From an uncultured Clostridia bacterium (GTDB taxonomy: Bacteria; Bacillota; Clostridia; TANB77; CAG-508), in contig CALXJJ010000004.1 of NCBI GenBank assembly GCA_944388605.1, positions 3,162 to 67,161 on the forward strand: a stretch of 64,000 bases of DNA, read 5' to 3'. The notes under the pieces are model-generated. The model was given only the letters and a program-made list of their open reading frames with translations. It made no database searches and had not been told where the DNA came from. The translations under genes were made by a program, and so were the position numbers. How positions within the stretch are numbered: position 1 is the stretch's first letter; each line of letters starts with the position of its first letter. Below, one piece after another: positions 1-64,000 of the stretch.

Positions 1-393
1 TATAAGCTCTAAATTAATTGTTTCAATGTCTCTTAATGGATTAATACTTCCATCAACATGAACAATATTATTATCATCAAAACATCTTACTACTTGGCAT
101 ATAGCATCTACCTCACGAATATGTGATAAAAATTTATTTCCTAAACCTTCACCTTTGCTTGCTCCTTTCACCAAACCTGCTATATCTACAAACTCAATTA
201 CTGCATGAGTTACCTTCTGAGGCTTGTACATCTGATTAAGTTTTTCTAGTCTTTCATCTGGTACAGGTACTATACCAACATTGGGTTCTATTGTACAAAA
301 TGGATAATTGGCACACTCAGCTCCCGCATTTGTTATACTATTAAACAATGTACTTTTCCCAACATTAGGTAATCCTACAATACCTATTTTCAT
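1..393 (-). CDS. ychF: Ribosome-binding ATPase YchF (Obg-family GTPase), N-terminal part; continues off the left edge of the window
   Basis: Minus-strand translation from the ATG at 393 gives [21 protein letters not shown]...[14 protein letters not shown]...[19 protein letters not shown]. This carries the G1 P-loop and YchF-specific motifs. The ORF runs off the left edge of the window. Confidence 0.85.
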
Positions 394-421
394 ATTAATT
401 TTCATTCCTTTCATTTACATA

Positions 422-1096
422 TTACAAATATTTTTTTACTTCTAAATAAATTTCCTCATGTATATCATCTATAGTTCTTATTTTTCCATTTTTAATACAT
501 TCTATAGTAAACCAATTATACTCTTTTGCTAATTCACATGCTGTATCATATGAATCTTGTAAATGTTTTTCATTAATTTCATGTATATCTTTCTTGGTAG
601 TTTTTGAAAATTTATTTTCACGATTTAACATTAATTTTTCACTAATTTTTACTGGCATTTTTAGAAAAAATACTTCTGTAGGTATTGGTAAACCATATAG
701 ATTAAATTCTAAATCAAACAGCCAGTTTAAAAATTTTTCTCTTTCTTGTTTATCTTTTATTTTTCCTGCTTGATGCACCATATTAGCAGTTGTATATCTA
801 TCTGCTAATATTATCCCTCCATTATTATAGTATTCTTGATAATCTTTTTTAAATGTAGCATATCTATCCACTGCGTAAAAAGTAGATGCAATATATGGAC
901 TTATTTCTTGTGCATTAGTTCCAAATTCTCCACTTAAATACATTTTTACTAAAGATGATGACTGGCTATCATAATTTGGAAAACTAACAGTTCTATATTC
1001 TATTCCTTCGCTTTCTAATCTCTTAGCTAATCTTTGAAATTGAGTTTGTTTGCCACTTCCATCAGTTCCATCTATTACAAATAATTTTCCTTTCAT
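422..1096 (-). CDS. P-loop deoxynucleoside/thymidylate kinase family protein
   Basis: 224 aa. Walker A motif FVIDGTDGSGKQTQ. Two DRY-type motifs (VDRYATF and LADRYTT) typical of dNK/TMK-fold kinases. Confidence 0.55.
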   Translation of the reverse strand: MKGKLFVIDGTDGSGKQTQFQRLAKRLESEGIEYRTVSFPNYDSQSSSLVKMYLSGEFGTNAQEISPYIASTFYAVDRYATFKKDYQEYYNNGGIILADRYTTANMVHQAGKIKDKQEREKFLNWLFDLEFNLYGLPIPTEVFFLKMPVKISEKLMLNRENKFSKTTKKDIHEINEKHLQDSYDTACELAKEYNWFTIECIKNGKIRTIDDIHEEIYLEVKKYL

Positions 1097-1175
1097 TTCT
1101 ACATTCTTCCTTTTATAATATCTTTTTTATTGATTACATTCTAGGAAATATTATTTCCTAGAATGTAATTTAAAA

Positions 1176-1508
1176 TTATACCTTAGACCAAAACCAATCT
1201 AAACTATTATCTATACTTTTTCTTTTAAACTCTTTTGACTCTATATCATCTACCCATAAATATGAAAAGAATGACATAAATACAAATATAAAATCAACTG
1301 TTATAGAATATACTATTTGTTTAATATACTCGGTATTAGCAAATAACACAAATTCTACTGTATGAGCTATAAGCAATATAACACACACTCCTAACATAAT
1401 TATAGTAGGATAACTCTTTTTTAAGCTACGTGCTAAAATTAAAACTAAAACAAATAATACAACTGCTATTAAAACTGCTATTGGATTTGAAAAATTTATC
1501 ATTGGCAT
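1176..1508 (-). CDS. Small integral membrane protein (3 predicted TM helices), unknown function
   Basis: 110 aa, hydrophobic segments, sits between two conserved genes. No recognisable motif. Confidence 0.4.
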   Translation of the reverse strand: MPMINFSNPIAVLIAVVLFVLVLILARSLKKSYPTIIMLGVCVILLIAHTVEFVLFANTEYIKQIVYSITVDFIFVFMSFFSYLWVDDIESKEFKRKSIDNSLDWFWSKV

Positions 1509-1532
1509 ATCCTTTGTTCCCCTCCTTTTATA

Positions 1533-2897
1533 TTATTTTAACTTTTGTTCAATTAAATTTGCTAAATCTTGTGCCCTTTTTGTAATATAATCTAAATCTT
1601 CTCCTTCTATCATTACTCTTACTAGTGGCTCAGTTCCAGATGGTCTTATTAACACTCTTCCATTTCCATTAAACTCTTCTTCTAATTTTTTTATATTTTC
1701 TAGTATTTCCTTATCTTGTTCATAATCATATTTTTTTTCTACTGAAACTTTTGCATTTATTAGCACTTGCGGATATATATCTATTATACTACAAAGTTCT
1801 GATGCTTTTTTTCTTTCTTCTAACATAACTCTTATTAGCATTAATGATGTTAATATTCCATCACCAGTTGGATTGTAATCTAAGAATATTATATGACCTG
1901 ATTGCTCTCCTCCTAAATTATATCCATGTTTTAGCATTTCTTCCAAAACATATCTATCTCCAACTTTGGTTTGTATTAAATCAATGTTATTTTTTTCAGC
2001 ATATTTTTTTAATCCAAGATTACTCATCACTGTGGCAACAACTGTATTCTTATTTAGCTTTCCTTTTTCCTTCATATATTTAGAGATAATAGCCATGATT
2101 TTATCTCCATCTATCTCATTTCCTTTTTCATCAACAGCTAAACATCTATCTCCATCTCCATCATATGCTATACCTAAATTACATTTATGATCTACAACAT
2201 ATTTTTTTAAGGTATCAAGATGAGTTGAACCACAATTATTATTAATATTTATTCCATTTGGCTCATTATTTATAATATAATGTTTTATTCCTAATACAGT
2301 AAATACTTTATCTGCTACCCAAGATGTAGCACCATTTGCTGTATCTATTGCTACTACAAAATCATTATTGTTATATTTTTCAAATTCTTCCTCGAAATTT
2401 TTTCTAAAAAAGTATATATACTCATCAATCAAATCTGTTCTTACTTCTGATATTCCTATTTTATCACCAACTGCTGTAAATATACTTAACTTTTCAGAAT
2501 CCATAATTTCTTCAATTTCTTCTTCTATATTATCTGGTATTTTCATTCCTTTGTTACTAAAATATTTAACTCCATTAAACTCATATGTATTATGTGAAGC
2601 AGATATAACAACACTTGCATCTGCTTTTAACTTTTTAGTTAAATAAGCTACTCCAGGTGTAGGTATAACACCTAAACTAATAACTTTAGCTCCATAACTT
2701 AAAAATCCTGCTGTCATTGCACTCTCTATTAAAGTTCCAGAAATTCTTGTATCTCTTCCTATTAAAATAGTAGGTGTATGATCAGTATGCTTTGAAAGTA
2801 CATATGCTCCTGCCTTTGCTACTTTATAAACTAATTCTGGTGACAATTCTGTATTAGCAATTCTTCTAATTCCATCTGTTCCAAAATATCTTCTCAT
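1533..2897 (-). CDS. glmM: Phosphoglucosamine mutase
   Basis: 454 aa. GTDGIRR at the N-terminus. Phosphoserine loop SASHNTYEFNG. Length and domain order match GlmM of the alpha-D-phosphohexomutase family. Confidence 0.9.
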   Translation of the reverse strand: MRRYFGTDGIRRIANTELSPELVYKVAKAGAYVLSKHTDHTPTILIGRDTRISGTLIESAMTAGFLSYGAKVISLGVIPTPGVAYLTKKLKADASVVISASHNTYEFNGVKYFSNKGMKIPDNIEEEIEEIMDSEKLSIFTAVGDKIGISEVRTDLIDEYIYFFRKNFEEEFEKYNNNDFVVAIDTANGATSWVADKVFTVLGIKHYIINNEPNGININNNCGSTHLDTLKKYVVDHKCNLGIAYDGDGDRCLAVDEKGNEIDGDKIMAIISKYMKEKGKLNKNTVVATVMSNLGLKKYAEKNNIDLIQTKVGDRYVLEEMLKHGYNLGGEQSGHIIFLDYNPTGDGILTSLMLIRVMLEERKKASELCSIIDIYPQVLINAKVSVEKKYDYEQDKEILENIKKLEEEFNGNGRVLIRPSGTEPLVRVMIEGEDLDYITKRAQDLANLIEQKLK

Positions 2898-2910
2898 TAA
2901 TATCCTCCTT

Positions 2911-3657
2911 TTAGAAAAATTTTTTTAAAAAACTGCTTTTTATTCTTTCCGGGGTTGGTATATCTATTTTTCTGTTTTCTAATATTGCCATTGGATTTAT
3001 TGTTGTTAATTGATTAATTTCATCATAAGTAATAAATTTAGAAAGTTCATTTAAAATTTTCTTCATATTATCATATGCAGAATATTCTCTATGTGCGTCA
3101 CTTCCCAAAAAATGTATTAATTTTGCTTTTAAAAGTTTTTGTAATGTTTTTTGTGCATTTTGACCATATTGTCCAATTATACTACCATAATTTGATTGGA
3201 ATAATACTCCTTTTTCTACTAAATCATAAACAAAATTTGGATTATTTTGCACAAATCTATACCTTTCAGGATGAGCTATAATTGGAATATAATTATTTTC
3301 AAATAAACTATATATAACATCTTCCATATAAATAACATTTTTATCCATTGGTAATTCAAACAAAACATAATCACTTCCTGCTAATGAGGATGCTTTATTT
3401 TGTTCTAAAAAATCTGTCATAAATTCAGAAATATATATTTCATTCCCTTGATGTAGAACTATATTTGTTTGTATTTCATCTAATCTTTTCTTTATTGCTA
3501 ATTTATCTAAATTATAATAATCTTCTATATAATGTGGAGTACAAATAATATCTGTAAAACCTGCTCCTTTAGCTTTTTCTATCATTATATATGTTTCATT
3601 TATACTTCTTGCTCCATCATCAACCTCATTTAAAATATGTGTATGAATATCTATCAT
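2911..3657 (-). CDS. Capsular polysaccharide phosphotyrosine-protein phosphatase, PHP family (CpsB/YwqE-like)
   Basis: 248 aa. N-terminal MIDIHTHIL...DDGA and internal CTPHY metal-binding motifs characteristic of CpsB/YwqE Mn-dependent Tyr phosphatases. Adjacent to the BY-kinase gene. Confidence 0.8.
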   Translation of the reverse strand: MIDIHTHILNEVDDGARSINETYIMIEKAKGAGFTDIICTPHYIEDYYNLDKLAIKKRLDEIQTNIVLHQGNEIYISEFMTDFLEQNKASSLAGSDYVLFELPMDKNVIYMEDVIYSLFENNYIPIIAHPERYRFVQNNPNFVYDLVEKGVLFQSNYGSIIGQYGQNAQKTLQKLLKAKLIHFLGSDAHREYSAYDNMKKILNELSKFITYDEINQLTTINPMAILENRKIDIPTPERIKSSFLKKFF

Positions 3658-3753
3658 ATAATCCTCACATTTCTTTTAAATTTTACATAAAAATTATTCC
3701 ACAATTTTTTCATATTTCATAGAAGAACAATCGGAAAGCCTTAAAATAAATAC

Positions 3754-4773
3754 TTAAAAGTTTATTAATGTCCGATTTTGTTCATCACTATTCTTTAATT
3801 TTGCTTTTTCTGCAGTTAAATAATCATTAAGTTGTTTCATTATTTTATCAGTCTCCGGACTAACGCTTTGTTTTTTATTTTCCTCTTTTTCATAATCAAA
3901 CATTTTATTTTTCTTAGGTGGTTGATAAGTATTTTGATTTTTGTGTTCTTTTTGAATTCTAGTAGCATTTGCCAATTCTTTTTCTCTGGCAATGGCAATA
4001 TCTTTTTTCCTTACTGGGTTATCTTTAATAACCTTCTTTGTTTTATTTTTTATTTCTTCTTTTTTTTCAAATGATCTATCTGAATTTCCATAATAATATG
4101 TTGATTGATATTTCTTTTTAGTAATTGGCATTTTATTAAGAACAACTCCAGCAATATGTCCTCCTACATTTCTTATATCCTTTTTAATTCTTTCCAATGT
4201 ATCTATTTTTGTTTCTTTATGAGCTGTCACAATTATAGTTGAATCTACAAATCTAGATATAATAACTGCATCTGTAACAATTGAGCTTGGTGTACCATCA
4301 AAAATTACTATGTCAAACATATTTTCTAGCATATTAATCATATTAACCATTTTCTCCGATACTAAAAGTTCTGATGGATTTGGTGGTATATTTCCTGCAG
4401 GAATAATATATAAATTTTTAATTTCCGTATTTTTTATATATACTTTTACATCATCTGGAAGTTCTTCTCCTCTTGAATTATATCCTACAAGATAATTGGA
4501 AAGTCCAGGAGTAGGGCTAACTCCGAAAATAGAAAATTGTCTTCCTTTTCTCATATCTGCATCCACTATTACTACTTTTTTATCTGCTTGCGCAAAAGTA
4601 ACTGCTAAATTTGCAGTAATCCAGCTTTTACCTTCTCCAGGGATAGTACTAGTTACTAATAAAGACTTTAGCTTTGATTTAGTGTTCATAAATTGTATGT
4701 TTGTTCTTAAAGTTCTAAACATCTCTGATACAGGAGATTTTGGATCTTTATATGTTATAAGTTCTTTTTTCAC
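3754..4773 (-). CDS. Tyrosine-protein kinase (BY-kinase, CpsD/YwqD-like) with a C-terminal Tyr cluster and an extra ~95-aa Lys/Glu-rich tail
   Basis: Walker A GEGKSWITANLA. Walker A' VVIVDADMRKG. Walker B IVIFDGTP. Tyr cluster STYYYGN. The start overlaps the stop of the upstream Wzz gene (ATGA at 4773). Confidence 0.8.
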   Translation of the reverse strand: MKKELITYKDPKSPVSEMFRTLRTNIQFMNTKSKLKSLLVTSTIPGEGKSWITANLAVTFAQADKKVVIVDADMRKGRQFSIFGVSPTPGLSNYLVGYNSRGEELPDDVKVYIKNTEIKNLYIIPAGNIPPNPSELLVSEKMVNMINMLENMFDIVIFDGTPSSIVTDAVIISRFVDSTIIVTAHKETKIDTLERIKKDIRNVGGHIAGVVLNKMPITKKKYQSTYYYGNSDRSFEKKEEIKNKTKKVIKDNPVRKKDIAIAREKELANATRIQKEHKNQNTYQPPKKNKMFDYEKEENKKQSVSPETDKIMKQLNDYLTAEKAKLKNSDEQNRTLINF

Positions 4774-5486
4774 TATCTTCTTCCTCCTTTATCATCTTGT
4801 GAATATAATGGTATTGTAGCTAATACTGTTAATTTTAAATTTTTTTCTATATCTTCTTCAGATTTTATGGTTGTATCTAGCATATTAGATATTAATACAT
4901 AAGCTATTGAAACAATAACTCCTATTGCCATAAAAATTGCTATATCTTTTATATGATTTATATTATATGGTTCTAAAGGAACTTCTGCTTCATCTACAAT
5001 ATGGACATTGTTTATGCTATAAATCCTTTCAACTTCAGCTGCAAAAGCTTTAACTATTTCTCCTGCAATAGCTTTAGCTTGTTGTGGATCTTCATGTACT
5101 ACATCTATTTGAATAATTTCTGTATCTTTTTTTTGAGAAACTGTTATCTTCTTCTTTAAACTTTCTTCTGTTTCATCTATTTTTAGATTTGAAATAACTT
5201 CTTTTAATACTCTTTTGCCCCTAATTAATTCACTATATGTTGAAACCAATTTCTGATTCAGTGTAATATCTGTTTGAGTAATACCTGTGGAAGTTCCTGT
5301 TTGGTCTTGTACTTGTTCATCATCTGTTTTAGCTAATACAAGTGTTGTTTCGGCTTTATATTCTGGCGTAACAAAAGCAAAAGAATAAATAATACCAATA
5401 ACAGCAAAAATTGCAATAATTAAAACAATATATATTCTTTTACTCCAAAAAATATTAAATAGACCTTTTAAATCTAATTCTTCCAT
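4773..5486 (-). CDS. Wzz/CpsC-type polysaccharide co-polymerase (chain-length determinant, BY-kinase activator)
   Basis: 237 aa. N-terminal TM helix (IYIVLIIAIFAVIGIIYSF), periplasmic coiled region, C-terminal TM helix. Translationally coupled to the BY-kinase. Confidence 0.8.
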   Translation of the reverse strand: MEELDLKGLFNIFWSKRIYIVLIIAIFAVIGIIYSFAFVTPEYKAETTLVLAKTDDEQVQDQTGTSTGITQTDITLNQKLVSTYSELIRGKRVLKEVISNLKIDETEESLKKKITVSQKKDTEIIQIDVVHEDPQQAKAIAGEIVKAFAAEVERIYSINNVHIVDEAEVPLEPYNINHIKDIAIFMAIGVIVSIAYVLISNMLDTTIKSEEDIEKNLKLTVLATIPLYSQDDKGGRR

Positions 5487-5726
5487 TTTCGTTGAATCAT
5501 TCCTTTCATTATCTTTAAAATTCGTACTATCAATTTTTTACCTTACTATTATATACTCATTATTGTGGTTTTGGCAATAGTTTATATTGATTTTATTCAA
5601 AAAACAAGAACAATAGCGTACTTCTTACATTTCTTCTACTTATAATATTTTATGAAAATTACTGTTTTCTATAATGAAATAAACTTATCATATCAATTTT
5701 AGATATAATAAGTTTATTAGCTTAAA

Positions 5727-6476
5727 TTATTTCATCATTGTTTTATATCTAATTATACAAAATACAGCAATAATAGTAATTATCAATATAGACCATAATA
5801 CAACTTGTGTAATTCCTGTTTGTGGCAATTTAGCATTAGATGTAGTACTATCTACTTTTATAACTTTATTTTCTACTTTATCACTCATAGTATTTTGCAT
5901 TTGATTTTCTTCTTCTGTAATATTTTGCGTAATCTCATTTTGTATTTGATTAGCATCTTCTTGTCCCTGTTCTTCACTAACACGTGTAATATTTACATCT
6001 ATTTCTACATCTGGAACTTCAACTTCAGTTCCATCTGTTCCTGAAACAATAATGTCTGATAATAATATTTTAGTTTTCATATTTTGATTAAAAGTATCTT
6101 TTAATTTAAAAGTCATTTCAGCAATAGTTGAATTAGATTTTGTTTCTGTGTTTCCTGCAATTAATAATACTTTTGTAGATGGATTATAATTTGCTTTATC
6201 CCATTCTTCGTAAGTTTTAATTGAGACCGAATCTATTACATCTTCATCATAAACTAAAAATGATTGATAACCAAGTACTGTTCCTTGTGTAACTCCTATT
6301 AAATTACCTATATTTAATTTTACAGTAAACTCATGTTCATTTGTTGGCACATTTACAATAGATGGTTCTAAATTTATCGGTATGCTTATTATTGAACCTA
6401 GTGAATATGTACTAAAACAACTTAAAGCTATTATTAAAGTAATTACTAAAATACAAACTTTTTTCATTTTTATCAT
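5727..6476 (-). CDS. LPXTG cell-wall-anchored surface protein with an N-terminal cohesin-like beta-sandwich domain
   Basis: Signal peptide MIKMKKVCILVITLIIALSC. C-terminal LPQTG followed by a hydrophobic helix and an RYKTMMK tail (sortase sorting signal). Residues ~30–165 (FTVKLNIGNLIGVTQGTVLGYQSFLVYDEDVIDSVSIK ... AEMTFKLKD ... ILLSDIIVSGTDG) fit the cohesin (PF00963) profile pattern. Confidence 0.55.
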   Translation of the reverse strand: MIKMKKVCILVITLIIALSCFSTYSLGSIISIPINLEPSIVNVPTNEHEFTVKLNIGNLIGVTQGTVLGYQSFLVYDEDVIDSVSIKTYEEWDKANYNPSTKVLLIAGNTETKSNSTIAEMTFKLKDTFNQNMKTKILLSDIIVSGTDGTEVEVPDVEIDVNITRVSEEQGQEDANQIQNEITQNITEEENQMQNTMSDKVENKVIKVDSTTSNAKLPQTGITQVVLWSILIITIIAVFCIIRYKTMMK

Positions 6477-6598
6477 TCTCCTTTTTATACAGAATACAAA
6501 ATATATAATTTATTTATATAATATCACAACATTATTTTTTTTTCTACAATATATTATATTAAGTTTGTATTACAAAAACATTACAAAAATATTACAGT

Positions 6599-8137
6599 TT
6601 AAACTTTGATTTTATTTTTTAGTTTACCTAATAATTTTTTTACATAATCTATTGCGTTTTTAAATGATTCATCTTTGTAAAAAGCTATTATTATTATTAT
6701 TGAACAAATAGCTACCATTAATATACCTTTTATAATAAAATTAAGCATTGAAACTCCATGTATTTGGTTAATTATTGTTTCACTTACAAATATCATTAAT
6801 AACAATACTATTAAAAATTTAAATTGCATTGTAAAATATCTTCGTGAACTTCTTTGAAATATTTTTTTATATAACATATAAGGTTGATACCAAAAGATTG
6901 TTAATAACTTAGCAATTGGAGTAGCAATTAATATTCCTAATAATCCTAATTTTAATCCTAGTAAAATTGATAGTATAATATTTAATATTGCTGTAAATAT
7001 TGATATATATTTAACATCTCTAAAAAGTCCTGTTGTATCTCTAAATACCCACATAGGATTTAACATTCCATTAATATAAAAACTAATAACTATTGCAATA
7101 ACTATAGAATTATTTAATATGTATTCCTTACCTATCCATAATTCTATAACATCTTTTGACAAAACTATTAATCCCACAGAAAAAATCGAAAACAGTACAA
7201 ATGCCATAAAATTTAATAATGAAAATACATTTACTTGTTTATCCCTATTATTTTCTGTATGCAAATTTCCTACACTAGCAGTTACAGCATTAAATATAAT
7301 TGAAATAGCAGTATTAATGCAATTAGTAATCATATTATAATTTGAATAATACCCTACCCATATTGTTCCTATCATGGCAGAAATAACAATATTAGGTGTA
7401 CTATTTAATATTACATTACTAAATTTAAAAATAAACATAGATTTTACATTTTGAAATAATACAAATTTTTCTTTTTTTCTCAATTCTTCATTTTTCTTTA
7501 TAAATGGATACATTTTATTTGCTTTATAAGCTATATATATGTTAGTTCCTAATGTTCCTAATAATTGTAAAATTAAATATAATATATAATTATGTGTTAA
7601 TAATAAAATAATAATTTGCAAGATAGTTTGAATTATATTAAATATTAAAGTATATAATTTAACTAAATACATTTTTTGATCTGCATTTATAATAGAACTT
7701 TTATATGCAAAGAAGTATGAAAAAGATGTATTAGCCAAAAATAATATAAAATATAATGTTAAATTTGGTATTTGAGAATCTGTTTTTACTAATACATCTA
7801 AAAAAGGTATTAGTATCAATCCTATAATAAATATTATAATTCCTATTATATTATATATTTTTTTATAAAATTGCATTAATGCTGCAAGTTTTCTTTCATC
7901 TTTTTTAGCTAATGGCTTATACATACTATAAATAATAGCATTTCCAAAACCTAATTCTGCTAATGATAATACTGTTAAAACATTTGTAAATAATCCATTA
8001 ATTCCTAAATATTCAGCTCCTAATGTTTTTATAAATACTGTTCTTGAAATAAACTGTAAAATTAAAACTGCAATTTGATTTCCAGCTCCGAAAAACATAT
8101 TACGTAATGAATTATATAGCCTTGATCTTTGCTCCAC
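6599..8137 (-). CDS. Oligosaccharide repeat-unit flippase Wzx (MOP/PST family)
   Basis: 512 aa, ~12–14 TM helices. N-terminal region NQIAVLILQFISRTVFIKTLGAEYLGINGLF is typical of PST-family flippases. Confidence 0.75.
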   Translation of the reverse strand: MEQRSRLYNSLRNMFFGAGNQIAVLILQFISRTVFIKTLGAEYLGINGLFTNVLTVLSLAELGFGNAIIYSMYKPLAKKDERKLAALMQFYKKIYNIIGIIIFIIGLILIPFLDVLVKTDSQIPNLTLYFILFLANTSFSYFFAYKSSIINADQKMYLVKLYTLIFNIIQTILQIIILLLTHNYILYLILQLLGTLGTNIYIAYKANKMYPFIKKNEELRKKEKFVLFQNVKSMFIFKFSNVILNSTPNIVISAMIGTIWVGYYSNYNMITNCINTAISIIFNAVTASVGNLHTENNRDKQVNVFSLLNFMAFVLFSIFSVGLIVLSKDVIELWIGKEYILNNSIVIAIVISFYINGMLNPMWVFRDTTGLFRDVKYISIFTAILNIILSILLGLKLGLLGILIATPIAKLLTIFWYQPYMLYKKIFQRSSRRYFTMQFKFLIVLLLMIFVSETIINQIHGVSMLNFIIKGILMVAICSIIIIIAFYKDESFKNAIDYVKKLLGKLKNKIKV

Positions 8138-8156
8138 AGTTACCCTCTTCTTTCTT

Positions 8157-9359
8157 TTATTTTTTCCAAAATTTATTTTTTAATTTTTCGTACATTTCTT
8201 GACTCAATATAGATTGCAAAAATCTTTTTATTTCTACTCTATTTGGTAAAATTCTACCTTTTATTTTGCAAATCAATGGTATTTTTATGTTATTTTTTTT
8301 CATTAATTTATATATATCTACAAAATTTTTATTCTTTTTATATTTTTGATGCATTAAGATAGTATAATTTTTATATTTTCTCTTTTTATATGCATCTAAG
8401 TCAAATACATTTTTATATAAATCTATTTTCTTTAATGCTTCTAATGCTAGCAAAGTTCTAACACATTTTTCACACTTTCCACAATTTTTGTCTTCATTAA
8501 AACACACATTTAAAGTATTATAAGATAATTTATAATTAGTTATTTGATCTATTTTTTCTAATCTAGTAAAAGACATCCCTGTAGAATAAAAAGTTATATT
8601 TTCATTACTTAACATATTAAGCGTATATATATCATAATATGCTGGATCTTTTTTTGATATTTCAAAATCCCATATAGGTATTCCTGATGCATAATAGTAA
8701 ACTTTAAATAATTTTTGAATTGCAAGTATAGCAGACATATTTCTAAATGTATGTGTTTCTACAAACGACATTTTTATATATTCGCTAATATTTGAATCTA
8801 TCATAATAAAATCAAATTTATTATTTTTTGCAAATTGTTCGCTTCTTTTCATTCTTTTCTCATATAATTCTCTTGCTTTTTCTCCTCCGAAATCTCCATG
8901 AGATCCCATATTTAACATAGTTAAAGTATTTACTTTCAGATTTTCTGGACAGTTATTTGATGTATACTGATATATTGTTTGTAAAGAATCTACACCACAT
9001 GAAATTCCTGTTCCTACTCTTCCTTCATTATATAATTCATCTTTACTAACATCTGAAAATATATTTATTTTATGATATTCAGTATGTGTTTTTGATAATG
9101 TTATGATTAAATTATTAACTAAATTACTATATAGTCTTGATGAAATTGGTTCTTCAGTTTTTATATCTTCACCTTTACTCATAGCAAATAATAATAATGC
9201 TATAACAAAAGAATCACTTCTTTCTGTACAAAAATACTTTCCATAATCTTTTCTCGTTTTATACCATAGTGTTTCATAATTACCATTATAACTTATTTTA
9301 CTTTTTAAATATGTATATTCATCGTCTTCTTCAATATATGGCTTACCTATTAATATCAT
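8157..9359 (-). CDS. PP-loop-like ATP-pyrophosphatase family protein, possible N-acetyl-sugar amidotransferase (tentative)
   Basis: 400 aa. GISCGVDSL resembles the SGGxDS PP-loop. C-terminal Cys cluster CFNEDKNCGKCEKC. Located inside the polysaccharide locus. No closer assignment is possible by eye. Confidence 0.35.
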   Translation of the reverse strand: MILIGKPYIEEDDEYTYLKSKISYNGNYETLWYKTRKDYGKYFCTERSDSFVIALLLFAMSKGEDIKTEEPISSRLYSNLVNNLIITLSKTHTEYHKINIFSDVSKDELYNEGRVGTGISCGVDSLQTIYQYTSNNCPENLKVNTLTMLNMGSHGDFGGEKARELYEKRMKRSEQFAKNNKFDFIMIDSNISEYIKMSFVETHTFRNMSAILAIQKLFKVYYYASGIPIWDFEISKKDPAYYDIYTLNMLSNENITFYSTGMSFTRLEKIDQITNYKLSYNTLNVCFNEDKNCGKCEKCVRTLLALEALKKIDLYKNVFDLDAYKKRKYKNYTILMHQKYKKNKNFVDIYKLMKKNNIKIPLICKIKGRILPNRVEIKRFLQSILSQEMYEKLKNKFWKK

Positions 9360-9381
9360 ATTTTATATTCCTTCTTTCTAA

Positions 9382-12300
9382 TTAGTATTTAGTATTTACT
9401 ATTTTATTCTTTAAAAGCATTACATCTGTAATATTTATATTTTTACTCATATTAAGATCAGCAGATAATTTTATTATATCATCTTTCCATTCATCTTCGA
9501 CAATATTTTTTTTCATTATCATTACATCTGTAATATTCACTTTTCCATCACTATTTAAATCTCCCAATACAATAATGTTATAGATTTTATTATCAGATGT
9601 AATCAAATTAATTCCTGTTTTAATTAAGTCGTCATCTTTTAGTTCATTCTGATTATCCAATAATTTATAACCAGAAAATAAATCAAAATAACTTGCAAAT
9701 TCTTGTTTTGTTTTTTTATTACAATTTAATATAATATTATCTCCTTCTAAAAAATAATCGTTATTTTCTTTTTCTATTATCTTAAACTCTACCTTTGTTT
9801 CATTTCCTGCTAAATCTCTTGCTTTTAATATATATGTACCTAATTCATCTATATTATCTCCATTATTATAGTTATCTACTACTTGTCCATCTTTTAATAA
9901 AACAATTTCACTCAAATTATCATCTTCTATTTGAGGTGTTACTGTTATATTTTGATAAGTCTTATTATTTTCTACATTTTTTATAATTGGAGCTAATTTA
10001 TCAATATTATTAACTTCTACTGTTTTAGTAAATTTTTTCCCTTTTATCGAATATTCAAATACAAATGTTCCATTATCTTTAAAAATATATTCATTATTTC
10101 CATCATTATTGACTATTTCTGTTTCGTTAGGTACATTTAAAACAACTATTACATCCTCATTTGTTAGGTCTTCTGTACTATATGAAACTGTTATAGGATT
10201 TTCATTAATATACTTATTAATATATATATCTGCAAATCTATTAGCCCAATCAGTTAAAATTTCTGCATGTTTATTATAGCTCGATACTAAACCATTTTTT
10301 ATAGGATTATTTTCTTCTAATTCACTAATATAGCAAGCTTTTTCATAATATTCTTTTGCAAAATTTAAAATTCTTATAGGATAATTTTCATTGATATTGT
10401 CAATATATTTTAAATTACCATTTACTATTTTTATTTTTTCTCCGGTTTCATTTAATGAAATGTTTTGAACATTTTCTGAAATTGTAATTATATCTTGATA
10501 TGATTCCCCTATAGTATCTAATGAATCCAAAAAAGAGCTTAATCTTTTATAATCTTCATCATTATTGCATTGAAATATTTCCATATATTTCATTCCCAAT
10601 TCATAATGTCTTTCCATTAATTGAATTGATTCATCATATGAAATATTTTCTAATTTCTTTATTTCTTCCTTTAATGATTCTATTTCATTATTTATATCTG
10701 AAGTTTCTTCCAATATATCAATATAATTTTTTGTTAATTCATCATATGAAGTTAATATTTTATTTGATATTGCTTGACTAAAATATTTTTTATCTTGTCC
10801 ATATAAATAAATTGGTGAATAAGAAATATTTATTTTTCCATTATCTATTTGTACATCATTACCATATAAATCTTTTACATAACAATTACTTATTTCTAAT
10901 GAATAGTTTTTATCCTTTTGTTTACTCCATAATATTAAAAGTGGTTCTCCATTTTTATTATAAACATAAGTTTCAACTCCATTAATTAAAGATATATTTC
11001 CTATAAATTCTGCTCCATTAATATTTTCATAACAATTTTTTAGTGCATAGTACGATAATTTTGGTGTATAATTATTATTTAGAATTCCGAAATTTTGCTC
11101 TTTGCTATTTCTGTCATTTCCCATATTCCAAGAACTATATAAAATTGACAAATCTATTCCATAATCATCATTTATTATTGTTCTTTGCACATCTATTATA
11201 GCTTGATCTTCTTCAGTTACATTTTCGTAAGAAGAAATTCCAAATTCTGTAATATAATTTTTTGTAAATCCACCTATTTTATTTATAATTTTTGAATTTT
11301 TTTCTAACTGCTCTTTATATCTTGTATTTAATTCACCAATATTATTACTATCATATGGATGATATGAAAATGCATCTGAATATTGGTATGCTCCATTATC
11401 TGATATATTCTCTATAAATTCTGATGATTCTATCACATATGATGTAGTTTTGTCTGGCACAGCACATACTCCACTTATTATGTCTATCTCTGAATTTATT
11501 TGTTTTAAAGCTTCTGACACTTGTTTAACTAATTGTATATATTGATTAATCTGCTCATCTGTTCTATAATCAAAATTTGGTTCATTTAAAATTTCATACT
11601 TAACTATTTGAGGATATTTCTTTGCAATTGCTACAGCAAAATTTACAAATTTTTTTCTTTCTTCTTCATTATCAATTATTTCATTTTCTCCTGCTAATGT
11701 GCCTACACCATTCAGAATTGCAACTATTTCTATATTGTTTTCTGTAGCCTTTTTTATCCAGTCGTCATAATAATCAAATTGATAATCTCCATTCCCCTTA
11801 TCAATCTTTCTCCATAAAAAATCTGCTCTAATATATTTAATTCCTGAATTTTTTAATAAATCGAAATCATTTTCATATTTTTCCCAAGTTCCATCTCTAT
11901 AATGGACTGCAAAACCTCTATTACTTAATTCATCCATAAATTGCTTTTCATATGGTTTCAAATATTCAACCTCTGCCTTACCTTCATATATTAATTCTTG
12001 CCCATTTCTATATATTTTGACTGTTATTATATTTACGCCTTGATTTAATTCTATTGTTTTCATTGTTTTTTCACTAACTATTTTTTCTTGTTTTTCATTA
12101 CCTTTCTCATCAAAAACAAGATTATATGTATTATTTTCTTGAATATTGTCAATATTAATATGTAAATCTGCTTGTGAGTCTGTTATTTTTCGTTCTTCTA
12201 TAAAAATGTCAAAATTTTCATTACTTATATTTTCCATATTGTTTTTAACTTGAATTTTATCTTGTGAATATAATATTACTTTTTCTTCTGACTTTTTATT

Positions 12301-12405
12301 AAATAAAATTATAATCAATATTAAAATTACAATTAAAATAGTTAATATCAATACAATTAATTTCTTTAATGGTATCTCTTTAATCTTATGCATTTTAACC
12401 CCCAT
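9382..12405 (-). CDS. Glycoside hydrolase family 5 enzyme with N-terminal signal/anchor, Ig-like spacer domains and a C-terminal type-I dockerin
   Basis: GH5 catalytic signatures are all present: the Arg in YIRADFLW, the acid/base in YEILNEPNF, the His-x-Tyr in SYHPYD, and the nucleophile in ITEFGIS. The last ~65 aa carry a duplicated dockerin Ca-binding motif: GDLNSDGKVNITDVMIMKKNIV ... ADLNMSKNINITDVMLLKNKIV. Confidence 0.7.
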   Translation of the reverse strand: MGVKMHKIKEIPLKKLIVLILTILIVILILIIILFNKKSEEKVILYSQDKIQVKNNMENISNENFDIFIEERKITDSQADLHINIDNIQENNTYNLVFDEKGNEKQEKIVSEKTMKTIELNQGVNIITVKIYRNGQELIYEGKAEVEYLKPYEKQFMDELSNRGFAVHYRDGTWEKYENDFDLLKNSGIKYIRADFLWRKIDKGNGDYQFDYYDDWIKKATENNIEIVAILNGVGTLAGENEIIDNEEERKKFVNFAVAIAKKYPQIVKYEILNEPNFDYRTDEQINQYIQLVKQVSEALKQINSEIDIISGVCAVPDKTTSYVIESSEFIENISDNGAYQYSDAFSYHPYDSNNIGELNTRYKEQLEKNSKIINKIGGFTKNYITEFGISSYENVTEEDQAIIDVQRTIINDDYGIDLSILYSSWNMGNDRNSKEQNFGILNNNYTPKLSYYALKNCYENINGAEFIGNISLINGVETYVYNKNGEPLLILWSKQKDKNYSLEISNCYVKDLYGNDVQIDNGKINISYSPIYLYGQDKKYFSQAISNKILTSYDELTKNYIDILEETSDINNEIESLKEEIKKLENISYDESIQLMERHYELGMKYMEIFQCNNDEDYKRLSSFLDSLDTIGESYQDIITISENVQNISLNETGEKIKIVNGNLKYIDNINENYPIRILNFAKEYYEKACYISELEENNPIKNGLVSSYNKHAEILTDWANRFADIYINKYINENPITVSYSTEDLTNEDVIVVLNVPNETEIVNNDGNNEYIFKDNGTFVFEYSIKGKKFTKTVEVNNIDKLAPIIKNVENNKTYQNITVTPQIEDDNLSEIVLLKDGQVVDNYNNGDNIDELGTYILKARDLAGNETKVEFKIIEKENNDYFLEGDNIILNCNKKTKQEFASYFDLFSGYKLLDNQNELKDDDLIKTGINLITSDNKIYNIIVLGDLNSDGKVNITDVMIMKKNIVEDEWKDDIIKLSADLNMSKNINITDVMLLKNKIVNTKY

Positions 12406-12448
12406 TCGAGCAAATTCAAGCTATCTCATTTCCTTAAAGCATAATATA

Positions 12449-13510
12449 TTATTTTAAAATTTTATCCAACTCTTCAAAATGTTTATTTGCTTTATGCTTC
12501 TCTTCTTGTAAATCTGCTTCAACTATTTGGTTATCTAAAATTATTTCATCAATATTCATATTCTTTAAATTTTCTTTAGTATATAATTTACCTTTAAAAT
12601 TCAAATCTTTTAATATGTTCACAGTTTTATTATTATATGCTATTGGAATAATTTTCTTATTCATTAAAATTCCTAAAATATTTGCATGAAACCTAGTTCC
12701 AACAATTATCTCAGATTGTTGTAATTCTTCCAATGCTTCTTTTATATTTCCATTATAATAATAATTTTGAACTTTTATGTCATTCATTTTGCTTTCTATC
12801 CTTTCTATTGCTTGTTCATCACCTTCTGCTTTACAAAATGACATATACATTATTTCATAACCTTTATTATAAAATTCTCTTGTTAATTCTATTATTTTTT
12901 CTTCATATATTTTTGCATCTTTTTCATTTGCTTTTTTATACCAATCAATAATTGAAAATATTACTCTTTTTTTGCTTTTTTTCTCATTATTTAATTCCAT
13001 AGCAAATACGATGTCTGTTGTATATCTAACATTATTTAAAAAATTGCATAAATCATATGAAGCTTTATCTCTAAATGAAACTACTTGTGCATTTTTAAAA
13101 ACTTCATCTATCAATAATGGTATATATTCTTTATCTGTATATGGTCCTATATTACATCCCAATATATAATATGGAATATATGGTGATTTATATTGTTTTA
13201 CATTTTTTTGCCAATAATCCATATTATGATTCTCCATGAAAATAGATCCTCCAATATAAACCATATAATCCTTATTAATTTTTAAAATACGTTCTACTAA
13301 ATTATATTCTTTAAATATCTTGCCTATTTTATTAATTAATTTATACTTAAACCCACTATATATGTGTATATTTGAATAATTATTTATATTATATTTATAA
13401 TTGCTTGTAGCATAAATACTAACATTAGGATATCTATTTAGAAACATATCTAAAAAAATATCATCACCTAAGTTTTTATTTAAACATATTTTTAAATATA
13501 CCTTTTTCAT
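12449..13510 (-). CDS. Polysaccharide pyruvyl transferase family protein (CsaB/WcaK-like)
   Basis: 353 aa. N-terminal NLGDDIFLDM and C-terminal IVGTRFHANILGIL match the PF04230 pyruvyl-transferase pattern. Confidence 0.6.
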   Translation of the reverse strand: MKKVYLKICLNKNLGDDIFLDMFLNRYPNVSIYATSNYKYNINNYSNIHIYSGFKYKLINKIGKIFKEYNLVERILKINKDYMVYIGGSIFMENHNMDYWQKNVKQYKSPYIPYYILGCNIGPYTDKEYIPLLIDEVFKNAQVVSFRDKASYDLCNFLNNVRYTTDIVFAMELNNEKKSKKRVIFSIIDWYKKANEKDAKIYEEKIIELTREFYNKGYEIMYMSFCKAEGDEQAIERIESKMNDIKVQNYYYNGNIKEALEELQQSEIIVGTRFHANILGILMNKKIIPIAYNNKTVNILKDLNFKGKLYTKENLKNMNIDEIILDNQIVEADLQEEKHKANKHFEELDKILK

Positions 13511-13522
13511 ATATTACTCCTT

Positions 13523-14632
13523 TTATACTATATTTAATATTTCTGAAGTATATGGATATGTTTCTCCATAATTTAATCTTATAAACATATAATACCAATA
13601 AAAAAGTAAAACACCAACAATATATAATTTCACTATATTGCCATATTTATTATTTTTCGTAACTTTAAATATTTGTGGTAAGAGTAAAATATAATAAAAT
13701 CCAAAATAAAAAGAAATTCTCTGAACATATGATGCTAACATTCCTGTTTGTAATAAAATGAAATCTAATATAATAATAAATAATAAAAATCTATTAGTAG
13801 AATTATATTCATTTAATTTTTTTGAATATATAACAATAGGTAATAATAGCATAATTTTCAATATTGTTTCTGATATAGGTATTGATATTTCACCTGTTGG
13901 AATATGTATAGCATATTTTACTGGCAAAATTCCATAATCATATATTAAAGCACTTAATATAGTTCCATAATTTGCAATTGCAATACAAACTAATATTATA
14001 ATAAAATATACTCTTACTTTATGTTTATATTCTTTTCCAAGAATCCTTTTTACAACATAAATTAATCCTGCTACAAATGCTGTAGAATGAAATAATGTTG
14101 CTATTATAATTGTTATAATATATTTTAGTTTTTTATCTTGGTCAATATATCTAAAAGCAAAAAACGTAATAGCAAGAGCTAAACTCTGTCTAATTAAATT
14201 AAATGTTCTATTATAATATAATGTTAAAAAAACTAATAGTCCAACCCACATTGGAATTTTTTTTCTATAGTAATATATTGTCATATATACCAATGTTACT
14301 ATAATTGCTTCTACTATAAACATAAAAATATGCAAATTGTTTGTAACAAAAGCTACACAATAGTTTAATAGTGTATATAAAAATTCTGATTGCACACTCA
14401 AACTATATTCACTAAAACTTGTTGCCATTGTTGCCAATCTAAAAGAACTTTCCATGTAAACTCGCACATCTGTTCCAACTGTATTATCTCTAACCCCTGC
14501 TAATAATGATAATATTGTAATAACACATACAGATAATAATATTCCCAATGAATTCTTTTTTTCTTTAAATGCTAATTGAGCAATATATGTTAAAAAAATT
14601 GCTATTGCAAAAATTAATAGATATATATACAT
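13523..14632 (-). CDS. EpsG/Wzy-type polysaccharide polymerase (multi-TM)
   Basis: 369 aa, ~10 TM helices with one larger loop. Sits in the locus position expected for a repeat-unit polymerase. Confidence 0.6.
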   Translation of the reverse strand: MYIYLLIFAIAIFLTYIAQLAFKEKKNSLGILLSVCVITILSLLAGVRDNTVGTDVRVYMESSFRLATMATSFSEYSLSVQSEFLYTLLNYCVAFVTNNLHIFMFIVEAIIVTLVYMTIYYYRKKIPMWVGLLVFLTLYYNRTFNLIRQSLALAITFFAFRYIDQDKKLKYIITIIIATLFHSTAFVAGLIYVVKRILGKEYKHKVRVYFIIILVCIAIANYGTILSALIYDYGILPVKYAIHIPTGEISIPISETILKIMLLLPIVIYSKKLNEYNSTNRFLLFIIILDFILLQTGMLASYVQRISFYFGFYYILLLPQIFKVTKNNKYGNIVKLYIVGVLLFYWYYMFIRLNYGETYPYTSEILNIV

Positions 14633-14644
14633 TTCTTTTCTCCA

Positions 14645-15670
14645 CTATTTATTTTTAATCTTTGTTAATATATATACAATATAATAACATTTTAATTTTA
14701 ATAATAAAAATATTATCTTTTGTTTAAAATTTAAAAATTTAATTGTATTTAATTTCATTGCATTTTTATATGCTTGTTTTTTCAGTACTTTTTTCAATAA
14801 ATTTTTTTTATCCTTATATTTAGATATATTTTTTTCATTATATATTTGAGTTAAAATTGCACTTAATAATAACTCCCAATATAATAATTGTATTGCTTTT
14901 TTTAACTTTTTATTTTTATTTTTTTCAAATAATTTATTTATTACCTTTATAGTAGCTTCATTTTTTGTTAATTTATTATCATCATATTTTTTAGTAACTG
15001 ATTCTCCATTCTGAAAGTAGTGATATAAATATTCATTAAAAAATATAATTGTATTTACTTTATTTATTGCTTGCAAAAATAAGACTGTATCTTCCTGTAT
15101 ACTCAAATTTTCCTGAAACTTTATATTATTATCAATTAAAAATTTTGTTAAAAATATTTTACTCCAACATCCTCTTATTTTTCCATATTTTACTTTTTTA
15201 TTAAAATATGGAAATAGTATATCACATTCAATTTCATTTTTTTCTTTTTCTCCTGCTAAAATAATATCTGTAATAAAACTTTCTCTTTTTATTTCTTTAT
15301 CATTGTGAGAAAAATAATAATTAAATTGACCTATTTGTGCATTATAATCTTCCATATATTTTATACATATTTCAACTGCATTATTTTCTATCCAGTCATC
15401 AGAGTCTACAAACATAATGTATTTGCCATTTGCACTTTTTATTCCTCTATTTCTAGCCACTGATACTCCCTCATTTTTCTTATGTATAAACTTTATTCTA
15501 TCATCTCTTTTCGCATATTCTTCACAAATATTAAATGTATCATCAGTAGAGCCATCATCAATAATTATAATTTCAATATTTTTATAAGTTTGATTGCAAA
15601 TACTATTTATACACCTTTTTAAATATTTTTCTGAATTATATGTTGGTATAATTATACTTACTTTTTCCAT
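14645..15670 (-). CDS. Family 2 glycosyltransferase
   Basis: N-terminal VSIIIPTYNSEKYLKRCINSICNQTY...IIIIDDGSTDDT and a DSDD motif (FVDSDDW). Confidence 0.85.
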   Translation of the reverse strand: MEKVSIIIPTYNSEKYLKRCINSICNQTYKNIEIIIIDDGSTDDTFNICEEYAKRDDRIKFIHKKNEGVSVARNRGIKSANGKYIMFVDSDDWIENNAVEICIKYMEDYNAQIGQFNYYFSHNDKEIKRESFITDIILAGEKEKNEIECDILFPYFNKKVKYGKIRGCWSKIFLTKFLIDNNIKFQENLSIQEDTVLFLQAINKVNTIIFFNEYLYHYFQNGESVTKKYDDNKLTKNEATIKVINKLFEKNKNKKLKKAIQLLYWELLLSAILTQIYNEKNISKYKDKKNLLKKVLKKQAYKNAMKLNTIKFLNFKQKIIFLLLKLKCYYIVYILTKIKNK

Positions 15671-15751
15671 ATTCCCTCACATTTCTTTCTATGGCTCAAA
15701 TCAGATTAAAAAATTTAAATTTTCATATAATTTAATATAATTTTTCTCGTC

Positions 15752-16486
15752 CTACTCTTTATCTTTTAAATATTTCTCATAATAATTCGATTTTTTCACA
15801 GCCCTTTTTCTTGCTAATATTAGATATCTGTCTTGCCCAATTAATATCTTTATGAATTTAATTAAAAATTTTTTTATTTTAGATTTTTTTATCCAACTAC
15901 CAGCAAAATAATGTATACTATATCCTCCGTTTTGTCCTTTATATGGACATGTAAAATATTCTTTTGGATATATATGAACATTCCCATTATCAAATATTTG
16001 TTCTTTATTATTTAGTTTAAAATCTTTATATTTTCCAATAAAAAAATTATTAAATAAATGATTATTATTATAAATTTCTCCTAATTTCATTGTTTTATAT
16101 GTGTCTAATAAATTTTTGATTGTACTATTATTTTTTTCACACCCTATTACTGCAGTTGATAATACACAATCGTATTCAAATCCAACAAAAAATTTATTTT
16201 GTAATATTTCATTTGAAAATTTTTTTCTTGTTTCAACATCTGTATCTAAATATATACCTCCATTTTCATATAAAATCTTTAACCTAAAATAATCACTCAC
16301 AAATGCCCACTTTTTTTCTTTTGCTGCTTGTTTTATATATTCATTTTCTTCAAGATTACAATTGTTTTCATTCCATTCTATTATTTCAAAATCTTTATTT
16401 ATTTTCCATGACTCTATACATTTTTTTGTTAAATTATCTTTATCATGATTTCCAAACCAACAATAATGTATCTTTCTCTCTATCAT
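15752..16486 (-). CDS. GT32-like glycosyltransferase with DXD motif (Gly_transf_sug / OCH1-like)
   Basis: IHYCWFG...FVSDYFRLKILYENGGIYLDTDVE, a typical PF04488 signature. Confidence 0.7.
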   Translation of the reverse strand: MIERKIHYCWFGNHDKDNLTKKCIESWKINKDFEIIEWNENNCNLEENEYIKQAAKEKKWAFVSDYFRLKILYENGGIYLDTDVETRKKFSNEILQNKFFVGFEYDCVLSTAVIGCEKNNSTIKNLLDTYKTMKLGEIYNNNHLFNNFFIGKYKDFKLNNKEQIFDNGNVHIYPKEYFTCPYKGQNGGYSIHYFAGSWIKKSKIKKFLIKFIKILIGQDRYLILARKRAVKKSNYYEKYLKDKE

Positions 16487-16505
16487 ATAAATTTATTTCC
16501 CTTCA

Positions 16506-17690
16506 CTATTTTTTTATTTTATTAAGTATTTTCGTCCTATATAATACTGGCTTTAATATTGCCTTTATTTTATCCTTATATGTAATTTTTGCACATATAT
16601 TTAATGCATATAATAAACCTTTTTTATTATATTCTTCAAAAAATCTACTCCTATTTATATTTTGCTTAGGATTATTTAAAATAGCTGTAATTTTTCCGTT
16701 AGCATTTTGTTCTAATCCTTTATCTAGAGTAATTTCAAATGATTTAATATTAGATAATGAATCAAATAACTCTTTTCCTTTATTAGTATTAATTAGTACT
16801 ATATTTACTCCTTTATCTGCATCTAGTTCATATTCTTTTATTATTCTATCAGCATGCCAAAGATCTCCAATTGATATATCAGCTTGTCTATTCATCCCTC
16901 TGAAATTACAATTATAACATACAGGTCTTGAAATTAATTCATTTACAAATAGTTTAAGCATAATATCAGATTCATGTCCTTTATTATATTGTTTTCCATT
17001 TCTAAATTTCATAGACAAAGTTGTACTATGAAAACCATATGTTTTCTTTCTAAAATAAATCTCTTCTATTTTTGTTTTGTTTCTCTTTTCTTGATATTCT
17101 AAATAACTATTCCATATTTTTGGTGAAGGAACTCCCTTACAAAATATTTCAACACAATATAACAAGTCATAATCTTTATTTAAAAAGCTCTTTAATCCTG
17201 CTATTTGACAAGGAGTACCAGAAAATAATACTTTTTTTCCATCATTTAACTGTTGTTTTATATTTTTATATATATTTCCTATTCTACTTTGCACATATTT
17301 TGATCCTCTTAATTTTTTAATATCTTCCTTTGTTTCTATTTTATTATGAATCACTTTAAAATTTGAATCAAACATAGCACCATAAACTATTCCATTTTGC
17401 TCTAATATTTTTTCAGCTAACATTGTAAATATTCCACCAGAAGTACTTTTCCATCTTATATTTTCATCTTGATTAGATGCTGCTAATACAATTGATTTTT
17501 CTTCATTTCTCTTCATTTCTTTATTATTTGGGCAAATTTTTTTGCACATACCACAATTAATACATTTTTTTTCGTCTATTTGTGGATATAAAAAACCTTC
17601 TTTATCTTCTACCATATTAATTGCATTTTTAGGGCATATATTATAACATGCTTCACAACCAGTGCATTTATTTTTTTCTATTATTTCCAT
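16506..17690 (-). CDS. Coenzyme F420-hydrogenase beta-subunit-like (FrhB-like) 2x[4Fe-4S] protein, usual partner of pyruvyl transferases in EPS loci
   Basis: Two ferredoxin CxxCxxCxxxCP motifs at the N-terminus (CTGCEACYNICP, CINCGMCKKICP). 394 aa. Immediately downstream of, and translationally abutting, the pyruvyl transferase (the stop at 17691 is adjacent to the start at 17690). Confidence 0.65.
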   Translation of the reverse strand: MEIIEKNKCTGCEACYNICPKNAINMVEDKEGFLYPQIDEKKCINCGMCKKICPNNKEMKRNEEKSIVLAASNQDENIRWKSTSGGIFTMLAEKILEQNGIVYGAMFDSNFKVIHNKIETKEDIKKLRGSKYVQSRIGNIYKNIKQQLNDGKKVLFSGTPCQIAGLKSFLNKDYDLLYCVEIFCKGVPSPKIWNSYLEYQEKRNKTKIEEIYFRKKTYGFHSTTLSMKFRNGKQYNKGHESDIMLKLFVNELISRPVCYNCNFRGMNRQADISIGDLWHADRIIKEYELDADKGVNIVLINTNKGKELFDSLSNIKSFEITLDKGLEQNANGKITAILNNPKQNINRSRFFEEYNKKGLLYALNICAKITYKDKIKAILKPVLYRTKILNKIKK

Positions 17691-18854
17691 CTATATTATT
17701 CCTTCCTGTTTTAATGCATTTTCTAGGTAATTATCTGACTTTTTCTTCATTTCTTTTAATTTTTCTCGTGTATTACAATAATCAATTTTTATGCTAATCT
17801 TATCTAAAACTTTATCATAATCTGTATAAAGTCTATCTTCTAAGCCTAACAATGATAAAATAGATTTCAACCTTGTATTAGTTGAAGCCTTTTGACCTTC
17901 TTTGAATCTGTTAAAAGTATAAAATTCTTTTTCATACATAATAGAAAATGCTGTACAATGAAATGAATCTGTACATACTATTTCTGCATTTTTTATAAGG
18001 TTTATCATTTCTGCTGGTCCCACATCATACATTTTTACATCTGCATATTGTTCATCCTCTTTTACTAATTCATCTATATGTGGTAAAGCTACAATATCAT
18101 ATCCTGTTTTTTCTTTGATTCTTTTCACAATTTTTCTATGTTCAGGGTTATTACCTAAAAAGTAGCAAAATATATATTTTTTAGCATATATAGGTTCTTT
18201 TGGTTGCATATTTTCCCAATCATTAATACTAAGCATAAAAGTTGGATCTAATACTACAGGAACATCTTTTCCTGTTAATTCTTTTACTATTTTCTTACCT
18301 GTTTCTTCTCTTACAGAAATATGTTGTATTCTATTTAAGTATATTTTTGTCGCTTCTTTTTGTTTCTCTGGAATTTCAGATACTCCGAAGCTTGGAGCAT
18401 ATGTTATTTTAGGTATATTATCATCTATAAATTCCATTGTAAAATAATGATTTTCTATATTATCTGGATGCCATAATTGGTCACTTCCAAGTACAAAAGC
18501 TCTATAGTCATTAGAACCATTTTTTAAAGCGTCATATCCTAAATATGGTTTTGATATTTTTATATGTTCTTTAGTAAACTGTTCAAATTTATTACTACGA
18601 ATTTTAAAATTTTTTCCATATTTCTCATAATTTAGTTTTCCTATTATTTTTCTTTTAAAATTTTTAAATTGTACTTTTCTTATATTTTTATTACATAACT
18701 TTTTTGCATATACGAAAAGCTGATTTTTCTTTACATATTGGATATTTTCACACTCTATGCCTTTATTTTCAATCATTTTTTGAACAGCATATGCTTGTAA
18801 CATACTCCCATAATTTTTAACATAATAGCATGAAACAATTCCAACTTTTTTCAT
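17691..18854 (-). CDS. Polysaccharide pyruvyl transferase family protein
   Basis: 387 aa. MKKVGIVSCYYVKNYGSMLQAYA at the N-terminus and IVCTDSFHCTAFSI at the C-terminus match the PF04230 pattern. Confidence 0.7.
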   Translation of the reverse strand: MKKVGIVSCYYVKNYGSMLQAYAVQKMIENKGIECENIQYVKKNQLFVYAKKLCNKNIRKVQFKNFKRKIIGKLNYEKYGKNFKIRSNKFEQFTKEHIKISKPYLGYDALKNGSNDYRAFVLGSDQLWHPDNIENHYFTMEFIDDNIPKITYAPSFGVSEIPEKQKEATKIYLNRIQHISVREETGKKIVKELTGKDVPVVLDPTFMLSINDWENMQPKEPIYAKKYIFCYFLGNNPEHRKIVKRIKEKTGYDIVALPHIDELVKEDEQYADVKMYDVGPAEMINLIKNAEIVCTDSFHCTAFSIMYEKEFYTFNRFKEGQKASTNTRLKSILSLLGLEDRLYTDYDKVLDKISIKIDYCNTREKLKEMKKKSDNYLENALKQEGII

Positions 18855-19978
18855 AGTAATTCCTCCTCGTATTTATTTTCATATATTTCTTCAATTTTTT
18901 TGATATTTTCTATTCTATCATATCCCATATTTTTTATTAATTCTACTTTATCTTCTCTTTTTTTCTTAGAGAATTTTATTATTTCATTAACCCATTTTTC
19001 TATGTCATCGTCTAAATTTAAAATACTAACATTATCATGTATCAATATTGCTTCTTTAGGTATATTTTCTGATATAACACATGGCAAACCTGTCGACTCA
19101 GCTTCTATTAGTACTATTCCTAATCCCTCATACAAAGATGGAAATACAAATACATCCATCATTTGCATAAGATTATTAACATCACTTCTCGTTCCCAAAA
19201 ATATAATATTTTCTTCTATATTCATATTTATTGCCTGCTGTTTAATACTATCTTGTAATTCTCCCTCTCCTACCAGTATTAATTTTACATTTTCAACTTG
19301 TTTTGTTAATTCTTTTAATAATTTCAATAAAAAGATATGATTTTTTTGTTTTACAAACCTTGCCACATTTCCTATTACTAAACTATCTTGTAAATTAAAT
19401 TCTTTTCTATATTTATTTCTAATATCTAAACAATAATGATATTTTTCAGTATCAATTCCATTATTTATTATATCTATTTTATTTTTTTTACCAAAGCAAA
19501 AATCTCCTGCTTTAGTTGAACATGCAATATATTTTATACCTTTAACTTTTACAATTAATTTACTTATATTATGTATTAAACTTTTTATTTTAAACTTATC
19601 ATTATCAATACCTGAATTATGTGCATGTAAAATAATATTACTCATACCAACATTTTTTGCCATTTTTGCATAAATTAGTCCTATTCCATTATATGTATTT
19701 ATATGTATTATATCAGGTTTGATTTTTTCTATTTTTTGTTTAAATACTTTCATATTCTCTATTATTCTTTTCATCGGATTACTATATTTCTGTGAAAGTG
19801 TTTCTATTATATTACAATTTGCTAATTTTAATCTCTTATCATAAACTTCTGTTTCTTTTTGAGAAACCAAAATTATTGGTATAAATTTTTCTCTATTTAT
19901 TTTTTCTACAATATTAGTAATTAAAGACTCTATTCCACCTGCACACCATCTTTCTGTGTATATTAATACTTTTTTCAC
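18851..19978 (-). CDS. Family 4 (GT-B) glycosyltransferase
   Basis: 375 aa. C-terminal EGLGIVLIEAESTGLPCV retaining-GT4 motif. 4-nt overlap with the downstream gene. Confidence 0.7.
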   Translation of the reverse strand: MKKVLIYTERWCAGGIESLITNIVEKINREKFIPIILVSQKETEVYDKRLKLANCNIIETLSQKYSNPMKRIIENMKVFKQKIEKIKPDIIHINTYNGIGLIYAKMAKNVGMSNIILHAHNSGIDNDKFKIKSLIHNISKLIVKVKGIKYIACSTKAGDFCFGKKNKIDIINNGIDTEKYHYCLDIRNKYRKEFNLQDSLVIGNVARFVKQKNHIFLLKLLKELTKQVENVKLILVGEGELQDSIKQQAINMNIEENIIFLGTRSDVNNLMQMMDVFVFPSLYEGLGIVLIEAESTGLPCVISENIPKEAILIHDNVSILNLDDDIEKWVNEIIKFSKKKREDKVELIKNMGYDRIENIKKIEEIYENKYEEELL

Positions 19979-19992
19979 TTTTTACCTCTCAT

Positions 19993-21141
19993 TCATTTTA
20001 ATAGTTTTTCAAATAATTTAATATGTTCTTTTGCTACTTTTTTTATATTAAAATTCCTAATTGCATATTCATAATTTTTTTCAACCATTTCTTTGGCGGT
20101 TTCTGGTTTTATAATATATTCTTCAATTTTATTTGCAAATTCTTGTATATCTTCTGGTGTTACTAAAAATCCATTTACTCCGTTCTTTATAATATTTGCA
20201 ATTCCTCCTATATTACTTGCTACTATAGGCTTTCTAGCTGCCATATAATCTATTATTGCCAGCCCAAATCCTTCCCATTTTGATGGGAGAACTGCAATGT
20301 CTAAAGCAGAAATATATTCTTCATAATTTTGAATCCAACCTGTAATAATTAATCTGTCAGATAATTGATTTTCCTTTGCATAGTCTATCACAACTTGTTC
20401 TAAATTTCCAGTACCTATATACATAAATTTCAAATTATTATATTTTTCATTCAATATTTTCATAGTTTTTATAAAAGTTAGTGGGTCTTTTTGCTCATCT
20501 AGTCTTGCAGCAACACCTATTACAATATCTTTATCTTTTATTCTATATTGATTCCTTATTTTATCTCTAGCTATTTTTAATTTTTTACTGTTAAATTTTG
20601 CGAAATCTATTCCATTATTTATTATGCACATTTTTTCTTTAGGTGCTATCATATTTTCTATCGCAGATTCATATTCACTTTGAGATATATTTATAATCAT
20701 ATTTGTATTTTTTGCCAATATTTTTTCTAATATTTTAAATATCCTTTTCTTTTTATTACTTATCTGGGCATTAAAATACCAACCATGTGCATTATATACT
20801 TTTTTACATTTTTTATTGAATAATAAAGCAATTCTTCCAACTGCTCCTGCAAAACTACTATGCATATATACTATATCTGGTTTTTCATCTTTTATTATTT
20901 TTTTCAATTTAAAAATTGATTTTAAATTTCCTACTGAAAAAATACTTCTTTGCATGGGTAAAGAATATATCTTTTTAGATATATTCTTTAAATCATTTTT
21001 TATATTATTATTATAGTCTTCTGATAAAACTAATATATTCTCATAGTCATATTCTTGCATTTCTGATAGCAACATACTTATGTAATTTGCTACTCCTCCT
21101 GCTGATTGAGCTACATGTAATATTTTCTTTTTTTCTTGCAT
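19993..21141 (-). CDS. Family 4 (GT-B) glycosyltransferase
   Basis: 382 aa. EGFGLAIIDYMAARKPIVASNIGG motif typical of GT4. Confidence 0.8.
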   Translation of the reverse strand: MQEKKKILHVAQSAGGVANYISMLLSEMQEYDYENILVLSEDYNNNIKNDLKNISKKIYSLPMQRSIFSVGNLKSIFKLKKIIKDEKPDIVYMHSSFAGAVGRIALLFNKKCKKVYNAHGWYFNAQISNKKKRIFKILEKILAKNTNMIINISQSEYESAIENMIAPKEKMCIINNGIDFAKFNSKKLKIARDKIRNQYRIKDKDIVIGVAARLDEQKDPLTFIKTMKILNEKYNNLKFMYIGTGNLEQVVIDYAKENQLSDRLIITGWIQNYEEYISALDIAVLPSKWEGFGLAIIDYMAARKPIVASNIGGIANIIKNGVNGFLVTPEDIQEFANKIEEYIIKPETAKEMVEKNYEYAIRNFNIKKVAKEHIKLFEKLLK

Positions 21142-21893
21142 TATATTGCTCCTTCACGTTTTATTATTTTTCCTATTGTTTTTAAAATGATTATTATGTC
21201 TTGCAATATAGAATGTTTTTTATTATATATTATATCTAATTCCATTCTTTCATCAAAACTTACATCACTTCTTCCTGATACTTGCCATAATCCAGTAATT
21301 CCTGGCTTACATTGTACAATAGTATAATATACATTTCCCATATCTTCTACTTCCTTAGGCAAGTATGGTCTTGGACCAACCAGACTCATTTCGCCTTTTA
21401 ATACATTTATAAATTGTGGAAATTCATCTAAACTAGTCTTTCTTAATATTTTTCCTATTTTTGTTACTCTAGGATCATTTTTAAGTTTTTTATTAATTTC
21501 ATATTCCATTCTAGCAGTTTCATTTTCTTGTAAATATTTATCTAATATTTCATCAGCTCCTACTACCATTGTTCTAAATTTGTATAATTTAAATAATTTT
21601 CCACCTTTTCCAACTCTATTCTGTGTATATATTATTGGTCCTCTATCTTTATGTACTAATTTCATAATAATTATTAATATTGTAATAGGTATTAATAGTA
21701 TTATTCCTATTATACTTCCTATTATATCTATTATTCTTATTACACCATTTTTCAGTATTTTAACAACTTTGTTTTCTTTATCTATTCTTGCTAAATCAGT
21801 AGTTGTTGCAATTTCTTGTACTCCTTCATTTTCTATAACATTTTCATATAAATATTCATCTCTATAAGCCAAATTTGTATTTATGGTATTCAT
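21141..21893 (-). CDS. Initiating undecaprenyl-phosphate sugar phosphotransferase (bacterial sugar transferase, small PglC/WbaP-C-terminal type)
   Basis: 250 aa. One N-terminal hydrophobic segment. Conserved RPYLPKE...GITGLWQVSGRSDVSFDERMELDIIY motif of PF02397. First gene of the locus, with a 380-nt upstream non-coding region. Confidence 0.85.
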   Translation of the reverse strand: MNTINTNLAYRDEYLYENVIENEGVQEIATTTDLARIDKENKVVKILKNGVIRIIDIIGSIIGIILLIPITILIIIMKLVHKDRGPIIYTQNRVGKGGKLFKLYKFRTMVVGADEILDKYLQENETARMEYEINKKLKNDPRVTKIGKILRKTSLDEFPQFINVLKGEMSLVGPRPYLPKEVEDMGNVYYTIVQCKPGITGLWQVSGRSDVSFDERMELDIIYNKKHSILQDIIIILKTIGKIIKREGAI

Positions 21894-22272
21894 ATTTAAA
21901 CCATTCCTTTCTTTAGGCTTAATTCGTTACAAAAATGTAACCACATCCACTTTTATAAATTTTCTACCCCTTTATTAATTTAATCTCAAAAATTAATAAA
22001 ATTATATAAAGAAGATAACTTTGTTCTTATATAAATACACACACATTATTATATACTTTTTTATTACATTTTTCAAGCTTTTTTGACCTTTTTATTTCAT
22101 TTTCTCCTGGAAATTTAAACTAATATAAAAGAGATTTATTTAATTGTATTTTATATATTACTATTCTAACACATAAGTAATGCCATACTATAAAATATAG
22201 TATAGCATTACTTGTTTACTAAAAATGCAAAGAAAAAATTAAAGTTTGTATAAATTAAGACTTTCCGATTTG

Positions 22273-22857
22273 TTATATATTAGGAAAGTCATACTTTCTT
22301 TTCCTAATATATAAAATTTTACTTGTAAAATAAACAATCAATATTCCACATAATACACCTATACTATCTATTATTACATCTGTCATCATAGGCGTTCTGC
22401 CTGGTATAAAATATTGATGTATTTCATCTCCTATAGCATATATGATTCCTATCATCCAACTTATTAATATTCTCTCTTTTAAATTTATATTAATCGTGTT
22501 TAATACAAGCATTAAAAATAGTCCTAACAATGTATAAATTGTAAAATGTGCTGTTTTCCTAACTAAAATCTTTACACTCATATATAGTTCATCATATTCT
22601 TGTTGTGATAAGTCATTATTTTTTGTAATAATATCTAATACTCTATAAATTATTTTATCACTTGTACTATCTGACTTTTCAGAGTTTTGGTTTGAAAACA
22701 TAAAAATAATAGAACATATTGCTAGCAGGATTACTAGCAATATTGATCTTTTTATTATGTTATGGAAATGATTCTGAGATAGTACATTAACTTCCATAAC
22801 TGTATTATCAAATTCGTTTCTTGTAGAGATTTTATCATTCCTATTTTCCTGCATCAT
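22273..22857 (-). CDS. VanZ family membrane protein
   Basis: GDEIHQYFIPGRTPMMTDVIIDSIGVLCG matches the VanZ-like (PF04892) signature. Confidence 0.7.
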   Translation of the reverse strand: MMQENRNDKISTRNEFDNTVMEVNVLSQNHFHNIIKRSILLVILLAICSIIFMFSNQNSEKSDSTSDKIIYRVLDIITKNNDLSQQEYDELYMSVKILVRKTAHFTIYTLLGLFLMLVLNTININLKERILISWMIGIIYAIGDEIHQYFIPGRTPMMTDVIIDSIGVLCGILIVYFTSKILYIRKRKYDFPNI

Positions 22858-22860
22858 CTA

Positions 22861-23712
22861 TTAATGTCTACTCCTTTTTGTTTCTTCTAAAATTCTACAT
22901 GCTTTTACATTATGTATAATTATTAATATAATTCCTATTACAATCATAATTATTCCTATCACTGTAAATCTATTAAGAATATCTTGAGCGATTGTTTGTA
23001 TTAAATTAGATGTCGCTTGATTTATTGCCATTATATTATTTATGTCCATTTTTAACTCTGATATAATTTTTGGGGTTATACTAAATAATCCTGTCGCTAA
23101 TAATCCTATTCCGATATATTGTAAGAATTTTAGCTGTTTGTGATTAATTACTATCAAAATTATAACTAATACTAAAGGAATTAAATATATTACTATTTGT
23201 GCTTTATTTATAATGTTATTTGCCTTATTTAATACTGTTCCTATTTCTTCTACCACTTTTTCAGAATATAAAACATTATTTTTATATACTTCTACAATAG
23301 CTTCCATATAGTTTGTTAATGCTTCTTCTTCTGATTGTGCTATTTCCTTATTTTCTTTTTCTAATTCAATTTCTATATTATTTAATAAATTTTCTTTTAT
23401 ACTTTCTGTATCTATATTTATTTTGCTTCCAGTATACAAACTTTCAATCATTGAATTTATATCTTGCTCTAACTTATCTTGACTATATATTTTTTCTAGT
23501 ACTTCATCTGATAATCCAGATTGAACTGTGTAGTCTTTAAAACCATCTACTATATTTTGATTAATACGTTCATAATAATTTCCTGTTTTAAGGTTGGCTA
23601 TTGTATACTCTTTTTTCAATATAGTGTTAGAAAATACATTTAATACAATTATCATAATTATAAATAATATAAGGAACATTGTAATAATATATGATACTAT
23701 ATTTTTTACCAT
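22861..23712 (-). CDS. Membrane protein with a central coiled-coil/acidic region, unknown function
   Basis: 283 aa. N-terminal TM helix, two C-terminal TM helices. No recognisable catalytic motif. Confidence 0.4.
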   Translation of the reverse strand: MVKNIVSYIITMFLILFIIMIIVLNVFSNTILKKEYTIANLKTGNYYERINQNIVDGFKDYTVQSGLSDEVLEKIYSQDKLEQDINSMIESLYTGSKINIDTESIKENLLNNIEIELEKENKEIAQSEEEALTNYMEAIVEVYKNNVLYSEKVVEEIGTVLNKANNIINKAQIVIYLIPLVLVIILIVINHKQLKFLQYIGIGLLATGLFSITPKIISELKMDINNIMAINQATSNLIQTIAQDILNRFTVIGIIMIVIGIILIIIHNVKACRILEETKRSRH

Positions 23713-23727
23713 TTGTCTCCTCCTAAT

Positions 23728-24360
23728 TTAAAAATATTTGCTATCTACTAATTTAGAATATGTAATATATCTACTTGTTGTATGACCTATACTATTAAAT
23801 GGATAACATGTATAAAGTACTAGCATTTCTTCTTCGTTTTGTATTTTTAAAGCTTCCATTTCTGTTTGAGGTACAATAGTAGTATCAAATACTTCATATG
23901 TAAATTCTCCATAATTAGTAGTTATTATAATCTTATTTCCTGGAGTTACTTTTGCAAGTTCTCTTAAATATTTTGTAGAATTATGTGCCATACATACTAC
24001 TGTTCCACCTTCTCCTGGGAAATATCCTCCACTAAATTGTCCTACACCATTTCTAAGTATCGCCAAAGTATCACCATAATATAATGGTAAATCTGCATTT
24101 ATAGCATCAATTTTTATAGTACCATATTTAGTTCCATATTCTGGATATGATTCTAATTTATTAGTTACACTATTTAATTTAACTTCTTCTAAAACTTTTT
24201 TACTAGTATCTATTGAAATTTTATTAACTAGTGAAATTGCCAAACTAATTTCAGAACCCCAAACTATATATATTGTAAAAAATATAATAGCTATACATAT
24301 AAAAGCAACTATTATGTCTTTAATAGTTGCTTTTAATATATTTGTATTTTGATTACGCAT
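23728..24360 (-). CDS. Sortase family transpeptidase
   Basis: N-terminal TM anchor. Conserved His region (VCMAHNS) and catalytic LVLYTCYPF (TLxTC-type) motif. Overlaps its upstream substrate gene by 8 nt. Confidence 0.7.
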   Translation of the reverse strand: MRNQNTNILKATIKDIIVAFICIAIIFFTIYIVWGSEISLAISLVNKISIDTSKKVLEEVKLNSVTNKLESYPEYGTKYGTIKIDAINADLPLYYGDTLAILRNGVGQFSGGYFPGEGGTVVCMAHNSTKYLRELAKVTPGNKIIITTNYGEFTYEVFDTTIVPQTEMEALKIQNEEEMLVLYTCYPFNSIGHTTSRYITYSKLVDSKYF

Positions 24361-24892
24361 TAACTTTAGCTTTCTTTGCTATTACTGCTATAGCAATGGC
24401 AATTATTGCTACAGCTGGTACAACTATATATGCATAATTTGTGCTACCTGTTTGAGCTAATGTTGTGCTTGATGCTAATGTTGTTGTTTCTATTAATTTT
24501 CCCTCTTTGTAAACAGAGATTTCCTTTGTAGAAGCATCATATTTCAATTCTAATCCCAAAATACTAGCTGCTTCGTTAGCAATAGCTATTACTCTTTGTT
24601 TATCTTCTTGACTTAATTTTGTAAGATCTGAGACACCTGCCTCATTCATAATAGCTACGACTTCATCAATTTTTGCAACAACTTGGTCAGCTTGTTCTTC
24701 AGTTACTTCGTATTCATTTAAATATCTTTCCACTTTTACTTTGTCAGAAGCAGAAATACTTACTTCCTCTCCTGCTATTGTAAATGTTTTTGACACATAT
24801 GCTAATAATTCACTTTCTGTAGCTGCCATAGTTGTTGTTGCAATAGTTAGCATTAATACAACTAATAATGTTACTGTTAATAGTTTCTTCAT
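24353..24892 (-). CDS. Sortase-substrate surface protein with LAQTG sorting signal
   Basis: The likely true start is MKKLLTV at 24892, with a GGAG motif 8 nt upstream; the ORF-track start at 25000 is an upstream in-frame extension. Signal peptide. C-terminal LAQTG followed by a hydrophobic stretch and a KKAK tail. Confidence 0.6.
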   Translation of the reverse strand: MKKLLTVTLLVVLMLTIATTTMAATESELLAYVSKTFTIAGEEVSISASDKVKVERYLNEYEVTEEQADQVVAKIDEVVAIMNEAGVSDLTKLSQEDKQRVIAIANEAASILGLELKYDASTKEISVYKEGKLIETTTLASSTTLAQTGSTNYAYIVVPAVAIIAIAIAVIAKKAKVNA

Positions 24893-25039
24893 ACAACTAT
24901 CTCCTTTCGTTTTATTAAATACAAAAATATTATAGCATTGCAAATAATAAAATGCAAGTACTTTTATAAAAAAAATTATGTTATTTTTTTCTTCTATCAT
25001 TTTATATAAAATTTAATAAATTTTTAATGTCATAAAATT

Positions 25040-26746
25040 TTACATTTTGTTTGGCATGTTCATACCTAATAAATTTGCTCCTTTTTTCAAAACTATTCCA
25101 ACCATATATGTTATAGCTAATCTTGCATTTCTTATTTGTGTATTATCATCTAATATTTTATATTCGTTATAAAATGAACTATATTGTTGTGCTAAATTCA
25201 TCAAATATCTTGCAAGTATTGAAGGTTCGTTTTTATCTACCACACTGTTTAATATTTCGTTGAAATTATATAATATTTTTAATATTTCGCTTGCTTCATC
25301 TTTTATTATATTTATATCTATATTATTTATATCTGGAATATAATTTGCTTTTTCTAAAACACTATTAGTTCTTACATATATATATTGTAAATATGGACCT
25401 GTTTCTCCATTAAAGTTTAGCATTATATCCCAATTAAAAATCTCATCTTTTATTCTGCTATTATATAAATCATTATATATTACAGCTCCAATTCCAACTT
25501 TTTTTGCTACTTCCTCTTTTTCTTCTAAATTTGGATTTTTTTGTTCAATTATACTTTTAACTTTATTTATAGCTTCATTTAGCAAATCTTCTAATTTTAT
25601 CATATTTCCTTGCCTTGTAGACATTTTACCTGTTTGCAATTGTACCATTCCAAATGGTACATGAATAAGACCTTTTGTATATTTCTCATCTAATCCAAGT
25701 AGTTTTGCAGTTTCAAATACTTGTTTAAAATGTAATATTTGCTCATATGAAACTACATATATATCTTTATCAAAATCATAAGTTCTAGCACGATATAGAA
25801 TAGCTGCTAAATCCCTTGTTGCATATGTTGTAGAACCATTAGTTTTTTCTATTATACATGGAGCCATATTTTTTTCTTCTAAATCTATTATTTTTGCTCC
25901 TTCTGACTCCACTAATTTGCCTGTTTTTTCAAGTTTTTTTATTACTTCGTCCATTTTATCTGTATAAAAAGCCTCTCCGTCCCATGAATCAAATTCTATG
26001 CCTAACATATCATAAACCTTTTGGAATTCTTGTAAGCTTACTTTTCTAAATTTTTTCCATAATTCTACACAATATGGATCTTTATCTTCTAATTTTTTAA
26101 AATTGTTTCTACATTCATTTAAAACACTTTCATCTTCTTTACACAAATCATTAATTCTTATATATATTTTTGTTAATTCTTCTATTGGATTATTATCAAT
26201 ATCATATTCATTTCCCCATCTTTTATATCCTTCTATCAATTTTCCAAATTGAGTTCCATAATCTCCTACATGATTTACTCCTATTACATTGTAACCTAAT
26301 GTTTTATATACTTTGTATAAACTTCCTCCTATAACAGTTGAACGTAAATGCCCTATATGAAAGGGTTTGGCAATATTGGGTGCTGAATAATCAATTACTA
26401 CATTTTTTCCCTTTCCTATATCAGAGTTTCCATAATTTTCTTTTTCATGATATATTTTTTCTGTTACTTCTTTTGCTAAAATTGATTTATTAATATAAAA
26501 ATTTAAATATCCATTTACAACATCAATTTTAATAATTTCTTTTCCTAACTCTATTTTTTCTTTTAACTCTTCAGCTATAATTTGAGGTGACTTTTTAAAT
26601 ACTTTTGCTAAACTAAAACATGGAAATGAATAATCTCCATTTTGTGTATCTTTTGGAACTTCTATTAAATTTATTATACTTTCAATTTCTACTTCTTCTA
26701 TATTTTCTTTTATTTTTTCAGCTATTATTTGTTTGAAATGTATCAA
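25040..26746 (-). CDS. argS: Arginine--tRNA ligase
   Basis: 568 aa. Class-I HIGH motif (PFHIGHLRSTVIG). ArgS-specific N-terminal Arg_tRNA_synt_N-like region and C-terminal DALR-like domain. Confidence 0.9.
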   Translation of the reverse strand: MIHFKQIIAEKIKENIEEVEIESIINLIEVPKDTQNGDYSFPCFSLAKVFKKSPQIIAEELKEKIELGKEIIKIDVVNGYLNFYINKSILAKEVTEKIYHEKENYGNSDIGKGKNVVIDYSAPNIAKPFHIGHLRSTVIGGSLYKVYKTLGYNVIGVNHVGDYGTQFGKLIEGYKRWGNEYDIDNNPIEELTKIYIRINDLCKEDESVLNECRNNFKKLEDKDPYCVELWKKFRKVSLQEFQKVYDMLGIEFDSWDGEAFYTDKMDEVIKKLEKTGKLVESEGAKIIDLEEKNMAPCIIEKTNGSTTYATRDLAAILYRARTYDFDKDIYVVSYEQILHFKQVFETAKLLGLDEKYTKGLIHVPFGMVQLQTGKMSTRQGNMIKLEDLLNEAINKVKSIIEQKNPNLEEKEEVAKKVGIGAVIYNDLYNSRIKDEIFNWDIMLNFNGETGPYLQYIYVRTNSVLEKANYIPDINNIDINIIKDEASEILKILYNFNEILNSVVDKNEPSILARYLMNLAQQYSSFYNEYKILDDNTQIRNARLAITYMVGIVLKKGANLLGMNMPNKM

Positions 26747-26764
26747 TACTATCTCCTTCCTTTC

Positions 26765-27916
26765 CTAATCTCCTAAACAAATCCCAATGTCTCTTGCTGT
26801 TTTAACTAAATCATGATCCATAGTTACTTTTCTTATATTGCTTTCTTTTGTATTTCCTGATACTGCACCAATTTTTTTATTTTCACCTACTACATCTTCT
26901 AATGGTACACTATCTAATCTTCCATTCTTTATAACTGTTAAAACATTAAATTTTCCTTCTAATGCAAGTTCCATGGCTTTTGCACCATATTTTGTTGAAA
27001 GCACTCTGTCAAAAGCTGTTGGAGTACCACCCCTTTGCATATATCCTAATACAGTACATCTAGCTTCTAATCCTGTTAATTCTTCTAATTGCTTAGCAAC
27101 TCTTTGTCCTGCTCCTCCTAATTTTGTATTATCTACTCCTTCTCCATTATTTCTCACACTCTCAACAGAAATTTCTCCACCTTTAGGCATTGCTCCTTCT
27201 GCAACAACTACTATACTAAATTCTTTACCTTTTGCACGTCTTCCATTTATCTTTCTAATTGCACAATTAATATCATATGGTATTTCTGGAATAAAAGCAA
27301 TATCTGCTCCTCCTGCTATAGCTGATTCTAAAGCTATCCAACCTGCATATCTTCCCATCACTTCCAATACCATAATTCTATGATGTGTTTCACCAGTTGT
27401 ATGTAATCTGTCCAAGGCATCTGCTGCAACAGAAACTGCTGTATTATATCCAAATGTTATTTCTGTACATGCTACGTCATTATCAATTGTTTTTGGTACA
27501 CCAATTACATTAATACCTTTTAATGAAAAATCTCTTGCAGATTTTTGTGTACCATCTCCCCCTAATGTAAATACACAGTCAAATCCGTCATCTTTAATAT
27601 TTTGTACACATACATCAGATAAATCTTTGTACTCAATACTGCCATCATCATTAATCACTTTATAATTAAACACATTTGCATTTGTAGATGATCCTATAAT
27701 TGAACCTCCTTTAGGAAGAATTCCTGATCCAGTTTGACTATTATATGTACTTAATTTTACATATTCATTTTTTAATAATCCTCTATATCCATCTATAAAA
27801 CCATAACATTCTACTCCATTATTCTCTGCTGTTTTTAATATTGCTCTTATTACTGCATTAAAACCAGAAACATCTCCACCATTAGCTAAAATTGCAACTT
27901 TTTTTATCATAATCAA
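26765..27916 (-). CDS. pfkA: 6-phosphofructokinase
   Basis: GGDVSGFNAVIRAI...GGDGTQKSA...MGRYAGWIAL. These are the canonical PFK motifs. Confidence 0.85.
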   Translation of the reverse strand: MIMIKKVAILANGGDVSGFNAVIRAILKTAENNGVECYGFIDGYRGLLKNEYVKLSTYNSQTGSGILPKGGSIIGSSTNANVFNYKVINDDGSIEYKDLSDVCVQNIKDDGFDCVFTLGGDGTQKSARDFSLKGINVIGVPKTIDNDVACTEITFGYNTAVSVAADALDRLHTTGETHHRIMVLEVMGRYAGWIALESAIAGGADIAFIPEIPYDINCAIRKINGRRAKGKEFSIVVVAEGAMPKGGEISVESVRNNGEGVDNTKLGGAGQRVAKQLEELTGLEARCTVLGYMQRGGTPTAFDRVLSTKYGAKAMELALEGKFNVLTVIKNGRLDSVPLEDVVGENKKIGAVSGNTKESNIRKVTMDHDLVKTARDIGICLGD

Positions 27917-28039
27917 ATCATTCCTTTCTTTTGAATTCTATTATATTATATCAATTTTTTATAAAAATACAAGTAAAAAACCAAATTTTATATGTTTATA
28001 CAGCCAGCTTTTGATACACACCTTTAAGGTAAGTATGAC

Positions 28040-28100
28040 CTTTCTAAAAAAATACAATAAAGTTTACTTAAGTAAACTTTATTGTATTTTTTTAGAAACT
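28040..28100. terminator. Long perfect palindrome (about 22-bp stem) flanked by A/T runs; bidirectional intrinsic terminator
   Basis: tctaaaaaaatacaataaagtttactt / aagtaaactttattgtatttttttaga. It overlaps the stop codon of the FN3-repeat gene. Confidence 0.6.
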
Positions 28101-30152
28101 TACTGTTGATGAGTAATCTCCATATATTCTTTTTCCATTTACATTTTTAAATGCTCTTACTTTTGCTCTGCAACCATTTTCTGGAAAACCTGTCATATAT
28201 TTGCTTGTACCTGTAACTTCATAAATACAATCACCTATTCCTGGCATTGTTACAACCAATTCATATCCACTTGCCCCTTCTACTCTATTCCAACTAAATG
28301 TCGCTTGATCTTTGTAATCACTTATTCTAAAATTCTCTACTTTCCCTATTGTATTATTTCCTTTAAATGTTATAGTCTTAGAAAACTCTCCATAAATTTT
28401 ACTTCCACCAACATATTTATATGCTCTTACTTTTGCTGTATATTCTTCTAATGTAAAACCTCTCATATATAAGCTTGTTCCAATTACATTATATGTAGAA
28501 TCACCAACGCCTGGTATTGTTATCATTAATTCATATCCATCTGCATTATTTACTCTATTCCAGTTAAATGTTGCACTATCTCCATCAATATCAACATCAA
28601 ATCCATTTGCTTTTCCTAGTTCTTCTTCTATTGTAAAATCTCTTTCTTTTGAGTAATCACCATAAACTTTTTTACCATCTACATATTTATATGCTCTTAC
28701 TTTTGCTGTATATTCCCCATCTGAAAATCCATCCATATATAAGCTTGTTCCATTAACATTATATGTAACATCCCCTAAACCTAATTTATTTATTATTAAA
28801 TCATATCCATCTATATTACTTACTCTATTCCAACTAAATGTTACACTGCTTCCATCTACTTCTATATCAAATCCACTTACTTTTTCTAATTCTTTCTCTA
28901 TTTTAAAATTTTTCTTACTCGAATAACTTCCATACATTCTTTCTCCGTCTACATATTTATATGCTCTAACTCTTACACTATATGAATCATCTGATTCTTC
29001 AAAATTTTTTAATTTTATATTTGTTTTTGTTGTTTCATATGTTTCTGTACCATATCCTGGTATATTTATTTGAACTTCATATCCATATGCGCCATCTATT
29101 TTATCCCAAGAAAAAGTTCCTGTTGTTCCATCTATCTCTATATTTACTTCAGATACTCTATCAATTTTTTCATCAACTTCTTCTTTATACTCTATTTCTA
29201 TACTATCTGAATATTCACCATATTTCTTTTCTCCATTTATATTTTTATATGCTCTTACTCTTGCCACATATGGTTTATTATGTTCTTCAAACCCCTTTAA
29301 TGAAATATTAGTATTTATTGTTTCATATGTAGCTTTGCCATAATTAGGAATATCTACCTCTAATTCATAACCATCTGCTCCTGTTACTTTATTCCAATTA
29401 AAAGTTCCTCTTTCCCCATCCATTTTTACTCTTAATCCTGTTACTTTTTCTACATTGATGGTTTCTGTACTGTCATTATCTTCATTATCAATCTTATCAT
29501 ATTTAATTGTTATTACTTCTGAAAACTCACCATACTTTCTAAGTCCACTTTCTTCTACATATGCTCTTACTTTAAAATTATACGTTCTTCCTTCTTCAAA
29601 CCCTATTATTCCAACTTTATTCAAATTTATAGCTCCCAAATTTGAATAATTTCCATTATCGATACTTGCATATATTTCATATCCTATTGCTCCACTTACA
29701 CCATTCCACTCCAATTCACCATATATACCATTTACACTAATCTTAACATTTTCTACTTTTCCAATATTTGCATTTATTGAAAGTGAATCTCCAAATTTAA
29801 AATTTACTTCATTTGAAAAATCCGCATAATTCTTTTGTCCGTTATTTTCTTCATATGGTCTTACTTTAAGTTTATAATCTTCCCCATTATTAAAACCTAC
29901 TACATAAACTCTATTAGTATTTGTAGAACCTATGTATTGATAATCTGAACTTCCTATTTTACCATATACTTCATAACCGTCTGCTCCTTGTACACTACTC
30001 CAACTTATTTCTACGTTTTCTTTTGTAACAACTGCCTTCAAATCTGTTATTCTTTCTACAGCATTTACTTGTGATATTGAAAAGAATGTAAATAACATTG
30101 TTAACATTATAATTATTACAATGCTTTTAGTTTTTTTCATATACACCACCAT
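28092..30152 (-). CDS. Secreted protein built of seven tandem fibronectin type III-like repeats
   Basis: Signal peptide; the probable start is MKKTKS at 30140. Seven ~95-aa units each contain W...V.GA.GYE ... VRAYK ... YG.YS. The DNA-level tandem repeats run through 28.1–30.1 kb. No anchoring motif. Confidence 0.6.
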   Translation of the reverse strand: MVVYMKKTKSIVIIIMLTMLFTFFSISQVNAVERITDLKAVVTKENVEISWSSVQGADGYEVYGKIGSSDYQYIGSTNTNRVYVVGFNNGEDYKLKVRPYEENNGQKNYADFSNEVNFKFGDSLSINANIGKVENVKISVNGIYGELEWNGVSGAIGYEIYASIDNGNYSNLGAINLNKVGIIGFEEGRTYNFKVRAYVEESGLRKYGEFSEVITIKYDKIDNEDNDSTETINVEKVTGLRVKMDGERGTFNWNKVTGADGYELEVDIPNYGKATYETINTNISLKGFEEHNKPYVARVRAYKNINGEKKYGEYSDSIEIEYKEEVDEKIDRVSEVNIEIDGTTGTFSWDKIDGAYGYEVQINIPGYGTETYETTKTNIKLKNFEESDDSYSVRVRAYKYVDGERMYGSYSSKKNFKIEKELEKVSGFDIEVDGSSVTFSWNRVSNIDGYDLIINKLGLGDVTYNVNGTSLYMDGFSDGEYTAKVRAYKYVDGKKVYGDYSKERDFTIEEELGKANGFDVDIDGDSATFNWNRVNNADGYELMITIPGVGDSTYNVIGTSLYMRGFTLEEYTAKVRAYKYVGGSKIYGEFSKTITFKGNNTIGKVENFRISDYKDQATFSWNRVEGASGYELVVTMPGIGDCIYEVTGTSKYMTGFPENGCRAKVRAFKNVNGKRIYGDYSSTVSF

Positions 30153-30365
30153 CCTCTCTTTTTTCTGGCAACATCATATCACTTTTTATGTCAATTGTCA
30201 ATCTATTCCAATGTTAATCAACTCTAATGACAAGTTTGTCAAAAAATATTTTTATCCTTATATTATTAATGTTTAATATCTTTTTTGACTTATTCTTTAT
30301 TTGATGTTATTATTATATTAATAAAATTATTGATTCTTCATATTTCAGAAAGGATTGATGTTATC

Positions 30366-30539
30366 ATGGTAAAAAAAACTACTTTCTTTATTACTATAAT
30401 TAGTTTATTAATTATATTTATTATAGCTTTAATAACAATAATTTTTCATTATGAAAATAAATTAAAAAAAGATGATATTAGTATACCCGTAGTTGTTGAA
30501 GATGAAAATATACCTAGTATATCTATAGATAAACCCTAA
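30366..30539 (+). CDS. Small (57 aa) single-TM protein, hypothetical
   Basis: ATG at 30366 with an upstream AGGA motif. Hydrophobic helix then acidic tail. Convergent with spoIIIAH and shares a terminator with it. Confidence 0.3.
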   Translation: MVKKTTFFITIISLLIIFIIALITIIFHYENKLKKDDISIPVVVEDENIPSISIDKP

Positions 30540-30565
30540 ACAAAATTATTGCTAGGGTTTATTTT
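30527..30565. terminator. Stem-loop aaacccta...tagggttt followed by a T-run; shared terminator for convergent genes
   Basis: 8-bp stem, 14-nt loop, then atttttt. Confidence 0.45.
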
Positions 30566-41301: not shown

Positions 41302-42072
41302 ATGAAAAAATTAGATGTAGTAACAGGGAAAACCAATCAAATTCTTGTAATATCTGGTGCCAGTGGTTCTGGAAAAACAACAACTTGTGCATTACTTCAA
41401 TTCTTATATCCAAAGAATTATGCTCATATTCCTTTTGATAGAAGTAGAGCTTCCAGACCTGGAGAATTTGGCTCACGCCATGTAGATTTAGAAACAATGT
41501 TTCAAAAATATAATGATGGTGAATATTTTAACATAGCACCTGTAACTCACAATGGATACGCAGCAATACGTACTGCTGATATTAATAAAGCTTTTTCTGA
41601 TGGTAAGGTAGCTGTTATAGAATTTCCACTAGAACAAATAGCCATACTTGAAAAGAACTTTCCACAAGCAAATGTAACTGTTGTAGAACTTGTTGCACCT
41701 TCTGAAAAAGAACGTTTAAGACGATTAAAGAAAGATCACAAATATACAGACCAACGAATTGAAGGTGATGCCTATGGTTCTGGTAGGATTGAAAGATATA
41801 AAGATGATAATTTATTAACTTTAGATGACCATAATCTTGTACTTATAACAGAAAGAGATAAACTCGGTGATACTGTTTTTTCAATACATAGATATATGCA
41901 AATACAAAAATTAACATTGGAACAACTTACAAGTTTTGAAAAAAAAGAAGGTGTAAAAGGAGTTCAAAGTTTTTTAAAATCACTCCGAGTACCAAAAAAT
42001 AATTTTTCAAAAGCTGAAAATTATGAATTTTTAGAACATAAGTTGCCTCAAACTGATGACTTTGAAAGATAA
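41302..42072 (+). CDS. Guanylate-kinase-like P-loop nucleotide kinase with a C-terminal extension
   Basis: Walker A ISGASGSGKTT. NMP-binding region DRSRASRPGEFGSRHVDLETMF...YFNIAPVTHNGYAAIRTAD resembles the GMK T[RS]xPRxGE...YG motifs. 256 aa. Confidence 0.6.
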   Translation: MKKLDVVTGKTNQILVISGASGSGKTTTCALLQFLYPKNYAHIPFDRSRASRPGEFGSRHVDLETMFQKYNDGEYFNIAPVTHNGYAAIRTADINKAFSDGKVAVIEFPLEQIAILEKNFPQANVTVVELVAPSEKERLRRLKKDHKYTDQRIEGDAYGSGRIERYKDDNLLTLDDHNLVLITERDKLGDTVFSIHRYMQIQKLTLEQLTSFEKKEGVKGVQSFLKSLRVPKNNFSKAENYEFLEHKLPQTDDFER

Positions 42073-42082
42073 TATATTATAC

Positions 42083-42126
42083 AAAACAGCAGAATCAAAA
42101 ATTGATATTTTATATTCTGCTGTTTT
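42083..42126. terminator. Bidirectional intrinsic terminator between convergent operons
   Basis: aaaacagcagaat-(16 nt)-attctgctgttttt: perfect 13-bp stem with flanking A/T runs on both sides. Confidence 0.65.
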
Positions 42127-42135
42127 TAATTTACT

Positions 42136-42744
42136 CTATAAATCCTTTAAAAAATCACTATCTTTCATTATGTAATCAACTATTTCATCTGGTGTTTTAT
42201 TAGTTGTATTAATAATTTTAGTATTTGGAAATCTTTTCAATACAATATTTTTATAATGTTTTTCTACTCTCTCAAACTTATTAGTGTCTAGCAATAATTT
42301 ATCAGAACCTGTAATTTCCTTTCCTAATGCTTCACGCTCTTTAAATCTTTTTATTCTTTCTTCTATTGAAACTGTAATATAAAAAGAATCCATATCTGGA
42401 TACATGCCAAGTAGATTTTCTAAAATAGATATTTCTTCCAAGTCCTCTATATTATTTTGTTCAATTTTTGTTGCAATATATTTTATTATCCATAAAGAAT
42501 CTTGTAAAATTGGGCTATCTTCTCTATAATCTGCAATGTCTTTTTTTACAGTATTTTGAAGGAGTGGTTTCCATTCTTCTGGTGGTAACCAAGTATCTCT
42601 CTTTCGTACTTTTTCAATTGTATCTATTGGGGTTAAAAATTTTTTTTGTACCTTAAAAGTATTGGGCTTTGCTATATCAATTTTCTTAATAATTGTTGTT
42701 TTACCTGAAAAGTCCATACCAGTAAATAACTTTATTTTAGACAT
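42136..42744 (-). CDS. Thymidylate/dNMP-kinase-like P-loop kinase
   Basis: Walker A FTGMDFSGKTT. Overall TMK-like length (202 aa). Last gene of a tightly packed six-gene minus-strand operon. Confidence 0.5.
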   Translation of the reverse strand: MSKIKLFTGMDFSGKTTIIKKIDIAKPNTFKVQKKFLTPIDTIEKVRKRDTWLPPEEWKPLLQNTVKKDIADYREDSPILQDSLWIIKYIATKIEQNNIEDLEEISILENLLGMYPDMDSFYITVSIEERIKRFKEREALGKEITGSDKLLLDTNKFERVEKHYKNIVLKRFPNTKIINTTNKTPDEIVDYIMKDSDFLKDL

Positions 42745-42777
42745 TTTATCACCTTTTAATTTTTATAATTTATATAT

Positions 42778-43404
42778 TTATATTTTTATCAAATTTAAAA
42801 TTTTCTCAGTTCCATCATTGATAGAGCTCTCTGATGAAGTATCAATAATAATTGAATTATTGCATTCGTTAGCTTTTCTTTTTAATTCGTCATATACTAA
42901 CTTTAAAAATTTAGGATGCTCTCTGTAAAAATCATGTACTGGTGAATTTTTACTTTTCTCCATCCTATCTATAATAGTTTCGTATGGAGGAATACAAAAT
43001 ACATTTGATGATGGCTCTAATAGAATATTATTTTCTACCAAAGTTTCTGAAATACGATATACATTATAATCTTTATTAAAATACTCTCCATATGCGTTTA
43101 TATATGTAGTAATTGCATCATAGTATCTATCCTGTAAAACAATTGTATTCGTATTTTCTAGACATGGTCTAATAACATTCTTTGTATTTATTATTAGGTC
43201 TGTAAAAAAATATAGTGTAGTAATTGTCATATCTTTTTTGCCCAATAGTTTTTTAAATTCTCTACCTATATCGGTATATGTCATAGCGCCATGATTATAA
43301 ATAGGTTGATAGCCCATCTCTTTAATCTTTTCGCTTAAATTATTGCATAAAGTAGTCTTTCCACTACAACAAATTCCTTCAAAAACAATAAAATTATTAT
43401 TCAT
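42778..43404 (-). CDS. Thymidylate-kinase-like P-loop kinase
   Basis: IVFEGICCSGKTT (compare TMK IVFEGIDGSGKTT) and the LQDRYYDAITTYINAYG DRY/lid region. Confidence 0.65.
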   Translation of the reverse strand: MNNNFIVFEGICCSGKTTLCNNLSEKIKEMGYQPIYNHGAMTYTDIGREFKKLLGKKDMTITTLYFFTDLIINTKNVIRPCLENTNTIVLQDRYYDAITTYINAYGEYFNKDYNVYRISETLVENNILLEPSSNVFCIPPYETIIDRMEKSKNSPVHDFYREHPKFLKLVYDELKRKANECNNSIIIDTSSESSINDGTEKILNLIKI

Positions 43405-43414
43405 TGTAGCCCTC

Positions 43415-44068
43415 CTATTTTTTATTAATTAATGTATATCCACGAAAATACTTACTATCTTTTGTTAATTCAACAGGTAGACTACTATTTAAGATAATCT
43501 TATTAGCGGTTAGCAAATGTTCATCATAATTATAATCCCCAGTTGTAGTATTGGGTTTTATCCAATCTTCAATTTCTAGCATGTCTTCATATACTGAATC
43601 TGTCTCCTCTTTTTCATAATATTTAACTTTATCATATGTAACATATAAACGGTCAGAATTTTTTTCTATTATTCCAACATATCTCATCATTTTTGCGTAT
43701 AATACTGGTCTTAGTCCATTTCTAACATCCAAATCCAATTCTTTAATAAATTCATTAACATCTTTATATTGCCCTCTTAGTTTTGTACCAAGTTCTAGTT
43801 TTGAAACATATGGTTTGTTGTCTTCACACATATTTTTTTTATACAAGAACCCATTAAATTGCTCTGTAATATGTTTGCTACCTCTCATTACATCTCCTCT
43901 TTTTAGAACTGTTAGATTATTGTCGTCATAGTATGTTTCGTGCTTTTCATTAGTTCTTGTTTCAACTAATTTATATCCTTTGTCATAAAAAACTTTTAGA
44001 ACTTCTTCCAAAGATAAAATGCCTTTTATTAAGTATTTAAGTTCTCTTTCATAATTTTCAAATTCCAT
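43415..44068 (-). CDS. CYTH-domain protein (triphosphate tunnel metalloenzyme: CyaB-type cyclase / triphosphatase family)
   Basis: N-terminal ERELKYLI (the ExExK signature of CYTH). 217 aa. Confidence 0.6.
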   Translation of the reverse strand: MEFENYERELKYLIKGILSLEEVLKVFYDKGYKLVETRTNEKHETYYDDNNLTVLKRGDVMRGSKHITEQFNGFLYKKNMCEDNKPYVSKLELGTKLRGQYKDVNEFIKELDLDVRNGLRPVLYAKMMRYVGIIEKNSDRLYVTYDKVKYYEKEETDSVYEDMLEIEDWIKPNTTTGDYNYDEHLLTANKIILNSSLPVELTKDSKYFRGYTLINKK

Positions 44069-44082
44069 ACTTTACACCATCC

Positions 44083-44886
44083 TTATTTAATACTTATAAA
44101 TGTTCCCGTTTCTCTCGGAATATTAATAGCACCATTTTTTATTCTTATATTTTCAAAATATTGATACAAACTAGCCAGATTTTCTTCTGAAAATCCAGAA
44201 ATAGAGGTAGTTGATTTTAGCCATTCCATCAAATCATCCGTTTTTGTAATTGCTAATACATTTTCGTAATCAAACCTTTCTACAGAAGAAAAATATTTTT
44301 TTAATATTTCGCTTCCATTTTGAAGATTAAAAGGTAATTGCTCTGTAAAAGCTGTCGAATCTGGGTTAAACTGTTTTATTGCTTCATGTAAAAATGGTCT
44401 CATACCACCATTTCCATCTGTAGCTGAATAAAAATGTCCGCCTTTTTTTAAAACTCGTTTTACTTCTGATAATGCTTTATCTAAATCTGGCACATGAAAA
44501 AGCATATGATTCGCGATGACCATATCAAAAGAGTTGTCTTCAAACGGTATTGATTGAATATCAATTTTTTCAAATGAAACATTATCATATTGCGAATATT
44601 TTTCTTTTACTAAATCTAGCATTCCATCTAAAAAATCTGACAAAATAAGTTTGCACCCTTTTGGAAGCTTGTCTATTCTATTGTTCCAATGGCTTCCATT
44701 TCCACACCCTAGTTCTAAAATATGAAAATTTTCCTCAAATTCATACTTATCAAATAACCAATCTGCAAAGCTATACTTATTTGTCGTATATTTCTTATAA
44801 AAATTAATTCTCATTGATAAGTTTTTGTCATTAGAAAATTGCTTTTCAACATTCTGTGTTTTATTCATAATAGACATAAAAATCAC
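44083..44886 (-). CDS. Class I SAM-dependent methyltransferase
   Basis: Motif I ILELGCGNGSHW and motif post-I KLILSDF. 267 aa. Confidence 0.8.
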   Translation of the reverse strand: MIFMSIMNKTQNVEKQFSNDKNLSMRINFYKKYTTNKYSFADWLFDKYEFEENFHILELGCGNGSHWNNRIDKLPKGCKLILSDFLDGMLDLVKEKYSQYDNVSFEKIDIQSIPFEDNSFDMVIANHMLFHVPDLDKALSEVKRVLKKGGHFYSATDGNGGMRPFLHEAIKQFNPDSTAFTEQLPFNLQNGSEILKKYFSSVERFDYENVLAITKTDDLMEWLKSTTSISGFSEENLASLYQYFENIRIKNGAINIPRETGTFISIK

Positions 44887-44904
44887 CTCTATTTAAAATT
44901 TTAT

Positions 44905-46497
44905 TTATCTTATAAATGGATTTTCTTTTCCATCATAATTTAATCCGTATTTATTACATAAGTTTTTTCCTTTATAATTCATTTCATCATAAAATCTAGC
45001 GTGTTTGCAAATTTGTGTAGTAATTAATTGATTTAAGTTTTCTTCTGAAATTCCATGTTCTATTTCTTCCAATACTATTTGCATAAAATCTAAATCTAAT
45101 AGCTTTAATTGAAAGTATAAATCATAAAACTCTTTTTCTCCTGTTGAATCTATGGCTTTAGGTGAAGAAATAGGATCTATTATCATATCATACAATTTCA
45201 TGTGAGACTTGTGCCACCTTTTAAGTGCATTATAAGCTAATTTAACTTTTGGGTCTACTATATCATATTTATTATTATCATAAACATCATTTTTTATGAT
45301 TTTATCTTCTTTTTTCAATTTTTCGGTATATAGTGTTCCATCTGCTGCAAACATCTCTGAAAAAATGCCTTTGGTTATTATCCAATCATATTCTCTTAAA
45401 AATTCATAATTTTCTTTTAGTTCTTCAAATGTTGTATTATCATCAAATAGAATAAAACCTGCTTGGACATAAATACCATGTTTTTTTAATATATCTAATG
45501 CTCTTTTGTTATCTTCTAAACTGGCACTCTTATTCATCCTCTTTAATGCAGTATCCGAACCATTTTCTATTCCACATGCAAATGAGTGAAAACCTGCTTC
45601 TTTTAAATATTCCATTTTTTTATCTTCTACTTGATCCGCCTTCAAAGAGCCTCTTAATGATACGTTTATTCCTCTCGCTTTTATCTTATCTCTGAACTCT
45701 TTTGCCCATCTTTCATCTCTTTCTTTTTCTAAAAAACTATCATCAATAACTTTTATGTATTTTACCCCCATATTTTGTAACTGCTCTAGTTCATCAATTA
45801 TATTGTCTACACTTCTTCCTCTCCATTTATTTCCTATCGATAATTTATTAAAAGCATTTACAGAACAAAATAAGCAGTTTCCCATACAGCCCCTAGCTGT
45901 TAATATATTTACTGTTGACTTCCTCTCTAATGCCATATTCATTGTATCTCTAGAAGGAAATGGTATATCATCTAAATCTTTTATAAGTTCTCTTTTTTGA
46001 GTTTTAATTATTTTCCCTCCATCTTCATACACAATTCCTTTAATTTCATTAAGTTCTTTATCACTATTTCCAGTAAAATAATCGCAAACTTCAACAATAG
46101 TCTGCTCACCTTCACCAATCATAGCAATATCAAAGATGCCATCTTTCACAAATCTTTGTGGGTTAAACGATGGTCCAAATCCTCCACACATTAGTTTTAT
46201 ATTTGGATTTATACTCCTTATTTTTTTTGCTAGTTCAATAGATTTATCATTATTTGACATATAGCATGATATTCCAACAATTGAAACGTCTTTTTTATTT
46301 ATTATTTGCTTTAATACTTCATTATCTTCTAAGTTTCCCAGCCATCCATCTATTATTTCTACATTATATCCATTTTTTCTTAATACAGCTGTCAAATATG
46401 CTAATCCAAGATTTTCTTCGGATGTTCTATGTGTATCTGGTGATAATGTTGTAAGTATTATTTTGCTTTCATTTTTTTTATTATTTTTATCTTCCAT
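44905..46497 (-). CDS. Cobalamin(B12)-binding radical SAM enzyme
   Basis: N-terminal B12-binding Rossmann region. CMGNCLFCSV (CxxxCxxC) radical SAM cluster. 530 aa, typical class-B radical SAM methylase-like architecture. Confidence 0.85.
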   Translation of the reverse strand: MEDKNNKKNESKIILTTLSPDTHRTSEENLGLAYLTAVLRKNGYNVEIIDGWLGNLEDNEVLKQIINKKDVSIVGISCYMSNNDKSIELAKKIRSINPNIKLMCGGFGPSFNPQRFVKDGIFDIAMIGEGEQTIVEVCDYFTGNSDKELNEIKGIVYEDGGKIIKTQKRELIKDLDDIPFPSRDTMNMALERKSTVNILTARGCMGNCLFCSVNAFNKLSIGNKWRGRSVDNIIDELEQLQNMGVKYIKVIDDSFLEKERDERWAKEFRDKIKARGINVSLRGSLKADQVEDKKMEYLKEAGFHSFACGIENGSDTALKRMNKSASLEDNKRALDILKKHGIYVQAGFILFDDNTTFEELKENYEFLREYDWIITKGIFSEMFAADGTLYTEKLKKEDKIIKNDVYDNNKYDIVDPKVKLAYNALKRWHKSHMKLYDMIIDPISSPKAIDSTGEKEFYDLYFQLKLLDLDFMQIVLEEIEHGISEENLNQLITTQICKHARFYDEMNYKGKNLCNKYGLNYDGKENPFIR

Positions 46498-46510
46498 TTA
46501 TACTTCTTCC

Positions 46511-47635
46511 TTACTTTTTTGGTTTTCCAATCCAAGTACATAGATAGTTTTCATGTACTAATTGTTTATTTCCCTTTTTATAATTAATATTACTTTCTAT
46601 CTCAACATCTTTAAAGCAAAAAGGATCTCTAGCATATAAATCTTTTTCTCCAGTAGCACATTTTTTGTATGTATACGCCATTGCGAAGCACCCACCTCTA
46701 CATATATCTGCTTTTTCGCAGTCCTTGCATCCTTCTATGTTTTTATAATTTTCTTTTCTTATTTTAAAAGCCTTGAACTGTTCCGAATTAATTATGTCAA
46801 AAATATCATCTGTTAACAAATCTCCTACTCGATAGTCGTGCATATATACACAAGGTGAAACTGGTATTTTTCCATCTGGTGTTATTGAATTAATTCTCAT
46901 GGAATATGTTCCACAAGCACAACCTTTAACCTTATAATTGTCTGTTATTCCTGATAATGTAGGTTCACTCAATTCTACTGTATCACATTTTTCAAATAAA
47001 TATTTATAATTTTCTAATACTTGTTCTTTGCTTGGTACAAGTTCAAAATGCTCTTTTTGGATTGGTTTTATCAAATTAAATCTAATGTTTGAATCATATT
47101 TTTTAGCAAGTTCTAACAAAGCATCTATTCTGTCTTTTGTAAAATCCCAATTCATTGCACACATTATAATTCCTGACTCTATATTATTTTCTTTACAAAT
47201 TTCTAGAGCTTGAATAGCATATTTATATACATCTCCACCCCTATTTTCATTATGTTCTTGTTCAAAAGGAGAATCTAAACTAATGTCTACGTCATTTAAT
47301 AAATTTAAACACTCTGGATACATTTTCTTTAATGCTATAAGACTAATTCCTGATGTAGTTATTCCAACTTTTATTTTCTTTTTATTTAGCTCTTTTAGTA
47401 TATATGGCAACATACTTTTGCTGACATCTAATCCGTTAGTAAATATTGGTTCATTTCCACCAAGATTAACTGTTTCTACATTTAATTTTTGAATTTGCTC
47501 AATTACTTTATCAACTATTTCTTTAGTTAAATTTTTGCCTTTGTTTCTTACAGCAAAAGAATAACAATGCTTACATTTACAAGGACAATCATTGCCCAAA
47601 GTCCAACCTATATTTTTTATCATATATTCCTCCAT
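46511..47635 (-). CDS. Radical SAM enzyme with C-terminal SPASM/twitch auxiliary-cluster domain
   Basis: GNDCPCKCKHCYS (CxxxCxxC). C-terminal CxxCxxxxxCxxxC-type cluster GCKDCEKADICRGGCFAMAY. 374 aa. Confidence 0.85.
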   Translation of the reverse strand: MEEYMIKNIGWTLGNDCPCKCKHCYSFAVRNKGKNLTKEIVDKVIEQIQKLNVETVNLGGNEPIFTNGLDVSKSMLPYILKELNKKKIKVGITTSGISLIALKKMYPECLNLLNDVDISLDSPFEQEHNENRGGDVYKYAIQALEICKENNIESGIIMCAMNWDFTKDRIDALLELAKKYDSNIRFNLIKPIQKEHFELVPSKEQVLENYKYLFEKCDTVELSEPTLSGITDNYKVKGCACGTYSMRINSITPDGKIPVSPCVYMHDYRVGDLLTDDIFDIINSEQFKAFKIRKENYKNIEGCKDCEKADICRGGCFAMAYTYKKCATGEKDLYARDPFCFKDVEIESNINYKKGNKQLVHENYLCTWIGKPKK

Positions 47636-47705
47636 ATCTTATAACAGATTATAGTATTTATGTGATTATTTAATTGCTATATGCTAAATCTTATAATTTT
47701 CTTTA

Positions 47706-48375
47706 ACTATATTAAAATTTTATTTGTTCCAAATTTATTAATTGATTATTTCTAAAAATCATTTTTAGTAAACAAGGAGATGTTATATCTAAAACTGTAT
47801 TGTTGTATACTAATTTAACATCTTTATTTACTTCGCACCAATTTAGTAAGAAAAATTTTATTGAACCGCCGATGACTTACAACGGCAATTTTTTTACCTT
47901 CATATTCGTTTAATATTCTATCAACGAATTCTGTCATTCGCTTTTTGGTTTCTTCAGCACTTTCTCCATCAGAAGTTTTAAAATTTCTATCTAATAGTTG
48001 CTCTTGAGATGGATCTCTTGTTTTTTTGTCTTTCATAAATTCTCCAAGTTCTTTTAAGTTTCCTAATTTTCTCTCGCTCAAATTACTGTCTAAATTAATT
48101 GGCAAATTATTAGAATCAGCAATGTATTTTGCTGTGGCTTTTGCTCTAGTATAACTACTTGACCATATAACGTCAATATTTGACAGTTCATTATTTTCAC
48201 TTAATCTTTTAGATTGTTCTTCTCCTTGTACTGATAGAATCTCTTTTTCGTTAATCATTTGGGAATCTTCTTTCGTATTTCTAATTCCATTTTCGTCAAT
48301 TGTTTCAGCATGTCTTATTAAATAAATTATCGTATCTTTCATTATATATCTCCTTATCTTATTTTTACTATTCAA
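47706..48375 (-). pseudogene. Histidine phosphatase (phosphoglycerate-mutase-like) gene interrupted by a +1 frameshift at about 47866–47872
   Basis: N-terminal catalytic LIRHAET (RHG motif). The annotated ORF 47824..48375 ends 13 aa after ...VVSHRR. Removing one base (catCggcgg) gives VVSHGGSIKFFLLNW..., the conserved SHGG motif, and about 50 further aa down to the stop at about 47706. Confidence 0.65.
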
Positions 48376-48466
48376 TTATATCAATAATATCGATTATTTT
48401 CAATGATTTGAACTAATAAATTTAATAATGAAATATATGGTTAACTTCTTGCAATTATTCATTTTA

Positions 48467-48738
48467 CCAAATTTGTTATTAATTTCCATATTTTATGGTG
48501 TATTTTTACACCATAAAATATACTTTTTAATAACTTTTCATTTTTATATTAGCAATTAACTTGTTTCAATTTTACTTATTTTTTGTTTTAATATGAGAAG
48601 TTAAACCTCTATTTTTATTAGTATACATTTTATTAAAACTCGTCAATCTCTTTATATTAAAGCATTTTGGCATTTTTTATATTTATATAATAAAAAAAAT
48701 AATGTAGCATTCAGTACCCCTCTATGTCAACTATTTTG
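48467..48738. repeat. Left copy of a ~270-bp direct repeat flanking the 2H/MPE/AbiE cassette
   Basis: Near-identical to 52208–52458. Contains the palindrome tatggtgtatttttacaccata and the ...gtagcattcagtacccctctatgtcaactat end. Confidence 0.8.
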
Positions 48739-49174
48739 CCTCATATTTGTACAAATAATGTTTGTTTTCTATATTTTCAACTCAATTTTTTAACTATTTT
48801 AGATTAAATATTTAATATATTAATAATTTTTTTATAAAATCTTTTTATTTAAAGCAAACAAAAATTTTATTAAATTTATATTTTTTTCTTCTATAATTTA
48901 TACAACTTCTAGTTGTATATTAAAAAGTCAAAATTCCACTATTCTCAATAAAAAATACAGTTTTTAATTTATAAATATTGGGTTTTTTTACAAAAAAAAT
49001 ATAGCCAATAGGAGAGTATTTTTACTCCAAAATTGACTATGTTTTTATCTGTTTTTTACACTTTTTTCTCATTTTTATGGATTTTTATGGATTTCATTGC
49101 TCCAAAATTGCTCCAAAACCACTTTTGTAAATTACCCCTCCGTTGCAGCTCTAAGGTTAGGGAATTTTATGTTG

Positions 49175-49220
49175 TGCCATTTTGAATGTCCGAGACATAC
49201 TCTTACCTCCTTTATTTTTT
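49175..49220 (-). repeat. Duplicated copy of the yebC 5' end plus RBS (identical to 37564–37609)
   Basis: gtgccattttgaatgtccgagacatactcttacctcctttattttt occurs at both sites. The 49.1 kb copy carries only the first ~40 nt of coding sequence. Confidence 0.75.
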
Positions 49221-49654
49221 TCCTTTATTGCATAGGAAATTTCGTTAGAAATTTCTGGAGCAACAAGGTTAAGTTTCCTTAGACCGTGCGTATTTGCGAA
49301 GCAAAACGCACATTTGGCGAAGCCACTTTTCTTATTTTCAGGGGTTTCAGCCTTTTAATGCCTGATTTTACCCATTTTTTAGCTTACCTAAACTTTATTG
49401 ATTTTTAGGGATTTTCGAGGTTCGTAATTAGAAATGATTGCTCCAAAATTACTCCAAAAAATCTTATGTAAAGTTATTAATGTACTTAAATTGAACTTTT
49501 GTTTTCTTATTATTTTTTATCTTAAACAAAAATACTAAATTATTTTATCACATTATTTTTTATTTGTGTAGTATTTTTACAAATATTTTTTGTATTTTAC
49601 TCATGTGAGTAGTAGCGCATTTTCTTAAGTAAATACATATTTTTTAAACTATTT

Positions 49655-50170
49655 TTATAAACTTATCCTGAATTCTATGATTGATTCTTCATTTTTTCCT
49701 ATTTGCTCTACTATAATAGTATCAACTATTGTTTCAAACTCCTCATCAATTTCTATTTTCTCATTAGGATTATTTGTACTTCCAATAGTTATATGAGGCT
49801 CGTAATTATACTTTTCTATATCAACATCTTTTAATATATTTTTATAAATTCTATGGTTGATTTTATTTATTACTTTCTTTCCTTCTTGTATATTCAAAAA
49901 TATGTAATATGTATTAATTCTATTATCTTTTCTTAAAGTTACTCCTTTACATTTTATTTTAAAAGGACTAATATCCTTAATAATATTTAATAATTGTTGT
50001 TTTAATTCTTCATTAGAAATATCGCTTTTAAATGGAAATGCTAAAGTTATATGAGGCTCTATTATATTAAATAACTCATCATATTTTTCTCTTATCTTTT
50101 GAATTTTATTAATATTTTTAAATTTGGGAATAATTAATATATCCCTTTTTCCTTCATTTTTATAATTCAT
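49655..50170 (-). CDS. 2H phosphoesterase superfamily protein (LigT/2'-5' RNA ligase-like)
   Basis: Two H-x-T-x motifs (EPHITLAF and EPHITIGS) at the spacing expected for 2H-fold enzymes. 171 aa. Confidence 0.6.
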   Translation of the reverse strand: MNYKNEGKRDILIIPKFKNINKIQKIREKYDELFNIIEPHITLAFPFKSDISNEELKQQLLNIIKDISPFKIKCKGVTLRKDNRINTYYIFLNIQEGKKVINKINHRIYKNILKDVDIEKYNYEPHITIGSTNNPNEKIEIDEEFETIVDTIIVEQIGKNEESIIEFRISL

Positions 50171-50185
50171 AAAATAACTCCTACA

Positions 50186-50683
50186 TTAATTATCATTTAA
50201 TAGTTTTATATTTTCTATACTTACAGGTGTATAATGGACTACATCACAAGAAACACATACATGATTTTTCTTATCAAATTTTCTATCTAGTGGTTTATCA
50301 TGTATATGCCCAAAAATGTTAATTTGGTTTTCTTCAACTCTTTCTGTTGGTGTATGTGTTAATAATAAATTATCTAAAATAATTTTCTTCTTATAGACCT
50401 CTAAAAATCCTATTTCTTTCCATGTATTTATACCAATTTTAAAATCATGATTTCCTCTAAGTAATATTTTTGTTCCATTTAAGCTTCCTACTAATCTCTT
50501 TACTTCTTCAAACTTTCCAAATCCAACATCTCCTAAATGATATACTGTATCCGTTTCTTTAACAATAGAATTCCATCTTTTTATTATATATTCATTCATT
50601 TCATCAGTATTTTTAAATGGTCTATGACAGTATTTAATTATATTTGCATGATTAAAATGTGTATCTGCTATAAAATATATCAT
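50186..50683 (-). CDS. Calcineurin-like metallophosphoesterase (YfcE-like)
   Basis: MIYFIADTHFNH ... HLGDVG ... LRGNHD ... GHIHD. These are the canonical MPE metal-binding motifs. Confidence 0.75.
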   Translation of the reverse strand: MIYFIADTHFNHANIIKYCHRPFKNTDEMNEYIIKRWNSIVKETDTVYHLGDVGFGKFEEVKRLVGSLNGTKILLRGNHDFKIGINTWKEIGFLEVYKKKIILDNLLLTHTPTERVEENQINIFGHIHDKPLDRKFDKKNHVCVSCDVVHYTPVSIENIKLLNDN

Positions 50684-50700
50684 ATGTTCTCCTTTTCTGC

Positions 50701-51555
50701 TTAAACAGTTAAAATTTCTATGTCTAAACTTGAAATAAATTCTTTTATTTCTTTTATGATTTCTTCAAACTTAATATCATTTGCATATTTATTCTTTTTA
50801 GCATACCCATTCCATAAACTTACAATTCTATCATATGAAGATATACTATCTAAAATCTGTTCATAATCTTTTAAATAGTCAAGCGATTCTCTTTTATCAA
50901 ATGTATTTTTTATTGATAGTTTTAAATTCTTAATATCAATATTATCCTTAAATTCGTTTAAAAACATATGTACATCGTAGTAATCTTTCATTCTGCTATT
51001 GTATTGTCCTCTTCTTAAAATAGTTTCAATTTTTTCTGATATTATTGTTTCAGCATTATATGTATAAATTAATATCTTTTTATCTTCAAATAATGATGGA
51101 TAACTATACTCTAACTCTTTTGGTACAACTTTATCTCCTGTAGAAATATCAATATCTAAATTAATTTTAAGATTTTCTAATTTTCCAATTAAGTGATATT
51201 TATTCCCACCATATTCATCTTCTTCTCTTATATCAGTTATATCAACCAACTCAAATTTTACTCCGTCTTTTAAATCAATATTTAATATTTCGTTTAAAAC
51301 TTTTACCATCTGCTCTTTGGAAATATCTAGTCCTTTAATTGTTGTATCCATATCTCTTGTAGTTCTATTATTGATTCCAAATAGTGCTGATAACAATAGA
51401 CCACCTTTTAATATAAAATTTTCTTGATATTTTGAAACTGAAATTCTTTCTAAGATTCTCTCAAACATAAATCTTTGTAACAGTTCATAATGATTTAGAT
51501 GATATTTTCTCTCTAGTTCTTTTGATTTTTGTTTAAGTTCTTTATATTTTATCAC
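50701..51555 (-). CDS. Nucleotidyltransferase AbiEii/AbiGii toxin family protein (type IV TA / abortive infection)
   Basis: FILKGGLLLSALFGINNRTTRDMDTTI matches the DUF1814 / AbiEii pattern. 4-nt overlap with the upstream AbiEi-like gene. Confidence 0.75.
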   Translation of the reverse strand: MIKYKELKQKSKELERKYHLNHYELLQRFMFERILERISVSKYQENFILKGGLLLSALFGINNRTTRDMDTTIKGLDISKEQMVKVLNEILNIDLKDGVKFELVDITDIREEDEYGGNKYHLIGKLENLKINLDIDISTGDKVVPKELEYSYPSLFEDKKILIYTYNAETIISEKIETILRRGQYNSRMKDYYDVHMFLNEFKDNIDIKNLKLSIKNTFDKRESLDYLKDYEQILDSISSYDRIVSLWNGYAKKNKYANDIKFEEIIKEIKEFISSLDIEILTV

Positions 51556-52145
51556 TTCATTAAGACCTCCATTATAGTAGTTAATTTTTCATATACATTA
51601 AATATTCTAGCATATTCATCTAATAGTTTTAAATTTTTATTTTTTAAATTAAAATAACTTTTCAAAATTTTGTTATATAACTCTATATCATACTCATCTT
51701 GTTTTTTTAGCATATCACATATACATCTTTCTAAATTATATACAATTATAGGATTACCATATGGACTTGTTATAGTAATTTTACCTATATTTAACTTTTC
51801 TTTAGATACATAGTGGATTTTTACATTTTCTCTAATTTTTTTATGAGAATATGTAGTAACATCAAGTTCATATGGTGCTCTTTCACTAATTCCCAGCAAG
51901 TGAAACGCAGTATTGTATGAATAAATAATATTGTTATAACGTTTTTGCAAAATATAGTATTCATCTTCAATTAATTTATTATCAATATATAAACCTCTTG
52001 ATACTCTTCTAATTATTCCATTTTTTATTAATTCTGGAATATATATTCTTTGAATTCCGTTTTGTTCTATTTCATTAGATGTTATATAACCATTGTTTCT
52101 TTTTAAAAATTTTTCTATTTTTTTTATATTCATATTAACCTCCAT
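51552..52145 (-). CDS. AbiEi-family antitoxin / transcriptional regulator
   Basis: 197 aa. N-terminal wHTH-like region and C-terminal domain with the size and arrangement of AbiEi. Translationally coupled to AbiEii. Confidence 0.65.
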   Translation of the reverse strand: MEVNMNIKKIEKFLKRNNGYITSNEIEQNGIQRIYIPELIKNGIIRRVSRGLYIDNKLIEDEYYILQKRYNNIIYSYNTAFHLLGISERAPYELDVTTYSHKKIRENVKIHYVSKEKLNIGKITITSPYGNPIIVYNLERCICDMLKKQDEYDIELYNKILKSYFNLKNKNLKLLDEYARIFNVYEKLTTIMEVLMK

Positions 52146-52207
52146 TACAAACGTACTACTATTTTATCATATTGTTGTACGTTTGTAAATATTAGACTTA
52201 AAATTTA

Positions 52208-52458
52208 TTAAATTTGTTATTAATCAATATAATTTATGGTGTATTTTTACACCATATCATATAGTTTTGAATAACCTTTTTATATTAACAATTTACTTAT
52301 TTGATTTCACTCATTTTTTTTAATATGAGAAGTTAAACCTCAATTTTTATTAGTGTACATTTTATTAAAGCTCGTCACTCTCTTTATATTAAAGCATTTT
52401 GGCATTTTTTATAATAAAAAAAATAATGTAGCATTCAGTACCCCTCTATGTCAACTAT
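52208..52458. repeat. Right copy of the ~270-bp direct repeat
   Basis: Matches 48467–48738. Ends exactly at the stop codon of the truncated nitroreductase gene. Confidence 0.8.
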
Positions 52459-52853
52459 ATTGTTGAAAATGGATTTAATCTTGAAACATACTTATCATCT
52501 AATTCTTTACACTTAAATACTGGAATTATTACATAAGGTGCATTTTTTAGCATTGTATATTGTCTTGGCATTGCATAAGCATACATCTTCTGACCTAGAG
52601 TAATTGGATATGGTCTTGGAATGTTTAAATATTTTTCACTATCAAATTTATCTGCTATCTTTTTTGCATATTCAAAAGCATATTCTTTTTCTTCATCTGT
52701 TTTTAATATAATATAACTCCAGTTGCGATTATGATTCCATGTTGGTGCTTTGTTTCCTGCATCTAATATTTTTTTAATAGTTTCAAAGTCAACCTCCTTA
52801 TCTAAAAATTCTCTTGTAGTTCTTCTCTTATTTATTACTTCATAAAATTCCAT
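52455..52853 (-). CDS. Nitroreductase-family protein, probably C-terminally truncated at the repeat boundary
   Basis: MEFYEVINKRRTTREF is the typical nitroreductase N-terminus. Only 132 aa; it ends where the direct repeat begins. Confidence 0.55.
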   Translation of the reverse strand: MEFYEVINKRRTTREFLDKEVDFETIKKILDAGNKAPTWNHNRNWSYIILKTDEEKEYAFEYAKKIADKFDSEKYLNIPRPYPITLGQKMYAYAMPRQYTMLKNAPYVIIPVFKCKELDDKYVSRLNPFSTI

Positions 52854-52865
52854 TTTTAACTCCTC

Positions 52866-53090
52866 CTACATTTTTTCCTTGTAATTTTTAGGATTTTTTA
52901 TCTTATCCCAATATTTAATATCTACAAAAGTTCCCCATTCTTCGAAATGTCCTGTAAATCTTTTCATAAATGAAGCATAGCAATATTTACAAGCATGAGA
53001 ACAACCAATGTATGGGTTTACAGAATAATCTGATACAGGCAAGTTTGATTTAGTTAAAATATTTTTGACTTTTATTTCTTTTATAATCAT
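52866..53090 (-). pseudogene. N-terminal fragment (about 74 aa) of a radical SAM / spore-photoproduct-lyase-family (SplB-like) gene
   Basis: IKEIKVKNILTKSNLPVSDYSVNPYIGCSHACKYCYASFMKRFTGHFEEWGTFVD is the canonical SplB/COG1533 N-terminus with CxxxCxxC, but the ORF stops after about 74 aa; full-length proteins are about 300 aa. Confidence 0.55.
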
Positions 53091-53091
53091 T

Positions 53092-53535
53092 TTATTTATT
53101 CTCCATTCGTCTTTTCTCATATTCACAAATATTGTGATAAACAATATTTAAACTGTGTATAAGTGCTTTTTTATCTTCTTTTTCTAATCCTTTTGCAATA
53201 ATATCTTCAACATCATCTCTAAAATTTCCTAATTCTTCTGCAAGCGATTGTCCTTTTTTACTTAAAGTTATTGCATTAAATTTTGAATTTTTTTTATCTT
53301 GCTTTTTATTTATAAGTTTCTTTTCTTGCAATTTCCCCACTAGGTCTATTACTGTGGTATGTCTTATTCCCAAAAATTCTGCTAATTCTTTCTGCGAACA
53401 GCTTTTATTTTCTTTAATATAATCTAATACTTCTAACTGTCTTGCTGTAATATCATATTTTCTTAAATTATAATCTAACTCTGATAAAAGTCTATCAGAG
53501 ATTTTTTTTATTAAAAGTCCTGTATTTTCTTGCAT
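53092..53535 (-). CDS. MarR-family transcriptional regulator
   Basis: 147 aa. wHTH region SQKELAEFLGIRHTTVIDLVGKLQEKKLI. Confidence 0.8.
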   Translation of the reverse strand: MQENTGLLIKKISDRLLSELDYNLRKYDITARQLEVLDYIKENKSCSQKELAEFLGIRHTTVIDLVGKLQEKKLINKKQDKKNSKFNAITLSKKGQSLAEELGNFRDDVEDIIAKGLEKEDKKALIHSLNIVYHNICEYEKRRMENK

Positions 53536-53603
53536 ATTTCACCTCGTAATGTAGTTTCCTACATATTGTATCATTTATTTTTTTATTTATCAATAGTTTG
53601 ATT

Positions 53604-53745
53604 GAACAAATCGGAAAGCCTTATAATTTGTACTAATTTTAAACTTTCTCTTTGGCTTTTTAGTAAATTTGTTCCTAAGCCAATTTTACGCAAGTAAAAT
53701 TGTGTGCATTCGTTGGAGCGTAGCGACTTTTATACAATAGGAAAG
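53604..53745. repeat. Long copy of dispersed repeat family A (gaacaaatcggaaagcctta...)
   Basis: ~90% identical over ~135 bp to 58265–58398. Shorter copies lie at 3725–3783, 22259–22274, 34066–34112, 36456–36477 and 56624–56679. Confidence 0.8.
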
Positions 53746-53817
53746 GATGACTTTCCTATTGTATAAAAAAGAACAAATCTATTATTTTAGACTTGTTCTA
53801 AAACATGTAATTTGTCT

Positions 53818-54306
53818 TTATAATATCAATATTTTATTCACAATATCTTTTATATCATCTTCTACTTTTAAAGTCCTATTTTCTATATCTAAAAAGTTCA
53901 TACAATTATCTTTATTAAACCTTATTAAAGTACAATTTTCATTTTGATAAGTTATTCTTTCAAAAGGAAATCTTATAATTCCAGGAGTATCAAACCCAAC
54001 CCCAAATTCAAGCAAAAGTAATCTATTATTCTTTGCTTTATCTAAAAACTCTCCATATTTTTTATAATGTAATCCTTATAATCTTTTTGTACTGTGTTTA
54101 TTTTTGTAACATTTTCAAGCATTGATTTATTTGCTCTTTTTAGTATTTTGTAATATGCTAAATTTTCCTCTCTTTTGGGCTTTTCTATTACTTCTGATAT
54201 TAAATATTTTTCTTCTAAATTATCTATAATGTTATTTATCTCATTTATATATTTATTTTTTCTTAAATAGTTTATTACAACATTATCAGTTATATATTGA
54301 ACTCTA
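53818..54306 (-). pseudogene. Degraded gene remnant (frameshift at an A6 run, no start codon); the C-terminal part is weakly SIR2-like
   Basis: Two frames read ...INYLRKNKYINE...KDYKDYIIK / KYGEFLDKAKNNRLLLLEFGVGFDTPGIIRFPFERI...IRFNKD... The break is at tataaaaaatatgg (about 54058). Confidence 0.3.
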
Positions 54307-54549
54307 TTACCTTTTCTCTATTTCTTTCTTTATTTCGTTATTGTTTTGCATTAGCCAATATCCTGTAATTAGCAAAACTGCTATTGGAAAAATAGCTAAT
54401 ATTGGCATAACAAAAACTGCAAAAATTGTAACTAAAATTAGAAAAATCGTTCTTATAAGCAACCTCCTCTCGTTTGTTTTTAATAGTGATTGTAATTCTT
54501 CTTTTGATAGTTTGCTTATATATTCTTTATAAGATAACCTACTGTTCAT
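54307..54549 (-). CDS. Small two-TM membrane protein, hypothetical
   Basis: 80 aa. Central hydrophobic hairpin. Confidence 0.3.
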   Translation of the reverse strand: MNSRLSYKEYISKLSKEELQSLLKTNERRLLIRTIFLILVTIFAVFVMPILAIFPIAVLLITGYWLMQNNNEIKKEIEKR

Positions 54550-54626
54550 CTTAGTTCCTCCTTAAAATTATTTAATTAAACTTTGTTGCTACATCCATAT
54601 ATAACCTGCCTTTGGCAGGTTATAGG

Positions 54627-55301
54627 CTATTCTTCTTTGTTTTTATATATTTTATATGCAATTTTATAAGATATATAATACATAATTACTGTACTTATAA
54701 TTAGTATCCACACTCCGAATTTATTTATAAAATTCTTTATCATTTCCATATCAATATTGATATTAGTTTTGTTAATTAAAAAGTATATTCCACCAAGTAT
54801 AGCAACTATAATAAGTACTAGAATAAACATTTGTATTCTTCCTTTTTCAGCTCCCCATTTATAAATGCTTGGAATCTGAACTGATTGTAAAAAAGATATT
54901 GCAAAAATTCCTCCCATTGTTGATATAACTACACTCTTATAATCAAGACTTATTATGTTTTCAGGTCTTAAATAATTCATAATATTTACAACTATTATAG
55001 TTAGTACCATTCCTAATATTCCACCTAATACAGTTGCTACTATTGCTAATATATATTTTTCTTTTACTAATTCTTTTCTGTCAGTCGGTAGTGTTAAAAT
55101 ATATTTATTTGATTTTGATATTTCATCATAACTAAATGTTGATAGTGAAATCATTCCTACTATTCCACAAATTATAGCTGGTGCAATAGTAATAGACTCT
55201 GTTCCTATTATTGCAATACTGCAAAATAAAATTATTATAATTAACGATGTCTTATATGTAGCTAAATTATATAAATCTTTTTTCAATAATCCTTTTATCA
55301 T
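54627..55301 (-). CDS. ABC-2 type transporter permease
   Basis: 224 aa, 6 TM helices. Directly downstream of the ABC ATPase. Confidence 0.65.
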   Translation of the reverse strand: MIKGLLKKDLYNLATYKTSLIIIILFCSIAIIGTESITIAPAIICGIVGMISLSTFSYDEISKSNKYILTLPTDRKELVKEKYILAIVATVLGGILGMVLTIIVVNIMNYLRPENIISLDYKSVVISTMGGIFAISFLQSVQIPSIYKWGAEKGRIQMFILVLIIVAILGGIYFLINKTNINIDMEMIKNFINKFGVWILIISTVIMYYISYKIAYKIYKNKEE

Positions 55302-55303
55302 AA

Positions 55304-56161
55304 CTATTTTTCCCCCTTAATATAAAATAACATTATATCTTCAATAGATGGCTTATCAATAGTTGTAATATTATATTTATTCCTAATAGTATTCCTATTA
55401 CTTGTTAATACTTCATACTGATATTGTCCTTTTTGATAAGAAATATAATCATTTTCATCTAATTTTAGAAAGTCATTTTTACTACATTTAATTATTCCAT
55501 AATTTTCTAATAGTTCATTTGTTGGTAAATTAAATATTATTTTTCCTTTTTCAATAAATACAATATAATCTGATATATGTTCTAAATCTGTTGTAATGTG
55601 TGTTGATAATAATATTGACCTTGTTTCATCTTCTTCTATATATTTTCTAAATATATCTAATATTTCATTCCTTACAACTGGATCAAGACCACTTGTTGGT
55701 TCATCTAATATTAACAGTTTTGGATTATGAGATATTGCTGTTGCAATTTTTAATTTCATTTTCATTCCACTTGAAAAATCCTTTATCAATTTATCTGTTG
55801 GTATATTAAATTGTTTTAATAAATTTATATATTTATTCTCGTTCCAAGTTTTATAGAATTCTCTCATAATTAGATTAACTTGTTTTGCTGTTAGATAATC
55901 TGATAAAAAACTATCATCTAACACAACACCTGTTTCTTCTTTAATCTCTTTTTCATATTTTATATTATCTTTTCCAAATATCTTTACAATTCCCTCACAT
56001 TTGCTTATATTTAAGATAGACTTAATTGTAGTTGTTTTCCCTGCTCCATTTTCTCCTATTAGTCCTACTATACAACCTTGTGGAACATTAAAACTAATAT
56101 TTTTAAGTTCAAAACCTTTATATTTTTTTGAAACATTTTGCAATTCAATGTTATTATCCAT
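55304..56161 (-). CDS. ABC transporter ATP-binding protein
   Basis: Walker A GENGAGKTT, signature FSSGMKMKL, Walker B LLILDEPTSGLD. Likely start MDNNIELQN. Confidence 0.85.
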   Translation of the reverse strand: MDNNIELQNVSKKYKGFELKNISFNVPQGCIVGLIGENGAGKTTTIKSILNISKCEGIVKIFGKDNIKYEKEIKEETGVVLDDSFLSDYLTAKQVNLIMREFYKTWNENKYINLLKQFNIPTDKLIKDFSSGMKMKLKIATAISHNPKLLILDEPTSGLDPVVRNEILDIFRKYIEEDETRSILLSTHITTDLEHISDYIVFIEKGKIIFNLPTNELLENYGIIKCSKNDFLKLDENDYISYQKGQYQYEVLTSNRNTIRNKYNITTIDKPSIEDIMLFYIKGEK

Positions 56162-56162
56162 T

Positions 56163-56540
56163 TTAAATTTCCTCCTCAAATATCATTCTAAATATTTCCT
56201 TTACTTCATCTTCTGATATATTTGCTATTTTTGAAATGTTATAAACTTTCTCTATATAATCCTGAATCTCTTTTAGTTTTTCCTCTTTGATTAGGTCTAA
56301 ATTTTTAGGAGCAATAAAACTTCCTTTTCCTTGTACTGTTTTTATAAAACCTGCTTGTTCTAATTCATCATAAGCTCTTTTTACTGTCAAAAAACTAATT
56401 TTTAATTCATTTGCCAGATTTCTTACAGACGGTAACATATCTTCTTCTTTTAATTCATCGGAAAATATAGCTTCTTTTATAGCATTTTCAATTTGTTCAA
56501 AAATTGGTATTCCACTACTATTACTTAATATTATATTCAT
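56163..56540 (-). CDS. GntR-family transcriptional regulator (YtrA-like, short)
   Basis: 125 aa. HTH LPSVRNLANELKISFLTVKRAYDELEQAGFI. The classic GntR–ABC–permease module. Confidence 0.8.
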   Translation of the reverse strand: MNIILSNSSGIPIFEQIENAIKEAIFSDELKEEDMLPSVRNLANELKISFLTVKRAYDELEQAGFIKTVQGKGSFIAPKNLDLIKEEKLKEIQDYIEKVYNISKIANISEDEVKEIFRMIFEEEI

Positions 56541-56623
56541 ATTTTTCCTCCTTACTGTTTCATTTGTTATACCTGTTATATTTATGTTATAACACTCTTA
56601 AGAATATGTCAAGAGTTTTAGAA

Positions 56624-56679
56624 TATTTTTTAAGAACAAATCGGAAAGCCTTAAAATTTATATAAATTTTAAGGCTTTC
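56624..56679. repeat. Perfect 24-bp-stem hairpin copy of repeat family A
   Basis: gaacaaatcggaaagccttaaaat-ttatataa-attttaaggctttccgatttgttc. Confidence 0.8.
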
Positions 56680-56802
56680 CGATTTGTTCCTTTAATTTCC
56701 GTATTTTCATTTAATAAATAATTAATTAAAAAATCTAATTTTTCCATAACTTATAACTCCTTTAATTTGTTTTAAGGTTGCTATAATAAGCAACCTTTGA
56801 AA

Positions 56803-57597
56803 CTAATTTTGAGGGAAGAAATAACCTGCTGTCATATCTAAATAATTTAGACCACTATAATTTGGATATTCTTTTTTTACTTCTTCTTTAAATTCATTTA
56901 TATTTTTACTTTTCCTTGCTATTTTTTTGATATTTTCAAGATATGCTATTTTTGTATCAACATCTGCAAGTGTTTCTGGTGTATAGTGGCTAGAAAGTAT
57001 TAAATTATAGCCTTTTTCTTTATAACCTTTTAATTGTTCTATAATTGCGTTTGCATGATTTTCTCCTGCTACTATTGAATGACAATCGTGTCCTAACATA
57101 TGTGTATATACACAGTTTATTTGTGGGAATTCTATTTCTATATTTTCGTCATGATATGTTATATTTAATTCAAATCCACCAATATTTACTTTGTTATCTT
57201 TTAAAATATCTGTTATATTATGATATTCTTTTGCAAAAGCTCCTCCAAAAGATGTTTCAAAACCTGTTACTAAATTATTTATTGTTCCTTCTTTAATTGA
57301 TTTAATTGTACCCTCTGAAGCATAACCTCTTACATCTTTAAATATTGTTCCTCCGTTTGGGTGATCCGAAAATACTTTTCCTACAATGTTTTTGTTTAAA
57401 CCTTTTACATATCCCTCAAATTCTTCTAAATTATCATAAAATGCTGGAAACTCAACTAATAATAAATTATCTTTATTTTCTAAAATATAACTTTCATCAT
57501 ACATTAAATCATTTGTTTGATATGCGTGTAATTTTATATCTCCAAAATCATATATATCTACAAATCCTTTTTTTAAATTAATTTCTTTACTTTCCAT
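56803..57597 (-). CDS. Hypothetical protein (possible metal-dependent hydrolase)
   Basis: 264 aa. His/Asp-rich stretch YTHMLGHDCHS. No confident family assignment. Confidence 0.35.
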   Translation of the reverse strand: MESKEINLKKGFVDIYDFGDIKLHAYQTNDLMYDESYILENKDNLLLVEFPAFYDNLEEFEGYVKGLNKNIVGKVFSDHPNGGTIFKDVRGYASEGTIKSIKEGTINNLVTGFETSFGGAFAKEYHNITDILKDNKVNIGGFELNITYHDENIEIEFPQINCVYTHMLGHDCHSIVAGENHANAIIEQLKGYKEKGYNLILSSHYTPETLADVDTKIAYLENIKKIARKSKNINEFKEEVKKEYPNYSGLNYLDMTAGYFFPQN

Positions 57598-58264
57598 TTT
57601 AATTACTCCCTTCTAAAAAACAAGGTTAATTTACTTTAGTTCGTGCATATTTGCGAAGCAAAACGCACAATTTTCTTATTGTATAAGAAAAATTGACTTT
57701 CTCTTTGAAATTTCAATATTTTTAACGATTTTTCCTATTCAACAAAATAACAACATTGCACAGAAAAATTGCATAGCAATTTTTCGTGTCGACAAATCTT
57801 TACGCTTCTTCGAGAACTTAAATATATATAATTAAGTTAGAAAAGTTCTCGTGAAGCGAGATTTGTCCTTTTGAAAATTTGTAGCTACTTGTTTTTCAAT
57901 TTCTGTAATTATTTTAATACCTGTTCTTATATTTGTAAAGTAGGCACTTTAAAGTGGTATAGTTTCTCCAAGGTAACTTTTATTCATTTTACTGTAATAG
58001 GAGCTATAAAATTTTTTTGGGAATTTATATTCTTTTAAGAAATAAATATCTAAAATGATACTATTGTTTATTTTACTTAACTTTCTTTTATTTACTTTTA
58101 GAATTTATTTTGATATAATTGTATTAAATTTAGGAGATGATGTATTTGAAACCTATTTTAGATTCTATGGTGCAATGGGGAAATGAATATAAGAACCTAA
58201 CCCACTAACAAAATCAAAGATTTTCAATAGATACCCCAGAACCTTGTTACTACGTAATAGAGAA

Positions 58265-58398
58265 GAACAAATCGGAAAGTCTTAAAATTTATATTAATTT
58301 TATCTTTCCTCATTAGCTTTTTAGTAAATTTGTTCCTAAGCCAATTTTACGAAGTCAAAATTGTGTCCAACCGTTAGAGTGTAGCGACTTTTATACAG
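58265..58398. repeat. Long copy of repeat family A
   Basis: Aligns with 53604–53745 (gaacaaatcggaaagtcttaaaat...gctttttagtaaatttgttcctaagccaattttacg...aaaattgtgt...gtagcgacttttataca). Confidence 0.8.
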
Positions 58399-58458
58399 TT
58401 CTGAAAATATTTTAACCTACAACATGCAAGACAACTTACTATTTAGCAATTACTGAAT

Positions 58459-59127
58459 TTATATATTAGCTATAATTTCTTTTTGTTCTATTTCCAATAT
58501 TAATTCTTCAGAAATATCTTCAACTGAATCAACTACAATTCCCATACTAGAATTAGTTTCTACACTTTTAGTATTTACAAAAATGGTAGATAAACGTTCT
58601 TCTCCTGCTCTTTTAATGTCTAAATACAAATCATCACCTATCATTATACACTCTTCTACTTTATTACCTCCACAAGCATCTAAATATACTTTTTTGTTTG
58701 GCTTTATACAATGCTCACCATAACATTCTTTAAAAAATTTACCAATTCCCATATTATTTAATCTATTTAATTGAGATATTGCAAAATAATTTGTTAATAA
58801 AACTAATTCATATTTTTGTGATAATTCTGATATTGTACTTATTAATTTATCATTTCTGGGAGGAATAGCATTTTTTAATTCTTCCCAAAAGATAAAAACA
58901 AAATTCTCTGGTAATTTATTACTTAGTACCTGCTCAAAATGTTTAGTATAACTTTTAATATTATAGTTGTTATATAATTGTTCATATGTTTTAATTCCTT
59001 TTATAAATAATTTAACATTATCTTCTGAATATATTCTTAGTTTATCTAAAGTTTTCTTAACGCTATCAATAAAATTTACTCCTGTTATAAGAGTTCCATC
59101 TACATCAAAAATTAATCGCTTTATCAT
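58459..59127 (-). CDS. HAD-superfamily hydrolase
   Basis: Motif I LIFDVDGTLI. Motif IV GDDLYLDI. 222 aa. Confidence 0.75.
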   Translation of the reverse strand: MIKRLIFDVDGTLITGVNFIDSVKKTLDKLRIYSEDNVKLFIKGIKTYEQLYNNYNIKSYTKHFEQVLSNKLPENFVFIFWEELKNAIPPRNDKLISTISELSQKYELVLLTNYFAISQLNRLNNMGIGKFFKECYGEHCIKPNKKVYLDACGGNKVEECIMIGDDLYLDIKRAGEERLSTIFVNTKSVETNSSMGIVVDSVEDISEELILEIEQKEIIANI

Positions 59128-59159
59128 TAATACTTATCTCCTCCACAACTTACTATTTT

Positions 59160-64000: not shown

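Follow-up and report, generated by a model that had tools for sequence, protein, structure and literature searches.

A cohesin-dockerin pair was identified inside a biosynthetic capsule/exopolysaccharide (EPS) operon together with its own sortase, an arrangement conserved in about 20 species of uncultured gut Clostridia. In the window, i.e. the whole 64-kb stretch of DNA that was analysed, the dockerin terminates a predicted PslG-like endo-acting GH39 hydrolase and the cohesin is part of a small wall-anchor protein. The reading that we consider probable is that an EPS hydrolase is anchored in the membrane at one end and docks at the other onto the sortase-anchored cohesin; the binding and the substrate are predicted from sequences and structural models. 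Comparative genomics strongly supports the proposal that the pair ties the hydrolase of the EPS locus to the wall: this support comes from conserved synteny, from the replacement of the dockerin by a sorting signal in some relatives and from the co-variation of dockerin and cohesin, to which the cognate sortase of the locus adds.

Organization of the EPS locus

The open reading frames of 1007 aa (9382-12405) and 249 aa (5727-6476) that had been reported are present in the window, with every gene on the minus strand. They lie in a locus (about 2911-25000, minus strand) which in our best explanation makes a pyruvylated capsule or EPS of the Wzx/Wzy type, in agreement with the capsule/EPS context given by the first-pass annotation. 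The synthesis genes (12449-22857) comprise VanZ, a priming Bac_transf, two GT4, a pyruvyl transferase, an FrhB-like Fe-S protein, the glycosyltransferases Gly_transf_sug and GT2, an EpsG-type Wzy (13523-14632) and a second pyruvyl transferase. Wzz/CpsC (4773-5486), the CpsD tyrosine kinase (3754-4773) and the CpsB phosphatase (2911-3657) together span 2911-5486. Two genes separate the 1007-aa and 249-aa frames: a Wzx-type flippase (6599-8137; Polysacc_synt PF01943, 40 bits), and a 400-aa protein with a CGKCEKC motif (8157-9359), which belongs to no Pfam or NCBIfam family and is present only in the window and in a near-identical contig (L001). No LytR-CpsA-Psr (LCP/CpsA ligase) gene was found in the locus. 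One single-cohesin protein and one dockerin are present in the 64-kb window, which has no CBM; transporters or regulators of the kind found at catabolic loci were not seen either. A cellulosome, in which a CBM-containing scaffoldin with several cohesins assembles numerous dockerin-bearing plant-cell-wall enzymes, was considered and rejected on the gene content of this window.

The upstream end of the locus holds a sortase module (22861-24892, minus strand) that had been overlooked in the first-pass annotation. It includes a second predicted sortase substrate, a small helical protein (24353-24892) with LAQTG, a transmembrane segment and a basic tail (own HMM, 156 bits); this protein measures about 179 aa from an internal Met, its frame extends to 25000, and its orthologues end in LAYTG. 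The sortase itself (23728-24360; Pfam Sortase, 83.6 bits) has the His, Cys (TCYPF) and Arg residues and is nearest to class D (NCBIfam SrtD, 109.6 bits, under the cutoff of 140). It is always followed by a 283-aa membrane protein (22861-23712; own HMM, 183 bits) that has no Pfam family and recurs in 15 loci or more. A second sortase, seen in the near-identical contig, is located about 7 kb past the window end.

Domain structure of the hydrolase

The likely start of the enzyme is M5, which gives 1003 aa; starts were inferred from ribosome-binding-site spacing and from the gene calls of the near-identical contig. The enzyme had been taken for a GH5, an assignment that is not borne out: PF00150 (Cellulase, GH5) gave no Pfam match at E<=1, no GH5 appeared among the good matches of a fold search with the model of the protein, and profile and fold both favour PslG and GH39wh2. 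Searched against the PDB, a profile of the enzyme's own family matched PslG (2.3e-21) and GH39wh2 (5jvk, 4.6e-20), and GH5 structures partially (3.8e-6, aa 175-311). Foldseek ranked 5jvk first (E 1.5e-22) and PslG second (TM 0.76), and a Pfam match to GH42 remained below threshold (20.7 bits vs 21). The literature places both 5jvk and PslG in GH39 (PMC6933502). By sequence profile and fold the enzyme is of the endo-acting PslG/GH39wh2 type of GH39, and hydrolytic activity is predicted for it. The catalytic motifs listed in the first-pass annotation (NEP, TEFG, HxY and Arg) are indeed present, but they mark clan GH-A overall and not GH5. The residues concerned (N274/E275, E387, H349/Y351 and R193) are conserved in the homologue alignment A1; among 15 homologues E387 is invariant and E275 is kept in at least 90%. 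E275 (NEP) and E387 (TEFG) align with the catalytic Glu residues of PslG, presumably E165 as acid/base and E276 as nucleophile. They correspond to the clan GH-A pair, whose acid/base Glu belongs to NEP on strand 4 and whose nucleophile Glu is on strand 7. The (beta/alpha)8 catalytic barrel (aa 150-462, 11020-11958), delimited on the AF2 model and by fold match, is flanked by an N-terminal (aa 63-148) and a C-terminal (aa 466-535) beta-sandwich, a layout like that of GH39wh2.

Ahead of the catalytic part the enzyme carries an N-terminal transmembrane signal-anchor (aa 13-36, 12298-12369), modelled as a helix over these residues. It consists of a hydrophobic stretch of about 20 residues conserved across the enzyme family and, judging from the absent A-x-A cleavage site, probably stays uncleaved. 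This membrane anchor had been missed in the first-pass annotation. Following the catalytic part, a stalk also conserved across the family (9568-10788) is formed, according to AF2 secondary structure, by a helical bundle (aa 540-735) and three beta domains (aa 739-946). The protein ends with a type-I dockerin (aa 947-1002, 9400-9567) detected by Pfam (Dockerin_1 PF00404, 41 bits, cutoff 22.9); solved type-I dockerins were matched in PDB profile searches, and the AF2 model has three helices in this region, so that the dockerin of the first-pass annotation stands. The segment of about 22 residues is duplicated (DLNSDGKVNITD and DLNMSKNINITD), each copy pairing a Ca loop of the EF-hand-like pattern (D/N expected at positions 1, 3, 5, 9 and 12) with a following helix; the second loop has Ser at position 5.

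The cohesin wall-anchor protein

The 249-aa protein (5727-6476, minus strand), likely 246 aa with an ATG at 6467, is made of a signal peptide, a cohesin domain (aa 30-168, 5973-6389), a linker and an LPQTG signal. The Pfam Cohesin match (PF00963, aa 50-156) is marginal by itself, since its 24.4 bits exceed the cutoff of 24.1 by 0.3 bits. However, 26 of 64 relatives also match Cohesin (best E 7.8e-12), and the family profile retrieved cohesins only, weakly (E 0.03-0.75), from the PDB. The AF2 model, whose pLDDT exceeds 90 from aa 30 to aa 170, is a flattened beta jelly-roll, and its top 17 Foldseek matches in the PDB are all cohesins, the best being 2vo8 and 2jh2 of C. perfringens (TM 0.70-0.74); ScaE (2zf9) is among the matches. 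The cohesin announced in the first-pass annotation is confirmed in this way, and the two Pfam models which it named, PF00963 and PF00404, both score above their cutoffs.

The cell-wall sorting signal (5730-5828) is composed of LPQTG (5814-5828), a hydrophobic segment ITQVVLWSILIITIIAVFCII and an RYKTMMK tail. P218 and G221 of the motif are invariant among 61 relatives, and the signal peptide of relatives looks cleavable; sequence and relatives both bear out the signal peptide and sortase signal originally described. The protein has the features of a sortase substrate, and its covalent linkage to peptidoglycan is predicted.

Conservation and co-variation in related loci

Dockerin-bearing GH39 homologues (35-41% identity) were found in about 21 distinct EPS loci of uncultured gut Clostridia, the relatives being MAGs or metagenome contigs throughout. 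The GH39 gene is placed within the EPS operon in every locus, with Wzy or pyruvyl-transferase genes on one side and Wzx/Wzz on the other. A gene combining a cohesin with a [LIM]Px[TA]G motif lies 0.1-6 kb downstream in 20 of the 21 loci; in the remaining one (L027) no cohesin occurs within 10 kb. After the cohesin gene the usual order is LAYTG protein, sortase, 282-aa membrane protein and Wzz; the first three of these form the trio that the window has at 22861-24892. Two homologues (L023 and L024) are devoid of dockerin and end in LPLAG or IPLAG, followed by a transmembrane segment and a basic tail; no cohesin is present within 10 kb on either side of them. The tail of L023 (…KYKKDTKKQ…) is of the same type as the tails in one subfamily of cohesin anchors. 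The co-occurrence of the cohesin gene with dockerin-bearing homologues (20/21, against 0/2 for dockerin-less ones) is beyond chance (Fisher p about 0.012, hand calculation).

Evolutionary distances indicate the same association. Dockerin and cohesin distances are strongly correlated over 17 non-redundant loci (r=0.78, Mantel p=1e-4), and the partial correlation controlling for Wzz is r=0.72 (p=1e-4). The dockerin shows no significant correlation with its own catalytic domain (r=0.13). Catalytic-domain distances correlate with those of the Wzy polymerase (r=0.42, p=0.0012), modestly and over 13 loci, and the Wzy distances in 13 loci show no correlation with Wzz, dockerin or cohesin. Two evolutionary modules were found, one joining the catalytic head to Wzy and the other joining the dockerin to the cohesin.

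Proposed mechanism and alternative explanations

In the mechanism that we propose, the GH39 enzyme would enter the membrane via its signal-anchor, and this insertion would place the catalytic head beside the Wzy/Wzz machinery, as with PslG. The helical bundle and beta domains, forming a stalk of about 400 aa, would carry the dockerin outward, where the dockerin would bind, in a Ca-dependent manner, the lone cohesin of the small secreted protein. A sortase, most likely the class-D-like one of the locus and possibly the second one about 7 kb away, would join the cohesin protein covalently to peptidoglycan via LPQTG. The enzyme may then trim, release or quality-control the cell's own nascent polymer. 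The first-pass annotation had suggested that the hydrolase is displayed on the wall by a dedicated anchor. The tie to the wall through the cohesin agrees with synteny, replacement and co-variation, but simple display and a "dedicated" anchor do not hold up so well: the conserved, uncleaved-looking membrane anchor indicates that the enzyme is probably tethered at both ends, and the cohesin anchor may serve more than the GH alone since related anchors adjoin other dockerin cargo. These data suggest that the protein docking familiar from cellulosomes has here been put to another use, that of placing a polysaccharide-processing enzyme within the envelope.

This other cargo brings in a second explanation, in which the anchor is a generic wall scaffoldin, like ScaE or Limousia cSca5, for many dockerin proteins dispersed over the genome, the GH39 being one client and the EPS position incidental. 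The same anchor family adjoins an LRR-dockerin protein in L044, a cohesin-dockerin adaptor in L047 and, in L014, a second protein with a dockerin; certain of its members bear dockerins themselves, and in two cases (L046 and L048) no dockerin gene is present within the DNA available around the anchor. We nevertheless hold this explanation to be unlikely: distant anchors sampled with adequate contigs sit in EPS loci in 4 cases out of 4, the co-variation of dockerin and cohesin far exceeds what shared locus history explains, loss of the dockerin coincides with absence of the cohesin, and the window holds just one of each.

A more extensive version of the membrane-and-wall arrangement, which we regard as rather improbable, makes the two-point-tethered trans-envelope GH39 (transmembrane segment and cohesin-dockerin) part of a conserved sortase-dependent "wall module" belonging to the EPS loci of uncultured gut Clostridia. 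The cohesin anchor, the LAYTG protein, the class-D-like sortase and the 283-aa membrane protein would together govern how the capsule is exported, limited in length or retained across the Gram-positive wall, replacing the LCP/CpsA step that these loci lack. Hydrolase, LRR protein and adaptor would be interchangeable as dockerin cargo.

It is quite improbable that the surface GH39 serves nutrient harvesting, as a minimal cellulosome- or mucinolysome-like unit directed at dietary or host glycans and not at the cell's own EPS. The position of the gene inside an EPS operon in every locus, the co-variation of its catalytic domain with Wzy, the PslG-like N-terminal membrane anchor and the failure to see a CBM, transporter or regulator of catabolic type all speak against it, even if GH39wh2, the nearest structure, originates from a gut Bacteroides, display by cohesin and dockerin is classically a catabolic device and the cellulosome literature includes GH39 dockerin enzymes. 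Least credible of all is a cohesin-like domain acting as a carbohydrate-binding wall protein that holds the capsule instead of an LCP/CpsA ligase, the GH dockerin having another role or none: the cohesin jelly-roll resembles CBM folds, the locus has no LytR-CpsA-Psr gene and, for some anchors, the flanking DNA available contains no dockerin partner, but the best fold matches are dockerin-binding cohesins and not CBMs, the co-variation with the dockerin is strong, and a direct sorting signal replaces the dockerin in L023 and L024.

Comparison with known systems

If the pair binds, as in the membrane-anchored, wall-docked hydrolase that we favour, Gram-positive bacteria would have a means to hold a glycanase of PslG type, serving as a "failsafe" or trimming chains, at the level of the wall. 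This would be relevant to the question of why a hydrolase is present in EPS operons, and would extend the functional range of cohesin-dockerin to envelope biogenesis. Such loci would also offer naturally co-evolved orthogonal cohesin-dockerin pairs and serotype-matched EPS glycanases, for use in surface display or in removing capsules and biofilms. The catalytic head/Wzy and dockerin/cohesin modules lead to directly testable predictions.

Hydrolases that process the polymer of their own cell are encoded beside biosynthetic genes in several bacteria: ExoK/ExsH (Sinorhizobium), PlyA/B (Rhizobium), PssZ (Listeria) and CcsZ (C. difficile). They are secreted, periplasmic or simply membrane-anchored, and we know of none with a cohesin-dockerin pair or a sortase-linked receptor. 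PslG of Pseudomonas aeruginosa, encoded like the present enzyme inside a Wzx/Wzy-type EPS operon (psl), is its best sequence-profile match and second-best fold match, with both catalytic Glu residues aligned; it also has an N-terminal membrane anchor adjoining the catalytic domain. PslG differs in being a periplasmic Gram-negative protein of 442 aa without stalk or dockerin (identity about 17%), whereas the enzyme described here has a Gram-positive host and an extra 470-aa stalk plus dockerin. PslG is a periplasmic endoglycosidase of the Wzx/Wzy pathway proposed to be a failsafe acting on nascent polymer (PMC13434223). GH39wh2 (Bacteroides cellulosilyticus WH2, PDB 5JVK), the top fold match, shares the N-sandwich/barrel/C-sandwich layout and the endo-acting groove, but is without membrane anchor, stalk and dockerin. 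To our knowledge its gene does not belong to an EPS synthesis locus.

The textbook setting of cohesin-dockerin pairs is that of catabolic machines such as cellulosomes and, lately, mucinolysomes. The closest cohesin structures (2vo8 and 2jh2) belong to the NagJ/NagH/NanJ modules of C. perfringens, likewise a low-GC Clostridium using cohesin-dockerin outside plant-fibre degradation; those modules join secreted toxins and enzymes that degrade host glycans to one another, and do not act as a wall anchor encoded in an EPS locus. Limousia cSca5 is a single-cohesin sortase-anchored scaffoldin (PMC12997984). It has, as does ScaE of Ruminococcus flavefaciens, the same succession of signal peptide, single cohesin, linker and LPXTG, and serves as an anchor for dockerin partners. 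ScaE and cSca5 anchor catabolic multi-enzyme complexes (cellulosome and mucinolysome), whereas the gene of the present wall anchor stands beside Wzz, within a biosynthetic EPS operon that also encodes the partner of the anchor.

The EPS locus and its genomic context

The window has a G+C content of about 25 %, and nearly all of its coding sequence is on the minus strand. From the arginyl-tRNA synthetase gene (25040-26746, -), the gene order of the EPS locus runs downstream through a small helical protein ending in LAQTG, a TM segment and a basic tail (24353-24892, -), a sortase (23728-24360, -) and a 283-aa multi-TM membrane protein without known family (22861-23712, -). This trio is conserved: LAQTG is LAYTG in relatives, and the sortase is class-D-like, with a start overlapping the preceding gene. 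It is followed, still on the minus strand, by VanZ, a priming sugar transferase, two GT4, a pyruvyl transferase, an FrhB-like Fe-S protein and two further glycosyltransferases, then by an EpsG-type Wzy (13523-14632, -), a second pyruvyl transferase, the 1007-aa hydrolase (9382-12405, -), a 400-aa protein with a CGKCEKC motif (8157-9359, -), Wzx (6599-8137, -) and the 249-aa cohesin protein (5727-6476, -). On the 3' side of the cohesin gene, Wzz/CpsC, CpsD, CpsB and phosphoglucomutase are encoded on the same strand. The locus is thus of the Gram-positive Wzx/Wzy capsule/EPS type. CpsB, CpsC and CpsD are present, and no LytR-CpsA-Psr (LCP) ligase gene was found between 2911 and 25000.

The pairing of pyruvyl transferase and FrhB-like protein (two polysaccharide pyruvyl transferases and a 4Fe-4S protein at 12449-13510, 16506-17690 and 17691-18854) was seen again in related loci, in one of which (L007) the two are fused into a 760-aa protein; this recurrence suggests that the EPS is pyruvylated (ketal-modified). 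The 400-aa protein, to which Pfam and NCBIfam give no family, was observed only in this locus and in a near-identical contig, and is thus probably a serotype-specific modification enzyme. NCBIfam likewise has no name for the hydrolase, the cohesin protein, the LAQTG protein or the 283-aa membrane protein, and Rfam identifies no RNA family within the window. A promoter and terminator scan did not rise above shuffled controls (88 sites versus 98 expected). The single strong -35/-10 match in the 240-bp cohesin-wzz gap is the best sigma-70-like match of the region (TTGCCA-18-TATAAT, 11/12, 5548-5577, -) and may be a separate promoter for wzz-cpsD-cpsB, promoter-like counts overall being no higher than in shuffles.

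A 686-aa protein encoded close to the EPS locus but outside it (28092-30152, -) contains repeated segments of fn3-like and GH85_C-like type and may be another surface protein. The spoIIIA operon (genes within 30559-35951, with SpoIIIAA at 35049-35951 and SpoIIIAH at 30559-31200) indicates the chromosome of a Clostridium-like spore-former. Together with two radical-SAM genes (one B12-binding, one SPASM) and two P-type ATPases, of which one has an HMA domain (44905-47635; 59160-63759), these genes show an ordinary chromosomal context.

Dockerin and cohesin modules

The type-I dockerin read at the C-terminus of the hydrolase in the first-pass annotation is unambiguous, with a Pfam score of 41 bits and matches to solved type-I dockerins; it comprises two Ca-loop/helix repeats, and the AF2 model has three helices there. 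The cohesin domain is marginal when taken alone (24.4 bits in Pfam for a cutoff of 24.1), and searching the PDB with the 249-aa sequence by itself gave no match, so that the identification relies on a family profile and on fold comparison. A k-mer protein search retrieved two close relatives only; an exhaustive HMMER search retrieved 97 representative clusters, mostly of about 160-300 aa. Most full-length ones share one layout: a signal peptide, then the domain and a low-complexity linker, and at the end [LIM]Px[TA]G with a TM segment and a basic tail. Cohesin is the sole Pfam family matched repeatedly among the relatives, by 26 of 64 members (best E 7.8e-12). An AF2 model computed from the alignment of these relatives has a pLDDT above 90 at residues 30-170, and its PDB matches 1 to 17 are all cohesins, the best being the non-cellulosomal NanJ and NagJ cohesins of C. 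perfringens (TM 0.70-0.74). Layout, repeated matches and fold support the marginal Pfam call, and the different fold that would have spoken against a cohesin was not observed. The LPQTG sorting signal is canonical as well, its P and G being invariant across 61 relatives.

Family and anatomy of the hydrolase

The enzyme had been labelled GH5, an assignment that we reject. Pfam gives no GH5 match, and a profile of 15 homologues searched against the PDB places PslG (2.3e-21) and GH39wh2 (5JVK, 4.6e-20) far ahead of GH5 endoglucanases, which are reached at only 3.8e-6 and over part of the barrel. The fold agrees with this: the AF2 model (pLDDT 82) matches 5JVK over 521 columns, covering an N-terminal sandwich, the barrel and a C-terminal sandwich, and PslG with a TM of 0.76. 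Both are endo-acting GH39 enzymes (PMC6933502). The catalytic motifs that had been noticed (R193, N274-E275-P, H349-x-Y351 and T-E387-F-G) are real, but they are signatures of clan GH-A and not specific to GH5. In one homologue, P0004, a Lys replaces the acid/base Glu (EVLNKPN, columns ~345-351 of the family alignment A1), and this protein may be inactive; in locus L032 (9767-13148) the gene occupies two ORFs, owing to either a frameshift or a misassembly.

Throughout the family, the N-terminus forms a hydrophobic helix, some 20 residues long and devoid of an A-x-A site, which suggests a signal-anchor as in PslG, one that presumably stays uncleaved. In the AF2 model the catalytic head is followed by a 200-aa helical bundle, three beta domains and the dockerin; with the N-terminal anchor, this order would place the head close to the membrane and the dockerin at the distal end. 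We consider it fairly probable that the anchor keeps a PslG-like endoglycanase in the membrane, that the distal dockerin binds the cohesin of the sortase-anchored protein, and that the enzyme, so held in the wall zone, would trim, release or proof-read nascent EPS, this last by analogy with the failsafe role proposed for PslG (PMC13434223).

Conservation of the locus in gut Clostridia

Searches with the hydrolase gave about 16 homologues (32-39 % identity). Scanning species-representative genomes yielded 25 further loci, each of them in a MAG of uncultured gut Clostridia (human, rabbit and other sources). Custom HMMs were run over all ORFs, for the cohesin, the dockerin and the GH as well as for the three members of the trio (LAYTG protein, sortase and 282-aa membrane protein). 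Downstream DNA was sufficient in 21 distinct loci with a dockerin-bearing GH; 20 of them contain a cohesin-[LIM]Px[TA]G gene 0.1 to 6 kb downstream of the GH. The exception is L027, whose dockerin-bearing GH39 (9761-12742) alone has no cohesin gene within 10 kb; the locus keeps the LAYTG protein, sortase, membrane protein and Wzz, and its dockerin is the most divergent (47 bits versus ~80-100). Most loci have the order cohesin gene, LAYTG protein, sortase, membrane protein, Wzz-CpsD-CpsB. The cohesin gene directly adjoins Wzz in the window and in a few other loci, and in the window the trio (22861-24892, -) stands at the opposite, upstream end of the locus.

The wider cohesin-anchor family was sampled by five look-ups; the four more distant anchor genes with usable contigs are all in EPS loci. 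Two of the contigs (L046 and L048) show the anchor, then the LAYTG protein, sortase, membrane protein and Wzz-CpsD-CpsB. In L044 (1671-4911) an LRR-dockerin protein adjoins two tandem anchors, with Wzz alongside, and in L047 (565-2249) a cohesin-dockerin adaptor adjoins a cohesin-LPYTG anchor. A 512-aa dockerin protein also adjoins the EPS-locus anchor of L014 (17927-19465). Judging from these gene neighbourhoods, cohesin anchors in EPS loci thus seem to be general in this bacterial group, with cargo that varies. This weakens the earlier description of the anchor as dedicated to the hydrolase. A wall scaffold of general use, for which the GH would be one client among several, is nevertheless regarded as unlikely.

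Co-variation of the modules

Dockerin, cohesin and catalytic-domain distances were compared over 17 non-redundant loci (Mantel test). Dockerin and cohesin distances are strongly correlated (r=0.78, p 1e-4), also when Wzz is controlled for (r=0.72, p 1e-4), whereas the dockerin is not significantly correlated with the catalytic domain of the same polypeptide (r=0.13). Over 13 loci, catalytic-domain distances follow those of the Wzy polymerase (r=0.42, p=0.0012), and Wzy distances are uncorrelated with Wzz, dockerin or cohesin. These correlations point to two evolutionary modules, one polymer-specific (Wzy and the GH head) and one of anchoring and machinery (dockerin, cohesin and Wzz); samples are small and identity distances crude, so that they are supportive rather than decisive. 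Such modules would fit an enzyme acting on the locus's own polymer and docked on the locus's own anchor. A surface glycanase harvesting nutrients appears improbable.

Natural replacement of the dockerin

Two GH39 homologues, in L023 (7562-11455, 1297 aa) and L024 (9785-13627, 1280 aa), have no dockerin and end in LPLAG or IPLAG followed by a TM segment and a basic tail; neither locus has a cohesin gene within 10 kb. The pair of dockerin and cohesin-LPXTG protein is thus naturally interchangeable with direct sortase anchoring, which is the strongest argument that the pair would serve to fix the C-terminal end of the enzyme to the wall. A carbohydrate-binding cohesin-like protein retaining the capsule is a very unlikely explanation. 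The tail of the L023 protein (GKYSKYKKDTKKQ) resembles that of one cohesin-anchor subfamily (e.g. L008, P0041, P0053), a hint that domains have been shuffled between the two kinds of protein, cargo and anchor.

Comparison with known systems

The survey of the window and related loci with the custom HMMs led us to reject a cellulosome. Type-I dockerins and cohesins are well known, as are PslG-type hydrolases in EPS operons, the non-cellulosomal cohesin-dockerin modules of C. perfringens, and ScaE, a single-cohesin LPXTG anchor. Limousia cSca5 is an anchor of this same kind (PMC12997984). Literature searches gave no account of cohesin-dockerin in EPS or capsule loci. Nor did they give the combination seen here, a cohesin-dockerin pair and its presumably cognate sortase module within a biosynthetic EPS operon, conserved in about 20 species.

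Follow-up and report, generated by a model that had tools for sequence, protein, structure and literature searches.

Two direct repeats, R_left and R_right, flank four genes in a 64,000-nucleotide stretch of DNA from an uncultured Clostridia bacterium (the whole stretch analysed, hereafter the window), and a truncated nitroreductase gene adjoins the second repeat. We asked whether these repeats are the ends of one mobile cassette that inserted into the nitroreductase gene, as a sequence-only reading had proposed, or have another origin. Our analysis indicates that the repeats are parts of conserved non-coding left arms of two neighbouring islands, not the ends of a four-gene cassette. On balance, we favour a mosaic built up at a hot spot for insertion, the 5′ end of yebC, with two tandem islands that each open with a yebC remnant (yebC′), a non-coding segment (nc) and R, followed by a later microhomology deletion. 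The features concerned are listed in Table 1.

Table 1. Features of the yebC–nitroreductase region, in window coordinates
Feature	Position	Strand	Remarks
Intact yebC	36862..37623	(-)	attR-like 51-bp core 37559-37609
Remaining E1 cargo	37610..47823	(-)	two radical-SAM enzymes, methyltransferase, dTMP-kinase-like, pyrophosphatase, UvrD-like helicase (Pfam)
Histidine phosphatase (branch 1, HisPhos), first cargo gene past R_left	47824..48342	(-)	PF00300 3e-29
R_left	48463..48738	(-)	276-bp repeat; promoter-like site 48730->48701; palindrome 48475-48534
nc, non-coding part of left arm	48739..49168	(-)	contiguous with R_left; 82-92% identical to L035 2069-2468
yebC′ remnant, attL-like (ribosome-binding site, ATG + 27 nt)	49169..49219	(-)	direct repeat of 37559-37609
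~98-nt species-specific stretch	49230..49326	(-)	54-nt hairpin motif, second copy at 57619-57672
ig, native 2H-yebC intergenic region	49327..49654	(-)	tandem motif ATTTTGGAGTAATTTTGGAGCAAT
2H (LigT/YjcG-like) phosphoesterase	49655..50170	(-)	PF13563 1e-17; PF02834 6e-8; PDB 2d4g YjcG 3e-9
MPE, small calcineurin-like, phage-associated family	50186..50683	(-)	PF00149/PF12850 above cut-offs; phrog_547 1e-45
AbiEii DUF1814 nucleotidyltransferase toxin	50701..51555	(-)	PF08843 1e-36; PADLOC 1e-94
AbiEi antitoxin	51552..52145	(-)	PF13338 2e-7; PADLOC AbiEi 1e-58
R_right	52204..52462	(-)	259-bp non-coding repeat; promoter-like TTGACA-N18-TGnTACATT 52454->52425; imperfect palindrome 52209-52282
Nitroreductase/R_right junction	52445..52462	(-)	9-nt microhomology CAAT(A/T)T(A/G)GT
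Truncated nitroreductase, last of MarR / radical-SAM / nitroreductase trio	52455..52853	(-)	PF00881 profile positions 1-105 of 167

The direct repeats

R_left and R_right are clear homologues (85.5% identity, 276 columns, E = 1e-87, blastn). The direct repeats of about 270 bp first described are thus real but not near-identical, their alignment containing three indels of 3-8 nt each as well as a 49-nt block without mismatch. The arrangement is not an assembly artefact, because at least eight independent metagenome contigs cross both repeats and leave it unchanged. In the 64-kb window, three sub-patterns of R (24-37 nt) have exactly two copies apiece; 100 shuffles contained none of them. The sequence-only reading would have yielded to a repeat present at many unrelated loci; instead, the R core is present in only one GTDB representative genome and has no match in the IMG/VR and JGI collections searched. 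Both copies have stop codons throughout all six frames, and both contain the palindrome with 9-bp arms noticed at the outset (TATGGTGTA-N5-TACACCATA), extendable to imperfect arms of 28-35 nt. They share an end point about 12 nt beyond the palindrome, with different genes downstream of each. The copies differ by 15%, close to the 13-18% by which nc, ig and yebC diverge between species, so R is unlikely to have been duplicated recently within the genome.

R might be kept twice as a functional regulatory element (a promoter plus structured leader or small RNA, or else the operator of a shared regulator), acting on the AbiE operon and the HisPhos/radical-SAM operon, with island history secondary. 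Amid 85% identity, the identical 49-nt block holds TTGACA-N18-TGnTACATT, and the related locus L035 conserves the first 38 nt of the block at 97%; each copy lies 60-120 nt upstream of a start codon, and the z-score of the predicted RNA fold is about -3, mainly from the palindrome. On the other side, Rfam returned no family at the gathering threshold across the whole window and none even at E<=1 in 48000-53000 (R, nc, ig); the region has 55 promoter-like matches, this one included, and shuffles give 50, so such matches are not enriched; only two full copies are known, too few for covariation; and the AbiE module of L053-L055 does without R, with a promoter-like site of its own (at 52189->52161 in the window). 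We regard this explanation as improbable.

The genes between the repeats

The four genes between the repeats are AbiEi, AbiEii, a metallophosphoesterase (MPE) and a 2H phosphoesterase (2H), and Pfam and PADLOC agree with the co-orientation and identities first assigned to them, including a calcineurin-like MPE and a 2H with paired HxT motifs. AbiE has been described as a type IV system, and type VII has since been proposed (bioRxiv 10.64898/2026.01.19.700257; see also PMC3985639). In the S. agalactiae AbiEii toxin, T65 is the phospho-acceptor and D192A attenuates the toxin (bioRxiv 10.64898/2026.01.19.700257); AbiEii of the window matches this protein (PDB 9hlo_B, 2e-44), T66 aligning to T65 and D194 to D192, and is a DUF1814 nucleotidyltransferase with the conserved catalytic Asp and phospho-acceptor Thr. 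AbiEi (COG5340; start at 52133 according to gene callers, giving 193 aa) lies upstream on the same strand with a 4-nt overlap, so that the antitoxin-first order is shared with known AbiE systems, as is the N-terminal winged helix of AbiEi. Strain L014 carries a 571-bp deletion within AbiEii, which a dispensable or costly toxin could explain but which proves nothing. From knowledge of the family, we take the pair to be an autonomous abortive-infection toxin-antitoxin pair, the toxin presumably being a tRNA 3′-end nucleotidyltransferase kept inactive via antitoxin-induced auto-phosphorylation.

Unlike known AbiE systems, the pair is trailed by two phosphoesterase genes, within 17 and 15 nt. MPE has the calcineurin-like pattern DxH/GD/GNH(D/E)/GHxH (D7-T-H9, G51-D52, G77-N-H-D80 and GHIH in translation), shared with phage-type phosphoesterases (phrog_547; Aquifex aq_1665, PDB 1xm7). 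2H has the two H-x-T/S-x motifs of the fold of about 170-190 aa (H40-I-T42-L and H126-I-T128-I), in common with YjcG/LigT-type enzymes such as B. subtilis YjcG (Table 1). Both proteins fall under NCBIfam equivalog cut-offs (2H: TIGR02258, 30 bits, cut-off 65.7; PRK13679, 49, cut-off 129), the 2H scores bearing on a possible ThpR/LigT-type RNA 2′,3′-cyclic phosphodiesterase activity. MPE has 112 relatives in IMG/VR, and 0/80 phage MPE loci have 2H or AbiE inside 4 kb; MPE and 2H are not consistently associated with one another or with AbiE. Presumably they are independent accessory phosphoesterases, probably co-transcribed.

Related loci break the four genes up. In L053-L055, AbiEi-AbiEii is 92-95% identical to the window pair and joined straight to 2H, with neither R nor MPE; the phosphoesterase extension is therefore not conserved, and relative to these loci MPE is a single-gene insertion. 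Over 2H-ig-yebC the same loci are only about 78-81% identical to the window. L056 and L057 have 2H-yebC without AbiE, L047 has MPE and 2H apart, and L050 has 2H alone. Judged by these sequence comparisons, the block appears to be an ordinary AbiE pair plus two phosphoesterase genes of separate histories.

The truncated nitroreductase gene

The premature end of the nitroreductase gene at the right repeat was borne out: the product has 132 aa, compared with 208 aa in homologues (closest P0002, 95% identical), and homology stops at the outer edge of R_right, give or take a few bases. A tblastn search returned residues 1-132 only and no C-terminal remnant anywhere in the window. The nearest intact gene (L029) has an unrelated downstream context. 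When the right junction of the window was aligned with the left copy and with the intact L029 gene, the join mapped to a 9-nt microhomology, which indicates a deletion and not a target-site event. Recombination at the nitroreductase gene, as first suggested, stands; insertion of a four-gene cassette bounded by the repeats is not supported. Because the 3′ part of the gene is found neither beside R_left nor elsewhere in the window, R x R excision would not restore the gene: its product would carry a truncated nitroreductase, not the intact one that an empty site needs. Nor was an empty site (intact nitroreductase, single repeat) found among the conspecific contigs read, all of which have the block.

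These observations bear directly on the reading of the four genes as one mobile cassette inserted into the nitroreductase gene, with the R repeats as attL/attR or as a target duplication. Four co-oriented genes spaced by -4, 17 and 15 nt between direct repeats, with R_right next to a truncated gene, do look like such a cassette. Against it, besides the missing nitroreductase 3′ part, AbiE, MPE and 2H do not travel together in relatives; L053 begins to match the AbiE module near 52215, at the inner edge of R, and this module boundary falls inside the R-to-R unit; no recombinase is present, and the repeats are 15% diverged; and R_left is no terminus, since R_left-nc-yebC′ is one conserved unit that also occurs in L035. 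The cassette is thus already largely refuted, and we consider it very improbable.

Probable insertion at the 5′ end of yebC

The yebC′ remnant beyond nc repeats the 5′ end of intact yebC over 51 bp with 98% identity, 11.6 kb away. Between the two lies an 11.6-kb island, E1 (37610-49168), which opens with a non-coding arm of about 700 nt, nc followed by R_left. In L035, nc (430 nt in the window) is likewise placed between yebC′ and the start of R, the order there being a 2H 3′ remnant, ig, yebC′, nc, the first 38 nt of R, a 41-nt AbiEii fragment, the MPE C-terminus, 2H, ig and yebC. Six-frame translation of nc gave no Pfam match, and the left arm yielded no integrase, RNA family or coding remnant. 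Within the window, no integrase or recombinase gene was found in or near either island, and a search for tRNA and tmRNA genes found none.

The yebC′ remnants of the window, L035, L047 and L049 all break at the identical point, after AAATGGCAYAAYAT, and continue into homologous arm sequence with the tandem motif TTTTGG(AG/CA)CAAT; despite this common crossover point, the cargo of the four islands differs. At least three genomes besides that of the window therefore have islands that open with this junction. 2H is the usual upstream neighbour of yebC (L007, L035, L053, L054, L056), and ig is 98.5%, 82% and 77-81% identical to the 2H-yebC spacers of L007, L035 and L053, respectively; the species-specific stretch of about 98 nt is missing in L007, L035, L053 and L054. 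L007 is 98.5% identical to the window over AbiEii′-MPE-2H-ig as far as the yebC core, past which identity is 75.6% in yebC and 66-70% in spoIIIA. A chimeric assembly is argued against because L007 also lacks the window-specific 98 nt. L049 contains a 149-aa C-terminal fragment of a tyrosine recombinase about 630 nt from its attL-like site; relatives of this fragment in L145 are not located at yebC. A site-specific island is thus indicated by flanking repeats of the target core, by uninterrupted 2H-ig-yebC in L007, L035, L053, L054 and L056 and by a recurrent crossover point, but not by an integrase beside the att site, of which the window has none and L049 only the fragment.

The common yebC′/arm junction could reflect a single ancient insertion instead of repeated site-specific events. 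In that case one old insertion at yebC made the yebC′-nc-R arm, and the second R arose by segmental duplication or Campbell-type re-insertion, with no site-specific integrase. A re-inserted R x R circle would be R-AbiE-MPE-2H-ig-yebC′-nc, and differences in cargo would be later gene turnover; the window is without an integrase, the inter-species figure for the arm (67-82%) resembles those of yebC and ig, as in vertical descent, and the 2H 3′ end-ig-yebC′ to the left of the L035 arm is the expected Campbell product via 2H-ig-yebC homology. Four observations point the other way: identity to L007 drops exactly at the yebC core, which a site-specific boundary fits better than a random recombination end; tandem 11-12-mers on either side of the core covary between lineages, like integrase arm sites; an integrase fragment lies inside the L049 island; and 15% divergence of R in one genome requires great age or different sources. 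We therefore hold a single insertion to be rather unlikely.

Comparison with integrative islands and integrons

SXT/R391 elements are integrated in the 5′ end of prfC. Integration in the 5′ end of a protein-coding gene is also known for islands with dusA-specific integrases (PMC4482086). The window island resembles such islands in occupying the opening codons of a housekeeping gene and being flanked by a directly repeated stretch of that gene's 5′ end, whose element-proximal copy restores a working 5′ end (for yebC, via an alternative upstream ATG), in using one break point in several genomes and in tandem stacking. It differs in having no integrase gene, and in an unusually long left arm common to islands of differing cargo. 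None of the top-ranked literature matches mentions yebC, and we found no report of its use as an integration target.

An integron cassette array was also considered and rejected. Co-oriented genes, an imperfect 60-74-nt palindrome between them and a module junction at the hairpin foot are shared with attC cassettes; in contrast, there is no intI, the palindrome ends in GTTATTA/TAATAAC instead of RYYYAAC/GTTRRRY, and the window has a 270-bp repeat unit with several genes per 'cassette'.

Proposed history and implications

In the mosaic that we favour, an older island, E2 (arm-R-AbiEi-AbiEii-MPE-2H-ig), would have resided at yebC, with its complete left arm reconstructed from one decayed locus, L035. 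The related island E1 would then have integrated at the same core, so that the two islands lay in tandem and R was present twice, once from each of two diverged arms. Finally, the 9-nt microhomology deletion would have brought codon 131 of the nitroreductase gene up against the start of R_right, with loss of that gene's 3′ end and of yebC′-nc from E2.

Conspecific contigs were sampled in five look-ups of 14-22 contigs each, partly overlapping. None of those examined lacks E1 or the AbiE block, and neither a circular form nor an excision product was observed. Some strains have an 8.6-kb deletion variant of E1. With every conspecific strain examined having both, current mobility of E1 or the AbiE block in the source species is unproven.

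We tentatively suggest that, in each island, the first cargo gene would probably be transcribed from an inward-facing promoter within R and receive a hairpin-bearing leader from it. The cargo of E1 matches PADLOC candidate defence families (PDC-M51A/B, VakA, pVip-like, GajB-like), and these predicted matches fit a defence-island hot spot at yebC.

Direct repeats around AbiE and two phosphoesterase genes

Nearly all genes in the window (25% G+C, spoIIIA operon present) lie on its minus strand. Four co-oriented genes for AbiEi, AbiEii, a calcineurin-like metallophosphoesterase (MPE), and a LigT/YjcG-like phosphoesterase (2H) are flanked by two direct repeats, R_left and R_right, as the sequence-only reading had proposed, and its gene identities agree with Pfam, PADLOC, PHROGs, and PDB comparisons. 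The repeats are 85.5% identical over 276 aligned columns (blastn, E = 1e-87), with three small indels and a block of 49 nt in which they match perfectly; three R sub-patterns have exactly two occurrences each in the window, and shuffled sequence yields none. The same order is seen in at least eight independent metagenome contigs that span both repeats, so the arrangement is real.

Positions of features in the window and, where a locus is named, in compared loci
Feature	Position	Description	Basis
AbiEi antitoxin	51552-52145	co-oriented with the other three genes	Pfam, PADLOC
AbiEii	50701-51555	4-nt overlap with AbiEi	Pfam, PADLOC, PDB comparison
MPE	50186-50683	17-nt gap after AbiEii	Pfam, PHROGs, PDB comparison
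2H phosphoesterase	49655-50170	15-nt gap after MPE	Pfam, PDB comparison
R_left	48463-48738	direct repeat	blastn
R_right	52204-52462	direct repeat	blastn
nc	48739-49168	430 nt non-coding; opens island E1, then R_left	
yebC'	49169-49219	51-bp remnant of yebC 5' end	self-comparison
yebC	36862-37623	intact gene	
E1 cargo region	37610-47823	notably 42778-43404, 44905-46497, 46511-47635, 38502-40670	
54-nt motif	49262-49315; 57619-57672	bulged hairpin, minus strand	
Tandem 11-12-mers	49096-49131; 49437-49472; ~37715-37745	window	
Tandem 11-12-mers	2086-2143	L054	
Tandem 11-12-mers	~7660-7690; ~7900-7930	L047/L049	
Radical-SAM gene	52866-53144	between MarR and nitroreductase	
Schlafen/AlbA_2-HATPase_c_4-HTH proteins	5109-6233; 174-1559; 8320-9793	L056; L057; L047	
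Coiled-coil protein, 1473 aa	3385-7806	L035, upstream of arm	
BclA_C-domain protein	2589-2993	L035, after the coiled-coil protein	

Stop codons close all six frames of both repeats. The palindrome TATGGTGTA-N5-TACACCATA is present in both, with imperfect arms reaching 28-35 nt; an integron attC reading of it was rejected on sequence grounds. Rfam gave no match at the gathering threshold in the whole window or at E <= 1 in the 48-53 kb region, and ARAGORN returned no tRNA or tmRNA. A 21-mer from the R core had a single match in GTDB representative genomes (L035, a Clostridium MAG) and none in IMG/VR or JGI metagenomes, where a 26-mer from nc, the non-coding stretch beside R_left, was likewise absent from the JGI set. 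The identical 49-nt block holds TTGACA-N18-TGnTACATT, oriented to the cargo, after which come a ~190-nt leader and the palindrome; promoter-like matches are not enriched in the AT-rich region around R. The predicted RNA fold of R has z ~ -3, driven by the palindrome, and two copies are insufficient for a covariation test, so no covariance model was built. A role of R as promoter or leader of the cargo is uncertain, and it is possible that regulation purely explains the presence of two copies.

An island at the 5' end of yebC

The 916 nt after 2H (48739-49654) contain no gene and had been absent from the earlier discussion. In a sensitive self-comparison (48381-49700 against the window), the segment here called yebC' matched 37559-37609 with 98% identity in the same orientation. 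The matched segment comprises the yebC start codon with its ribosome-binding site and the first 27 bases of coding sequence; therefore an island of 11.6 kb (E1) sits between yebC' and intact yebC. Its left arm is nc plus R_left, after which come genes for a histidine phosphatase, two radical-SAM enzymes, a methyltransferase, a dTMP-kinase-like protein, a pyrophosphatase, and a UvrD-like helicase. We found no recombinase in E1 and no island signal in base composition. Six-frame translations of nc and R had no Pfam match at E <= 1, which leaves no detectable decayed integrase, and tblastn with an integrase fragment from another yebC locus (L049) had no match in the window. The AbiE block gave only weak gene-level matches to PLSDB plasmids and INPHARED phages (blastn, 67-81% identity); the neighbourhoods of two of these were inspected and were uninformative.

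The E1 cargo resembles a nucleotide-modifying defence cluster. In PADLOC, its B12-binding radical-SAM enzyme matches the candidate PDC-M51A (7e-16), the dTMP-kinase-like protein matches PDC-M51B and VakA, the SPASM radical-SAM enzyme matches pVip weakly, and the UvrD-like helicase matches GajB models. In three contigs E1 has lost 8.6 kb (46763->38104).

Two further peculiarities were observed near the island ends. In yebC (37559-37623), an extra C after ATGTCT, also present in L007, puts the canonical start out of frame, and the window ORF opens at an upstream ATG, adding 12 residues; a swap of the yebC 5' end for element DNA could have produced both. A 54-nt motif containing a bulged hairpin (GTGCGTTTTGC-TTC-GCAAATACGCAC) is present twice, in each case 20-90 nt ahead of a start codon on the minus strand, and might be a small mobile element or a regulatory one. 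Its copy beside yebC' lies within a stretch (49230-49326) missing in L007, L035, and L053.

A recurrent junction

A search for the yebC start motif covered all loci. Four yebC' remnants (window, L035, L047, and L049) break at the same base, after AAATGGCAYAAYAT, and each runs on into homologous arm sequence (...CTTAGAGCTGCAACGG...) followed by a tandem 11-12-mer, TTTTGGAGCAAT in the window and L035 and TTTTGGCACAAT in L047 and L049. The tandem repeat recurs, in the same lineage-specific spelling, upstream of yebC or yebC', and the cargo behind the arm differs in all four cases. Across its sites the 11-12-mer reads TTTTGGAG(C/T)AAT, or TTTTGGCACAAT in the other lineage, in 2 to ~5 copies; they may serve as integrase arm sites, as iterons, or as an operator. 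L049 has a C-terminal tyrosine-recombinase fragment ~630 nt from the junction; at a threshold of 1e-20 its homologues were two fragments, and the retrieved context of one (L145) was unrelated to yebC.

SXT in prfC is one island inserted at a gene's 5' end. The yebC' junction pattern resembles the att sites of such islands, e.g., the dusA-specific ones (PMC4482086). In a group of low-GC, spore-forming gut Clostridia, the 5' end of yebC looks like a hot spot of insertion, and the defence-type cargo found there includes AbiE, Schlafen-like ATPases, and a radical-SAM cluster of viperin-like/PDC-M51-like type.

Separate histories of the four genes

Contexts of 2H homologues were fetched by exact-protein look-ups and compared by blastn.

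Gene order at compared loci and identity to the window (ig, spacer between 2H and yebC)
Locus	Arrangement	Identity
L035	in direction of transcription: last bases of 2H, short spacer, yebC', nc, first 38 nt of R, 41-nt AbiEii fragment, C-terminal part of MPE, frameshifted 2H, ig, intact yebC	nc 82-92%; 2H 92.7%; ig 82%; yebC 86.8%
L053-L055	AbiEi-AbiEii joined directly to 2H-ig-yebC; without MPE and R	AbiE 92-95%; 2H-ig-yebC 78-81%
L056/L057	Schlafen/AlbA_2-type ATPase, 2H, yebC	2H 85.5%
L047	2H, inserted island, MPE copy ~2.3 kb downstream of 2H	2H 84.7%; MPE 88.6%
L050-L052	2H alone among Fic and acetyltransferase genes	2H 78%
L007	AbiEii'-MPE-2H-ig to yebC core, then yebC and spoIIIA	block 98.5%; yebC 75.6%; spoIIIA 66-70%

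The order in L035 shows that yebC'-nc-R is a single unit and that in the ancestor of L035 this unit lay directly in front of AbiE-MPE-2H. By this comparison, R_right in the window would be the remnant of such an arm. Homology of L053 to the window starts ~70 nt upstream of AbiEi, at ~52215, the inner edge of R_right. L007 lacks 98 nt specific to the window's species (49230-49326), which makes a chimeric assembly unlikely. AbiE, MPE, and 2H thus differ in history and are not one unit: AbiE, which has a promoter-like site of its own, is a module of 1.5 kb, MPE was inserted or deleted as a single gene, and 2H is the usual neighbour of yebC.

Schlafen/AlbA_2-HATPase_c_4-HTH proteins replace AbiE upstream of 2H or within the yebC island in three loci. 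The 1473-aa coiled-coil protein of L035, with a P-loop-like N-terminus and no Pfam match, may be an uncharacterised SMC-like defence ATPase.

The nitroreductase junction and the proposed history

The sequence-only reading had placed a premature stop of a nitroreductase gene at the right repeat, and this was borne out: the protein has 132 residues compared with 208 in homologues (nearest, 95% identical), and tblastn detected nothing of residues 133-208 in the whole window. Codon 131 and R_right join at a 9-nt microhomology, CAAT(A/T)T(A/G)GT.

That reading had further taken the repeats as the ends of one four-gene cassette, and here it fails, since R_left is contiguous with nc-yebC', the four genes are distributed separately in relatives, the empty site it had proposed for comparison is missing among the conspecific contigs examined, and the nitroreductase junction is one of microhomology. 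In the most likely history, an older island (E2), with the order arm-R-AbiEi-AbiEii-MPE-2H-ig, would have lain at yebC. The related E1 would then have integrated at the same core, giving a tandem array with two arms. Finally, a deletion via the 9-nt microhomology would have taken out the 3' end of the nitroreductase gene together with yebC'-nc of the older arm, so that codon 131 now adjoins the first bases of R_right. The R copies diverge by 15%, about as much as nc, ig, and yebC do between species, which speaks against recent duplication within this genome. A single ancient insertion at yebC, followed by homologous recombination or duplication, would account for arm divergence that tracks host divergence and for the absence of an integrase from the window; we consider it unlikely. 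Site-specific events are favoured by the tandem motifs, which co-vary, and by the abrupt fall in identity at the L007 yebC core.

Decay of the neighbourhood shows in deletions in the radical-SAM gene (629 bp), AbiEii (571 bp), and E1 (8.6 kb) and in a frameshifted 2H. The radical-SAM deletion is internal (join 52872/52887) and shared by the window, L016, and L060, the gene being intact (286 aa) in most conspecific contigs. The AbiEii deletion is found in a conspecific strain, L014 (window equivalent 50859-51431), and 2H is frameshifted in L013 and L035; these lesions are signs of relaxed selection on the AbiE-MPE-2H block.

AbiE and the phosphoesterases

AbiEi and AbiEii have the sequence characters of the AbiE family, and in an alignment with the S. 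agalactiae toxin AbiEii Thr66 and Asp194 fall opposite its T65 and D192, which are the silencing phospho-acceptor and a residue required for activity, respectively (bioRxiv 10.64898/2026.01.19.700257). Related MenT toxins extend tRNA 3' ends (PMC11541572). On these grounds the pair is expected to be an autonomous abortive-infection toxin-antitoxin system. Exact look-up returned no record of the window's 193-aa AbiEi, and AbiEii had no relatives in IMG/VR.

Antitoxin-induced auto-phosphorylation silences AbiEii and a host Ser/Thr phosphatase removes the phosphate in vitro, the phosphatase that reactivates the toxin in vivo being left open (bioRxiv 10.64898/2026.01.19.700257). One could imagine a four-gene AbiE variant in which MPE strips the inactivating phosphate off Thr66, re-arming the toxin, and 2H (motifs H40xT42 and H126xT128) acts on toxin-targeted tRNA 3' ends; we regard this as highly improbable. 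In the window, MPE and 2H probably share a transcript with AbiE, and they may be a lineage-specific add-on to it. The comparative data lend no support to an obligate partnership, and the evidence leans against one because near-identical AbiE modules lack MPE, and MPE and 2H occur elsewhere without AbiE. The MPE family is abundant in phages (112 relatives in IMG/VR), and neither 2H nor AbiE lay within 4 kb of a phage MPE in any of the 80 loci retrieved.

Significance

The locus unites two known kinds, tandem islands at a gene's 5' end and, within them, an AbiE system; one further AbiE locus in a variable defence-gene region is by itself ordinary. The locus illustrates that repeats apparently bracketing a cassette can in fact be arms of neighbouring islands, and it cautions against taking flanking direct repeats as element ends. 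A second, lesser curiosity is the putative re-activation of phosphorylated AbiEii by the phosphoesterase beside it. The main one is the long non-coding left arm (~700 nt) common to the yebC islands: if it is a cis-acting mobilisation or expression module, it would be a possible marker for new defence cargo in these genomes.
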